From contig CM074523.1 in NCBI GenBank assembly GCA_037379345.1, positions 28,178,995 to 28,242,994 on the forward strand: 64,000 nucleotides of DNA. The letters run 5' to 3'. Made by a program: the position numbers and the translations under genes. The DNA is from Perna viridis (Eukaryota). This document shows, piece by piece, positions 1-64,000 of this stretch. Numbering within the stretch: position 1 is the first letter of the stretch; each line of letters starts with the position of its first letter. A model generated the notes under the pieces. That model was given only the letters and a program-made list of their open reading frames with translations, made no database searches and was not told where the DNA came from.

Positions 1-266
1 TGTCAAAGATTTGGATTTAGTTTACCAATGTTGCTTCTTCCACTGGCTACTACAGGAACTCTGGTTGGTATAATGCACAAGCCATCGATACTCCGGTTAG
101 AATCGTGTGACTTCTTCTTTTCTGATTGGTGCATACGTGATGGTAATGATTTAGTTACACAGAACACTTATATATTTATAGCGTTCTTCTTACTCTATAT
201 TTCCATCATTTTGATTACAAGACATGTATGGGCAGTAAATGGTTACAGACACGGAGAAACAACCAG
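1..266 (+). CDS. chs: Chitin synthase exon (N-terminal TM region, starts before the window)
   Basis: CQRFGFSLPMLLLPL...ITRHVW...; donor AG|GT at 267, phase 2 matches the next exon. Confidence 0.8.
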
Positions 267-3200
267 GTGAGAATAACAAAATTACATATAATTACTAGTT
301 GCAACACAATGTAATAGGCATACATGTACACATGAATCAAGTTTTACACACGTATCTTATTTTTTTAAGATATAACTGAAGAAATCAAGTTAACAGGTAA
401 AACTTAACATTGTTTGCGATGTCACAACGGCACGAGTTCGAGTCCCGCAGAGGGAACAACCAAAAATTTGGATCGCAAATTTGACAGTTCTAACATCGTT
501 GGTAATTTTGCAGATCCTTCTATAAGTTTACGTTATCTTTCCTGTATCAATTTGATCCGATGGAGCAGTGTAGCAAATGGAGTCATCACATTCTGAGACG
601 TTGTATATAGATATATATATACATATATATGTCGCAAGAAATATGTTTTTTGCAGGATTGTAAAATGTTAAATAATATGTTAATGTAACATTCAGTGTTC
701 AAAGGAAATGAACTATATGCATATTTATACGTATGAGATTTGTTATCCCTTCGGATATTTTACCGATCTGTTATATATGTTTCTTTAACGAAACATAACT
801 ATTTTTAATATCATCCTATTAATTAACACTTATGTTGTAACGAGCATTTACATAAATCTTTTTTTTTTTCAGGATTTTCGTTTCTTCATTTTTCTGCGGA
901 GTATTTTTGGACCTATCCCTTTTACAAAACCGACGACGAGTGGATCTGGAATACGACACCATAAATATTAAGGTAAAAATATAAAACATGTATAACATCC
1001 GATGATTTCACTTTTAACTGCTTATACACTACTAATCGAGATTTCTGCCGAGTACAAATATTTACAGAACTTGCAGCAATTTAAACTACACCGAGAAAAT
1101 AGACACACCACAAATTACATGAAAGAACATGGGAAGCAATTCTTTGCATTTCTTTAATTTGAAACTGATTAAATATTCCGCGTTATTACAGCTCTTGAAC
1201 GGTATAGACTACCTATTTAACCTATATACCTGCCCTAGTCTCCATTGTGAATTGTCCATTACCCGTAGAAAATTCCCTTTTCCCCATAGAATCATCATTG
1301 TATTTGTTTTATCAACTATTTAAGTTTTCTAGTTGAATTTTATATCTCTAAATTCGTCAACATTTCAACTGTTCTAACTTATTTAAAAATTTTTCATAAG
1401 AATAGATACTTTAAAATATACTTTCACCATCCTCCATACACTAATTCAACTTACCCACCCCATTCTCCCGTCTCCCCATTCACAATCTTCATGTACCATA
1501 AAAATGTACTAGAGTTTGCTTTGAAGCTTTTTTTCACATAATTCATTAAGTACTATGTTACGTATCAAGTTGAGTAAGTTTGAATGACGCGATTTGTTTC
1601 TTATAACTAATTATCGCTGAAATAAACGTTATTGTTTCTGAGTTAAATACACGTCCACTTATTCATGTTTCAACCAATTGTGACGATCGATTTAAACACA
1701 GTTACCATAACTTGATATAGGCAAAAGGGGATGGAGGATCTTGCGAGAGAAACTGCAGTGGAAAAAAACGAAAGACATTGTATGCATGTTGTGCCACGAT
1801 GTGGCATGAAACAGCAAATGAAATGACACAACTTCTCAAGTCAATATTCAGGTAACACACTTTTGAAATAATGTTTAAAGCAAGTCTTAACCAAGTCAGT
1901 TTAAAATCACATGAAAAGGAATCGCATGTAATTGTGTTAAAGAAGCTGATGATGAATCAAGAATCCTCTAAAAATGATGCCATTTTTTAATTGATAAATG
2001 TCAAATATTTCAACACAAGTGCTACAATACAAATGCACATGTGTCGCTGTAGCCTTGACCTGGTTTTCATTCAGCAAGATATATATGATAATCCTTGTAT
2101 ATACAACATTGTTTGTCTGCAACTTATAACAACTTTTAACCTTTTGCAATCGAATACTTCAATATATATATTTTTTGTAATTTTTTTCTAATGCAGAGGT
2201 GCTTGTATATAAAGCATTTTCTGATATTCAAGGCTGATTTCATAATTTATACTTCAATCATCTTTACTGATGTCTTCTATTTTCATTTACTGGTGTATAA
2301 TTTAGGCTGGATATGAAACAATACACCAACAATCTTAAAGCAGAGGCCACTGGCAAAAGCAGTGACGTAGAGACTTTTGATTTGGAGGGTAATTCTTTTT
2401 TTTTAATATAAATGTTCAAATTATAACTTATTATAAAAACTATTTTATCCTAGTTCAGTTTTTATGAAAACATTTTGAGAGTTTTGACGATATTTTTCTC
2501 CTTTAAAGGAGATCTTAATGACATAAGGCTTTTGTAAAACGGAATAAACAAAAAGAAAGTCTGTATAAAAAGAGACAATATCAGGGTCAAGATGGGGAAG
2601 TTGGAAGCCACTGCAATGGTCCTGGTAAAGGTATTTCCGATAATAAAAATAAATTTGGACGTATTGATACTTTCTAACAAGTTTTATAAAAAATATCTTG
2701 AGCGGTCATGATTTGCTTAATTACTACTGCTTGCCATTCCAATTGTTGAAACTGCCTTAGGTACTCAAGTACAAAAAATACTACTTTTATATATTGTAAA
2801 CTTCGATATGCTGTACACGTTTTTAATTATGATCGTGTATTGATTTTGAATGCACCAAACTTTGAAAAAAATATAATCAATCATACATTTTATCATTTAA
2901 GCTCACGTTTTCTTTGACGACGCATTTGATCCGATTCCAGATGGCGAAAAATATCCAGATGTAAATTCATATGTCAAAACTTTTATCGAGGTTATGAATA
3001 TTGCTGGAAGGTAATTCTATATTTTCACTGGACAACGATAGTTTCTCAGTCTGCTGTTAAGAATCTAAAAGATAAAAAGAATATTATTTGACTCTAGCTT
3101 GTTGAGAATTTAATTTTTTAAATCAGCTCTGTCTACTAAATTAATGTAATAGACCCAGGGTAAGGGAGGTAATACAAATTGAAAGAATTTTAGTCCCTAT

Positions 3201-6200
3201 AACGTTTGAAAGACTCCTAATATGCAAGCTTCAAAGTAATGTTGATGTTAATACGAAATAACTCCAAGAAAGGGTTCAACTTCTAGAACAAAGATGCCAG
3301 CCCCAGCAACTCTGCTTTTTTGAAGTATATATTTAATGTTTCTAGTGGGTGCATTGAGAAATATATTTTTATAAGCTGGGATAACGTTTGAAAAGATGCA
3401 TTCTACTGCAAGCCAAGATTCTTATAGATGAAATATCCAAATTTAAATATGAAAATAATCTCTGCCAAAAGACTAGACGGCTACCCATTAACCTTGCCAG
3501 TTTTATAACTCCCTAACATTTACGAGTAAATAAAATATATTTCTATATAATACCTTATCATATTTTAAGCATTCTGTTTAATTCTGTTGCTTTGTTCCGC
3601 ATATGACTCTATCCAGCATTGAACTAAGTTTAGCATATAAGTTTGTCCCTTCATGCAGAAGTATTAATATTTGCGTGACATTAATTTGCCACAATAGTTG
3701 ACTTAATCTCTGCCTGGCAATTCTCTTTCATCAATATGTCATCATAGTTTAATATTCGGTAACCTTATTGAATATTAACATGATTTTAGTCATAATGATT
3801 AATTATTAAAACAATATTTCAATACCTTACCCTACAATCATTAAAACATTAAAAACACTACACCGTGAACTTTTCTGAAAATGTGTTTATTGATTTGCAC
3901 ATGAATAGTCCCTATAATATACATTTTGTACGAAAATTGAGTTATGGACTTTCTCACAGAGTTGAGGTTTTTATATGAACAAATAGCTAAAAATTACCCC
4001 CTTTTTGTAACTTTGGTAAATAAAAAGTCTTGTATTTTTTTTACAAAATGGAAAAAATAAAATTTCATGTTAAATCTGAAATATCAATCCATTTAAAGTG
4101 AATTTTATTTCATATTTAATATGCAGTTGTTCTTTTAAATATATTGTCAAAAAGTCCCTAAAATACAAGATGTAGTTCAGTTTGGCCAATGATTCAGAAT
4201 TTTGAAAATAGCAGTAGTTTAGTCTTCATTATTCAAATTTCCCACGGTTAATTTCCTTTAAAATTTGCTAATTGATGCCCACAGTTAGTGTGATATCATG
4301 AACAAATTCAAAGAAAATTGAATTATGGAAAAATTAATTTTGGGGGTACCCAAGGTCTACTACCTTAGGTTATTCACGTTGCATAAGATAAGATTCCTTC
4401 GTTAAGACGTGTCTTAGACGTTTGAAGTATTCACAGAGCACTTCTTTCCATTATCATATTCAATATAGCATAGCGAATTCAATTGTGTCCCTGTATATTT
4501 GACTACCCGATTATTTCATCACATTTATTTTAACCCCTCATGGGATTTTGATACAACTGCAAAGGTATTATATAAAGATATGCATAGAGCGAGATGATAC
4601 AACGCAATGTTTATATTCAAGAAATTAATACTTTGCAATTCTTTGCGCGAATCCTACTAAATCGCTCAGTGTATTTATATGAATTCTGACGCATAGGAGG
4701 GATATGCCTTATATGTACAATTCAATGAGGACATTTTTTCGAATTCAAAGTAACACGAACTTATGAATTTTACATGTACAATATTTACAACAACAAGACT
4801 TAATGAACAGTAAAATATATTGTAATGAAATATAAACAGGAGAACAATGCATCATCTGTAGATCTGCATGAAGAATAATATTAGCAGATCACTCAAATGG
4901 AGATGTTAAATGACAGGGGTTTAACATGTATAATCTTCAACTTCTGAAAGGATACTGGTGAAATTTTGAAAGATAGTTAAGATGATATGAGCTAATGTGC
5001 GTGACGGAATATTCTTTTTCAATAGCTTCTCATGCAAAATATTTTTTCGTCGGGTATAACGTAAGTAGTACACTTCTCGGAAAAGCGAAAAGGATGGTGA
5101 TTTTCTCTATAAAAAACAAATAGAGGATGAGGATTAAATTCCGATAGAACTTTTATTGAAGATTAAATTCTGGTATATACGTGATAAGAATAAATTCCTA
5201 TTTCACATTTAAACAATGGCTTGACATTTGGATTTGCATGCACTAGAACCGTTCAAAGTTATTGGTGAAACAAATCTCTTGCGAAATCCTGGGAACAGTA
5301 TTTAAAACGGTTCGAGTATTACGCAAAAGCAACCGGAGTGTCTAAAGATGAACAGAAAAGAGCTGTTACTACATATAGCTGGACATGAAGTACAAGACAT
5401 TTTCGAAACATTTACCGATCCGGGAACTAAATATGATCAAGCTGTTACGGCACTGAACAATTATCATGAACCAAAGAAACATATACAGTTTGAGAGACAT
5501 ATGTTCAGGAAAGCTAAGCAACACGACATAGAAACAATAGATGATTTTATTGTGAGAATTTCAAAACTCTGTATCGTTGGTGACTTTAGGCCAGACCAAC
5601 GTGAAGATATGATTCGAGACCCAATTGTTGATGGGTGTAAATCAACCGAATTAAGAAAGAAGCTTCTAGCAGCGCAAGATCTAACGTTAGAAAAAGTTCA
5701 GAGACTTTACAGAACATTTGAATTAGCTGTAACACACTCCGAGAAGATGGAAAATAGCAACAAAGCCGAGCCGTGTATAGAAGATCCAGAAATAAACAAC
5801 ATCAGACAAAAACCGAAGCAATTCAAACAATTCAAGAGATTGCAGAATATCTCGAAATATTACATGTCGTAAATGTGGAAAAAATCTGACATTTTGCAAA
5901 ACTGTGCAAGACAAAATCAACAAAAAATGTTCATGCGATCAAGGACGAAGAATTTGAAATATTTACATTGAATGGAAAAAACAATGCTGTCGTTCCGGTT
6001 TCTATTTAAGGTAAAGTTGTCGATTTTCTCATTGATTCCGGGGCTTCTATCAACGTAATAGACAGACAAAAAACATTTGAAAAGTTAAAGGTACCAAAAT
6101 CTCAGAAGTGTGCAGTCAATGTATTTCCGTACGGTAGCAAAACACCTTTAGAAATGTTTGGCAAGATTAAATTGAGCATGACATTCAAAGATAACAGGCC

Positions 6201-9200
6201 TGATGTAGAATTTCACATAATTAACGGAGATGGAAGGCTGTTAATTGGCTATAAAACTGTTACTGGTTTAGGATTGCTCCACATCGAAATGTTAAATAGT
6301 GTCAACAACCTTTCTAACTCCAACACAGACACGATAATCAGTTCATTTGAAGACAGATTCGTAGGTCTTGGTAAACTTAAAGACTTCAAATTGAAATTGC
6401 ACATAGACAAATCAATAAAACCTGTTGCTCAGTCAGTACGAAAAATTCCGTTTAAAATGAGAAAACAAGTAGAAATAAAAATAAAAGAACTGGAGAATTC
6501 CGACGTTATAGAGAAAGTCAGTCGTCCGACTCCATGGGTTTCAGGCTTGGTAGTAGTGCCTAAGAAAAACAATGAAGTCCGTCTGTGCGTAGACATGCGA
6601 CAAGCAAACGTAGCTGTTCAGAGAGAACGTTTTCCGATTCCAAATTTAGAGGATGTTCTGCAACAAATGAATGGATCTGCGATATTTTCTCGACTAGATC
6701 TAAACCAATCTTTTCATCAGATAGAATCAGAAGAATAGCGTTATATCAACACATTCGTATGTCCCAAAGGCCTGTACAGATACAAGAGACTAATGTTTGG
6801 AATTAAGTCCACACCCGCGTTACACCAACGTGTTATTGAGCAGACAATACAAGACATACCAGGTTGTAAAAATATTGCCGACGATATAATTATCTATGCG
6901 CAAAACCAAGAGGAACATGATAAAACACTTCGTGCATTGCTTACCCGACTCCGTGAAAAGAATCTAACCTTGAACCGAGGCAAATGCGAGTTCAACAAAA
7001 CACAATTGAACTTCATGAGACATTTATTATCAAAGGATGGTGTCCAACCTGATACAAACAAGATCGAAGCAGTGCGTAATTTCGAGATGCCAACGACACC
7101 AGCAAGTGTCAAATTTTTCTTGGGATTAGTTAATTTTTGTGCTAAACATATTCCAAATTTCGCAACTATTGCAGAACCGCTTCGCAAGTTGACAAGAAAA
7201 GAAGTTGAATGGCACTGGACTGCCGAACAACAAACAGCATTTGAAACACTAAAACAATTACTTACAAGTGCCGAAGTAATGGCATACTACAACCAAAATG
7301 CCGAAACAAGTATCATCGTGGATGCGTCTCGTTTTGGTATAGGATCATTCTTAACACAAAAACAAACCAATAGTGACTATAGGCCAGTGGCCTACCCAAG
7401 TCGAACATTAAGCCCGGTCGAAAGAAGGTATTCACAAACAGAGCGTGAGGCTCTAGGAGTTTACTGGGGAATCTGTCGTTTCAATATGTATTTGTATGGA
7501 ATGGATTTTACCGTATTTACTGACCACAAACATTTAAAACGAATTTTTACCGCAGCACATAAAGCGCCGCCACGCATTAAAAATGGGTTCTAAACCTAAA
7601 AAATCACAGGTTCACAGTGAAATACCGACCTGGATATTTAAATGCGGCTGATATATTGTCACGTTAGCCAATGGAAAGCAGTGTAGGAGATGATAGTGAT
7701 GAAACAGAAAATTATCTTAATTATATTGCAGTCAGTGTATGTCCGAAAACGATGACTTTGAAAGAAATTGAAAATGCATCCGCACGAGACAAAACAATGA
7801 ATCAAATTCGAAATTGTGTCTAAACAAGGACAGATGAAGCCATTTTATCTTGAAAGAACTCTATAATCCTCAAAGTGGTAAAAATAGTGATCCCAAGTAA
7901 TCAGCGAAAACACGTTCTTAGTCTTGCTCACGAATCGCATCAGGGAGTAGTTAAAACAAAGCAGTTACTACGTGAAAAAGTTTGGTGGCCATATATTGAC
8001 TCCGATGTAGAATCATGCAAAATTGCCATGCTTGCCAATTAGTATCAAATACGCCTCGACCGCCAACTGTTACAATGACAGAGTTACCTGACGGTCTTTG
8101 GGAAAAATTAGTTATCGATTTAAGCGGTCCGTATTCAAACAACGAATATCTGTAAGTAGTAATCGATTACTATTCGAGATTTCCCGAGGTTGACATTATC
8201 AAGTCGACTTCGAGTGCTACAATCATTAACAAATTGCGCCGAATGTTTTCAGTCCATGGATTATGTTTCTGATAATGGCAGTCAATTCGTGTCGGACGAA
8301 TTTAAAGCGTTTCTTAATGAACGAGATGCTAAAAAGAAAGCTCCCGGGAAACACTGTGCCGATAAGACAAAAGCAAAGAACTACCAGATATTTCTTGAAG
8401 AACAAAATGTAATTCTTACAAAGAGAGGTGGAGATAAACTTTCGGCAATGTATGAACATAAAGTATACATAGTTGTAAAGCAAAGTGGAACAAGTGTCCA
8501 TGTGAGGTCAGATAACGGTCAAACTTTCTATAGAAACGTCTTGCATCTCAGACCGCATTACGGACAATTTACAAATAGACAAAATCGGGACGGCTATTCC
8601 GTTAATGATCGAACACGAAGAGATAAGAAGAAACCTCGACGATTTAATGACTTCGTTTCGCTTAATACACATTTATGTCTAAGTCTGTATTATGTATCTT
8701 TAGTTATAGATTAACTTTGTAAATACAACACAAACTAGTTTCAAAACTCTTTTTTTTAGCTTTGTTCATCAGCGACAAATTATATTGAGTGACGGAGACA
8801 TGTACAGAACTCCATACGGGGCTCGCATCACGTGGAAGCTCCCGGGAGGCAATCTTCTGTGTGTTCATCTTAAAAATAAAAACAAAATACGTCATAAGAA
8901 ACGTTGGAGTCAGGTAATTTAGCATGAACATCAAAATAAACAAATACATTAAAGTTTTATTTTTTAGTACTTATACTATGTTTAGTGCATTAGACTTACT
9001 TCATAGATTTCTGTTTGTACTTAACTAATGGAAATCTCGAAAAATCGTTATGGTCACATTATTAGGGCAAACACAGAATTAATTTCGAATTGCGATAAAT
9101 ACCCCTGATTTTTGAATTTATTACTTAACTTCAATGAAAATTGAAGGAGATTTCAAGACTAGATATAATACTCTTTTTGGGAATAGAGCAATGGTTGTAC

Positions 9201-12200
9201 ATCTCACGCATTTCTATTGTATGCTATATAAGGTTATGTTAATTTTAAACAGAAAGCAATAAAAAGGATCATTATAGATAATGTATGAACATTTTTGTCT
9301 AAAGTACTATACTTTTTGTATAAACAAACACCTGTCATCAAACCAATCATACGGGTGTCCTAGATTGTTGCAATACAGCAATAACACTTTAGCATGTAAA
9401 TGAATCCCGTGTACGGAATATAGTCCACTCTGGGAATTTATTTTGGATGACCATAACTACAATAGGAATTATGTAATTTATATTTTAGGTTATGTATATG
9501 TTTTACATCTTGAAGTGGAAGTTATGGAAACAATATGGCGAATCTGGCATTCAGGAAGCAGCTGAAAACACGTATCTTTTGGCGTTGGATGGAGATGTTG
9601 ACTTTGAACCAGAGGCCGTTCTCAGCTTAATGAGACGAATGAATAAATCCCGAATCGTTGGAGCTGCATGTGGAAGAATTCATCCAATTGGTTCCGGTAA
9701 ATCCAGTGATAACACTGTTTAAAATTTACAATACATAAAATTAGCATTTTTTGTATTTAAGAAGCACTGGGTCGATACCGCTGCTGGTGGACCTGAAGTC
9801 ACCAACCCAGTAGTCAGACTTGTCTGAGGCCGAATTATTTCGTATTCTATCTATATTTTTTATGAAATCTTGCAGTATTCTAAATTTAAAAATACCTAAA
9901 CCACTGAGGCTTCATTCTTTGCATTGCATATGATAGAACATCACTAGAAAATTGCAAAACATTGATTCCATGTTAAAATTAAATGATTGTAACATAACTA
10001 GTGCTACTTTAAACAATAAAAACAAAATATGAAATGTTATAAATTATACAGGACCAATGGTTTGGTATCAACAATTTGAATATGCCGTCAGTCATTGGTT
10101 ACAGAAAGCTACGGAACATGTGATTGGCTGCGTATTGTGTAGTCCTGGATGTTTCAGTTTGTTCCGTGGATCAGCCATACTAAACCATAAAGTGTTACAA
10201 ACGTATACAACTGTAGCCACGGAAGCTCAACATTTTGTTCAGTACGACCAAGGTGAAATGTTAATTGATGTGTATGGGAAAGTGCATGTTAAAGTTGCAT
10301 TACTATTTCTAAATTATTTCTAAGTTTCGAAATTGGTACTTTGTACTTTGTATACGTAATAAATAGCTCTTTTGAAGACTCTAAAATTCAACAAACCCTT
10401 TGTCTTGAGACTTCTATTTGGTTTCCCGCACGTATGGTATTTAAACACACGCAAAACGGTCAGCAAACGGACAATAATCGATGCACGAACGCACAATTGG
10501 AAAAGTTAGACGTTTTAGAAGTAGTGTATTGTGTATTCATTAAAAAAATATGTATATCAGTGTCTTTTTAACACAGGTGAAGATAGATGGTTATGCACGT
10601 TACTTCTAAAGCAAGGATGGAAGGTTGAGTACTGTGCAGAATCAGACGCGTACACTTTTGCTCCGGAAGGATTTTACGAGTTCTTCAATCAGAGACGTAG
10701 ATGGACTCCTTCAACCATGGCAAATATCCTCGACCTTATCGTTGATTGGAAAAATGTGACAAAAAACAACGAAAATATTTCTTTCCCCTACATTGTATAT
10801 CAAGTGTTTTTATTCGTATCAACCTTGATCACTCCAGGGACGATTTTTATGTTAATACTTGGTGCTATAATAATAGGATTTGAGGTTATTCCTCCTTGGG
10901 TGGCATTGATCCTTAACCTCATCCCCGTTGGAGTGTTTCTCCTGATGACATTATATGCATCTACCCAGCGTCAGGTACACAAAATTGGGTATATAGGTCA
11001 AATTAAAACATATTGTTTAAAAAAGATTAGAAACGCAAAATTGCATCGATTACATCAAATCTGTTTTTGAAAGAGTAATTAAGGGAACCAAAGTTATAGC
11101 GGTAATCAAAAGAATGTAATCCAGGGACAAAGACCAGACATGGAAAACAGACATTCACAACAAAGAACATAAAGTAACTAAAATGATACATACAAAGTAA
11201 CAAAAGTAAATGAGCAACTCGGACCAGGTACACCGGTAGGGTAAGCGTCCTCTGCTTTTCTAGAAACACCCGCCGAGCTGCTCATAAAAAGTCAAGTCCG
11301 GGGTAGACAAACGAGGAAAGGAAAATACAGTAGAAATACAGTAGAAGAATAACATGTTTAAATTGATTTGTTCACTCTAAAAGGCAAATTTGGACAACCA
11401 AAGTTAAATAATTATTTCAAACAGTTACATAAATTGGAAAGTTATACAACAAAATAACACAAGTTTCTACCAGATAGTAAGCATGCACCAGGATATCATT
11501 TATGATCACATCTTCTCAATCGTTTATTTGTAAGAGGACGAATGTGCTAGGAGTTCATGTACCTTATTACAACATGTTATTTTGTGTTAAATCTATAAAT
11601 ATGAATGACATCACAAATCAGTGAACATAAAGTTTAATTTGACTTTTTATAGTTTCACTCACTGTTTGACTAGATAAAACAATATAGATAAGTTAAGAAA
11701 TATATGTTACTAAAATGTTTTTACAGCTTTATTATATTTTCAGCTTCAATATGCCGCCATTCTGTCGTCGATTTACGTCATAGTTATGGTTGTTGTGTTG
11801 ATTGGTGTAGTCAAGGATGCCGTGTCGGAAGGTTTATGTTCTATGACATCTATCTTTCTGATATTTGTCGCTGGTGTCTTTGTTATAGCGGCCTTAGTAC
11901 ATCCCAAAGTATGCATAATACAAATGTGTAAAACATGCTAAAAATAAGAAAGTATTTCAGTTGTGACCACTCACTAGCGTGCTGGAATGTCTTTGTGTTT
12001 TTTCCAATCCATTTAATCCGAGCATTGTGCATAAACGTCATGAATTATTTTGTTTTACCCATTATGTTGTCATTCGTTTGTCCGTTTCATTTATAGAAAA
12101 AATTGGTTAAGGTACACTTTGGCGAAATGGGCCCCCGTTTTCCGTGAAATTTGATGTTTAAATCAGATCAGAGCATTGACTGGCTGAACAAAAGTATCAA

Positions 12201-15200
12201 AATAGCTGGGTTTACCAGGGGATGAATTATGTTCTTTGTTTGTGTCATTTAACCAATTTATGTTTATAAAAAAATACTCAAGGGTTGTTTATATACAGAC
12301 TCTGATAAATACCTAAAACATTATTATACTTGACACGTAAGTTGTTTTATGTATGTAAGTTCACCAAAATGTTTCACGTATACCTAGAAATCATCTATGT
12401 TTTAAGGACTTTATCCTTGAAATATCTTATTTTTTTCAGGAAATATTATGCATAATGCCTGGCCTATTGTACTTCCTCGCCATTCCTTCAATGTCTATGT
12501 TAATGTTCTTATATTCCATTGGGAATCTGCATAACGTGTCATGGGGAACAAGGGAGACAAAACAGGCATCATCTGAACCAAAATCTAAAGAGAAGAAACA
12601 TGTTCCTGAGAAAGAAGAAAAAGGATATTTTTGCACGTTTGGAAGCTTTCTTGGGTAGGTTGTCTTTCAAGGTGTTTGAACAAATTATGGTTATGATTAA
12701 TCAATTACAATTTATAGCGAGCCCCGCGAAGCAGTTTGAGCTCTACGGTAATTACATATACTACTTAATTTTTCTGAAGGTTTCTTAAGGTTATCCGATG
12801 TACTAACGAAAAAAAGTCTTTGAAGTAATAAAACAGTCACGGTCCTTACGGAAAAGATTCATCGCTTCCTTAAATCAAACAAATAAACATATATAGGTTA
12901 AGATTACGTTTCAGTAAAAATAAATTCATCCTTTCTGATAGTTTCGATTTTTTTCTTCATTTTGTTTTTTTTTCTTATTAGAAGGAGTGGATATTGTATT
13001 TTTACAAAGTTCGGGAAAGACGTGGATGTACGTACTTGTATCTCCACTTTTCCATTCTTGCTGTTGTCAAGAACCTTACACGCAATGGACAAAAATGTAA
13101 CCCCATTTGTAATATCCAAATTCCTTTATTATTTTTACTAGTCACGCACAGACGGTACATTTATGGTAAAGCTCATGATGTTCGCTGATTTAGGCAATGC
13201 CTACTCAATTAATCGACGTTTTACATATGCACCCGACTGTTCTGAGTATATAGGAATTAAGAGTTTGGTGATACATCCATTCAATGAATTGAAACATCTC
13301 TTGGTATTAATCTTTTACAGCTTTTTAGGATAATATAAATATTTCCAATTCTCTATTCGCAGAAGACAACCTCATAAATCAACATATTATCACATTATTA
13401 ACATAAATTTCATATTTTTATACCGATTTGTCAGCCTCATAATTTACAATTTCTATCTAATAATCCATTATGGCTCCGCCGCATTCTTCATGCAATTTAT
13501 ATGGGGAAAGTTAACCGCATATATCAAGCATAGCATTAAGCGTTAGATAATTGAAACTCTTCGCACAATTGCTCCTGCGTGTATTGAAAAAAGCGAAGAA
13601 CTGCACACCTTGTTATTGAATACTATGACACCATGTTCTTCACCTTTAAAGGGTTTGTATGCTTTTCTTTGACAGATGCATATTCTGTCCTACTAATACG
13701 TACAGCAAAGACGATTTTCTCTATAAAAATATGATGAATCAAGTACAATATATGGGGAAGAAAGGAGCAGATGACAATGGTAAATGAAATTCGATAAATC
13801 AGGCAAATTTGACAAATAAATTGACGGTTATTATTCGAACAACCTGACTGCATAGGAACACATTCATAATATCCGTCTAACTTATGTCTCACTATATCGT
13901 CAATTTATTTCTTTCTCCAAAAAATTGTATTCAAAACATGCTTGGATGCACATTATGGCTATTCAAAGGATATCGATTTAGAAGTCTTACAAATTCATTT
14001 GAAAATGTCCTTTTGTTGACCAGTAACGAGTAAAAATAATGATGTAGTTGTAAAAATATTTATTCTGCAAAAAAAAAAAAAAACAAAACAATTAAGCGGA
14101 TATATTCGGCGGAGAGTACACTAAACTGCATTAGATGTTACTACATACAATACTCACAGCTTGGCGTGTTCCGACCGGGTACTTGTTTACAATCGTATCC
14201 AAAACAGATTTAATAGTCCCAAAACTGAGGTATTTCGTCCTGATCAAGAAACTGTTAGCTTCATTGTAATGCTTGTCTAATTATTTAGAATTGTATTTTT
14301 TAGCCATTACAATTAAGATTATCTATAAATTCAAAACATGACCTTCTTCACATGTTCGCTATTTGGATTTGTTTCCCAGGTAATCAGCCTATAGAAGACA
14401 ATAAGGGTAAAATCGATGATCAAGATAAGATAGGCGAAGAAAACGAGGAAGACAAACAGCCCAAATATAAGAAACAAAAGAAGAAACAAAAAATGAAGAA
14501 AACGAAACGTGACCCGTATGAGGAATATCATCTTTATGTGGATAAAAACTTGCAGTCTATATCAGATGAAGAGACAAGGTTTTGGAAAAAAATCATTCGA
14601 AAATATCTGAAACCGTTAGAAGAGGACGCCGACAAGAAAAAGAAAGTTGAAGAAGATCTTATTGACCTTCGGAATAGGGTTTCTTTGTTTGTATATCTAC
14701 TAAATGCTATTTTGGTAACAATAATGTTCGGTCTTACTCAAGTAAATGCGTTTGCAGATACTCTATCATTTCAGTTTAAATGCTTTGACGGTAAAGATGT
14801 TCAGGTTGTTCCGATAGCAATGCTTTTCTCTGCTGTGTTTGGACTCCTACTATTGATCCAGTTTATAGGAATGTTGTATCATAGGTTCTCAACACTTATT
14901 CATATATTAGCCAGCACCAATATCTTCGAAACCGCTGAAAGTCGTGAATCAAAACTTGATGATCAGTTTGTCGAGTTATTGATATCACCAGAAGAGCCAA
15001 AGCCTGTACCACCTCAATCAAATCTGGTATCCGACAAAAACCGGAAACAGTTGGATAAGAACAGAACGATAATGGCGGACAAACAAAAAAGTTTTGTTCA
15101 TTTAAATGATGTTGTACGAGCAAACACAGTAAGGATGACAATGCTACAAGGGACACTTTACAAAAAGCACAACGATATTGCTAATAAAATTCTTTTGAAA

Positions 15201-15455
15201 TGGCAAGCACTCGCTAAATTACGCAAAGTTGCACCCGGTGGCAAGCTGGCACATTTTGGTGACGTAGTTGATTTTGCCAAACATCAAAATCAACATGAAA
15301 GAAAGAAAAGCCTTGATTTATCCGACGAAGATGTTAAAAGAGCTGGAATTAGATCAACAACACCCGGTACAAGAAATAGCGACACCAGAGTTGAACATAT
15401 TCACGAGAATTCATCGTCTGACGACAAATCATCTCCTGAAGATAGCAATGTTTAG
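1..15455 (+). CDS. chs: Chitin synthase (GT2), 5'-partial; exons <1-266, 873-972, 1721-1851, 2306-2388, 2902-3010, 8760-8913, 9489-9696, 10052-10252, 10577-10974, 11744-11908, 12440-12654, 13676-13779, 14380-15455
   Basis: The spliced frame is open with all introns GT-AG and phases matching. It contains the metazoan CHS motifs CATMWHE, HVFFDDAF, TPYG, RHKKRWSQ, LDGDVDF, AACGRIHP, QQFEYAVSHW, CSPGCFSLFR, QGEDRW, QRRRW and SWGTRE, plus the C-terminal TM segments. Confidence 0.96.
425..530 (+). mobile_element. Short tRNA-derived SINE-like fragment
   Basis: B-box-like GAGTTCGAGTCCC at 434-446; no complete cloverleaf. Confidence 0.35.
873..972 (+). CDS. chs: Chitin synthase exon
   Basis: Poly-T plus CAG acceptor; RIFVSSFFCGVFLDLSLLQNRRR...; donor GTAAAA. 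Confidence 0.88.
1721..1851 (+). CDS. chs: Chitin synthase exon (CATMWHE)
   Basis: ...TLYACCATMWHETANEMTQLLKSIFR; donor GTAACA. The acceptor position is less certain. Confidence 0.85.
2306..2388 (+). CDS. chs: Chitin synthase exon
   Basis: RLDMKQYTNNLKAEATGKSSDVETFDLE; phase 2 to phase 1. Confidence 0.85.
2902..3010 (+). CDS. chs: Chitin synthase exon (HVFFDDAF)
   Basis: AHVFFDDAFDP...VNSYVKTFIEVMN; donor GTAATT. Confidence 0.92.
5216..8665 (+). mobile_element. Decayed Ty3/Gypsy internal region (gag-PR-RT-RH-IN) in a chitin synthase intron
   Basis: gag-like WEQYLKRFEYY and QFERHMFR; protease FLIDSGASINVI (~6025); RT RLCVDMRQ and IADDII; RNase H VDAS and YSQTERE; integrase AHESHQG, IDLSGP and SDNGSQF. 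Many stops and frameshifts; no LTR pair found. Confidence 0.93.
8760..8913 (+). CDS. chs: Chitin synthase exon (TPYG...KKRWSQ)
   Basis: SFVHQRQ...RTPYGARITWKLPGGNLLCVHLKNKNKIRHKKRWSQ. Confidence 0.94.
9489..9696 (+). CDS. chs: Chitin synthase exon (DGD)
   Basis: VMYMFYIL...LALDGDVDF...GAACGRIHPIGS. Confidence 0.95.
10052..10252 (+). CDS. chs: Chitin synthase exon
   Basis: GPMVWYQQFEYAVSHWLQKATEH...CSPGCFSLFR...VQYDQ. Confidence 0.95.
10577..10974 (+). CDS. chs: Chitin synthase catalytic exon (EDR, QRRRW)
   Basis: GEDRWLCTLLL...FNQRRRWTPST. Confidence 0.96.
11072..11325 (-). mobile_element. Penelope-like (Naiad-type) element, 3' end fragment
   Basis: Reverse complement of the family 3' end seen at 42330-42604 and 56244-56480. 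Confidence 0.85.
11744..11908 (+). CDS. chs: Chitin synthase TM exon
   Basis: LQYAAILSSIYVIVMVVVLIG...VIAALVHPK; phase 0 to phase 0. Confidence 0.92.
12440..12654 (+). CDS. chs: Chitin synthase exon (WGTRE)
   Basis: EILCIMPGLLYFLAIPSM...NLHNVSWGTRE. Confidence 0.94.
13676..13779 (+). CDS. chs: Chitin synthase exon
   Basis: GCIFCPTNTYSKDDFLYKNMMNQVQ...; bridges phase 2 to phase 1 as required. Confidence 0.75.
14380..15455 (+). CDS. chs: Chitin synthase terminal exon
   Basis: EETRFWKKIIRKYLKPL...LIDLRN...LLIQFIGMLYHRFSTLIHILAS; stop TAG ends at 15455. Confidence 0.93.
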
Positions 15456-18047
15456 TTTTGTTTATTTAGGATTTCTGGTCGTTTTGCATATCAATGATTG
15501 TTTGCTATTCTAGTTCAAATTCCGACAGGTATTTCGTTATCTGCCAAACGTTAGTGCCTTATAAGACAAAATAAGTAGTAGTAGCTCAGAAATAACACTG
15601 AAATACCCCATATTTGTCCACTGTGATACTATTTAACAGCACTTTTATCCCCATAGCAATAATATATACACATTAAAGTAGTAAATATATGAATTTGTTC
15701 TTCTTACAATACGATCTCGGTAGAGATAATTGCGTATATAAATATTTAGATTTAAAGAAGGCAATGGTCAAAATATTCTGCAAAATGAATGATTACAGTC
15801 TCAATAAAAAATATTGCTCTTTAATTACATCATAGGCAAACCCTTTCCAATCAGCAACACAATAGTCGCAGATCTCGTTATCCCTATATTGTCTCACAAA
15901 CCTTACAATATTCATTTTCTAAATTATGAGAAATATATTTGATTTTCAACTGTAGGGGGAAACAAATAACCAGTAAATCTGTTTCTAGATTTTCCCTATT
16001 CAAATCAGTTTTATTATTCTTTTGAAATTCATATTACAAATTCCATTAACCTCCACCCCTTCCCCCACCCCCTTTTTCCACCTCCAAGAAATCTCTGGCA
16101 TCTTGTGCAATCACTATCTTGACATGTGTTTCATTCATTCATTCACTCTTTCAATTGCCGTGAAAGGAATATATTGTATCTCATTAATGATATCTGAATG
16201 TATAAACATATTAAAGTTAAGTGTTTTTGTAATTTTGATTTATATTCAATACGATTGTTATAGATGTTTATTCAAGAAACATTCATTGTTCTTTTAAAGT
16301 GCGCAAGGATTGATTTTTCTATTATAGATTGGTTTGTAACATAGAAGCTTTCGTAGTTCTTCATTATTTAATGTTTTTAGGAATCATATAAGTATCTAGT
16401 GTACAAAACGGTAATACAGATTTTGTTTTATTCATTTTGATATTATGGTAGTTTGAGAGATCAACGATCACAATTTGAAAGGTCACAGTTAAATGGAACT
16501 TGCCGTCATACATGCTGAACACACACATGCACACACATATCACTATAATCCTTTATATGTATGTGATATTGTAGAAAATAAAACAACTGAAAACACATTA
16601 AATCAGAGCGTTCACGGTGAGTGCTTTAGTTTAAGGGCTCTTTCGATAGTTTCTGAACGCTCCAATTGACATCTTAGCGAAGTGAACTACAACAGCAACG
16701 CACTTTCATTTTCGATAGAATTAAGGTTAATTACAAAACTACTCACCTGATAAAATGTATGCCGAAGTCAAAAGGAATAGTCAATAGAAAAGTTTGTACA
16801 ACGAATGGCAATATCAGGGTAAAAATAGGAAAGCTAGAAACCACCGCAATGGTCCTGACTTCGTACACGCATTTCAAAATATACGGTGGGTATTATTGCG
16901 TGCAAACCTCCTGTTTCCACTACGCTTCGTAATTTTTGGTATATTTCAGCACACATATATGCACAATAAACTTGCTACCAGTCCATAATTGATAAAATCA
17001 GTACAGCAGATATGAACAATTAATGAGAGTGAAAATAAAAATAACTAGTCTGATTTTCATTGTCTGGGGTTTGTCCCTTGATTACGTTATTTTTATTTCT
17101 GCTAGATTTAATGTTCGTCTCAAGGTTTGGGTCAACTGAAATAGGTGACGGCTGCACTTCGACCTTTGTAATTTCTTGTGCATCGACATTATTACGATGT
17201 TCTGCTTTTTTTTGTCTTCATTTTCGAACCTTCCTTGATACCTTCGTATTCAATGAACGCTGTCCTAGCATACTTTTATGCATTTAGCACTTAATCTAAA
17301 TTTCTTTTTATTCTTTTTTATGAGTCTTCTTCCTATCCCTCTTTAGTTATCTTTATATTTATAATTATCAGAGATTTTATTTGTTCGATGTTCTGATGTT
17401 ATTCATATACCGATTGAATTTCAAAATGTTACATGTACAATTTTGATGAAGAGGGAATGAAGTGCCAAATCGAAAGGTGAAGGAGCGTTAAAGGGTCTCA
17501 TTGACTTAAAATCCAACTGAAAATTAACCATAAAAATGAAGGATTTAATTTTGAATTTGGAGACACTTCTATGACGTCATTACAATGAAGTAATGCCACA
17601 ACACATTATTTTCGTTAATAATTATATATTCTTCTGTTTTATGATCAATTTCTTATTACAACAATTGTGAAAGTTTAGGCAATAGTCTTTTGAGTTTTCC
17701 TTTTAAAATGCTTGAATTCACAAAAAGGTAAGGTATGCTGACCCTTTAGCTGGATCCTTTAATCTCAGTTTCCACTATATAGATGATGTATTATTTTTAA
17801 ACAATCCTAATTATCCTCTGTGGAATACTTCAACAAAAACCATATTGAAAAATGATATATCCACTTAAAGAACGCTAATGAGGTGGGTTTTTGGAATTCG
17901 TTATGCTCCTTCATGATCATTTTTGTGTGATGTCTTGTTTTTGTCTTTCAGTTTTTTTCATTTACAATTGCAAATATCCGGAAGAAAATGCACCAGTTCC
18001 GTCTTGAATACACCAATACGATTACATTCCCAACTGATGCATCTGCA

Positions 18048-18720
18048 CATAGAAATACAGACATACACAACAAAGAACATAAAGTAAATAATATGAGCAT
18101 ATGAGCAAATCAAACTCCACTAAAAACTGGGAGTATTGACCAGGTGCACCGGTCGGGTAAGCGTCCTCTGCATTTCTAGAAACACCCGACGAGTTGCTCA
18201 TAAAAGGTCAAGCCCGGGGTAGTCGAAAGAGGAAAGGAACACTATGACACGTTGAACAAATCAGTTTTCATGGCGCCGATGGAAACACTGTAACGGTCCA
18301 CAAGTTCATGATGACGACCATAAAGACTTCTTTAGTGATGACTTCAGTCTTGTAGCAACATAACTCTGCTCCAGAAGCCTATTTGTTAGAATTCTAGCGC
18401 AATAAAAAAAGTCTGCGTATTTTCGGCAAGCTCTGGCATAACGTATGAGTTAAATGAATGATATTGCAACATATTAAAGGAAAGTGGACAATTCTGAATG
18501 AAAAGTCATCACGTTTGTCATAAAGTTTGGTCAATAGTTTTCCTGTACCGTCGATTTCTAAGTGTAGGTCAAGGTATGAAACTGACTTCACAGTGTCTGT
18601 AGTATCCTTTATCTCAAGTTCTTTGGGGTAGATGCGATGTTTCAAATCCCTAAAATTAGGATTGTTTAAATATAATACGTCATCTATATAGTGGAAACTG
18701 AGATTAAAGGATCCAGCTAA
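18048..18720 (-). mobile_element. Penelope-like (Naiad-type) RT 3' fragment
   Basis: SFHYIDDVL...YPKELEIKDTTDT...YLDLHL...KLYDKRDDFSF, followed by the family 3' UTR. Confidence 0.9.
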
Positions 18721-18787
18721 AGGGTCAGCATACCTTACCTTACTCTTAGAGATCAATTCAAAAGAAAAAAAAACACACTCATGATCA

Positions 18788-19160
18788 AATATACGACAAA
18801 TGCAATGACTTCTTATTCCATATTGCCAAGTTTCCTTTCATCTGTAGTAACACCCTTTCAATACCTGCGTAGTACATGCTAGTCATATTTTATGCAAGAG
18901 CTTGTACCATACTAGACTTCCGACAATTAAGCTTCTTAAAAAAGGGTACATTGTTTGTAATGTTGATATATTGATAAAGTAATCACTACACAGGTGTTAT
19001 AATCGTCGTCATGAACTCTCATATTGTTAAGGTGTATTCATCTGCACCATAACACCCGAATTCTACACCATGACATAGTTTTTGTTTCCTTTTCATACCT
19101 CAGCGGGTGTTTCTTGAAAAGCAGGACCGCATACCCTGCCGGTGCAGCTAAGTCCGTGTT
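18788..19160 (+). mobile_element. Older, diverged Penelope-like 3' fragment
   Basis: Degenerate match to the YDKRDDF...NFPF coding region and the GCGGGTGTTTCT...TACCCT..CCGGTGCA 3' motif. Confidence 0.7.
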
Positions 19161-20112
19161 ATTATTAATAGTAATCCTGTCTTATTTTAACCATTAAAGA
19201 TTCTAATGATTGATAGTGATATGTAGGCTCCCTTTGTGTCTCTCCATTGGAATGAGTGTATGAAAAAAAATGATTTTCAAGTTATTTTTGAATTCATTTG
19301 TGTCCATGTAGTTTTTGATGCACATATTTCCGCACCGTTCCTATACATGCTATACAAAACCTTTTATATATTTTTGAACATTATATATAAGCTGGGCATC
19401 ATATATAGATGTGCCTGAAGGAAAAAAGTTATCATCTGGGGACTGCAAAGGGAGAAAACTGAACTTAAAGATTACACATTCAACTGCTTTTAAAGTGGCG
19501 ATGTATTATTTTTATGAACTTCCTCACAGTATTTCTAGTTGAATTTTTAGTTGGTTTATGTTTTTTTTCTATTTTTATTTATGTTGTTTTATTTGTTTCT
19601 GTGTCTGTATCATGGCCTTTTTCTTACTTTAACATTAAAAAAATATTCTCCAGGTTGCAGTGGTTGGTCCATGTGGAGTAATTGTTTTTGAATTGTGTCT
19701 TCTTAGTCGTATATGTATCCATGTATTATGTTCCTTGTACCAAGCTTTAGACACAGACCATTTTAGTACTGAAAGGGGGCTTGGTTTGTAATGTAAAAAT
19801 AAAGGTTATTTCAGAGACTGCAGGGGTTAAACCATGAAGAGTGAGGTGAAGTTTCACACAACATTCAAGTTTGATATAGATTTCAATTTTGAATTCAATT
19901 AGATGATCGAGACAGGAAAGGAACTTGACCAAAATCATCCATGTTCCTTTTTGGCCCTTTATTTCGCAATAAGCACAACCCTCCCGCAATTAATCAATCC
20001 AAGCCTTTCTTTTGAGAGGGGGTATGCCACCTTATAGTACAATTTATAAGAACCCCTAAAACTATGATATTTTGACCCAGGATATATTAACCTCGGGGTC
20101 AAGATATCATAT

Positions 20113-21516
20113 TGTAACATACCCTTATGGTAGTCAGAAATTATTCTAAATTTCAGTACATTTTTTAAGTCCAAGTTACCAAAACGTTAGGATTCTCTGC
20201 CATTTTTGTGGAACACACTCTTTCCCTGTGGAATTTGGAAAGGATTTTATTATATTTTTTAGCTTTTATTTATCTTTGTCAGCCCTTTTTTGTAAACATT
20301 TGGACTTGGACATTTAAAAATAAGGTATTTCTCAGTTTGTACGGCATGTTTATGCATTTAAGGATTATGCTTACTTAAAATAAGTTTCGGGCTACCCGTA
20401 GCTCTTATGGAACTGCCACACGTACTGTACTTTTAGAGAAAACATGTTCGACTGATACTTGGAAGTTGTCACTTTCATTCGTGGCGTTCATGGAAACGCC
20501 GGAAGTTTACATCATATCTTAGCTTTGGCAGATTTTTGGCATACAAAAGATTATTATCGAGTCTCCCTTAGACCATTTGGCATTAAAGAATTTATTTAGG
20601 TATTCATTTTATTCATATTGAAGCATTCTATTAACTACGTTCTACGGATCTTTTTTTTATGCGTAGGCGTTCATGTACATTCCAATTAAATGACGTTATA
20701 CGATTCAGGCATAATCAATGACTCATCCTTGTTTTATGTTTTTGTGCCGGAAAATCTGAAATATAAGTCTGTATTTTTATTAAAAGTGGTATCTTGGCCG
20801 ATTGGCAACTTAATGTAAGGTTTTGATAAAGTTATTAGCCAAAGTTAGGGGCAGCCGGCCGAGTAAGGTTCTGCCGGCAATTCCTGAACCTATATAAGGC
20901 GGGAAGCACTGCAAGATGGCATATCGCATCAGTCTCACGAGCTGAGAACATTTCGAACAGACCCCCCCCCCCAAAAAAAAAAAAAAAAAAACAAACGGAA
21001 AAAAAAGAGCTCACTACCAGTTCCAATTGGTACATAACATAAAGTTTCCAAGTGTGCAGAACCATTTTTGAAATAAAGATAAAGTAAAACTCTTTTCACG
21101 AAAATAATACCGGAGAAGAATCTTATTTTTGAATGACCCCTTCACCAGAGATAATAATGGCCGATATTTGCTTTCCGTTTTGACCACACAAAGTTCTATT
21201 TAAAATAAGAATGAGACCTTTCGATTAGCTGAAGTCTAAACTATTTTTGTAATTGAATAACGAATTGATGCGATGTCCCACCACACTGACGACCTGCCTT
21301 ATATAAAAGAGAAGCTACATATAATTTAGAGAACATCATCCGACATCCGACATCGTATTTTTTTGGTTGATTGTTATGCATTGATTAGTTGTTAAACTGT
21401 AGGTTATGATGAACTTATGAATACAAATTATTTTTACAACGATATGCTTCATTATTGAATTCCCGTCTGCTTGAAGCCAGTCGAAGAAGACCAGACCCAC
21501 TCGCCCGTCTATTACA
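20113..21516 (+). repeat. 5' LTR (1404 bp)
   Basis: Direct repeat of 28891-29858 plus a ~437-bp extra segment; TG...CA ends; TGG (PBS-like) at 21520. Confidence 0.93.
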
Positions 21517-21709
21517 CACTGGTGGGATTTTCATATATTTTAAAAGTCCAATGATGCGATCTCACAGCCTGGACAGAGGCAACTTTTATATTAACGGACC
21601 TTTAGTGTGGTGGAAACTTTGTTTATATACGTAAGTTATATTTATTTTAGGAGTTAACAAGTAGTTACGGTCAGAGTAAAGAAGTTATACCAGTTGTCCG
21701 AAAAGTAAA

Positions 21710-24700
21710 ATGGCAGAGTCATCAGACAGAGATATAGTTTTCCGACGAAACCAAGAAGATCGTGAAGTGATATAGCAAAATGATTATGAAAACGAAACTT
21801 TAGAAGATGAAAGACAATTCTTACATGACAGAGGTGACGGAGACGTCCGGGAAAATGGTCCACAAAGACGGAACAGAGAGGTACAGGGAGATGCAATTAC
21901 TGTGATGTCCTACAAACTGTCGGTTAAACCAGAGATTTTTGACCACGAGAAACCGTTAGCGTTGGGGATGGCATTAAAGGGACCAGCAAGAACTTTCTAC
22001 ATAAGCCTATCAGGTACAGACAGACAGACGTACGATGCCTTGTCCAAAGACTAGCCCAGAGATTCGGCAGTACAAGACAGAGAAGCCGATGGTTGTCCAG
22101 ACTTGAGAGTAGGAAAAGAGTACCAGGATAGTCAGTTGCCGTACTAGCACACGATTTAAGACAGATAGCACCGAGAGCCTATACAGACCTAGACGGCAAA
22201 GCACAAGAAGTGTTGGCCCTGAACCAGCTCTATAAGAGCGTATCACCACAGGTTAAATACCAATGTACCAACCAGGGGTGTGAGACAGTCACAGACGCTG
22301 TTGAAGTTATAGAGCGGTATGAGGCGATAGTTGGCGACAGTACAGAAAAGAAAAAGTCTAGTGTTAGGAAGGTGACAGAAACAAATTGCCCTGAACAGAG
22401 CCACAAGAATCATAGCGAAGATAATCAGATGGCAGAGGCATTGGACAGGCTTACAAGATCGGTTGACCGCATAGATGAAAGAAACGGTCAGACAAATAGA
22501 GGGTATGGTAGACCAAATTTTTATAGCAGAAATTTCAGAAAACCGCTAGCATGTCAGACAGACCACCTTGTAAAAAAACTTTGCAGCGTTCTCCTAGTGC
22601 AAAGAAGAGTTCAGAGCTCAACAACAGAGCCAGCACAAGCAAGATACACAACAGAAGAGTAACAACTCCAGAATTACACCTTCAATGCAGAACCAGGGAA
22701 ACTTCAGATCTCAATGACTCGATAGGCCGGGAGACAGTGGGCAAATTACGGTCAGAATATTTGAGAATAGGACAATTGGGAAATATTCTGGGGAATTTAC
22801 GACAATGGACTTTATACCAGAGGATATATTAAAACTTTACCACTAGATGTTTTATTTGATAATGGTTCCACCTCCACTTTATTGGATTACAAAGTTTACA
22901 AGAAGTGAACAGAAACTTCGAATTTATAGATTGAATTAGAAAATGCAGAGTACAAAGTTTATGATGTTAATGGAAAAAAGCTAAGATTGCACGGAATTTT
23001 ACCATACGAACTCCTTTTAGGGAGCACCTCATACAAGGTTACGTTTTTAGTATGTAGCATAGACATTGATGTCATTTTTGGCCAAGACTTTCTCATTGAA
23101 AATGTTACCAAAATTGACTACAGGAAACAAACACTGATGAAGATGAAATACAATGCTGGTTTGGTGGACAGGCCAATGTGAGATGTAGGGTCGTCTCGAA
23201 AGAAACAATAACCATTCCGGAGAAAAGTAGAATGTTTATACCAGTAACTGTTCAAAACAAGGAATATCTTGGTACATGGGGACTGAATGATGCAGGTAAG
23301 AACGCGAAACCAGATTATTATCTGACAAGAGTAATTGTTGATCCACATGATAAAGACGTCAAAATACAGTTAGTCAACTTGGGAAACACACCAGTCACAG
23401 TCCATGCAAAGAGAAACTTAGGTATCTGCGAAACATAATTCGAGCAAGACCAATCAACAATAGCCCACTGCTATAGAATTCGACAAAGCGATGATCTTCC
23501 CACTGAAACAGTAATAGAGTACCTTCAAGATCCATATGATAGGAGCAGAGAACACCTCCATGATGCAGAGAAACCGAAAGTAGCAACACTTCTCACACAA
23601 TTCCAAGCCGTTTTCTCAAAGTCAACTGACGATCTGGGTAGAACAGACCGGGTACAACATCCTATCAATACAGGTACAGCAGCTCCTATAAGACAGCCAC
23701 CTAGGAGACTACCACTAGGAAAACAAGAGATCGAAAGGGAAGAGATAGCCAAACTTCTGAACATGGGAGTAATAGATCCTTCTACCAGCCCATGGTCCTC
23801 AGTAGTACTGGTTGCAAAGAAAGATGGATCCACTCGTTTCTGTGTAGACTACAGAGCACTGAACAATGTCATAACTCATGATGCCTATCCACTACCAAGA
23901 GTAGACGAATGCCTAGACCCCTTGAATGGTTCTGAATGGTACAGCTGCCAGGGATTTTTCCAGATTGGCCTTGATCCGAGAGACAGAGAAAAACAGCTTT
24001 CTCTACCAGCCAAGGGCTCTATCAATTGACGGTAACAACGTTTGGCCTAGCCACGAGTCCTTTGGCATACGAACGTCCTATGGAAGACGTCTTGCGAGGT
24101 TTACAATGGTCCGAATGCCTACTTTACATGGATGACATCATTGCCTCGGCTCATAATGTTGATCAGGAACTTATCAGACTCGAGCATGTTTTTACCAGAC
24201 TCCGAGAAGCCAACCTTAAGCTGAAACCATCTAAGTGTGTCCTTTTTCGGGAAGCTGTTAAGTTTTTGGGACATGAAATGGTCAACTCCCAAGAATTTCA
24301 AGGAGGTAAAGAGCTTTCCAGGACTATGTGGGTACTACAGAAGACATGTCAAGGGATTTGCCGACATCGCAAGGCTTGCAAGGGAAAAAAGCTAGTGTGG
24401 ACCAGTGAATGCAATCAAGCTTTTGAATTCCTTAAGCAAGCAATGAAAAGTCCACAAGTGCTCACGTACCCACAGAATAGACAAGAATTCATCCTCGATA
24501 CGGATGCCAGTAATGTAGCAGCCGCGGTAGTTCTAACCCACGAAATTGACGGAAAAGAGCGGGTCATAGCATACATGAGCAAGACCCTTAACAAACACGA
24601 AGAATCCTACTGCACAACGAGGAAAGAACTTTTAGCAGTTGTGATGGCTCTGAAGACCTTCCACTATTATTTTTATGGTCAGAAAATACACTTGAGAACA

Positions 24701-26340
24701 GATAATGCTGCAGTAAGCTGGTTGAAGAACCTTAAAAATCCTTCTGGTCAAATAGCAAGGAGGCTGCAGGTTTTGGGCAGCTACAACGTGACAGTATCTC
24801 ACAGAAGTGGAAAGAAGCACAGCAATGCTGATGCCCTTAGTCGAGCGCCCTGCAAGATTTGCAAGAGGTATGAGAAACATGATGAAGACACTAATAAAGA
24901 TGGAGAGAAAATGGTCAACCTTGACGAACACCTTGGTGGAACTGAAAATCCATGTTCCTTGAACGATGGAGGTCATAACGGAGATCAAAGTACTGAAGAT
25001 GAGAGGGTCGTATCCAAGCAGCTTTCCGAGGAACATCAATCGGAAACCTTTACTTAATGTACAACGAGGGATATAACGAGAAGTCAGCAACCAGAAGTCA
25101 GGAACAGTCAACTTTTAGTAGGATGGGAACCGTCACTGATAAGACAAGAATAACTAACAGATGTGAGCATATCACCACTTTTTGTTGCAAAAGAAAACGG
25201 GGAATCTAGACCTGACTGGAGTATGATATCACCGAAGGGCGCTGCATTGAAGACCTTATGGCACAGTGAGAAAGATTGGAAATACGAGATGGAATGCTCT
25301 ATAGGAGATGGGAACTTGATGGAGGGAAAAGCTCAAAGCTCCAGCTCATCGTTCCAACAAACAAAAGACAAGATGTACTGAAGCTTTGCCATGACATACC
25401 AACGTCTGGTCACATAGGTGTTGAACAAACGCTAGCAAGAATCAAAGACAACTTTTATTGGTCAAAAGAAAAGAAAAGAACGAAAGAATCTGTTCAAGAA
25501 TTCTGCAGAAGATGTGATCGCTGTTTTGCAGGTAAACCAAAGAACGAAAGAATAGTAGCCCCTCTTGCCCAGTACATAGTCGGAGAGCCCATGGAAAGAG
25601 TCGCATTAGACATCTTGGGTCCACTACCCATTACAAAACAAAATAATAGATACATATTGGTGATCATGGACATGTTCACAAAATGGACAGAAGCTGTACC
25701 AATCCCTTCCCAAGATAGCACTGTCGTGGCCAAAGCACTCATTGACCAGTTTGTCGGCATGTTTGGAACCCCATTGCAGCTCCATACAGATAAGGGGGCA
25801 AATTTCGAATCAGTAATATTCAGGAAAATGTGTGATCTATTAGGCATAGACAAGACTCGAACCACGAGTTACAAACCACAATCAAATGGTGCAGTCGAAA
25901 GATACAACAGAACCCTTCTGACAATGTTAACAATTTACTGTGGAAAGCAACAAAATTTATGGGATTAATATCTGCAGCAGGTCCATCCTCTGATGCTGAT
26001 ATGTATATCATCAACCTGAAAAAGAAATTACAAGAAAATCATGAAATAGCAGGAAAGTCTTTGAAACAATCTTCAATATACCAGAACCATCATTTCGACC
26101 TTAAGGCGAAAAAACGCTCATTAAAAGCGGGACAGCCAGTTTGGATAAGTGGGAGTATGTTCGAAACTGACGTCTGCATGGAAAGGGCTGTATGTAATTG
26201 AAAAGAAAATTGATGATATAACTTACCGAGTGAAGAGGTCTGTTCGCTAGCCATCCTCGGTTTACCATATTGATAAGTTAACCTTGTATTCCGGAAGGAA
26301 TATACCATCATGGACAATACGTTATGTTGGAAGATATGAA
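21710..26340 (+). pseudogene. Gypsy gag-pol, frameshifted
   Basis: Protease-like LFDNGST (~22855); RT SPWSS, RFCVDYRALN and LYMDD; RNase H LDTDAS and YCTTRKELLA; integrase HDIPTSGH...CRRCDRC, DILGP, DKGANF and NGAVERYNR. Confidence 0.93.
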
Positions 26341-26576
26341 CATCAATGCAAAGGAGAAGATCAGCTTTCCGTACTTACAGGAGAAAAAGAGGGACGTCCA
26401 CAATTTAGGAATTTGAGGCTGGTTTGATCACCCAACGGTCAAATCACATAATCCAGTTAAGTAGATATTAGGCTAAGACGGGAAAAGAACGGCGACCTGA
26501 AATGACTTAGCACTGTGGTGGGATATCATAACCAGTAATAATGACAGTATGACTCAAAGATGTCACTTATCTCAGG

Positions 26577-28364
26577 ATGTCAGCAGTTGTGAAGACGAAG
26601 TGTTGGCTGTGCCCAGAGACGTGTAGTAGCGCCAAAGAATTGCAGAATCATGCAGCATCCTCAAAGCATTCTGCAATGAGAGTTGTCTGTCCATGGTGTT
26701 TTGAAGAACATACCTACAGAACCACGGCGGAGCTTCTGAAACACGTGGACAAGAGGTACAAGTACGTCCTGGATGAGATGAAGAAAGGAGACTTCTTTTC
26801 AGAAGGGAATGGCAACTGGATGGCCCTGAAGCCACAGGACTACAAGAGAGTTACGAATCCCACAGATTACAGCAGTGTTGTTGCAATAAAGACCAGGTCC
26901 ATAGTAGAGAGATGGACGGAGAAGATGAAGAAGACACCATCAAGGAACAAAGAACAGTGGAAAAAAGAATGGGCAGCCAAGAAGACCGGAGAGACAACAC
27001 CTCATAAAGAAGTAAGAAGACTATACAGTCCCTCAAAGCCATCCATTCCTGAGGCAAGGCTCCAGCTAGTGGATCTAGAACTGTCGTCTAAAGGACATGT
27101 TGCTTACCTCCTTGATGAAGGAGGCACCATCGGAGATGTTTGGTACAAGACCGAGATAAACCAGGAAGTAATGATGGACAGAAGGGTCTCTGAAAGGTTA
27201 CTTAGACGACTTCAGACCATAAACTGCACCAGAACCATCCCAGGCAACTTTAATACATTGGCAGGAGACCACCACGGGATTACCAAGGCGGCAGCCAAAG
27301 AACTGGGTATTGCTGAGAAGTACGTCATAAAGGTATTCCGACAGATAACATCATTCTCTGTGGTGTCTAGGAAAAGAAAACTCCAGTGTTTGGCAGAAGA
27401 GTTGAGAGTTGAAGATGATATTGAGATTATCGAGCCTGGGAAAGCAGACCAGAAGAACAAGCAGACAAAAAAAGAAAAGACTGCCCCCAGCATAGCAAAT
27501 TCAACACCATCAGATAAACCATAAGAACAGAAGGCTTTAGAAGCAGAACTACCAGAAAAAGAGTCCATACCATCAAGTCTCCAATTTATTAGGAATGAAC
27601 AACTGAAAGATGTAGAGAAAGAAACATATGAAAGATTACAAGATTCTGACACCCAGAAGGAGGACCAAGATGATACGCCATTGTTTGCCAAGGTAGTGGA
27701 GAAATTGGTAACACCTGCTAAGACGCCATGGAAGAGACTCAAGTCGGAGTACATAGGACGAAAAATGCGCTTGACGATGACAAACTTAACCAAATAGATG
27801 AAGAGGTAGAGAATATAACAAGCCTACCACATGTTGACGATGAAGGCAAGACTCCAGTGAGAGAAAAGGGTCACCGCCTTCTAACTTCAGAAGTTATGCC
27901 CTTGCTACCACCAGCAAGACGAGTATGGGCTGGCATTGATCCCATCGAGTCGGTGAAGACCAGCAAGACAACCATCGTATGGCCACCAGGAAAACTGGTC
28001 AGAGATGACCGAGGAGGTAAAGTTGACCGCGTGGACTTGCACAGCCATGGTAATGGAAATAGAGAATGGAGTAGGGTTAATTAAGGACATCGGAGAACAA
28101 CTGGGTCGGTACGCCTTCCTAGCACTGCCAGGAACCCTTGTTACAAAAAAGGAGAGCAACAAGAACGCTAACGTTCGCCTCCTTAATTACAATATACTCA
28201 GAGACATCTGCCACGGAGAGATAAAGGGAATGGAAGCGGAAAAGTGGATAGACGTTTTCGTTGCAGCAAAGGTGGGAGCTGACACTTTGGGTTCACACGT
28301 CCTTCCTAAGATCAAGCATATTCCTCTCCGTCTAGTCCTTGAACCGATCCGCGCAACGATTTGA
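26577..28364 (+). pseudogene. Accessory third ORF of the Gypsy element with two N-terminal C2H2-like zinc fingers (disrupted)
   Basis: CWLC-x12-H-x5-H and CPWC...H; continues through an in-frame stop at 27522 and two frameshifts via ORFs 27728-28084 and 28005-28364; lies between the integrase and the PPT. Confidence 0.7.
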
Positions 28365-28877
28365 AGGATCGATGACCGTTGACTGATTGATCGCTGACGG
28401 ATCGGTGACCGATGACCGATCAGATCGCAGTTTGTTTTCTGTAAAATGGTGTAAGATCTGTTTGAAATAAAAGAAATGTAAAATAAAGGTATAAATTGAT
28501 GTTTTAATCTATTTCATTATTAAATATGTGTAAATTACAGTGACTGCTCTGTAGTCACGTGATGCGATCACCGGTTTAATGGATCGGTTTGACGGATCGA
28601 TGACTGACAGGAAACTGATCGGTGACCGATGACCGATCGCAATTTTTTGTTACTTGGATCGTTTCAGATACTGTAAGAACAGATATAGCTTAATTTCAAC
28701 TCCTATAAAGACAATCAAGAACGTTTATAATTGCAGAAGTGCCAATTACTCGGACATTTGATATGACTTTGCATGTCGTTTATAACTTTTTGCATGTACT
28801 TGATACCTATACAGGCGATGTGCTGAATATTCCCCTTTTCGTTTTTCTATTTTTGAATTCGGGAGAATTCAGTACTT

Positions 28878-28890
28878 AAGGTGGGGAGGG
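28878..28890 (+). promoter_or_regulatory. Polypurine tract
   Basis: AAGGTGGGGAGGG directly abuts the TG start of the 3' LTR. Confidence 0.88.
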
Positions 28891-29858
28891 TGTAATATAC
28901 CGTTAGGGTAGTCAGAAATTATTCTAAATTTCAGTACGTTTTTTAAGTCCAAGTTACCAAAGCGTTAGGATTCTCTGCCATTTTTGTGGAACATACTCTT
29001 TCCCTGTGGAATTTGGAAAGGATTTTATTATATTTTTTGGCATTTATTTATCTTTGTCAGCCCTTTTTTGTAAAATTGAGACTTGGACATTTAAAAATTA
29101 GGTATTTCTCAGTTTGTACGGCATGTTTATGCATTTAAGGGTTATGCTTACTTAAAATAAGTTTCGGGCTACCCGTATCTCTTATGGAACTGCCACACGT
29201 ACTGTAGTTTCAGCGAAAACATGTGCGACTGATATTTGGAACTTGTCACTTTTATTCTTGGCATTCGTGGAAACGCCGGAAGTTTACATTATATCTTAGC
29301 TTTGGCAGATTTTTGGCATACAAAAGATTATTATCGAGTCTTCCTTAGACCATTTGGCATTACAGAATTTATTTAGGTATTCATTTTATTCATATTGAAG
29401 CGTTCTATTAACTACGTTCTACGGATCTTTTTTTTATGCGTAGGCGTTCATGTACATTCCAATTAAATGACGTTATACGATTCAGGCATAATCAATGACT
29501 CATCCTTGTTTTAAGTTTTTGTGCCGGAAAATCTGAAATATAAGTCTGTATTTTTATTAAAAGTGGTATCTTGGCCGACCGGCAACTTAATGTAAGGTTT
29601 TGATACGATGAGATATCCCACCACACTGACGACCTGCCTAATATAAAAGAGAAGTTACATATATTTTAGGGAACAAGGAAGGCCATCATCCGACATCGTA
29701 TTTTTTGGTTGATTGTTATGCATTGATTAGTTGTTAAATTGGAGGATGTGATGATTTTATGAATACAAATTATTTTTACAACGATATTCTTCATCATTAC
29801 ATTCCCGTCTGCTTGAAGCCAGTCGAAGAAGACCAGACCCACTCGCCCGTCTATTACA
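28891..29858 (+). repeat. 3' LTR (968 bp)
   Basis: Direct repeat of the 5' LTR, ends TATTACA followed by ATAT. Confidence 0.93.
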
Positions 29859-29862
29859 ATAT

Positions 29863-30305
29863 GATATCTAAACCCCTGGGACAATATATCATAACAATAT
29901 CGCACCAGGGGGTTAAATATCGCAGCAGAGGGCTAAAATATCATAATGGGGGTGATCTAACGCAGTAGGAGGGTTGATTTTATTTTAACCCCTGTTGTGA
30001 AATTTTGACCCCTTTATGATATTCCCCCTTCTGTGATAAATTGATAAATTACCCTTCCCCCTTCCTTGGGGTACTTAAACCCCCCATTTACTTTAAATTT
30101 AATCTCTTATTACAATTTTTTAACCCTCCTGCTGCGATAAATTAACCACTTGTTATGATATTTTATCCCCTTTAATGATAACTTAACCCCTCGTTATGAA
30201 ATTTTAACCCACTATTATTATACTTATTAACCCCCTGCTGCAATTAATTACACCCCCTTACAAGTTCAATACTTCTCAGGGGTCAAAATATCATTTGACA
30301 CCAGG
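29863..30305. mobile_element. Non-autonomous DNA-transposon-like repeat built of GGGGT(C/T)AAAATATCAT motifs; continues at ~20060-20112 across the Gypsy insertion
   Basis: Many direct and inverted copies of ATGATATTTT(G/A)ACCCC on both sides of the LTR element. Confidence 0.6.
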
Positions 30306-30665
30306 CTTTCAATTGTGGTTTATTTCCATGATGCTCTATACATTTTTACTAAAGTTATTCAGATATTAAATTCTAAGGACGACGACAATGATGAAAGTGA
30401 CAGTAGCATACCAATATACGACCCGACCGCAAGTTTTGTTTAATCTAACTGAATCCACACCTGTTAGAATCTTAGTACGCTTTTGTTTGTTCACTTCTCT
30501 GTAATCTGTATTTGTGGATCCTTTATTTATGGTGTCAATGGGGAGAGATCGACTGATTAATTCATTGATTGATTGATAACAGTTAATTATTTATTTCCTA
30601 CTTTTTAGTGTAAAATGTTGTTATACTAGTTAAAGTGAAAGCAAGCTGCTTTAATAAGAACCTCT

Positions 30666-30770
30666 TTAGTAGATACAAGCAGGAAGACTAACAATGACCC
30701 CTTTAGTAGATACAAGCAGGCACACTAACAATGACCTCTTTAATTGATACAGACAGGAAGACATGAACCA
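30666..30770. repeat. Short tandem repeat, ~37-bp unit, 2-3 copies
   Basis: TTAGTAGATACAAGCAGG..ACTAACAATGACC repeated. Confidence 0.7.
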
Positions 30771-32600
30771 GATGGTAGAGATGGATTGAACACATTTTAA
30801 GAAAACATCAACAAGACCATAATAAAACAGCCCTTTTCTAGCAACTACAGTGAAAGTCAAGCAGAGATAACGTGGCATTATACCGTTGTGTTGGAAAATT
30901 AACCACTGATGGAAAAACCTACAAAGAATGGCCAAAGAAAGGCAAAAGTGGGATGTCTTTGTTTTTGCTCCAACATCTATCATTAAATCATTCACTGGTT
31001 TCCGAGAGATAAGGCCAAAAAATGTGTTTACTATCAAACCCTGACAACAAAATAGGGTCTGTCATTTTTATTATTGTGAATACGTTTGCGGATCAAGGAC
31101 AAAATTTCAAGAAATTGAAGTCTTCCCAATAAAAAAAGTTGGTGACAAACATATAGGGTATGTTTAGGTACAGTAAACACGATTTTTTTCCTTTATCTTG
31201 AACCAATTACACCAAAAAAATTAATAGATTTTCTTGAATTAGAAGTTAAGTAGCATTCCAGCTAAGAATCATGCAAAATGTGATACATGGTTGGAAAGCC
31301 TACACATTTTTATTTTTGATATTTTGTTCAAAATGCTTCAGTGAACAGAAATTAACATTTGGTTTTTCGTATAACCCGTGCTCATAGGGGATAAAAAAAT
31401 GTTAAGAATGCACTGTAGAATTCAAAATTAAGGGAGATAACTCTGTAAATGACACTCAAATACAATAGAATCTATTGGATTTTCAATGTTGATTATCTCC
31501 TAAGAGCAGGCAGATTTGAATGAATTATTACACATTTCATCCTATAGACCCATAAAAGAACTTAATTACAAAAATAAAAATATGTAGCCTTTTTAGGGTG
31601 TATCACATTTTTCAGATTTTGCATGATTCTTACAAAGACAGTTACTTAATATTTGGATACTTCGAAAACTTAAGAGCAATAACTCTTCTCTTTAAATCAG
31701 GCTAATTATTGAGGAGTACAATGACTTGATTTATCATGTTTTGCAGTATTTTTGAAAAGAAAGAAAATTTAATTGACACATCATCAAAATCGACATATTA
31801 TTAAGTTATTATCACAGTGACTTTAGAACTTGAACTTGTTTTGCACTAAAATTACTTATAAAAAATTAAGTAAATGTTGTTAAAAATAGTACTGTAATAA
31901 AGTCTACAAAAAAGTAAAAAATAACAAAAAGACAAAAAAGAAAAACAATGTAAGCCCTCAAAATGAAAAAAAAAAATTGATGATTCAAATTTTTGTTTGT
32001 TCCCATAAACAAAGTCCTACTATTGATGAATGGTGAATACATTGACATGGAATCAAAATGGATTGTCTCCCTTAGAACTGCAATAAAATACAATGTACTT
32101 AAAAATTACTTAGAATTTAAATTAATGGACTGTATCTCTCTTTGAACTTAATAATTAAGTATAAGTTATTTGTAAGAATCAGGCAAAATGCATGTCAAAA
32201 CCCCAACAATCTATAATTTCACGCAAGGATACTTTCTCTATATAAAAAGACCATAATTTAATCTGCATCACTGGACTTTTTTCAGAATTTTTTAAGAATA
32301 TTAGAAAAATGAAATTTCTAACAGAATTAGTGCCCCTTGAAATGTTCATTTCATGTGTATTTCAATGTGATTTTAACATCTGAACTTTTTTCTTTGATTC
32401 TTACACTGCAAATAGTCAAATTACACTTGTAAAACGGTGTTTTGTTCATACCATATTTCAACTTCTGCCTGATTCTTACAGAGATTGACACTTAAAACAT
32501 ACATTACATAATTCTGAGAGATATAATTAGAAATACTTTAAGCAATCTCAATAAGAAAAAATATCAGTTCTCTAAATAAAGTTAAATGTACATGTAAGAG

Positions 32601-33400
32601 AAACAAGAGGCTCCCAGGAACCTGAATTGCTCCCCTAGAGAAGTTTGTCTTTCAAGGGCAATAAATTTAAGAAGAATTTTTATCTATCATAGTTCTCAAG
32701 ATATTAGCTGAAAACTGTAAAAAAAACTGTCAATTTTCCGTTTTCAAGGGCAACAACTCTTACAGGAATCGTCTGACAACTTTTTTCCCTGAGGACTTTT
32801 GTAGTCCTAATAATATGGATCATTTCTGCTATTGAAAGAATTTGGCTAACCCTAACGGTTTTTTGGATCTTATATGCGAAAAACTACTGTCTAACCCCTA
32901 CGTTTTATTTTTAGTAACAGAGGCATTTTTTTTTGGACAGATCAAAAATCCCCAAATCAATTCTATGCAGGATATCCCAAGTAACATTCATACCAAGTTT
33001 GCTTCTAATTGGTTAAGTAGTGTCAGAGAAGAAGATTTTCGAAGAAATAACAAAAAATACCAAAAACTTTTGAGAAAGGGCAATAACTCCAACATCGCGT
33101 AACGGATTACAATGAAAATTTGACCACAGATAGATCTCATCATGCTGAACACTTGTAGTCGGTGTCAGAATTTAGCTAAACCTAACCGTTTTTGAGATAT
33201 AAGTGAAAAGCTACTGTATGACTCCTATGTTCTATTTTTAGTAACAGCAGCCATTTTTTCGACAAATAAAAAATCCCCATATTAGTTCTATGCAGGATAC
33301 CTTAAGGAACATTCATACCAAGTTTGGTTCAATTGGTCAAGTAGTGTCAGAGGAGACGATTTTTTGAAAGAAATGACATAAAAAATAGCAAAAATGATTT
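32601..33400. mobile_element. Non-autonomous Helentron/HINE-like repeat with an internal ~330-bp tandem duplication
   Basis: Starts AAACAAGAGGCTC; two diverged units (~32820-33070 and ~33150-33395) share CATTCATACCAAGTTTG...AGTAGTGTCAGAG. The family call is from recalled resemblance only. Confidence 0.5.
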
Positions 33401-35261
33401 TTTTTCAGTTTTATACTTTTTTATCACAAATACTTTGAAATGAATATTTGATATAATATAATATGATGAAGGTGAAACCTTTCAAAGCTCTCAAAGAAAC
33501 ATTAATTAAAAACAACTTTGATAATTTTTGTCAGCTTTGATTTGATATATTATACTTAGAACCTTAAATATGCTGAATTTCGTAATGACATTTGGCCTAA
33601 AGCAGTATACTAACAATCTGATGTCTATTGGCCGGAATATCCCGCATCCATAAGGAATTATAAGTTGTCATGGTCCGAAATGTCTGTTGGTCGAATTGCC
33701 CGGCACTAGTACACATAATGGTTCTTATAATTTGCGAAACGTCTTGAGTGATTTTTTTTATCAATTCGTTTTCGCTTCATTCTGTTTCGATTTGTATTGT
33801 TGAATTAAGTTTGTATTATGATATGATTCATTTTACATTTTATCGAATTGTTTAATTCTGATTCTTTCTTTATCAATTATTTTCGTTTCTTTTTTTTTCT
33901 TTTTGTTTTTTGTTTTTTGTTTTTTGTTTTGTTTTTTGTTTTTTGTTTTGCATTTTTTAATAACCCGAGAATTATGGGTAATATTGATTACGTAATTTTC
34001 GTAAACATCTGGCCGACATACTGCAGACTATTATGTCCAATTATCGAAACTTGCGAAATTTTTCGAGACTAGTTTTGCTCTCAATCGCACATATACAAAT
34101 ATACGCAAAATATGCCATTATGCTATTTTTCAGCTCCTGATAAATGAAGGTACAAACCGAATATTGATGTTTTTTCTTGCCATAAATATACAGAATCAAG
34201 TTGGTAATATAACCATAAATGCTCCCTTTGGGAGCGTATGATATGATTCAATCATTGAGATGACGCCTAATGAGCAATTCCCAAACTTAAAACTATGACG
34301 CTGTGACCAAATTTGTAAGCACAATATTCAGATATATAAAGGAATATACCCCGACGGAAAATCAGATGAGAACAATTTTCCAAAAAAAAAAAAAAAAAAC
34401 ATACACTGGAGGAAGGTTAGATAAAAAATATATATATATCAAACTTAGTAAATGATCAAATTGGAAGTCAGCTTATTTTAACAGTGAAGTGTGTAATATA
34501 AAACCCTGGGTACATGTAGCAATACTGACAACTATAAAGATGAGTCTCTGAACTGTATTTGTATATGTAGTTGATACGGCATATCCGCTTTATATAATTA
34601 AAACCATATCTTCTACATTTATACGCGTTATGTCCTATATTTAAAAAATGCTGATACACCCGAAAGCCTGTATGCGTATCTTTGCGAAATCGTATTATTA
34701 TTTACATAACTGGAAAAAAACTTGAATATAGTTCTTTTTTAGAATTTGAATTGATATTCTATGCATTTCAGTAAGTAACGTACAAGTTTTTATCATTTCA
34801 CAATTTGTATATGATAGAATGTTATTTTTTTTGTTAGTGCAAATAGTTCGAATGCAATGATATTTTATTTCACACATAGATCGTTTTTTTTCTAATGATT
34901 GGTACTTTTTTTTATTTAGAATAGAGCATTCTTGCATGTTCAAAATGAAGATTGAAATGTATTCAGCCTTTTGCAAAATCTACTTTCCTAGAAATACTTT
35001 ATATCTGTTGAAAGATGGCGATGCATTATTAACAAAGTAGATCGTTTATAGTTTAGCGTCCTATGACAGATACTTCATTGATCTCATTACGACGGAATCT
35101 ATTTACCAATCAAACAATTAAGTTAATAATAGGTATAAGTAGTAAATTAAATATTGATCTTTTTTGGAAACAAAATTATTCATGCAAATCAGTTTTATTT
35201 TTCAAAAGCGCTCTATTAAAACTTCATATATAAAGACATGTCAAATTATAAGTATGTATTA

Positions 35262-35490
35262 AAGAGTAATCAAGGAAATCAAGGTTATAGCGGTAATAAA
35301 AAAATGTAATCCAGAAACAAAGACCAGACATGGAAAACAGACATACACAACAAAGAACATAAAATAACTAAAATCGTACATAAAAAGTAACAAGAGCAAA
35401 TGAGCAAATCGTACTCCACTAAAAACTGGAGGCATGAACCAGGTGTATCGATAGGGTAAGCGTCCTCCGCTTTTCTAGAAACACCCGCCA
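35262..35490 (-). mobile_element. Penelope-like (Naiad-type) 3' end fragment
   Basis: Matches the family 3' UTR. Confidence 0.85.
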
Positions 35491-35603
35491 TAAAATAAAA
35501 TATACATTTATTACTTAAATCAGGGATTTTAAACAAAAAACAAAGAAAAAATTCAGCAAGATTTATAGCGTTATTGAAAAAAAATATATATATTAGATGA
35601 TTT

Positions 35604-35714
35604 CTATTTGACAATTAGCACATGATAAACGTCTGCATCAGATAAGATGGTCGTCGTATCTCCAGATATCAGAATTGTCTCTTTAAAATTGTCGTCACAT
35701 CTTTGTACACCTAT
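35604..35714 (-). CDS. Last exon of the ShKT/amidase-like gene
   Basis: TTTTAG acceptor; IGVQRCDDNFKETILISGDTTTILSDADVYHVLIVK*. Confidence 0.72.
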   Translation of the reverse strand: MGVQRCDDNFKETILISGDTTTILSDADVYHVLIVK

Positions 35715-38700
35715 CTAAAAGTAAACAAACAGTTGTTTTCATATGAGGCAAAAACAATCTGTATGATGACTAAATTATGCGGCATAGAGTTCTAATTGAT
35801 GCATTTAGTCGTACTTTAGTATTTTGCAGACCGAATGGTCCAATAATCCTTCAAATTCGGAACCACTAGACCTTTATCGCTATATACTTTGTAACGTGAC
35901 AGGCTGAGGAGTTCTGTTCAGTGCTTGCTTAACAAATAACTTTTTCGCAATATAAAATCATCGTTTCCAATGGCTTGCGTCATATACCGCCACTTCCAAA
36001 GTGGTGGCATATAGTGGTTTGTTCGTCATTCCTTCCATTGCGCAGGAAAAGGGGGAGGGGTTATCTTAACAAATACTCACTGAACGGAATTGAATGAATT
36101 GTTCACGCAACATGTTCCTATTACGCACTTCTTATTTATATGTTAATACAAATCATTTTGGGGTTTCCCATACCCCCACCCGCCCATTTAACATCACTGA
36201 ATGGAAATATTTCACTGTGTACCTCCTATGTTTGGCTTAAATCATAGAGTAATTAAGGGAATCACAGTTCTAGCGGAAATCAAAAGAATGTAATCCAGAG
36301 ACAAAGACCAGACATGAAAAACAGACAAACACAACAAAGAACAAAAAGCATACAAAGTAACAGAAGTAAATGAGCAGCTCGGACTCCACTGAAAACTGGG
36401 AGCATGGACCAGGTTCAGTGGTAGGGTGAGCGTCCTCTGCTTTTCTAGGAACATCCGCCGATTCACGCGTTTATGATGACGACGATAAAACTTTTGAAGT
36501 GAAGACTTCAGTCTTGTAGCAACATATCCCTGTTCAAGAAGCCTAATTGTAAGAAGTCTAGCGCGATACAAAAAGTCTGCGTAGTTACGGCAAGCTCTGG
36601 CATGATGTATGAGCTATGAAATGAAAAACTCTTTATGCAGTTGCTGAATGGATGTTGCCTCCAATGAAAGGAAAGTTGGCAATTCTGAATGAAACTATTG
36701 TCGTAAAGTTTTGTCGATAGTTATATGAGGCTGACTTCACAGTGTCTGTAGTATCCTTTATCTCAAGTTCTTTGGGGTAGATGCGATGTATCAAATCCCA
36801 AAAACTAGCATTGTTTAACGATAATACGTCATCTACATGTTTATAGCGGAAACAGCTAAGGATCTAGCTAAACGATGTTCCTTCATTCAGTTCAGATCAG
36901 CTATGAAGTCAGCCTCATATGAGTGAATGAATAGGTCAGCAAGTAGAGGAGTACAATTTGTTGCCACTGGAATGCCGAACGTTTGTTGAAAAACTCGTCC
37001 ACCACACTGGACAAATATGTTGTCGATGGATAATTCCAGCATTTTGAAAACATCTTCGTTTTTCGTTTAATAGAAGTAAATAACAACATGAGGACTTATC
37101 CGTATACCATTCATTTAATCAGTCAACAATATTATCATCCCTAGAATCTACTATCACGAACTAAAAAATATATGATATAAAAAGAAATTTACTTGGCTTA
37201 CCTTAAATCCGTTTTTAGTACAGCCTAAAAATAATCCTATTTCGTGCGAAAATGACCCAAAAGATGACACTGGAGTATAGAGTGGTATTAAGTCACAACT
37301 CAGTGTAACCTTGAAATATATGGCATTATCTTTAATAAGAAGAGCAATATTATATTTTTTAAGCATTACAACTTGTCAATTTATAAGTAAAAACAGGAAA
37401 AAATGATTTAAAATAGAAAATGTGACAAGATTACCAATGAGACAGTCATCTACCAAAATCCAAGCAACGAAAAACTATAAATTTTTAAAGGTCACCACAC
37501 CGTCTTTAATGAAGGGCCAAACCCATATTATAAAGTAATCTGTAAAAGGCTCAGAAAAAAAAAATGAAACTATTCATACAAGATGAAAATCTATCCTATA
37601 TATTTAAAAATACATAAACAAACTAAGAACGAACATAAAAAAAACAACAAATAAAAACAACATCAACTGGATTACATGTTCCTGGCCTGAGACATCAAGT
37701 ATTTGGGGGATATACTTGTTAATGAGCGATCATATTTTCTCCATACATGGAAAAGTGGTGGTAAAATACAGCAATACAAATATGTTGAATGTGGATTTAA
37801 CTGTTCAGATTGATAAAGAATACAAACACTTAAGCAAATAGAACAAAAGACAACAAGCTGCGTCTACCTTGTAAAAGTAATCACTTTTTCTGTGGGCTAC
37901 TTCAAAATCCTAAAGTAACTAATAAGCACGTCCCGTTTACTAAAACAAAAATATCAATTAAACACGCTCAGCAGGACAATATGCCAGCATATCATTTTGC
38001 AACACACTAGACGAAGTAATAAAATCGGTAAGATGCTGGACATGTGAGTAATCTCAGGATAGAAAATTCCATCTTAAGAATTTGAAAACTTTTTAAAGTT
38101 ATTTTTTGTATAACTTGTATTTTAAGTATTTTTAGCTCCTTTTACATGTATTTTAACTTTTTTCCGTTACTAATATCTTCTGTACCGTTTGATGGCTTTT
38201 TAGTCACTGAGACGGGCCCCGGCCATTGTTTTGTTTTGTCCGTTTGAGTTCTAATGTACCAGAAATAAATAGCCGAAAAGGCAGCGGGTGGTTCAGCGCG
38301 CTATAAAATCTGGTGTTACCCCACTTGTTTTATTGGTAATGTCTGTATCAAGTCATGACCATTTCTGTTGTTTCAAACTTTCGGGTTTTGCCTTACAATG
38401 GTAATTTGTAATTTTCATACGATCTTTTCAATTTCCAACCGTTTTGATTTTCATGTATCACGTGATTATTATAATTAAGCCAAAACTCAAATAAATCGCA
38501 GCTAACAAAAATTATTAAGCATGATTTCATTATTATAGATAGCAGTGATTTATCAAATGTTTCCAAACATTTTCGATAATTCAAACTTTGAAATAAATTC
38601 TGTAATTTCATTCTCGGCCTGTATTCGGCCAATACTTCACAAACCGAATACATCACGCCGTCGTTTTCAAATTCTACAATTAAATGCATGTTGAAATTCG

Positions 38701-41700
38701 CAATAGTGGAAGAACTCTAAATAATAAATTGCTTATCGTGAATTACTAAATTCTGAAATTTCAATCTCTTTCTCCGCCAAAACGTCACAAAACATGGTAT
38801 TTTGACAATTACCTGCCTTCCTTTTGTCCATGTTTTGTCTGTTCGAGCACCACAAAGAGACAGAACAATTGCATCCATATTTGTTCTAGTTCCATCTGAA
38901 CAGAAGTCTGCCGATGGATGAGACAGCTTTGTTATATTGGTCAAGAAAGTTGTAACTGCTCCTATGTCACAATTGTTGGAATCTGTTCATAGATAAAAAT
39001 ATCCAGTTGTTTCGGTATATACAGTAACTGATGCTACATAAACAGCTCTTGGATAGTAAAAGTGTTCCATTTACACCCTATAACATTCCCAAAATACACC
39101 ATATACTCTACAACTTTGGCAGCGTACTAATTTTAGCTATTTTCGTGGTGAATATAAAAGTGCAGAAAATAGTACCAGCGATATTAATTTTTGACACTAT
39201 ATAAGGCTTATCATTTTTTGAAATCGCGAAAATTGATACCCGCGAATATTTTAAATTGGCAGAATCAGCAAAAATTAGCAACCGCGAAAATTCATACGTT
39301 TACAGTACCTGGTCAATTCCCCATTGTACCTTTCACATTTCCCATTCCCCATTGTCCCTTTCACATTTCCCATTGTCCATTTCCCATTCCCATTGTCCTT
39401 TTCCCATTCCCACATTGTCCCTTTCACATTCCCCATTGTCCCATTCCCATTTTGCATTGTCCTTTTCCCCATTCCCCATTGTTCCTTTCCCTTTCACATT
39501 TGTTCCTTTTCCATTCCTAATTGTACGTTTACACCACATACCTGGCCCATTCCCAATTGTCCTTTTCACATTTCCCATTGTCCATTTCACATTCCTCATT
39601 GTCCCTTTCACATTTCCCATTGTCCATTTCACATTCCCCATTGTCCCTTTCACATTTCCCATTGTCCATTCTACATTTTCCAATGCCCTTTTCCCATTCA
39701 TCATTGTCCCTTTCCCATTCGTAATTACATTTACACCATATACCTGGCCCATTCCCAATTGACCCTTTTCAATTCCACATAGAATCCTTTTCATTAGTCT
39801 TTATCAAATATTTATAATATCAAAATGAATTATATATTGTTTAATTCTTCAAGGTTTTTTTTTGATAAATCAAACATATTAAAGATAGAATTAAAATAGA
39901 TACTTCAAAAACTAATGTAGCTATACTCCCTATGTAAAGTAACAAGTCTCTATACTTTCCTTATTCCTCATCCTGAATATACCATAGAATGGGAAGTTCT
40001 GTACTACATTTCCGGATATGAACATTTAATTTCCCGGTATTTATAGTAAAATGATACACTTAGCAGCTTGTCTGTTTTCCTTGTCTAGTGTTGTATGTAT
40101 TATTTTATGTATTTTAGGTTATTTATTGTGTCTATTTTCCTTGCCCAAGTTGCACGTTTACTTTTGTTGGGTGAATGTATTATTTTTTTTTATTTTATGT
40201 TCTTTATTGTGTATGTTTTCCATGTCTAGTGTTGTGTCTTGTTCCTTTGATAACTATTTTACCAAGTTATTACCACATGTGTTGCACGTGAAAGGACATA
40301 TGCTCTCGACGATGGCATCGGAACACTGGTGTGACATTTTATTACAGTCAGTCATGTTGTCTGCACAATACATTCTTTTGGCATCTGTAAAAATGATTTC
40401 AGAATTAACTATATTACAGTAAATTAACAATTTTCAAATGTATATTATGTTTGCAATGCTATGCACATGGGTACAAATTAAATGGTTTTGTTTTATAAAA
40501 GTGAGTTATTTTATAAATAAAACATATATATTTTCAACGAGCACTTCGGTGAATGGCTTGCAAAAAGCAGCCACTGGTCATCCTTTCGGTTTACCCCTCC
40601 ATGTAATTAGTGCCCGTCGTTATTCTTTATTTACTAAGTTTTATTTTTGTGCGTTTCGATTTGACATTTGTTTTTGTTATTTTCGTTTTTTTTTTGCCCT
40701 TTCCGGTCGTGTTTTTCCCACTATTCGCCCCTGTGTGTTGCCTTCTAGTGTAACGTTTGATCGTAACAGGGTTTCTTAGTGATTTGCTTTAAGTAGACTT
40801 GTTTTTAACACAAAATAGATTGCAACTCTATTGCATTATAAGTACAACAGCAAGCCATATATATTAATATGTACTAGTTACGTGCATATGATTAAATAAA
40901 AAAAATATACCACAAATATTGCCAACTATCACTTTATATTACTATATACACTCATGGTTAAAGCTTATACCAACTTTGATTGGTTCAGGGTTAAAACAAA
41001 GTTGACATACCACAAATGCCACACGCACGTGGACAGAGCATTTTCAAGTGAATCCCAGCAGTACATTCTCCCGGAAACAGTTCGGAACAAATCGGATTTT
41101 GGTCTACACATGTTGAAGTGCTGTTTTTAAGGGTACCGGTTATATTCGGCGTAGTTGGATTAGTAGCTGGCTGACTGCTGAATAAACTTGTAGTCATAAT
41201 TCTAGTTGTAGTCCGATTAAATGATGGACTAAACGTTGTAAGACCTTACAAAAGTAACAACGTTTAATGGCTTGCTAGACAAGTGAAGATACCTAGTCCA
41301 GCTAAATGGTGGGCTAGACGAAGGAATAAGACCTTACAAAAGATACAACGTTTAATGGCTTGCTAGACAAGTGAAGATACGTAGTCCAGTTAAATAGTGG
41401 GCTAGACAAAGGAATAAAACCTTACAAAAATACAAAAACAAAATTATGAATAGCTAGAAAAGGGGATCAAATCTTGTCCAATGAAATTAATGGCTAGACC
41501 AAGGTATGTAACTTTAAATGACCGTGTAGACAAGGTGACAAGACCTAGTCTAATTAAATTCCTATCAAAAAGATGTAACCTTATAAAATTACAACGTTGA
41601 ATTGTTAGATGGTCAAGTGAAATGGCTGACTTAACGGTATATAAATTTAAAATAAAGCCGTTAAATTGTTAGCTGGATAGAAAGGCAAGACCTGGTCTAG

Positions 41701-44438
41701 TTGGCTTTCGAACTATATAAAAATTTAATGTTGTACATTTAAAGCATTTGTTTAATGAACACCTTCAACGATAAATAATTGATATTTTATAGCTTATCTG
41801 AACCGAAAGAAAGAATATCGCTTGGTTAGATCCTTCGATATCAGTTTCCGCTATATAGATGACGTATTATCTTTAAACAATCCTAAATTCGGGGATCTAA
41901 TACATCGCATCTACCCCAAAGAACTTGAGATAAAGCATATTACAGACACTGTGAAGTCAGCATCATATCTTGACCTACACTTAGAAATCGATGGTGAAGG
42001 AAAACTATTGTCCACATTTTACGACTAGCGTGATGACTTTTCATTCAGAATTGTCAACTTTCCTTTCGTCTGTGGCAACTTTCCTTCAGCACCTGCGCAT
42101 GGAGTGTTCATATCACAACTCGTACGTTATGCCAGAGCTTACCGAAACTACGCAGACTTTTTGTATCGCGCTAGAACTCTAACAAATAGGCTTCTGGAAC
42201 AGGGTTATGTTGCTACAAGATTGAAGTCATAACTACAGATGTTTTATGGTCGTCATCATGAACTCGTGGATCGTTATGGTGTATCCATCAGCACCATGAA
42301 AACTAATTTATTCAACGGGTCATAGTTTTCCTTTTTTGTTTATCTACCCCGGACTTGACTTTTTATGAGCAACTCGGCGGGTGTTTCTAGAAAAAAAGAG
42401 AACGCTTATCCCACCGGTGCACCTGGTCCATGCTCCCAGTTTTTAGTGGAGTCCGAGTTGCTCATTTGCTGTTGTTACTTTGTATGTATGATTTCAGTTA
42501 CTTTATGTTCTTTGTTGTGTATGTCTGTTTTCCATGTCTGGTATTTGTCTCTGGATTACATTCGTCTGATTACCGCTTTAACATTGGTTTCCTTGATTAC
42601 TCTTAAACATGTTGTCTTTTTACATTTGATAAAAAGACAAAACTTGTAAATTGGGACGGCAAAGCAGATTAAGGGCTTATAGCAACAAGCAACAAATCGT
42701 CAGCATATCAATTAATACCGCCCGAAGAGTAGTGACTATTAATTTTGACGTCTGGGGTATGTCTTCACCTGGGATCTCACCAACGACCCCCCGCATTGGA
42801 GGCGAGCACGCAATCGTGTTATCAAAGAGGCTGTGAAACTAGATGCATTTTCTTTACTAAAATTTTACCTGCATCAGTGCTACTTGGCGTAATTACAGTA
42901 GGAGTCATGTACGTAGTTGTAATCGTTGTAGCATTTGTTGGTGTTATAGATGGCAACATTTGTGTCATGTAGAAAAATGCATAATTGAAACCAATTAACT
43001 GAGTCGCTGAACACATTTCTATGGGTTTTAATACGCTTACGGTATATATCTGAAATATGTGCAAGTCATTTGTCTGATATTACTTAATTGGAATTCAGCT
43101 TTTACGTATATGGTCCTGTCGGAAAAAAAAAACAACAACAACAACAACACTTATCAGATAAACACATAATCGCAATTTTAATTGTCACTCAATACAAATA
43201 TTGTCACTTATTGCTCAAATAACACATTAATATAAAGTATCAATCTAACTGTCTAACTTTCAAAATTACAATTAATAGTTTAAGGAAAAGAAATAACACC
43301 ACAAATTGATACTCAATGAGGGGAAAATATCTAAAATCGAACTAAAATTGCATTACCTTTTCGCTGAAATAAACCCAGATAACACATTCACTGTCAGAAC
43401 ACTGTTTTATTGCTGCAACCTTTAAACAAACGAGATGTGTCTCTTTGGAGAGTAATTCCAAATTACCAATGCCATTTAGGGTGAAATGTTTTCGACAAAC
43501 ACATTTACTCGCTGCAAAATCAATCATTTAGCTGTTTGTTACTGCATTCTATTCTTTATGTATTCATTCTTTTCACACATCAAGATATTAGCAAAGTATA
43601 ATATAGTATTTTTATATCAAAGATACTTGATTGGAGAACATTAATTAATAGATAAAGTAAGCGTTAATCTAATTTGCCCAATTTCTGGCATTAAACTATT
43701 TTAAACAGATTTCATCGAAATATGGAAAAGTTATCTTTAATTTACGTTATTCGCACACCAAACCATATCTGGTATCTTAAATTTATCACGTCGTGGTTGT
43801 CTCCCTTTTTCCACAAAAAGTATTACTTAAATCATGTTCGTATACAACCAGAACAATGATTAAAACATGGATAACTACCAAACAAGGATAATTGACGTAA
43901 ACAAATACGAGCATGAAATTACCAAATAAGGGTAACAACAAAATAACCGAACACTAATCCGATTCATAATAAAGTCAAGTCCAAATAAAATATAGCAAAA
44001 TAGATGTTTCACAAACGCAGCAACTGGTACTGCAATGGTCCTGATTTGGTACAGACATTTCAAACAAAACGGTCGGTTATATCTAGGTTTTACTTGATGC
44101 TTAGCTTCTCCCCATTTCGGTGTGTAAAAAACTAGAGGTAATTAAATATTTTTTGCATGTTATTTGGCCATAATAGGTAAATCAATGGTCATATCAGCAC
44201 AAGAAACAATTTACAAAAAAAAAAATGGCACGTACAAAGTATTAAAGGTAAATGAACAATTTGGACTTAAAGAAAAAAATAGCATCATTTCTCTGCTCAA
44301 TAATTAGAACGTTCATACACATACTTTGTTCTGTCGTGGAAATTTTCAATATGTCTTCCCCACATCGTGTCGTGCGTACATCATTGAAATCAACATAGCC
44401 TACCTAGAATATGGAGTATAATTTATTGTTTTTTTTTT

Positions 44439-44472
<34 letters not shown>

Positions 44473-47400
44473 TTTTTTGTTTAAGAAATCAAGAAAACCA
44501 AGATTGTAGCGGAAATCAAAAGAATGTAATCCAGGGACAAAGTCCATACATGGAATATGAAACAAACAAGAAGAAAAACCCAAAATATCCCAAAATAGTA
44601 CATACAGAGTAACAAAAGTAAATTAGCAACTCGGACACCACTAAAAACTTGGAGCATATACCAAGTGCGCTGGCAAGTTAAGCTTCCTCTGTCAAAAATA
44701 CCAGCCAAGTACTCATAAAGAGTCAAGGCCAGGGTAGAGGAAAAGAGAACTGTAACCCGTTGAACAAATCAGTTTTTATGGTGCAGAGAGATGCAACATA
44801 ACGATCTACAAGTTCATGATGACGACCGTAATTTTCTGTTGTGATGACTGCAGTCTTGTAGCAACATAAACCTGTTCTAGAAGCTTAATTGTAAGAAGTG
44901 TAGCGCGATACAAAAAGTATACATAGTTACGGCAAGCCCTGACATAACGTTTTAGTTTTGATTTGAAAACTCCATACGCAGGTGCTGAAGGAATGTTGCC
45001 ACAGGTGCATGGAGTTGCCATCACGGAATTAAAGGTCATCGCGTTTATCGGATGGCTTGGTCAATAGTTTTCCTTTACTATCGATCTCTAACTGTAGGTA
45101 AAGATATGAGACTGACTTCACAGTGTCTGTAGTATTCTTTGTCTCAAGTTCTTTGGGATAGATGCGATATATCGAATCCCTGGAGCTAAGATCATATGTC
45201 ATCTATATATCGGAAACTGAGATAAAGGATCTAGCTAAACGATGCTCCTTCTACTGGATCAGATCAGCTATAAAGACAGCCATAAAAGAGTGAAGAAATA
45301 AGTCAAAAAGTAGAGGATCACAATTTGTTTGCATTGGAATGTTGACTGTTTGTCGAAAAAGACGTTCACCACACTGGACAAATATGTTGTCGATCAAAAA
45401 TTCAAGTATCTTGAACACATCTTCTTTGGTATATTTGGAAGATGATTTGGAATATTTTTACAAAGTATGAGGAATCTTTACAAAGGACTACATATTTATA
45501 AAATTGACTAGATCAGTTTTAACTCAAACTGTCAGAAGAACCTGTTCTAGGACAGTTCTAAAAGTGTCATATAACAGTAATAAAGTCAGCTCTCCTGACA
45601 GTTCTAGCAAAGCATGCTTTATTTCTGCCCAGCTTTACGAGACCCAGCTCTGCTACAACGGTAAGAGGATCTAGATCCCTCCCTTGATGCAGTTATCGTA
45701 GAATTATACACATAAATTCGCCTTTTTACTGAATAAATTATATTACAAAAAGTTTCGATTTTGTCTTACATTTACATATGTAGTGATGTGGTGAGACAAA
45801 TGATCGTACACGTACATCATTAATTTTTATTGCAAATAATTTAATTTTTTCTTTGTGAAAGAGTAATCAAGGGAACCAAAGTTATTAAACAACTCGCAAT
45901 TTAACCAATAATTTTAGTTCTTCAATAACAACTATTCAAACCCAAAAAAAAAATGAAAAATTGACAAGTACTATAATGTTAAACATGCATATACATGTGC
46001 AGTGTCAAAAAGCTTTAAGATATGAAATCCACACAGAAACTTTAAGATATGGAATCCACACAGTAACTTTAAGATATGGAATCCACACAGTAACTTTATG
46101 ATATGGAATCCACACAGAAACTTTTAGATATGAATCCTACAAAGTAACAAAAACATTTCTTGTGTGACTATACCAATACAATCAAAACTGTATAAAAGGC
46201 TATGCTATGAGTATATTAAGACCTATGTTGTTATTTTAGCAAGTGTGTTTAATCCAAAAGTCAATTGTTATTGTTTGTTTCTTTGTATCAATACGTTGGC
46301 AAAGGCTTGACGTGAAATGCAAAACAATTAGTGCTAAAATAGTCAATATCTTTATTTTTCTTGGTTGAACATCTTAAAATGGAAAATCAACAATAAAATA
46401 TTCAAAAAAATATGTCAATCAAGGAGGACTTTTTGAATTCTTAGTATCTTCGATGAGTGTGAACACTTATTTTCATTTGAAAACCTAAAAATTAGATGAA
46501 AAGTTGTAACAGGAATACATTTAAACATATTTTGTTAATTTTTGCTAGTACTATAACTCTAACATTGTTAGAAAAACTTCAAATACTCGCCTGCGTATGA
46601 TGTTTCATGTCACAACTCATATGTGAAGCCAGATCTTGTCCTAACTACGCAGGCTTTTTGTATCGAGCTAGACGTCTTATAATTAAAATTCTCGAACGGG
46701 TTATGTTGCTACAAGATTAAAGTCATCACTACAGATATTTCATAGTCGTCATCATGAACAACTCGTGGTCGTTACGTTGAATCCATTTGCACCATGAAAA
46801 CTGATTTAAACATTTCATTGTTCGGCAGGTTTTTTTTTTTTTTTAAAAGCAGAGGACGCATACCCTACGGTGCACCTGGTCCATGCACCCAGTTTTAAGT
46901 GGAATCCGAGTTGCTCATTTACTTTTGTTACTTTGTATGTATTACTTTAGTTACTTTATGTTCTTTGTTGTATTTGTCTGTTTTCCGTGTCTGGTCTTTG
47001 TCTTCGGGTTACATTCTTTTGATTTTCTATAGAATCGTGGTTCCCTGAAATAATCTAAATCAATTTGAATTTTTATAATCTATCTGAATGACTAGCTCCT
47101 TTGGTACTGTGACGTCATTAAAGTCGATTTCTCCACATTTCGTGTTTACAATAACCTCATACAAAAGAAATTTTTCATTACGAATAATTAATTGATATTT
47201 TAGGATGGACTGTAATTCATCAAAAGTTAAAGTAGAAGCATGAACCGGGTTTGAACTTTTACAAACAAGCTTGTTTATTTTACCTCAATATAAAACATAG
47301 AAACATTTCCTAAAGTAAAATCGAGATCCATATATAAATATCTCGATTCCTAAACAAAATTTTTTTCAAAATAAATCGTTATTCTCTTTCTTATACACTT

Positions 47401-49960
47401 TTTTTACCAGTCTCCATCTACCCATATACCATAGAATGAGATATATATATATAGTGAAACCAAAGAAATTGGACTCTAGTCGATTAAGACACTGTTTGCC
47501 TGGGCTTAAAACATATTAAAATTAATCTGATGGGACTGTAAATGATAATATTCACGATACTTACAAGGTTGGAAACGTTTACTTTTATTGTAACAAAAAA
47601 GGAATGAGGCTTATCAAGTAGTAGCGCACACTGGTTCCTTGCTGTTATAATTATAGTTCGATTTTGTCCTTTTCCGTCATAAACATCCATTTCCGAGTTC
47701 AATGGACATGCACAAATAGGTATATTTGCAAGCTGGCTTTTGGACGAATAATGATGATTAGTTGTATATTGTACGCATCCACCTGAATGACACCATGACA
47801 GAAGAATACATGTTGCAACAATAGAACCAAACAACTAAAACAGAAAGAAAACTAAAGCCATTTACTCGAGCGTATTTATATTGTATAATGTGAAAGTATT
47901 TTAATACGGGGTACCAATGGATGAAGGAAGAAACACAAGTTCGTGGATTTTTGAGTTCGTGGTTTTGAGATTTTCCGTATACACATCAATGGAACCAATT
48001 CTCGTGGTTTGGCCTACCCATGAAAACCATGAAAACTGGTACCCCACGAACAATAGTACTTTCACAGTATATGTATTGTAATATATTGTCAATCAAATTA
48101 TTTATATATAATTACACATTTCTCAGACTACTATAACGAGAATGAACACAGTGAATATATCAGAGAAGCAACCGTATGATAATTTCCCATGGGTCTTTAT
48201 TGAATGACGAGGAAACCCCCTCACATCACAGGGCAGGCTGAAACTGAACACGCCACAAACAACATTAAACACAGGTACAGTGAAATAATCGCTTTCATAT
48301 ACTCCAACAGCATTAATGTAAACTGCAAGTGAAAACGAAACAATATATATAGAAACCAGAAATTCCTGGCTTTAGACAGACACACAAAGAATGTGGCGGG
48401 GTTCAAGTATTTTATTTCTTACGCTTTAGTCAATATTATAATCATTATTTAAGTTATTTGTATTTGAAACGTATATAGTGAAACCAGCACAAAATTATAC
48501 CCCAAAATCCTAAAACTGTCTTAATAAGACACTTTCTATCAGTTCTTGTGTATCAGTTTAAGAGGCTGTAAAAACAGACGACCGCTGTGGGTATAGAACT
48601 TAAAAGTTTAAAAAAATCTTTGGTAGTACTTTTTGCAGATCCAGCTGTGTAGTGTTGTTTGTATAGATTCTTGTGGAGTTGAGGAATTCAGTACATAGCC
48701 GGTAGATCACAATCATCATCTTTGGTAGAGAAACCAATGAGGATAGCAAAGATTTATGGTTAATTTTCCGATATATCTTCTTGGAGAGTTTGATGGCAGT
48801 ATAGGTCATATAACAGCTATTATTTTCTACGTCTACCTCTTATAATAAGTTAGAAGCTATACGTTTTGTAGACCAAAACAATATTGTTTTTGGAATTTGT
48901 CTGCTCGTCATGAATAGTAGACAATGTTTTTGCTACATCGAAGTCTTTGAAAACTGATGTAGCATTGACGCTCATTGACGTACTCCAAACTTGCATACGT
49001 TTCAAAATTAAAGACAACTCAGCCTTTCTGATTTCTCAGGAAATTAATGTCTTCTTGTTCTCATTTTATCCATTTTATTGCGTGGTCAGTGCTTCCTATG
49101 TTATTTCTCTTTAATTGTTGCAGTTGATAAAAAAAACAACTTTTTACTTAGACTAATGATGCTTTTTGGACATGAAATGGGTGAAAAAAATTTAAAAACA
49201 AAATTTGTCATGTGCCACCCACTGCTTCGTTTTTACCTGAACACCTTCTAAATTGCACTTTGAAACTCAGTGTATGTCTAGCGATGTCAAACCTGCAGTA
49301 CTCTCACTTTCAGTCCAATCGATTTTTAGATTTATGAAATTTGATTTTCAAATCTTTGTGCTGATTAAACTAGAAGTATTTGATGGTGATTCATGGGTTT
49401 ATTCGTTCGATTTATCATTTGTCAAGTGGCTGCTGAGCAGTAAATATGGTATACTCGATTTGATTTTTAAAAAATGAGTTGAAGCGAGGCCCTTTCAAAT
49501 CTGGGATCACCCTTGTTTAGGTTATATACTGGTAGGGCAGCATATTTGATATTGGGAGCAAACCTCTTTGAACTCCCTATATCATTTTTATCTTAATAAT
49601 ATGATATTATAGACTGTATCTTCTTGAAAATTCATTTATTTTCAGCTGTTATGTTTGGTCGTTCAATAAGTGATTCGTTCAAAACATATTTCACCATTCT
49701 TCCTATTAAAAATATCAAAAAACACACTACACCTACAGAAGTGAAAGTTTACCACATACAAGAAGTGTCAACTTTCTCCGCACTTGCATCAATGAGCTTA
49801 AATAAATTATTTGATGGAATTTCAACACAACACTCTTATGTCATCTAGGGTCAGAATATACGTATTTATGGCTGATAAGGAACCTAGATTCTATATTGGA
49901 ATCATATTACGGTAGTTTGCACCTTTTCCACCTACTTACGTGTACGATATACATGTGCAT
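35604..49960 (-). CDS. Secreted ShKT-domain protein with a C-terminal Tae2/Dae2 amidase-like domain (~479 aa); exons 49960-49940 (tentative), 47834-47565, 44403-44325, 43511-43357, 43049-42869, 41244-41011, 40384-40274, 38982-38813, 37309-37202, 35714-35604
   Basis: All introns are GT-AG and the phases (0,0,1,0,1,1,1,0,0) chain into a 1440-nt open frame ending TAG. It has a hydrophobic N-terminus, a T/S/P-rich linker and two 6-Cys ShKT modules. Confidence 0.82.
36246..37060 (-). mobile_element. Penelope-like (Naiad-type) RT 3' fragment, intronic
   Basis: DNIFVQCGGRVFQQTFGIP, YPKELEIKDTTDT and RLKSSLQKFY, plus the 3' UTR. Confidence 0.9.
37202..37309 (-). CDS. Amidase-like domain exon
   Basis: VTLSCDLIPLYTPVSSFGSFSHEIGLFLGCTKNGFK; donor GTAAGC; phase 0 to phase 0. 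Confidence 0.82.
38813..38982 (-). CDS. Amidase-like domain exon
   Basis: DSNNCDIG...NMDAIVLSLCGARTDKTWTKGRQ; CAG acceptor and CAG|GTAATT donor. Confidence 0.82.
39312..39772. repeat. Pyrimidine-rich minisatellite, ~21-bp unit CCCATTGTCCCTTTCACATT(T/C)
   Basis: Many degenerate tandem copies; source of the spurious PFTFPIV and MGNVKGT ORFs. Confidence 0.92.
40274..40384 (-). CDS. ShKT domain 2 exon
   Basis: CADNMTDCNKMSHQCSDAIVESICPFTCNTC; symmetric phase 1-1 exon. Confidence 0.9.
41011..41244 (-). CDS. Thr-rich linker plus ShKT domain 1 exon
   Basis: CVDQNPICSELFPGECTAGIHLKMLCPRACGIC; phase 1-1; donor GTATGT. Confidence 0.9.
41241..41720. repeat. 88-bp tandem repeat, degrading rightwards
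   Basis: ACCTTACAAAA recurs at 41243, 41331 and 41419. Confidence 0.8.
41790..42604 (+). mobile_element. Penelope-like (Naiad-type) RT 3' fragment, intronic antisense
   Basis: SFRYIDDVLSLNNPKFGDLIHRIYPKELE..., ORF end and complete 3' UTR. Confidence 0.92.
42869..43049 (-). CDS. Exon leading into the mucin-like linker
   Basis: IYTVSVLKPIEMC...PSITPTNATTITTTYMTPTVITPSSTDA. Confidence 0.8.
43357..43511 (-). CDS. Cys-rich N-domain exon
   Basis: TSKCVCRKHF...QCSDSECVIWVYFSEK; TTTTGCAG acceptor, AAG|GTAATG donor. Confidence 0.75.
44325..44403 (-). CDS. N-domain exon
   Basis: VGYVDFNDVRTTRCGEDILKISTTEQ; supplies the needed phase 0 to phase 1 bridge. Confidence 0.7.
44484..45490 (-). mobile_element. 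Penelope-like (Naiad-type) RT 3' fragment, diverged
   Basis: CGNIPSAPAYGVF...RACRNY; homologous to 54900-56480. Confidence 0.88.
46013..46148. repeat. 27-bp minisatellite, ~5 copies
   Basis: CTTTAAGATATGGAATCCACACAG(T/A)AA in tandem. Confidence 0.9.
46590..47047 (+). mobile_element. Penelope-like (Naiad-type) 3' fragment
   Basis: Matches 55440-55660 and the 3' UTR. Confidence 0.85.
47565..47834 (-). CDS. Signal peptide plus N-domain exon
   Basis: Strong polypyrimidine/TAG acceptor; LFGSIVATCILLSWCHSG...; donor GTAAGT. Confidence 0.78.
47888..48069. mobile_element. MITE-like element (second copy at 61999-62200)
   Basis: Inverted termini TGTGAAAGTA...GGGGTACCA and TGGTACCCC...TACTTTCACA. 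Confidence 0.7.
48630..48930 (-). mobile_element. Penelope-like internal RT fragment
   Basis: Reverse-complement homology to 54340-54610 (WIPKLH...GSAK region). Confidence 0.75.
49940..49960 (-). CDS. Tentative first coding exon (MHMYIVH)
   Basis: ATG in phase 0 with a consensus GTAAGT donor; completes a plausible signal peptide. Confidence 0.4.
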
Positions 49961-52623
49961 GGATCATAAATATACATATACATAAATTGAGATACTATGG
50001 TCTAAATCGAAGATACTACACCAAGTTTAACATAAGATAATTTTTTTGGATTTTTAAAATGTACATTTTTTGCCTGTACAGATAATTGTGTGATGAAATT
50101 TAGATTGTTGAAATGCACGTGTGGCGTGTTTTTTTTTTTCAAACATGAATAATCTAACTAAAGCAATATATTATTCCCTGTATGATTCAGTCACAGGGGC
50201 TTGCTCCCACTGTTGAATATAGCACTATTTACTGCTCAGCAGTCACTTGATAAATGATCAATCTAATGAATAAACACATGTATCACAATTAAATACTTCC
50301 AATTTATTCAACACAGTGATTTGAGCATTCCAACACCATATTTCTTCATATAGGTGGGATTAAAATATGGAAAACCCAAGTGTTTAAAAAATGAACTGTA
50401 CAGTGAACATTTTTTACTCACTTATAACGTGATGAGTGAACTAGAAAGGCTTTCTTCTCGGGAATTTATGATGTTTCTTCAAGTTTTTATTTTAGTAAGT
50501 ATTGCAAGTGTGTGTGTGTGTTTTGACTTGTATTTCTCACCTTCGTTTTTTAAATATGTTATAACTATTTCAATACCTTAACATATACATGTATCGACAT
50601 TATTCGAAAAGGTGTACTGCAAAAGCATATAGTGGACAACAGTCAAAGCTTCATTATCACGGCATTTCAATAATTTGCCTGCCATTAAAACAATGATAAT
50701 TTGTTTTCGTTTAATCATAGTCCAAAGTCTCTTATCGAACTAAGTTCTTGGTTTGTTCATTTATATACCTAACTTTTAATAAACAAAACAGAAACAGTGT
50801 CTACGCGTTCATGTACAAAAGGTTTTTTGGCGCATATCCTTTGCACAGTAACGTTTTGACTCGTAATCTTTTATAAGGCATTTTAATACAGTGGTTCCAA
50901 TGAAAACTATGTTTTATGGATAATTGCAGTAGCATACATTTTAGTCAACATCTGACTATTTTCCCGCAAAAATGTGTACACAAATTTACACTACATACCA
51001 TTAAGTATCTGTCTATGTTAGAATCTGGCAGGAGGTGAAACATGGTACACTTCTATATAATAACTCAACTTTATGATTGTGTAATTATACTATTTGTACC
51101 TTGAGAAACAAAATATTTCGCATATCAATTTTTATTAAATGAGTCATAAGTTAGTTGAAATACACTAAAAAGGAAAATTTGTGGATAACTCTGTCCAAAC
51201 AAAAACAACATATTTTCGTATGTAGATATTTCCGAATAAGTGATGACAAAAACAAATAGTGTTCTTTTCAAATACAGACGATTCTTTTAATGATATTAAA
51301 TGCAGATCGATGAGTTGATGACATGCATGTCTCTGATCTTTCCATTTTACCTGATTCTTATAGAGATTTGTACTTATAATCAATAGTGCAAATAATTTAG
51401 AGAATGATAGTGCAGTGATATTTAAATGGTCTTATATTATATATTAAGACGAGTATTAAAGAACTACAAATCAAGCAGTAGTGAATCAACATTAGATTTA
51501 TGTAAAGACCTATACATTAACTATACATTAAATGCTGAACAAGTGTTGCCGCCGAGACGAAGCGGTTTCATTTCGAAACCGGTTACCATGTCAGAGATTC
51601 AATGTTTAATCAGAATTATCTAAAATCTTTAAGATAGTTATTCGGGTCATATAGGTCACTGTGCATTCCAAGAACGGTGCGAACGGCAATGAGGTTCTGT
51701 TTGGCCTGGTCGCTTTTGGATGCTTTCACGGCTATGTTACAGGATGGTTTTTCCATGCCTACACTGCAATAATCATCTTGCGAAGTCTCGATCTGGTTAT
51801 ACCTTACCATTCAACTTTGAATCAGATTTTCCAGGGGTTTGATAATGTTGCGGTCCACAAGTTGTTTTCGGTGTAATGATGGAACGCACATGGTTCCCAT
51901 TAGATGATATTTTTAAACTGGTTTTGGTATATAATAGGCCGTATTCGTAAACTGATCATAAATGCAGCCAGAAGAATATGTACGCCGTAATAGACACGGA
52001 TCCAATCACAAAGGTAGAATCCATCCATTCTAGCATTTATTTCTATCTGCTTGGGCCCATATGTAGTCATCGACTAAAACTACCTGCTACTACCACCAAT
52101 ACAGTCTTATCCTTCATGGCGAACATCTGAGAGCGCTTTATCATGTTCTGTATCATAGGGCGCGTAATCTCACTTTATCGATATGGGTTCTATGGCATAT
52201 GATGGTACTGTCGTGACTGTTGACCTAAATTCCAAATGCTTCAATGCTTCCTTTGATTTCACTTAGAATGTAGTTAATTCCTAAAAATAGAAAAAAATGC
52301 ACGCTTTAATTGAAATCGTACCAGCTTTTGCGGTGTACTAATTTTCGCTTTTTTCGCGGTGTAATGGTTTTTGCTATTTCTGCAGTGTGCGACAAACAAT
52401 AATCATATGACATGAGCGTGGTATAAAACTCATTATTATGTTCCAGTTATCATATAATTATTTCATAATTATAGTATGATAATCATGTTATGCTTTTCAG
52501 AAACATGGTTACTATATGTTTCAGAGCCAAAATTAACAAATAAGAACAGTGGCGGATCCAGATAATCGCCTAAGGGGACCAGGGGACACACAAAATCTTT
52601 GTTAAATACGTTTTTATGCGTAA

Positions 52624-52657
52624 ACACACACACACACACACACACAAACACACACAC
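52624..52657. repeat. (CA)n microsatellite
   Basis: Seen directly. Confidence 0.95.
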
Positions 52658-53099
52658 GTTATTTTCTTCAATTTTTCAAATTTGTAAGATAAACATACAC
52701 AATGTACGGTTACCATATGATTATTACATGACATGAATCGAGCATCATGTATGTCTGATTATCATACGTTGTATGTGATTTAGACATGTGGTGCAAGTTA
52801 AATCGTCCACTAATTTGAAAGCAATTGCTATGTTAGAATAAGAACGTGTATGATACCTGATGTAGGAATATCTGGCTGCATCCAATCATGAACTATACAG
52901 ATTTATCTAGTTATTATGTGCAAATTTGTAGCAATTAACATTTTTTTTTTCAAAAGAAGGGTTGTGTTTTGACTTCTCTACTGTTGTTCTATGTATTCAG
53001 GATACCCTTTCTCTGAAAACATTTATCTATAATTCTAAATCATATAATACAGTCATCTAAAATGCATTGTGTAGAAAGACGAATAGGAAACGATAAGTG

Positions 53100-53790
53100 T
53101 AGATCGTTCCGTTTGCTTGGCAGATTTGTGCACGAATTGGTATATGCGTCCCGTCTATTGCTCCTAGCACACCAGGAAATCCTCTCTCTCCTTAATTTTT
53201 TGCACAATCCTCTGAATATCCTGGTTATGGCTAAGCCATTGTATATATTTTGGTATTTTGGTAGTAGTTTTTTGCATATGACATCAGTTAAACGTTGTAC
53301 TGTACAAAATACTGAGTACTCACAAACTCCAAAATTATCGGCAATGGCTTGAAGTGTCATCTGGCTCGAGACATATTTGATAAAAATAAGGACTTGCTTT
53401 TCTAAGCCAATGGATCTGTACTCCCAGATTCCACTCAACAAGGGCATTAAATGTTTCTTGCTTCATTCTAAAACGCTGTCTAAAATCATCATTATTGTAA
53501 GTAGGAACCACGCATTCCTCATAATTGAGTACCCTAGGACTGTGAACTCTGCTTTTGACCAATCGTATGCATGATTGTGCCAAGTTCCCTACATTTAAAG
53601 CTGTTACATACGATATAAGATCATCATCATTGTCTTCATTTAAACACACGAGAAGAGCTGATACCATTTTGGACGCCATTTTTTGTATCAAAACCATTCA
53701 TTGGTTAGAAAATGGCTAAACCTAACCTAAAACGAAACTAGTTTATAAACAAATATAAACCGGTTTTAAACCAAAACTTAAACCGGGAAC
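53100..53790 (-). mobile_element. PIF/Harbinger transposase fragment (pseudogenised)
   Basis: FRQRFRMKQETF, HTH-like LQAIADNFGVCEYSV and a frameshifted GFPGVLGAIDGTHIPI (first catalytic Asp); AAACC-rich subterminal region upstream. Confidence 0.88.
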
Positions 53791-53814
53791 TGGGTTTTGC
53801 TGTAACAAATTCGC

Positions 53815-54187
53815 CTATGGTATGCCATATAGGTCTAGGGGTGTGATATCGGGTATACCATATATATATAGGTCTAGGGGGAGTGATATGCAGTATATGA
53901 TGTGCATATGCATGACTAAGGGTCCGATACAGTCCAGCGGTGTGATATAGGGTATGCGATATAAATCTAGGGGTGCATATAGGATATGCGATATAGGTCT
54001 AGGGGTGGGATATACATTTGTACAGTATGCAATATAGGTCTAGGGGATCGCGAAATAGGTCTAGGCTTGTGATTTAGGGTATACGATATAAATCTAGGGG
54101 TGCATATAGGATATGCGATATAGGTCTAGGGGTGTGATATACAGTATGCGATATAGGTCTAGGCCTAGGGGTGTGATATAGGGTATT
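53815..54187. repeat. ~33-bp minisatellite ATAGGTCTAGGGGTGTGATATAGGGTATGCGAT
   Basis: About 11 degenerate tandem copies. Confidence 0.9.
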
Positions 54188-54214
54188 TAAATCACAGGTC
54201 AGCCACAATGATAA

Positions 54215-56480
54215 TGATTGAAAATTAGAGAATGGGGCAATTGGTCTTTAATTTTGAAACGAATGAAAGTTTTAAGTAGGTCAATGAATGCCAAGGCTAC
54301 ATCAGTTTTCAAAGACCCCGATGTAGCAAAAACATTGTCTACTATACATGACAAATATGTTGTTTTGTCTGCAAAACGTTTTATATCCAATGTTTATTAT
54401 CAGAGGTAGACGTAGAAAATAATAGCAGTGATAGGACCTACACTGCTACCACTCTCTCCAAAGAGGAGATTGTGGAAAACCATAAATCTGTGCTATCCTC
54501 TTTTGGTCTCCCTACCAAGGACAATGATTGTGATTTACTGTCTATGTGCTGGATTCCTAAACTTCACAGGAATCCATAAAAACAACGTTTCATAGCTGGA
54601 TCTGCAAAATGTACCACCAAACCTCTTTCAAAAGTTTTAACTTCTATACTCACAACTGTCAAAGAGGGTCTACAGTCCTACCACAACACTTGTTACTCCC
54701 GTAGTGGTATTAATTCAATGTGGATCCTGAAAAATTCGAAAGATCTTTTGGAGACAATCAGTTCAAGACTATTATCTGAATATAATAGCATTAAAACCTA
54801 TGATTTTTCAACACTGTATACTTCTATTCCCCATACTCAGTTAAAATCCCGACTTCAAAACATTATACATCGTTGTTTTTCCAAAAAAAAGATGGTACAC
54901 CTAGATACAAATATATAGTTCTTGGTAGAGATTCCTCATACTTTGTAAGAAATAATTCCAAATCATCTTTCAAATATACAGAGGAAGATGTTTACAAAAT
55001 GCTGGAATTTTTAATCGACAACATATTTGTCCAGTGTGGTTGACGCGTTTTTCAACAGACGGTCGGCATTCCAATGGGAACAAATTGTGCTTCCTTACTT
55101 GCTGACCTATTCCTTCACTCTTATGAGGCTGACTTTATAGCTGATCTGATCAGATAGAAAGAATATCGTTTGGCTAGATCCTTCAATCTCAGTTTCCGCT
55201 ATATAGATGACGTATTATCTTTAAACAATCCTAATTTCGGGGATTTGATACATCGCATCTACCCAAAAGAACTTGAGATAAAGGATACTACAGACACTGT
55301 GAAGTCAGCATCATATCTTGACCTACACTTAAAAATCGATGGTAAAGGAAAACTATTGCCCAAACTTTACGACAAACATGATGACTTTTCATTCAGAATT
55401 GTCAACTTTCCTTTCATCTGTGGCAACATCCCTTCAGCACCTGCGTATGGAGTGTTAATATCACAACTCATACGTTATGCCATAGCTGGCCGAAACTACA
55501 TAGACTTTTTGTATCGCGCTAGAACTCTAACAAATAGGTTCTGGAACAGGGTTATGTTGCTACATGATTGAAGTCATCACTACAGAAGTTTTATGGTCGT
55601 CATCATGAACTCGTGGATCATTATGGTGTATCCATCAGCACCATGAAAACTGATGTATTCAACGGGTCATGGTTTTCCTTTCCTCGTTTGTCTACCCCGG
55701 ACTTGACTTTTTATGAGCAACTCGGCGGGAACCCCGTGTAGGTCCGGGTGTTAAAAGAATAGGCCTGCAGCAGCGCTAAGCTTGTCGTATAAGGCGACTA
55801 AATAGTGCTCAGTAACCTAGCCGGGGGCTAGGCGCTCTGCCCACAGAGCAACTGGGATGTGTGCCCGAGGTGGTGGAATGGGGTACCCCTGGCGTGTTAC
55901 ATGCTGGGGTTGTCAGGCTATAATACAGAAAACCTGACCGCAAACCATAGTGGTGTACCGTGTTGGGAAAGATGCCACATTCCTCGCACGTTAAAGAACC
56001 ATGCTGTGATATTCGATAGGAGAAGGAACCTATTCGCTCCGCCACAGGAGGCTAAATTGCCAGACCTTACCCATCCCCCCTTTTTCCAGAGGCAATCAAA
56101 ATTTGTCGACCCTATTATCCTTGTGTCCCATCCTTTTTCTTTCATTTCATGTTCATTTTATCATCCTTTTCATGTTTATCGTCTGAATATAGCTGAAATA
56201 TTGCTGCTCGGACGTTAAACCCCAACAAACAAACAAACAAACAAGCAACTCGGCGGGTGTTTCTAGAAAAGCAGAGGACGCTTACCCTACTGGTGCACCT
56301 GGTCCATGCTCCCAGTTTTTCGTGGAGTCCGAGTTGCTCATTTACTTTTGTTACTTTGTATGTATGATTTTAGTTACTTTATGTCCTTTGTTGTGTATGT
56401 CTGTTTTCCATGTCTGGTCTTTGTCCCTGGATTACATTCTTTTGATTACCGCTATGACCTTGGTTCCCTTGATTACTCTT
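54215..56480 (+). mobile_element. Longest Penelope-like (Naiad-type) copy: 5'-truncated RT, no C-terminal endonuclease, SINE inserted in the 3' UTR
   Basis: WIPKLH, MWILKNS, TYDFSTLYTSIPH, GIPMGTNCA and RYIDD. The ORF stops soon after the RT thumb, as in PLEs with an N-terminal GIY-YIG domain. Confidence 0.9.
55730..56243 (+). mobile_element. 514-bp SINE-like retroposon with a 14-bp TSD and (AAAC)n tail
   Basis: AGCAACTCGGCGGG duplicated at 55716-55729 and 56244-56257; internal GCACGTTAAAGAACC motif; 3' GCTGAAATATTGCTG...CGTTAAAC plus AAAC repeats. Confidence 0.9.
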
Positions 56481-56690
56481 TCTAATACAATCAAAATGTA
56501 ACAAATCATTTTTAACATATTTAGGAAAATTTGCAACAGGAATGTCATAAGCGGGGACTCTTAATGCTCTTAAAGTTTGTTTGGCTACATATAAATACCT
56601 AATTTTTACTAGATATCCCCCTTTTTGATAGATCAAGATCAACTACTGAATGTGATAAATATGTCACATGGCCTCATTACATCCCAATCT

Positions 56691-56788
56691 AATTCAGATT
56701 AGATTTAAATTGCTCACCCTTTTTCTTTGTCGCATGACTTCGTGTGACATAGAGAAAAAAGGGGAGCAATTAAGATCTAATTTTAATT
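56691..56788. repeat. Imperfect ~95-bp palindrome (foldback/MITE-like)
   Basis: TTAGATTTAAATTGCTCACCCTTTTTCTTTGTCGCA pairs with TGTGACATAGAGAAAAAAGGGGAGCAATTAAGATCTAA. Confidence 0.8.
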
Positions 56789-57339
56789 ATATTGCCTTTC
56801 ATTCTTACCTTTGAAACAGACATTGTTTATGTTTCTGCTTTGAAATCATATTAATTTAACAATTCCATGATTGGGATGTTTACTTTCTAGTTTAAATACT
56901 TCATATTGTTTGCTACATGTATGTTAATTTACGTACATGTACACACTATACACACTGCTTGCATTTTAAATCAAATCAAACACACAGGATGTATATATAT
57001 ATATGTATATATAGGATTTACATGCATTTTACAGTACAATTAATGTGTATAATTATCAAAATTGTTCACAAAATACCTGTATTTTAGAAACACTATACAT
57101 AGAACACTTTCAAACCTTAAGGATCCATCTGACACAGGCGGATCCACACACTTTGAAAATAAGGGTGGCAGCATGGGTTCCTCAGAAAAAGGGGGTTGCT
57201 AGAACATTGTCATTTTTGTCAATTTACACATGAAAATTACATTTTTTCCATAAAAAGGAGGGTTGCCAACTCCCACGCCCCCAGCACCCTCACTGTAATC
57301 ATAAACATTAAAACGATACTTACGTTTTTTTGTACATCA

Positions 57340-57625
57340 CAACCACCATATATAAGGTAGTATAATCCGCAAAAAGCTTAATGACAGAATTAATTTCTGT
57401 AATAATATCATTAATGAAAATAAGAAATAACAAGGGTCCAAGTATAGATTCCTGAGGAACTCCATCTTCTACTGGTTGCCACCCTTTGGACCCTCCTTGA
57501 AAGATTTTTTTAACCAATCCAGTAGTATACCCGAAATTTCCAGATGCATAAGTTTAAAGAGGAGACCCTTGTGCCAATCCCTATCGAAGGCCTTACTGAT
57601 ATCACAGAATACTACCCTAATTTCT
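57340..57625 (-). mobile_element. CR1/L2-group LINE RT fragment
   Basis: VVFCDISKAFDR.WHKGLL, GVPQESILGPLLFLIFINDI and KLFAD. Confidence 0.88.
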
Positions 57626-59219
57626 TAGTCATTAGCAAGGTCAGATCGAGTGAAATAAATTGGAAATTCTCGCTTGAGCTTTCCTCCCTGCGAATGTTTG
57701 GGTCAATTTGACAAAATCGTCCAGCACGGTGCGTCATAATTTAAATAGTTAATATCATATTATCATTGAAATATTGCAATTCAGCACCAAATAAACGGCT
57801 TTGATATCGTTATACGCCAATGTCGTACGTGAAGTAAACAACACTTATTTGACATGAATATGATCGGCGGCGGGAGAATAACCCGCGGAGTGTTATTTTG
57901 GTAGTTTTATGTTGAAATGTCTACCATGTGTACGTAATTTGATTGCCGACAATCTTTAAGTCTAGTTCAGTCTATAAATAGACTTCCTTGACTAAAACCA
58001 TGGTACATGGAAACCACTAAAAGAATACAAGTATCACACACATATTAGTAAGAATGTCTTGTGTCAAATGTTGATCGACTTTTCTCTCTAAGAGTTGTTA
58101 TAATACACTGTATACCTATTAACCAGTCATATGAGAAAGACCTCATTTAAATGTATTTAAAGCGTTGCAAAATCAGGTGGAGGGTCATAAAAAGGGGGGG
58201 TCCAACCCAGATTTTGTTTCACTCTTCGGTACGTTGACTTACTTCAGCGTGTTTAAATACTCTCAGACCCACATAGGGTACATTTGTATCAGAGTGAGCC
58301 AGGAAATTATCAGATCTGCTTGGCTGTTACATGTAGTAGGACATATTTGTCGGAGTTCTTCGATCAGGCTTCATGAAAGCTGGCTAATCAAGATCTCCGT
58401 AAGGGGCGCTCGTTACAGACCAAAAATGCATACATGTCAAGTCTAAAAAAAAACATATGGTATTAACCTCTTGTTTTATTTTATAAGACGATTGTTACCA
58501 AGTGTCCATCATTTTGCTTTAAATAGATTAAATTCTCAATTATAAAGGGGATAAACACACTCAAATAAACATTAACAGTACCTACATGTGTATACATATA
58601 ATTACATAATTATGTAACATATGTGACATGGTTTTAATAGTCAAAGTTTGAAGTTTTTTTATTTTAATGAGGAAAAAAAATAAATGCATTCCCCACATCA
58701 TTATTAACATAGACCCCGCTTATTGAGTATTACATTTTGAATCCTATACAATATTTCAAATTTATATGTACTGCGTGAAAACTGAACGAAATTGTCTGTA
58801 AACATGTACGTGTATTTACGGACACGTAGATGTAATCGGATTGTGCGTTGTTTATATCATCCATAAAACCATAACAAGGACCATTCACGATTTTTTGTGT
58901 TCATATACCAAGTATTTTATTAATATTTTTTTAAATATTGTTTTGTATACCCCACCACGCGATGTAGCGAGGTGTTATGCGAAACAGATTTATAACTGCT
59001 TTGAAACTATGCATAGTATTTAAGTATCATGCAATACAGGGTAAGTTCAATATTTCAAGAATTTGTAGTGGAATAAGCAGGAATACAGCAGCAGGAACGG
59101 TTGGTATCGGGCCAATCATTTTTGTTCGAACCGCACGCCGTGTGTATGCTCTTTTCGCTATACCAATCGAGGTTTGAGTGCTAAGCCACGCCTTTAGAAA
59201 ATCTTAAATAGTCTATATA

Positions 59220-60605
59220 ATAACAATAAACGAAATTCAGATGATGATATTTCTATAGAAACCCTGTATGATCACTTCAAAAATCTTAATGAGAGTAATG
59301 ATGCATATACTGATCTGATCAAGGCTCAGAATCGGTCGAGGATAATGCGGAAAGTATTTCCTTCGAGGGAGATCTATAGCTGAATTCCCCTATTACCGAA
59401 GATGAAAAAAAAATGCAGTACCGAAACTAAAAAATGGAAAAGCGTTTGGATGCGACGAAATTTTGAATGAATATATTTAAAGTACTATTGAATGCCTCGT
59501 GCCAATTTATCTAAAAATATTCAATTTAATATTAGATACTGGTATTGTTCCCGAAAGTTGGTTAATGGGAATAATAATAACTATATAAGAAAAAGGGTTC
59601 CAAATCTGATCCTGATATGTATAGAGGTATAATGCTAAATTCGTGCTTCAGTAGTTTTTTTCCTGCTATACTAGGTATAATGGGTTGAATGAGTACGCAG
59701 ATCATGTCAATTTGATTACAAAATCACAAGCTGGATTTAGGAAAGGGCATTGTCAATAATATTTTTGTTCTGTGTGCACTTATCACAATTTATTTTTCAT
59801 TTGGTAAGAAACTTGTTTGTACTTTCATTGATTTTAAAAGTGCTTTCGACACCGTTTGGCGATCTGGTTTATGGCAAAAGTTACGTAAGTCAAATATCAA
59901 AGGAAAAATATTTAATGTTATCCTTAGTATGTATCAAAACACCAAATTGTTCATTAAAAGGGGTGAAGAGATTCGAACTGTTTTACGTCAGACATTGGTG
60001 TAAAACAAGGAGAAAATTTGTCTCCTTTTTTATTTTTCCTATTTCTGAATGATTTGGAAGATTTTTTCCCAGAAAACAGTGTCGGAAGTCTTAAGACCTT
60101 TTCTGATGTGTGTCAAATAATATTTGTAAAATTGTTTATAATTCTCTATGCTGATGATACGGCATTATTATCAGAGAGCGTAAATGATATGCAATTAAGT
60201 TTGACATGTTTGAAAGATATGAGCGTTGGAGATTAAGTGTGAACACGAGTAAAACAAAAGTTGTGGTTTTCAGTAAAAAGAAAACAATATAAAATCATAA
60301 ATTCAAACTTAATGGAACGGATATTGATATTGTAGAGACTTATTCATAGTTAGGTGTGTTATTTAGTTACGATGGAAGTTTTCACAAGGCAAAGAAAAGG
60401 TTGTGTGATCAAAGCCAAAAAGCCCTTTATGCTTTGTATGCAAAAATTAAAAGTTTAAGCATACCAATTGATTTACAGTTTAAAATTTTTCACTCATTAA
60501 TAAGTCCAATACTGTAATATGCATGTGAAATTTGGGGTTTCGACAAAACAGATGAAATGGAAAGAATTCATTTGCAATTTTGCAAGAAAATTTTGAGAGT
60601 TCGAC
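59220..60605 (+). mobile_element. Decayed non-LTR retrotransposon (LINE) RT
   Basis: LKNGKAFGCDEILNE, QAGFRKG, FIDFKSAFDTVWR, GV.QGENLSP, LYADDT and ACEIWGF across frameshifts. Confidence 0.9.
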
Positions 60606-60656
60606 GCCGACCAAGAGAAACAAAGTAAAGTTGACGAAACGCCACATTAAGATACT

Positions 60657-60697
60657 ATTAGTTGGTTAGTTAGTTAGTTAGTTAGTTATTAGTTAGT
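60657..60697. repeat. (TAGT)n microsatellite
   Basis: Seen directly. Confidence 0.85.
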
Positions 60698-61998
60698 TCT
60701 CCCTACAAGTAGAACAACTGGAATATTTTCACAACTTGTATATACAATTTCAGATAGAAAAAAATACTAGCTCCTTACAAGGAGTGAAATATAATCCCTG
60801 ACTAGTAAAACTGTCTTCGGACATAAAATGGGATTTATATTATGAAAAATACATAGCCCTCAATTACTGGTTCTCCAATATTTAGAAGAACAATATTTCA
60901 ATTCTTTGACTTGCATTTAAAATAAAATCGAGCATGCAAATGATTCACCCAAATAAATACGTAAAACGGGAGCGGACCCAGGTTCCAGTTGGGGCGTATA
61001 TACATAGCATCATTTAGGCTAGGCGGAGCGCAACAGTAAATTTGAGGGCGTTGGAGGCAGGGCGTTGAAATTGTGAAAAAATCGAGACTTCATGCAAAGA
61101 AAAATTTCCGATCTTAGAGCGTTATACGGATCTGCCCTCCTATAAATACGGACCCGTAAAACAAAATGTAGTGAGATGTGATATTTCGATACTACTACAT
61201 ATAGATATATTTGAAATTCTTCATGTCGCTTTTTTAGACATCTTGACGTTTTTTGTCACTTCTTTATGCTTCTTGGCACAACTTGTTGAAAATTAGTGAG
61301 ACCAGTATAACTTAGTGTTCCTACTTTGGACTTTTTGGCCATAGCCTGAAAGGGCAACTCTTATTGCATGCTGAAAATGAAAAATAGATCTGAATTTAAA
61401 TAATTATTGAAAACCATATAATAACTCTTTATCGTGAAGAAGATACGATAATACCGAATGTTGTATGTTGTATGATGTGAATTCCTGTCAGACTGAAACC
61501 AGGATCTCAGTGCTTCCAAGCTATGACTTTATTTTGCATTAAATACCGTTATAAAGACCTTGTCCTCTATTAATCTATAAAATACTCAAATGTATTAAAC
61601 ATAATCTTTTTTAGAAATATTTAGAGATATTTTCTTGGGTTTTTTTTACATATTTCATTTCTTTTTTTTTATACATTTGACAATAAGACCTTATACATGT
61701 CAATTAATGAAAGTCACATTGGACTGGCCAAAGTAAATTAAGACAAATATTATTCTTCAAAAGCTATTCAACACTTTAGGAGTAGCTAACCTAAAGAAAA
61801 TGTCACTAGACAAATATGGTGATTGCTTTGTGTCCTTTTCGTTTAAGCAGGTACACGAGATGTTCCTTGATACTTTGTGCTAAGACTACTACTCTCAACC
61901 ATTTCTATATAAATGAGTTGTATGGTAAATAAGAAGAAGATAAGAATGAAACCTGGAAAATGGAAACATGGTATAAGTCATCATGCAAAAGCAACACT

Positions 61999-62200
61999 TT
62001 GAAAGTACTCTAATTCTTGGATACCATATTTCGTGGATCAGAGAAGAAACACAAAATCGCGGATTCTTGAATTCGTGTTTTAAAGTTTTCAGTATACGAA
62101 TCAATGGGAATCTACTATTCGTTGGGAACCAAATTTCGTGGTTTGACCTACCCAGGAAAACCACGAAAATTGGTACCCCACGAACAATAGTACTTTCACA
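61999..62200. mobile_element. MITE-like element, same family as 47888-48069
   Basis: Shared end TGGTACCCCACGAACAATAGTACTTTCACAG and inverted start TGAAAGTACT. Confidence 0.7.
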
Positions 62201-64000
62201 GAGGTCTGATTATCTAAACATTATCTTCAGTAGAAGCTGAAAAATCTTTTACAGAAAAGTGATATGGACAGATGAACGGATAATATGATTGTTATATACC
62301 AGAAATCATTACATTTCTAAACTTTTGTATGTCTTGAGTCCGTACATTGGCCTGAATAGTAAGGTAAAATAGTAATGCAATTTGTAAAGGAATTAATTAA
62401 AAAAAAAGTTTCAATGTTCCAGGACAATAATTTGAATACCAAAATGCATCCACATCAATATAACCGCAAAACAAAAGAAATCAAGTTGTAAGCTGCAAGC
62501 TGTGAAAATTTTCAGGATCAATACCACTGCTATCAAATGTGCAGGATACAACAAAAACTTAAAATGACTATATGCATTACAACCAAGTATGCTTTTGATC
62601 AAATATTCAATTATTTTTTTTTAAAACCAGCCATTTTATTTGCACAAACAAAACGAAATGAAAAATATTCAAGATTATGTTAAAGTGAAAGCAACAAGTA
62701 TGCCCCATCTATATAAAGCCACGTTGGAAATAATCTGCCCATTAGGAGCCAAGATAATTTAAAAGAAATTTAGATGGACCACATGACAGTCGGATGGACG
62801 GGGAGATTCCAATAAACATGTACCACTAATTGAATTGGGGTATACATATTAATAATTGTTTTCAGACAGCAGACGGCAAATATGCCAAGGATGTCAAAGA
62901 ATGTCTGTAACTTGATATAACACATGACTAGATATCTTGGGAATTCTCATTGGCATATGACCAAAACATGGGAAATTCTGTCTTAGTAACTATAAATAGC
63001 TTTTTTTAGTCTCTTTGTAAACAATTCACAATGCAGAATAAGCATTCATATGCATAAGTATTTCCCTATTTGCCATAGCATTAACTTCAAGCTCATTTAA
63101 AACTGGATTTCCCCATTATCATCTTATTTCATATTTATCTTTTTTTTCAAACAGGAAAAGTTCACCTATCACTTGAAACAGAAGGAAGGTGACTTTTAAC
63201 GATAATCCTTGTTTCTGTATTCACGGGCTTCATGTTTTCATGTTTGATCTTCAATTATTTACGTATACTTAAAAATCAGGAATTCCTACCTGGAGGTAAG
63301 TTGCAATTCCTACCTGGAAGACACCTGAACTTTAACTCGTAATTGAAAATTACTTATTCAAGAGTACAGTATTTTGTACTGTTTTAAAAACTTTTACCAT
63401 AAATTGAACATTCTCATATGAGGGATTTTGAACTTTTTCTGCTGCATTTTGTCACGTTTTATTTTATTTCTTAATAGTTATTTCATCTCTAGATTATCTG
63501 ATGTTTTACAGGGTCAGCTTTTTTTGCTAGGTAGCCTATAGGACTAATTGAAAGATAAATTAGATAATCCTCAAAATTGGTTTGTTGTCCTTTCCTTAGG
63601 ACTAATAAAATTTTAAGAATTATTTGAGGTAGCCTATGCTGGACTATCAATGAAAATAAAATTTAATCCATTTTCAAATTAGGTAGGCACAGGACTACAA
63701 ACTATGAATAATGTTTAATATAAGAAAAAAGAAAATCTCTAATGTTTTGAAAACTGGCAGTATATAACATAATACAAATACTACAAGGTAAAAACATCAA
63801 ATGTGAGGTTTTCGTAGATGTACTTTAAAATAGAAACAAATGTAAAAAGGATTAGATCATACCAGATTTATTTTTACCCACCAATAACCGTCGATTACGT
63901 TTACGATATACCCAGTGTTATTTACGACTGTTTTCTGAAATTGATATTTAACCAGGTAAAGTTGTTATTAATAATATAATTGTGTGCAGTAACTCCATAC

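Follow-up and report, generated by a model that had tools for sequence, protein, structure and literature searches.

A textbook example of animals acquiring antibacterial enzymes from bacteria is that of the domesticated amidase effectors. The non-catalytic animal PGRPs are amidase derivatives in which one of the catalytic residues is gone, and they serve as sensors that still bind peptidoglycan. Tae2 is a cytoplasmic bacterial toxin that is injected into rival bacteria, and its catalytic residues are given as Cys23 and His73 (bioRxiv 10.1101/2020.04.10.036376). In the parts of the Dae2 work on which we draw, the protein of ticks and mites is the secreted and expressed product of an animal gene derived from bacterial tae2; it keeps the catalytic Cys, lyses bacteria and loses activity upon the C43A substitution (bioRxiv 10.1101/2020.04.10.036376). 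There, dae2 is described solely from ticks and mites and encodes a domain that stands alone, and domesticated amidase effectors are treated as active enzymes throughout. RipD of Mycobacterium tuberculosis (Rv1566c, PDB 4JXB) is a papain-like, non-catalytic NlpC/P60 protein that is peptidoglycan-binding according to the title of its entry. Here we describe a bivalve protein family that is predicted to carry the Tae2 toxin fold and that appears to be old, conserved, expressed and catalytically empty.

The gene under study lies on the minus strand of the window, the 64,000-nucleotide stretch of Perna viridis DNA that was analysed, within a 723 Mb animal assembly and flanked by retroelements and a chitin-synthase-like gene. 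Spliced contigs from RNA run X1 define four canonical joints (41011|40384, 40274|38982, 38813|37309 and 37202|35714) with GT..AG splice sites and a read depth of 205-429, compared to 4-12 in the introns. One contig (record 4) spans 38811-38983 with zero differences at a depth of 398, and the X1 contigs contain no extra exon among the three that encode the Tae2-like domain. RNA runs X21-X23 gave zero reads over the exons, and expression is thus restricted to some runs.

The Tae2-like domain is C-terminal and comprises approximately 128 residues. Exon A (38813-38982, 56 aa, between the second and third joints) begins inside a split Asp codon, of which it holds the last two bases, and its reading frame starts at 38980. 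It encodes Cys1, Cys2 within a 10-residue insert found only in the bivalves, the motif NMDAIVLSLC with Met (codon 38878-38876) at the nucleophile position and Cys3 at +8, and the conserved W-x-x-G. Exon B (37202-37309, 36 aa, between the third and fourth joints) encodes Cys4, a conserved P-V-S-S-F / G-x-F core, and the motif SHEIGLFLGC, in which His (37246-37244) and then Glu (37243-37241) occupy the place of the former catalytic His, with Cys5 at +7. The last coding exon, exon C (35607-35714, 36 aa, stop at 35604-35606), follows the fourth joint and supplies the last third of the domain, including Val (35708-35706) at a conserved Tae2 Asp position, the retained Gln, Cys6, and a C-terminal strand motif S-D-A-D-V-Y-H-V-L-I-V that aligns with bacterial N-N-A-D-A-F-S-V-I-E. 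The first-pass annotation of this DNA had located the two active-site motifs correctly on the minus strand, and its exon borders coincide with the X1 joints; its span of 37202-38982 covers the first two thirds of the domain and leaves exon C outside.

Directly upstream of the domain, between the first and second joints, is an ShK exon (40274-40384), for which the piece 40275-40382 matches Pfam PF01549 at E=1.9e-4 and 22.4 bits, above the gathering cut-off of 20.9. Another ShK exon precedes it (41011-41155), with a 3' border set by joint 41011|40384 and a 5' limit at 41155 that is the end of a tblastn match to the Mytilus edulis protein P0012 and is not splice-defined; here the piece 41012-41245 scores 16.1 bits (E=0.017), below the same cut-off. 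A Thr/Pro-rich stretch precedes this first ShK exon. Further exons of the same gene are placed approximately within 42957-47717 on the minus strand, solely by colinear tblastn matches with P0012 at 47717-47550, 44400-44314 (a weak match, E=0.27), 43512-43354 and 43052-42957.

Homologues of the domain occur in Mytilus, Pecten, Mizuhopecten, Ylistrum and Pinctada. A phmmer search with exon A returned five bivalve proteins among seven matches, with Mytilus, Pinctada and Pecten among them, and tblastn identities with Mytilus proteins are 59-64% for exon B and 61-72% for exon C. At least six further loci with identical exon borders are present in the same Perna viridis genome, and the intron positions of these paralogues are common with those of the window gene. 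The bivalve rows form a single clade in the tree (SH-aLRT 100). All six cysteines are invariant among the bivalve rows (13/13, 13/13, 13/13, 12/12, 12/12 and 8/8 for Cys1 to Cys6), and in each of eight species pairs conservation is higher within the domain than over the remainder of the protein (e.g. 91% vs 69%). These two features of the alignments argue for a working, non-catalytic domain.

Kinship with bacterial amidases was evaluated at the level of the family and of the fold. By hhalign, the bivalve profile (A3) matched a bacterial BPSL0067/Tae2 profile (A2) with a probability of 95.8% and E=8.2e-9 over 97 columns at 26% identity, and this bacterial profile matches Tae2 of Salmonella Typhi (6WIN) at E=2e-43. 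A profile of the mytilid sequences only (A6) matched in the same register at a probability of 27.9% and E=6.4e-4. The NCBIfam model NF033857 was the top NCBIfam match in all three scallop proteins (E=2e-4 to 9e-3), with scores of 16.3-21.6 bits that lie under its curated 27-bit cut-off; it gave no match for the window's three exons, for Mytilus P0002 and P0012 or for Pinctada P0005, and none against the gene's own genome. Against an HMM built from bacterial Tae2 only, the exon A piece ranked fourth of 2099 ORF pieces in the window (E=4.5, 4.1 bits); neither the exon B piece nor the exon C piece was among the better matches. The resemblance of the window to Tae2 is therefore significant only via the bivalve family profile and the fold.

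An AF2 model of the domain of the Mytilus californianus orthologue is alpha+beta and reached a pLDDT of 91.4, a value that applies to the orthologue rather than to the window's joined protein and that was obtained with an input alignment of 143 rows, 125 of them bacterial, which pulls the model towards the Tae2 fold. The only Foldseek match of this model at E<=1e-3 was 6WIN (E=1.9e-4), which was also the best VIA match (Z=14.0, rmsd 2.4 over 114 residues; the next Z was 9.4), with RipD in the VIA list at Z=6.1. An independent, single-sequence ESM Atlas model of the Pecten protein gave TM 0.78-0.80 to BPSL0067 clusters and 0.56-0.61 to CHAP/NlpC-P60. On the Mytilus and Pecten models, the bivalve domain is predicted to have the papain-like fold of Tae2, with 6WIN the closest structure to the Mytilus model. 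Together these data support the bivalve domain as a true relative of the Tae2/Dae2-type amidases, in agreement with the amidase-like assignment proposed from the sequence.

MAFFT alignments and hhalign reproduce the register that the first-pass annotation had drawn by eye, here against real bacterial Tae2-family sequences, and both agree with its reading of the nucleophile Cys as Met and of the catalytic His as Glu, immediately preceded by a His. The structural positions that it had regarded as retained are also in place, namely the Cys at +8 from the nucleophile, the Cys at +7 from the His, and both Trp and Gly in W-x-x-G. The catalytic Cys, which begins helix 1, is present in 125/125 bacterial rows and in none of the 13 bivalve rows (Mytilus, three scallops, Pinctada, the window and four paralogous exons of the same genome), where the column varies freely among A, T, S, M, P and Y. 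The catalytic His, at the start of the central strand, is likewise found in 125/125 bacterial rows and in no bivalve row in register. The Asp of D-Q-W, which is probably catalytic, is conserved in 124/125 bacterial rows and in 0/8 bivalve rows. With all three active-site positions replaced, the domain cannot act as a Cys-His peptidoglycan endopeptidase. The proposed loss of the dyad thus stands insofar as the canonical Cys and His are absent, but it is not a loss by this gene: the dyad is missing in every relative examined, and on these alignments its loss is old and family-wide, dating from before mussels, scallops and pearl oysters diverged.

The bivalve domain is predicted to share the Tae2 fold at a similar length (~125-130 residues) and has in common with Tae2 the W-x-x-G, G-T-x-I-x-T-F / G-x-Y, the Gln of D-Q-W and the C-terminal N-x-D-x-F/Y-x-V-I. 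Unlike Tae2, it lacks the Cys, His and Asp, has six cysteines and the 10-residue insert before helix 1, and carries in the mytilids a deletion of 4-6 residues before the His strand; it also forms the end of a multi-domain, probably secreted protein encoded with introns, whereas Tae2 is a cytoplasmic toxin. The family resembles Dae2 as an expressed animal gene of apparent bacterial tae origin, with introns and a host genomic context, and differs from it in the absence of catalytic residues. RipD is bacterial, belongs to another superfamily branch and has no disulfide framework, so that the likeness is one of principle and not of close kinship. The PGRPs, to which the first-pass annotation had likened the domain, are ancient animal genes with an unrelated fold (a T7-lysozyme-type zinc amidase), in contrast to the papain-like toxin domain of the bivalves.

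The explanation that we favor, and to which we give an even chance, is that a Tae2-descended, catalytically dead and disulfide-locked domain uses its old groove for binding, most plausibly of peptidoglycan. The domain originates from Tae2, an amidase effector of type VI secretion (NCBIfam BPSL0067 family), probably by horizontal transfer from bacteria, and its three active-site positions were replaced long ago in the common gene family of mussels, scallops and pearl oysters. The papain-like scaffold would have been retained and locked by the six invariant cysteines, which probably form three disulfides, with a Cys1-Cys3 pair that is already present in a few bacterial members. The former substrate groove could then be reused to bind peptidoglycan stem peptides or cross-links, and the protein would recognize or coat bacteria instead of lysing them.

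The conserved fold leaves the ligand unfixed. A possible alternative, to which we assign a rather low probability, is that the Tae2 fold was kept as a disulfide-locked module for another ligand, such as a protein, a glycan, mucus, or shell or byssus matrix, in a structural or adhesive role rather than an immune one. The mucin-like Thr/Pro-rich stalks of the relatives and the extra N-terminal modules in Mytilus would suit such a role, as would expression in some runs only, and the variable nucleophile column together with the conserved, bivalve-only insert (C-x-D-G-T) immediately before the old active site fits a remodelled surface. Against this, the residues of the core that the domain has in common with Tae2 (W-x-x-G, the T-F / G-x-Y strand, the Gln of D-Q-W and the C-terminal N-A-D motif) are those kept across 143 rows and fit a retained groove architecture, and dead relatives among the cell-wall hydrolases, i.e. 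RipD and the non-catalytic PGRPs, still bind peptidoglycan.

It is improbable that the domain is an enzyme with rewired chemistry, for instance one in which Cys2, within the D-F-C-S-D-G insert, forms a new dyad with the His at -1. Cys2 is invariant (13/13), precedes the old nucleophile by eight residues and sits in the loop leading into helix 1, and the His at -1 occurs in the window, in three of four Mytilus rows and in one paralogue (L013). However, this His is missing from all three scallops, Pinctada and two other paralogous exons, all of which keep Cys2, and the conserved Asp is gone as well. Six invariant cysteines in a probably secreted domain beside ShK modules argue instead for three disulfides; Cys1 and Cys3 behave like a pair, appearing together in exactly 2/125 bacterial rows, and a free Cys2 would leave an odd cysteine.

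We consider it very unlikely that the likeness to Tae2 is due to chance or a modelling artefact and that the domain has another cysteine-rich fold, e.g. that of a ricin-B-like lectin. In favor of this reading, the window exons by themselves reach no significance against Tae2, bacterial rows dominated the AF2 alignment, a first profile search of PDB sequences gave only the ricin-type lectin 1ggp_B (E=1.8), and the UniRef name of the Mizuhopecten relative is 'Ricin B lectin domain-con...'. Such an artefact is hard to reconcile with the hhalign match in one register, the consistent NF033857 matches of the scallop proteins and the TM of 0.8 for the independent ESM model. An AF2 run on the bivalve-only alignment, although of low confidence (pLDDT 37.8), put four of its six secondary-structure elements, two of them helices and two strands, almost at the residues that they occupy in the final model, no beta-trefoil was among the best 50 VIA matches, and the Pfam ricin domain had no match at E<=10 in P0015, P0016 and P0007. 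Equally remote is a decaying pseudogene of a once-active Dae2-like amidase, for which the missing catalytic residues and the three RNA runs with no reads could be cited, given the frame that is open across all exons and correctly spliced at high depth in X1, the colinear orthologues in Mytilus, the invariant cysteines, the conservation of the domain above the rest of the protein, and substitutions that are alike in kind across lineages apart since the early bivalve radiation.

Binding of peptidoglycan by this domain would mean that domestication has a second route, one that turns a weapon into a sensor, and would add a recognition family to bivalve immunity with relevance to aquaculture disease. 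More tentatively, the pteriomorph bivalves may have received tae2 independently of its transfer to ticks and mites, inactivated it prior to the divergence of mussels, scallops and pearl oysters, and expanded it into a secreted, disulfide-locked peptidoglycan-recognition multigene family fused to ShK, mucin-like and other domains; invertebrates would then have a new class of pattern-recognition protein, built from a bacterial weapon that no longer works.

Public records label the bivalve relatives merely as 'uncharacterized' or 'ShKT domain-containing'. Families of this kind fall below Pfam and NCBIfam cut-offs and are missed in PDB sequence searches, and become visible through a family profile or fold comparison. 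The relatives bear mucin-like Thr/Pro-rich stalks, to which Mytilus adds further N-terminal modules. Within the last intron of the window gene and outside the gene product, the segment 36200-37100 is covered thousands of reads deep in each of the four runs, with numerous variants and loose ends, because it is a transposon-derived repeat; ORF pieces related to it occur elsewhere in the window.

The motifs quoted in the first-pass annotation were confirmed at their places as two short open pieces on the minus strand of the window (C13:28178995-28242994 in a 723 Mb, 46-contig assembly), which is AT-rich animal DNA with retroelements. To describe the gene around them, four read runs were compared with window positions 35600-41300 (5,701 bases). 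One run, X1, consists of contigs whose RNA origin is a guessed label, and it contains four canonical GT..AG splice joints on the minus strand (41011 to 40384, 40274 to 38982, 38813 to 37309 and 37202 to 35714). Depth in X1 was 205-429 at these joints versus 4-12 in the introns, and therefore spliced transcripts exist. The annotated borders at 38982 and 37202 coincide exactly with two of these joints. Three phase-0 exons on the minus strand code for the Tae2-like domain: exon A (38813-38982), exon B (37202-37309) and exon C (35607-35714), the last lying beyond the span annotated at first. The spliced X1 contigs contain no further exon between 38813 and 37309. Two exons encoding ShK domains (Pfam) lie 5' of exon A, and further upstream exons match a Mytilus edulis protein of 626 residues in colinear order (tblastn). 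The X1 contig covering exon A is identical to the assembly with zero letter differences, and the Met codon is therefore not an assembly slip. In the three raw RNA runs (X21-X23) there were zero reads on all exons examined, which indicates that expression of the gene is restricted.

Searches with individual window exons provided little insight into the identity of the domain. Pfam matched ShK alone in the three exons and nine homologues, NCBIfam returned zero matches for the window exons, and so did the PDB sequences when queried with exon A or exon B. A query of the ESM Atlas with exon A alone gave no coherent result. When an HMM of 125 bacterial Tae2-family sequences was run against the window, cut into 2,099 stop-to-stop pieces, the one carrying exon A ranked fourth with E=4.5. 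The alignment to Tae2 made by eye was therefore indefensible from the window sequence alone; the resemblance rises beyond chance only through family relatives and the fold, and not through the window exons by themselves.

Relatives of the gene were collected with phmmer, using exon A as query against 1.84 billion representatives (E ≤ 0.001). The seven matches comprised three Mytilus proteins (47-52% identity to exon A), one from Pinctada imbricata, one from Pecten maximus and two repetitive proteins, which were regarded as spurious. Later searches added seven Mytilus proteins, one from Mizuhopecten and one from Ylistrum. The closest proteins found are those of Mytilus, and the bivalve relatives carry the database names 'uncharacterized' or 'ShKT domain-containing'. 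In every one of them, the C-terminal 125-133 residues match exons A, B and C in a colinear alignment. With a profile of the domain, seven additional exons were matched elsewhere in the P. viridis genome, at six loci (L009 and L012-L017, at C14:25858365-25859226, C13:17419489, C12:29380529, C13:29076800, C12:26356900 and C12:18906938), and splice donor or acceptor positions in these paralogous loci are those of the window exons. The Pinctada imbricata protein (P0005, KAK3087869) seemingly contains two copies of the domain, at residues of about 95-200 and 465-552; the second is without its middle third, perhaps because of an exon skipped in the gene model.

Homology to Tae2 emerged from these relatives. 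In the ESM Atlas, the clusters nearest to residues 178-311 of the Pecten protein are 'BPSL0067 family' proteins of Pseudomonadota (language-model features 0.94, predicted-structure TM 0.78-0.80), followed by CHAP and NlpC/P60 at TM 0.56-0.61. The corresponding NCBIfam profile, NF033857 (BPSL0067_fam), is the best NCBIfam match in all three scallop proteins (E=2e-4, 4e-3 and 9e-3), each scoring below the curated cut-off; the same profile has zero matches in the P. viridis genome and in 14 control genomes. Bacterial sequences were drawn from 401 Pseudomonadota genomes, with the family in one, and from 301 genomes of the order to which that one belongs, with the family in five (six genes). With E=2e-43, a profile built from five of these genes matched PDB entry 6WIN, 'Type 6 secretion amidase effector 2', and the BPSL0067 family is therefore Tae2. 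An 18-row bivalve alignment compared with the bacterial alignment by hhalign gave 95.8% probability (E=8.2e-9) over 97 columns at 26% identity; mytilid rows alone gave 27.9% (E=6.4e-4) with the register unchanged. When the combined alignment was used to query the database, 3,020 proteins were retrieved at E ≤ 1; of the 120 listed, all those with names are bacterial. In the tree, the seven bivalve rows of full length group into a single clade (SH-aLRT 100) on a very long stem, so that no bacterial donor can be named. A tblastn search of plasmids with the scallop domain gave four matches, two of which (H1 and H4) fall in unrelated genes in the wrong frame; the remaining two are weaker.

Structure prediction was carried out on the domain of the Mytilus californianus homologue P0002, which shares 51%, 64% and 69% identity with exons A, B and C. 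AlphaFold2 (AF2) prediction from the bivalve-only alignment A1 failed, at a pLDDT of 37.8, and a 143-row alignment (18 bivalve and 125 bacterial rows) gave a pLDDT of 91.4 and a pTM of 0.87. The sole Foldseek match of the latter model in the PDB at E ≤ 0.001 was 6WIN. VIA-align placed 114 of 127 residues on 6WIN with Z=14.0 and an rmsd of 2.4 Å, and CHAP endolysins ranked next at Z ≤ 9.4. The P0002 model leans on the bacterial rows, whereas the ESM model predicted for the Pecten protein does not rely on them and agrees with the Tae2 fold. The alignment made by eye was nevertheless right, its register being reproduced by hhalign and MAFFT, though the window exons alone are non-significant. A ricin-B lectin identity was also considered, from a PDB match at E=1.8 (otherwise nothing useful was returned for homologue P0016 and profile A1) and from the UniRef label 'Ricin B lectin domain-con...' of the Mizuhopecten yessoensis protein P0015, and was dropped after the ESM, hhalign, AF2 and VIA-align results. 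According to Pfam, P0015 has no ricin domain (E ≤ 10), and its C-terminal domain can be aligned with Tae2; the UniRef name may be an error of automatic annotation.

Residues at three conserved columns were scored in the 143-row alignment. The nucleophile is Cys in 125/125 bacterial rows and in 0/13 bivalve rows, where the residues are A, A, A and T in Mytilus, S in all three scallops and in Pinctada, M in the window and P, Y, S and A in the paralogues. This variety beside well-kept neighbours indicates that the position is no longer under selection. The aligned residue is the first of helix 1 in the P0002 model (helix 34-41), a papain-like arrangement. The His column (125/125 His in bacteria) is a gap in both hhalign and MAFFT, and residues were assigned by anchoring on a conserved Cys seven residues downstream; in this register no bivalve row has His, the position being occupied by Glu (window), Gln (Mytilus), Leu (scallops), Phe (Pinctada) and Met, Lys and Gly (paralogues). 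The exon at paralogous locus L015 has an extra Cys immediately before the old His strand. The Asp of D-Q-W is present in 124/125 bacterial rows and 0/8 bivalve rows (Val in the window). In the preprint by Hayes et al. (bioRxiv 10.1101/2020.04.10.036376), dae2 is described for ticks and mites, and Cys23 and His73 only are named as catalytic residues of Tae2; from its conservation in bacteria, the Asp would also belong to the catalytic apparatus. As no bivalve row that covers these columns has the bacterial residues, the loss is a property of the whole bivalve family. The annotated loss of the Cys-His dyad in the window consequently stands as a dead site, but is older and wider than had been claimed.

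The bivalve domain shares the scaffold and descent of Tae2 and Dae2, but lacks the catalytic residues of that family and falls below its curated HMM cut-off; it is therefore a new, catalytically dead variant and not a Tae2/Dae2 enzyme. In the literature searched, Tae or Dae is linked with bivalves in one passing sentence, and no account of the bivalve family was found under Tae or Dae in bivalves or molluscs or under BPSL0067; the original dae paper (Chou et al. 2015, Nature) and its supplementary material may bear on this.

Six Cys residues are invariant in the bivalve rows that cover them (13/13, 13/13, 13/13, 12/12, 12/12 and 8/8). The second lies within an insert found in the bivalve rows only, all 125 bacterial rows having a gap there. 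The first and third occur together in two of the 125 bacterial rows, L102 (G480) and P0019 (Neisseriaceae bacterium), and singly in none, a co-occurrence that suggests a Cys1-Cys3 disulfide; these two rows may possibly represent a disulfide variant pre-existing among bacteria.

The protein is probably secreted, which fits the signal-peptide-like N-termini visible by eye in the bivalve orthologues, the ShK modules and the disulfide framework. Such a protein would present a rigid Tae2 scaffold no longer able to attack an amide bond, and the old substrate groove, in the simplest use of this scaffold, would be a putative binding site for peptidoglycan stem peptides or cross-links. RipD (4JXB), an NlpC/P60 protein that is non-catalytic and, by its entry title, adapted to binding peptidoglycan, is present in the VIA-align list of the P0002 model. 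The main alternative is binding of a ligand other than peptidoglycan. The annotated His one residue before the former catalytic position was found in the window, three of four Mytilus rows and one paralogue and is missing in scallops and Pinctada; rewired catalysis in the dead domain is unlikely. A decaying pseudogene is likewise improbable: in 8/8 between-species comparisons, identity is higher in the domain (78-91%) than in the remainder of the protein (54-75%), a constraint measure used as a weaker substitute for dN/dS. Chance resemblance to Tae2 is unlikely given the sequence and fold comparisons.

Several repeats lie among these exons and elsewhere in the window. A 21-base minisatellite (39338-39720; 18.5 copies, 75% matches) lies in the intron that separates exon A from the second ShK exon and accounts for long spurious ORFs and a strong negative GC skew there. 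A transposon-derived coding repeat with the motif I-Y-P-K-E-L-E-I-K-D-T-T-D-T is present at 36200-37100, 18394-18756, 45032-45202 and 55170-55571. Its copy in the last intron (36200-37100) carries hundreds of RNA reads with numerous variants and loose ends, since the reads derive from other genomic copies, and this transposon fragment is the sole strong signal in X21-X23. A few reads from the three raw runs at intronic positions 38465-38655, in which positions 38584 and 38601 show fixed differences, probably derive from a related repeat elsewhere. Retroelement ORFs (reverse transcriptase and integrase) occur at 5348-8714 and 22210-28364, and long open pieces upstream, on the plus strand at 10531-11070 and 14352-15455, resemble by eye parts of what we take to be a chitin-synthase-type transmembrane protein.
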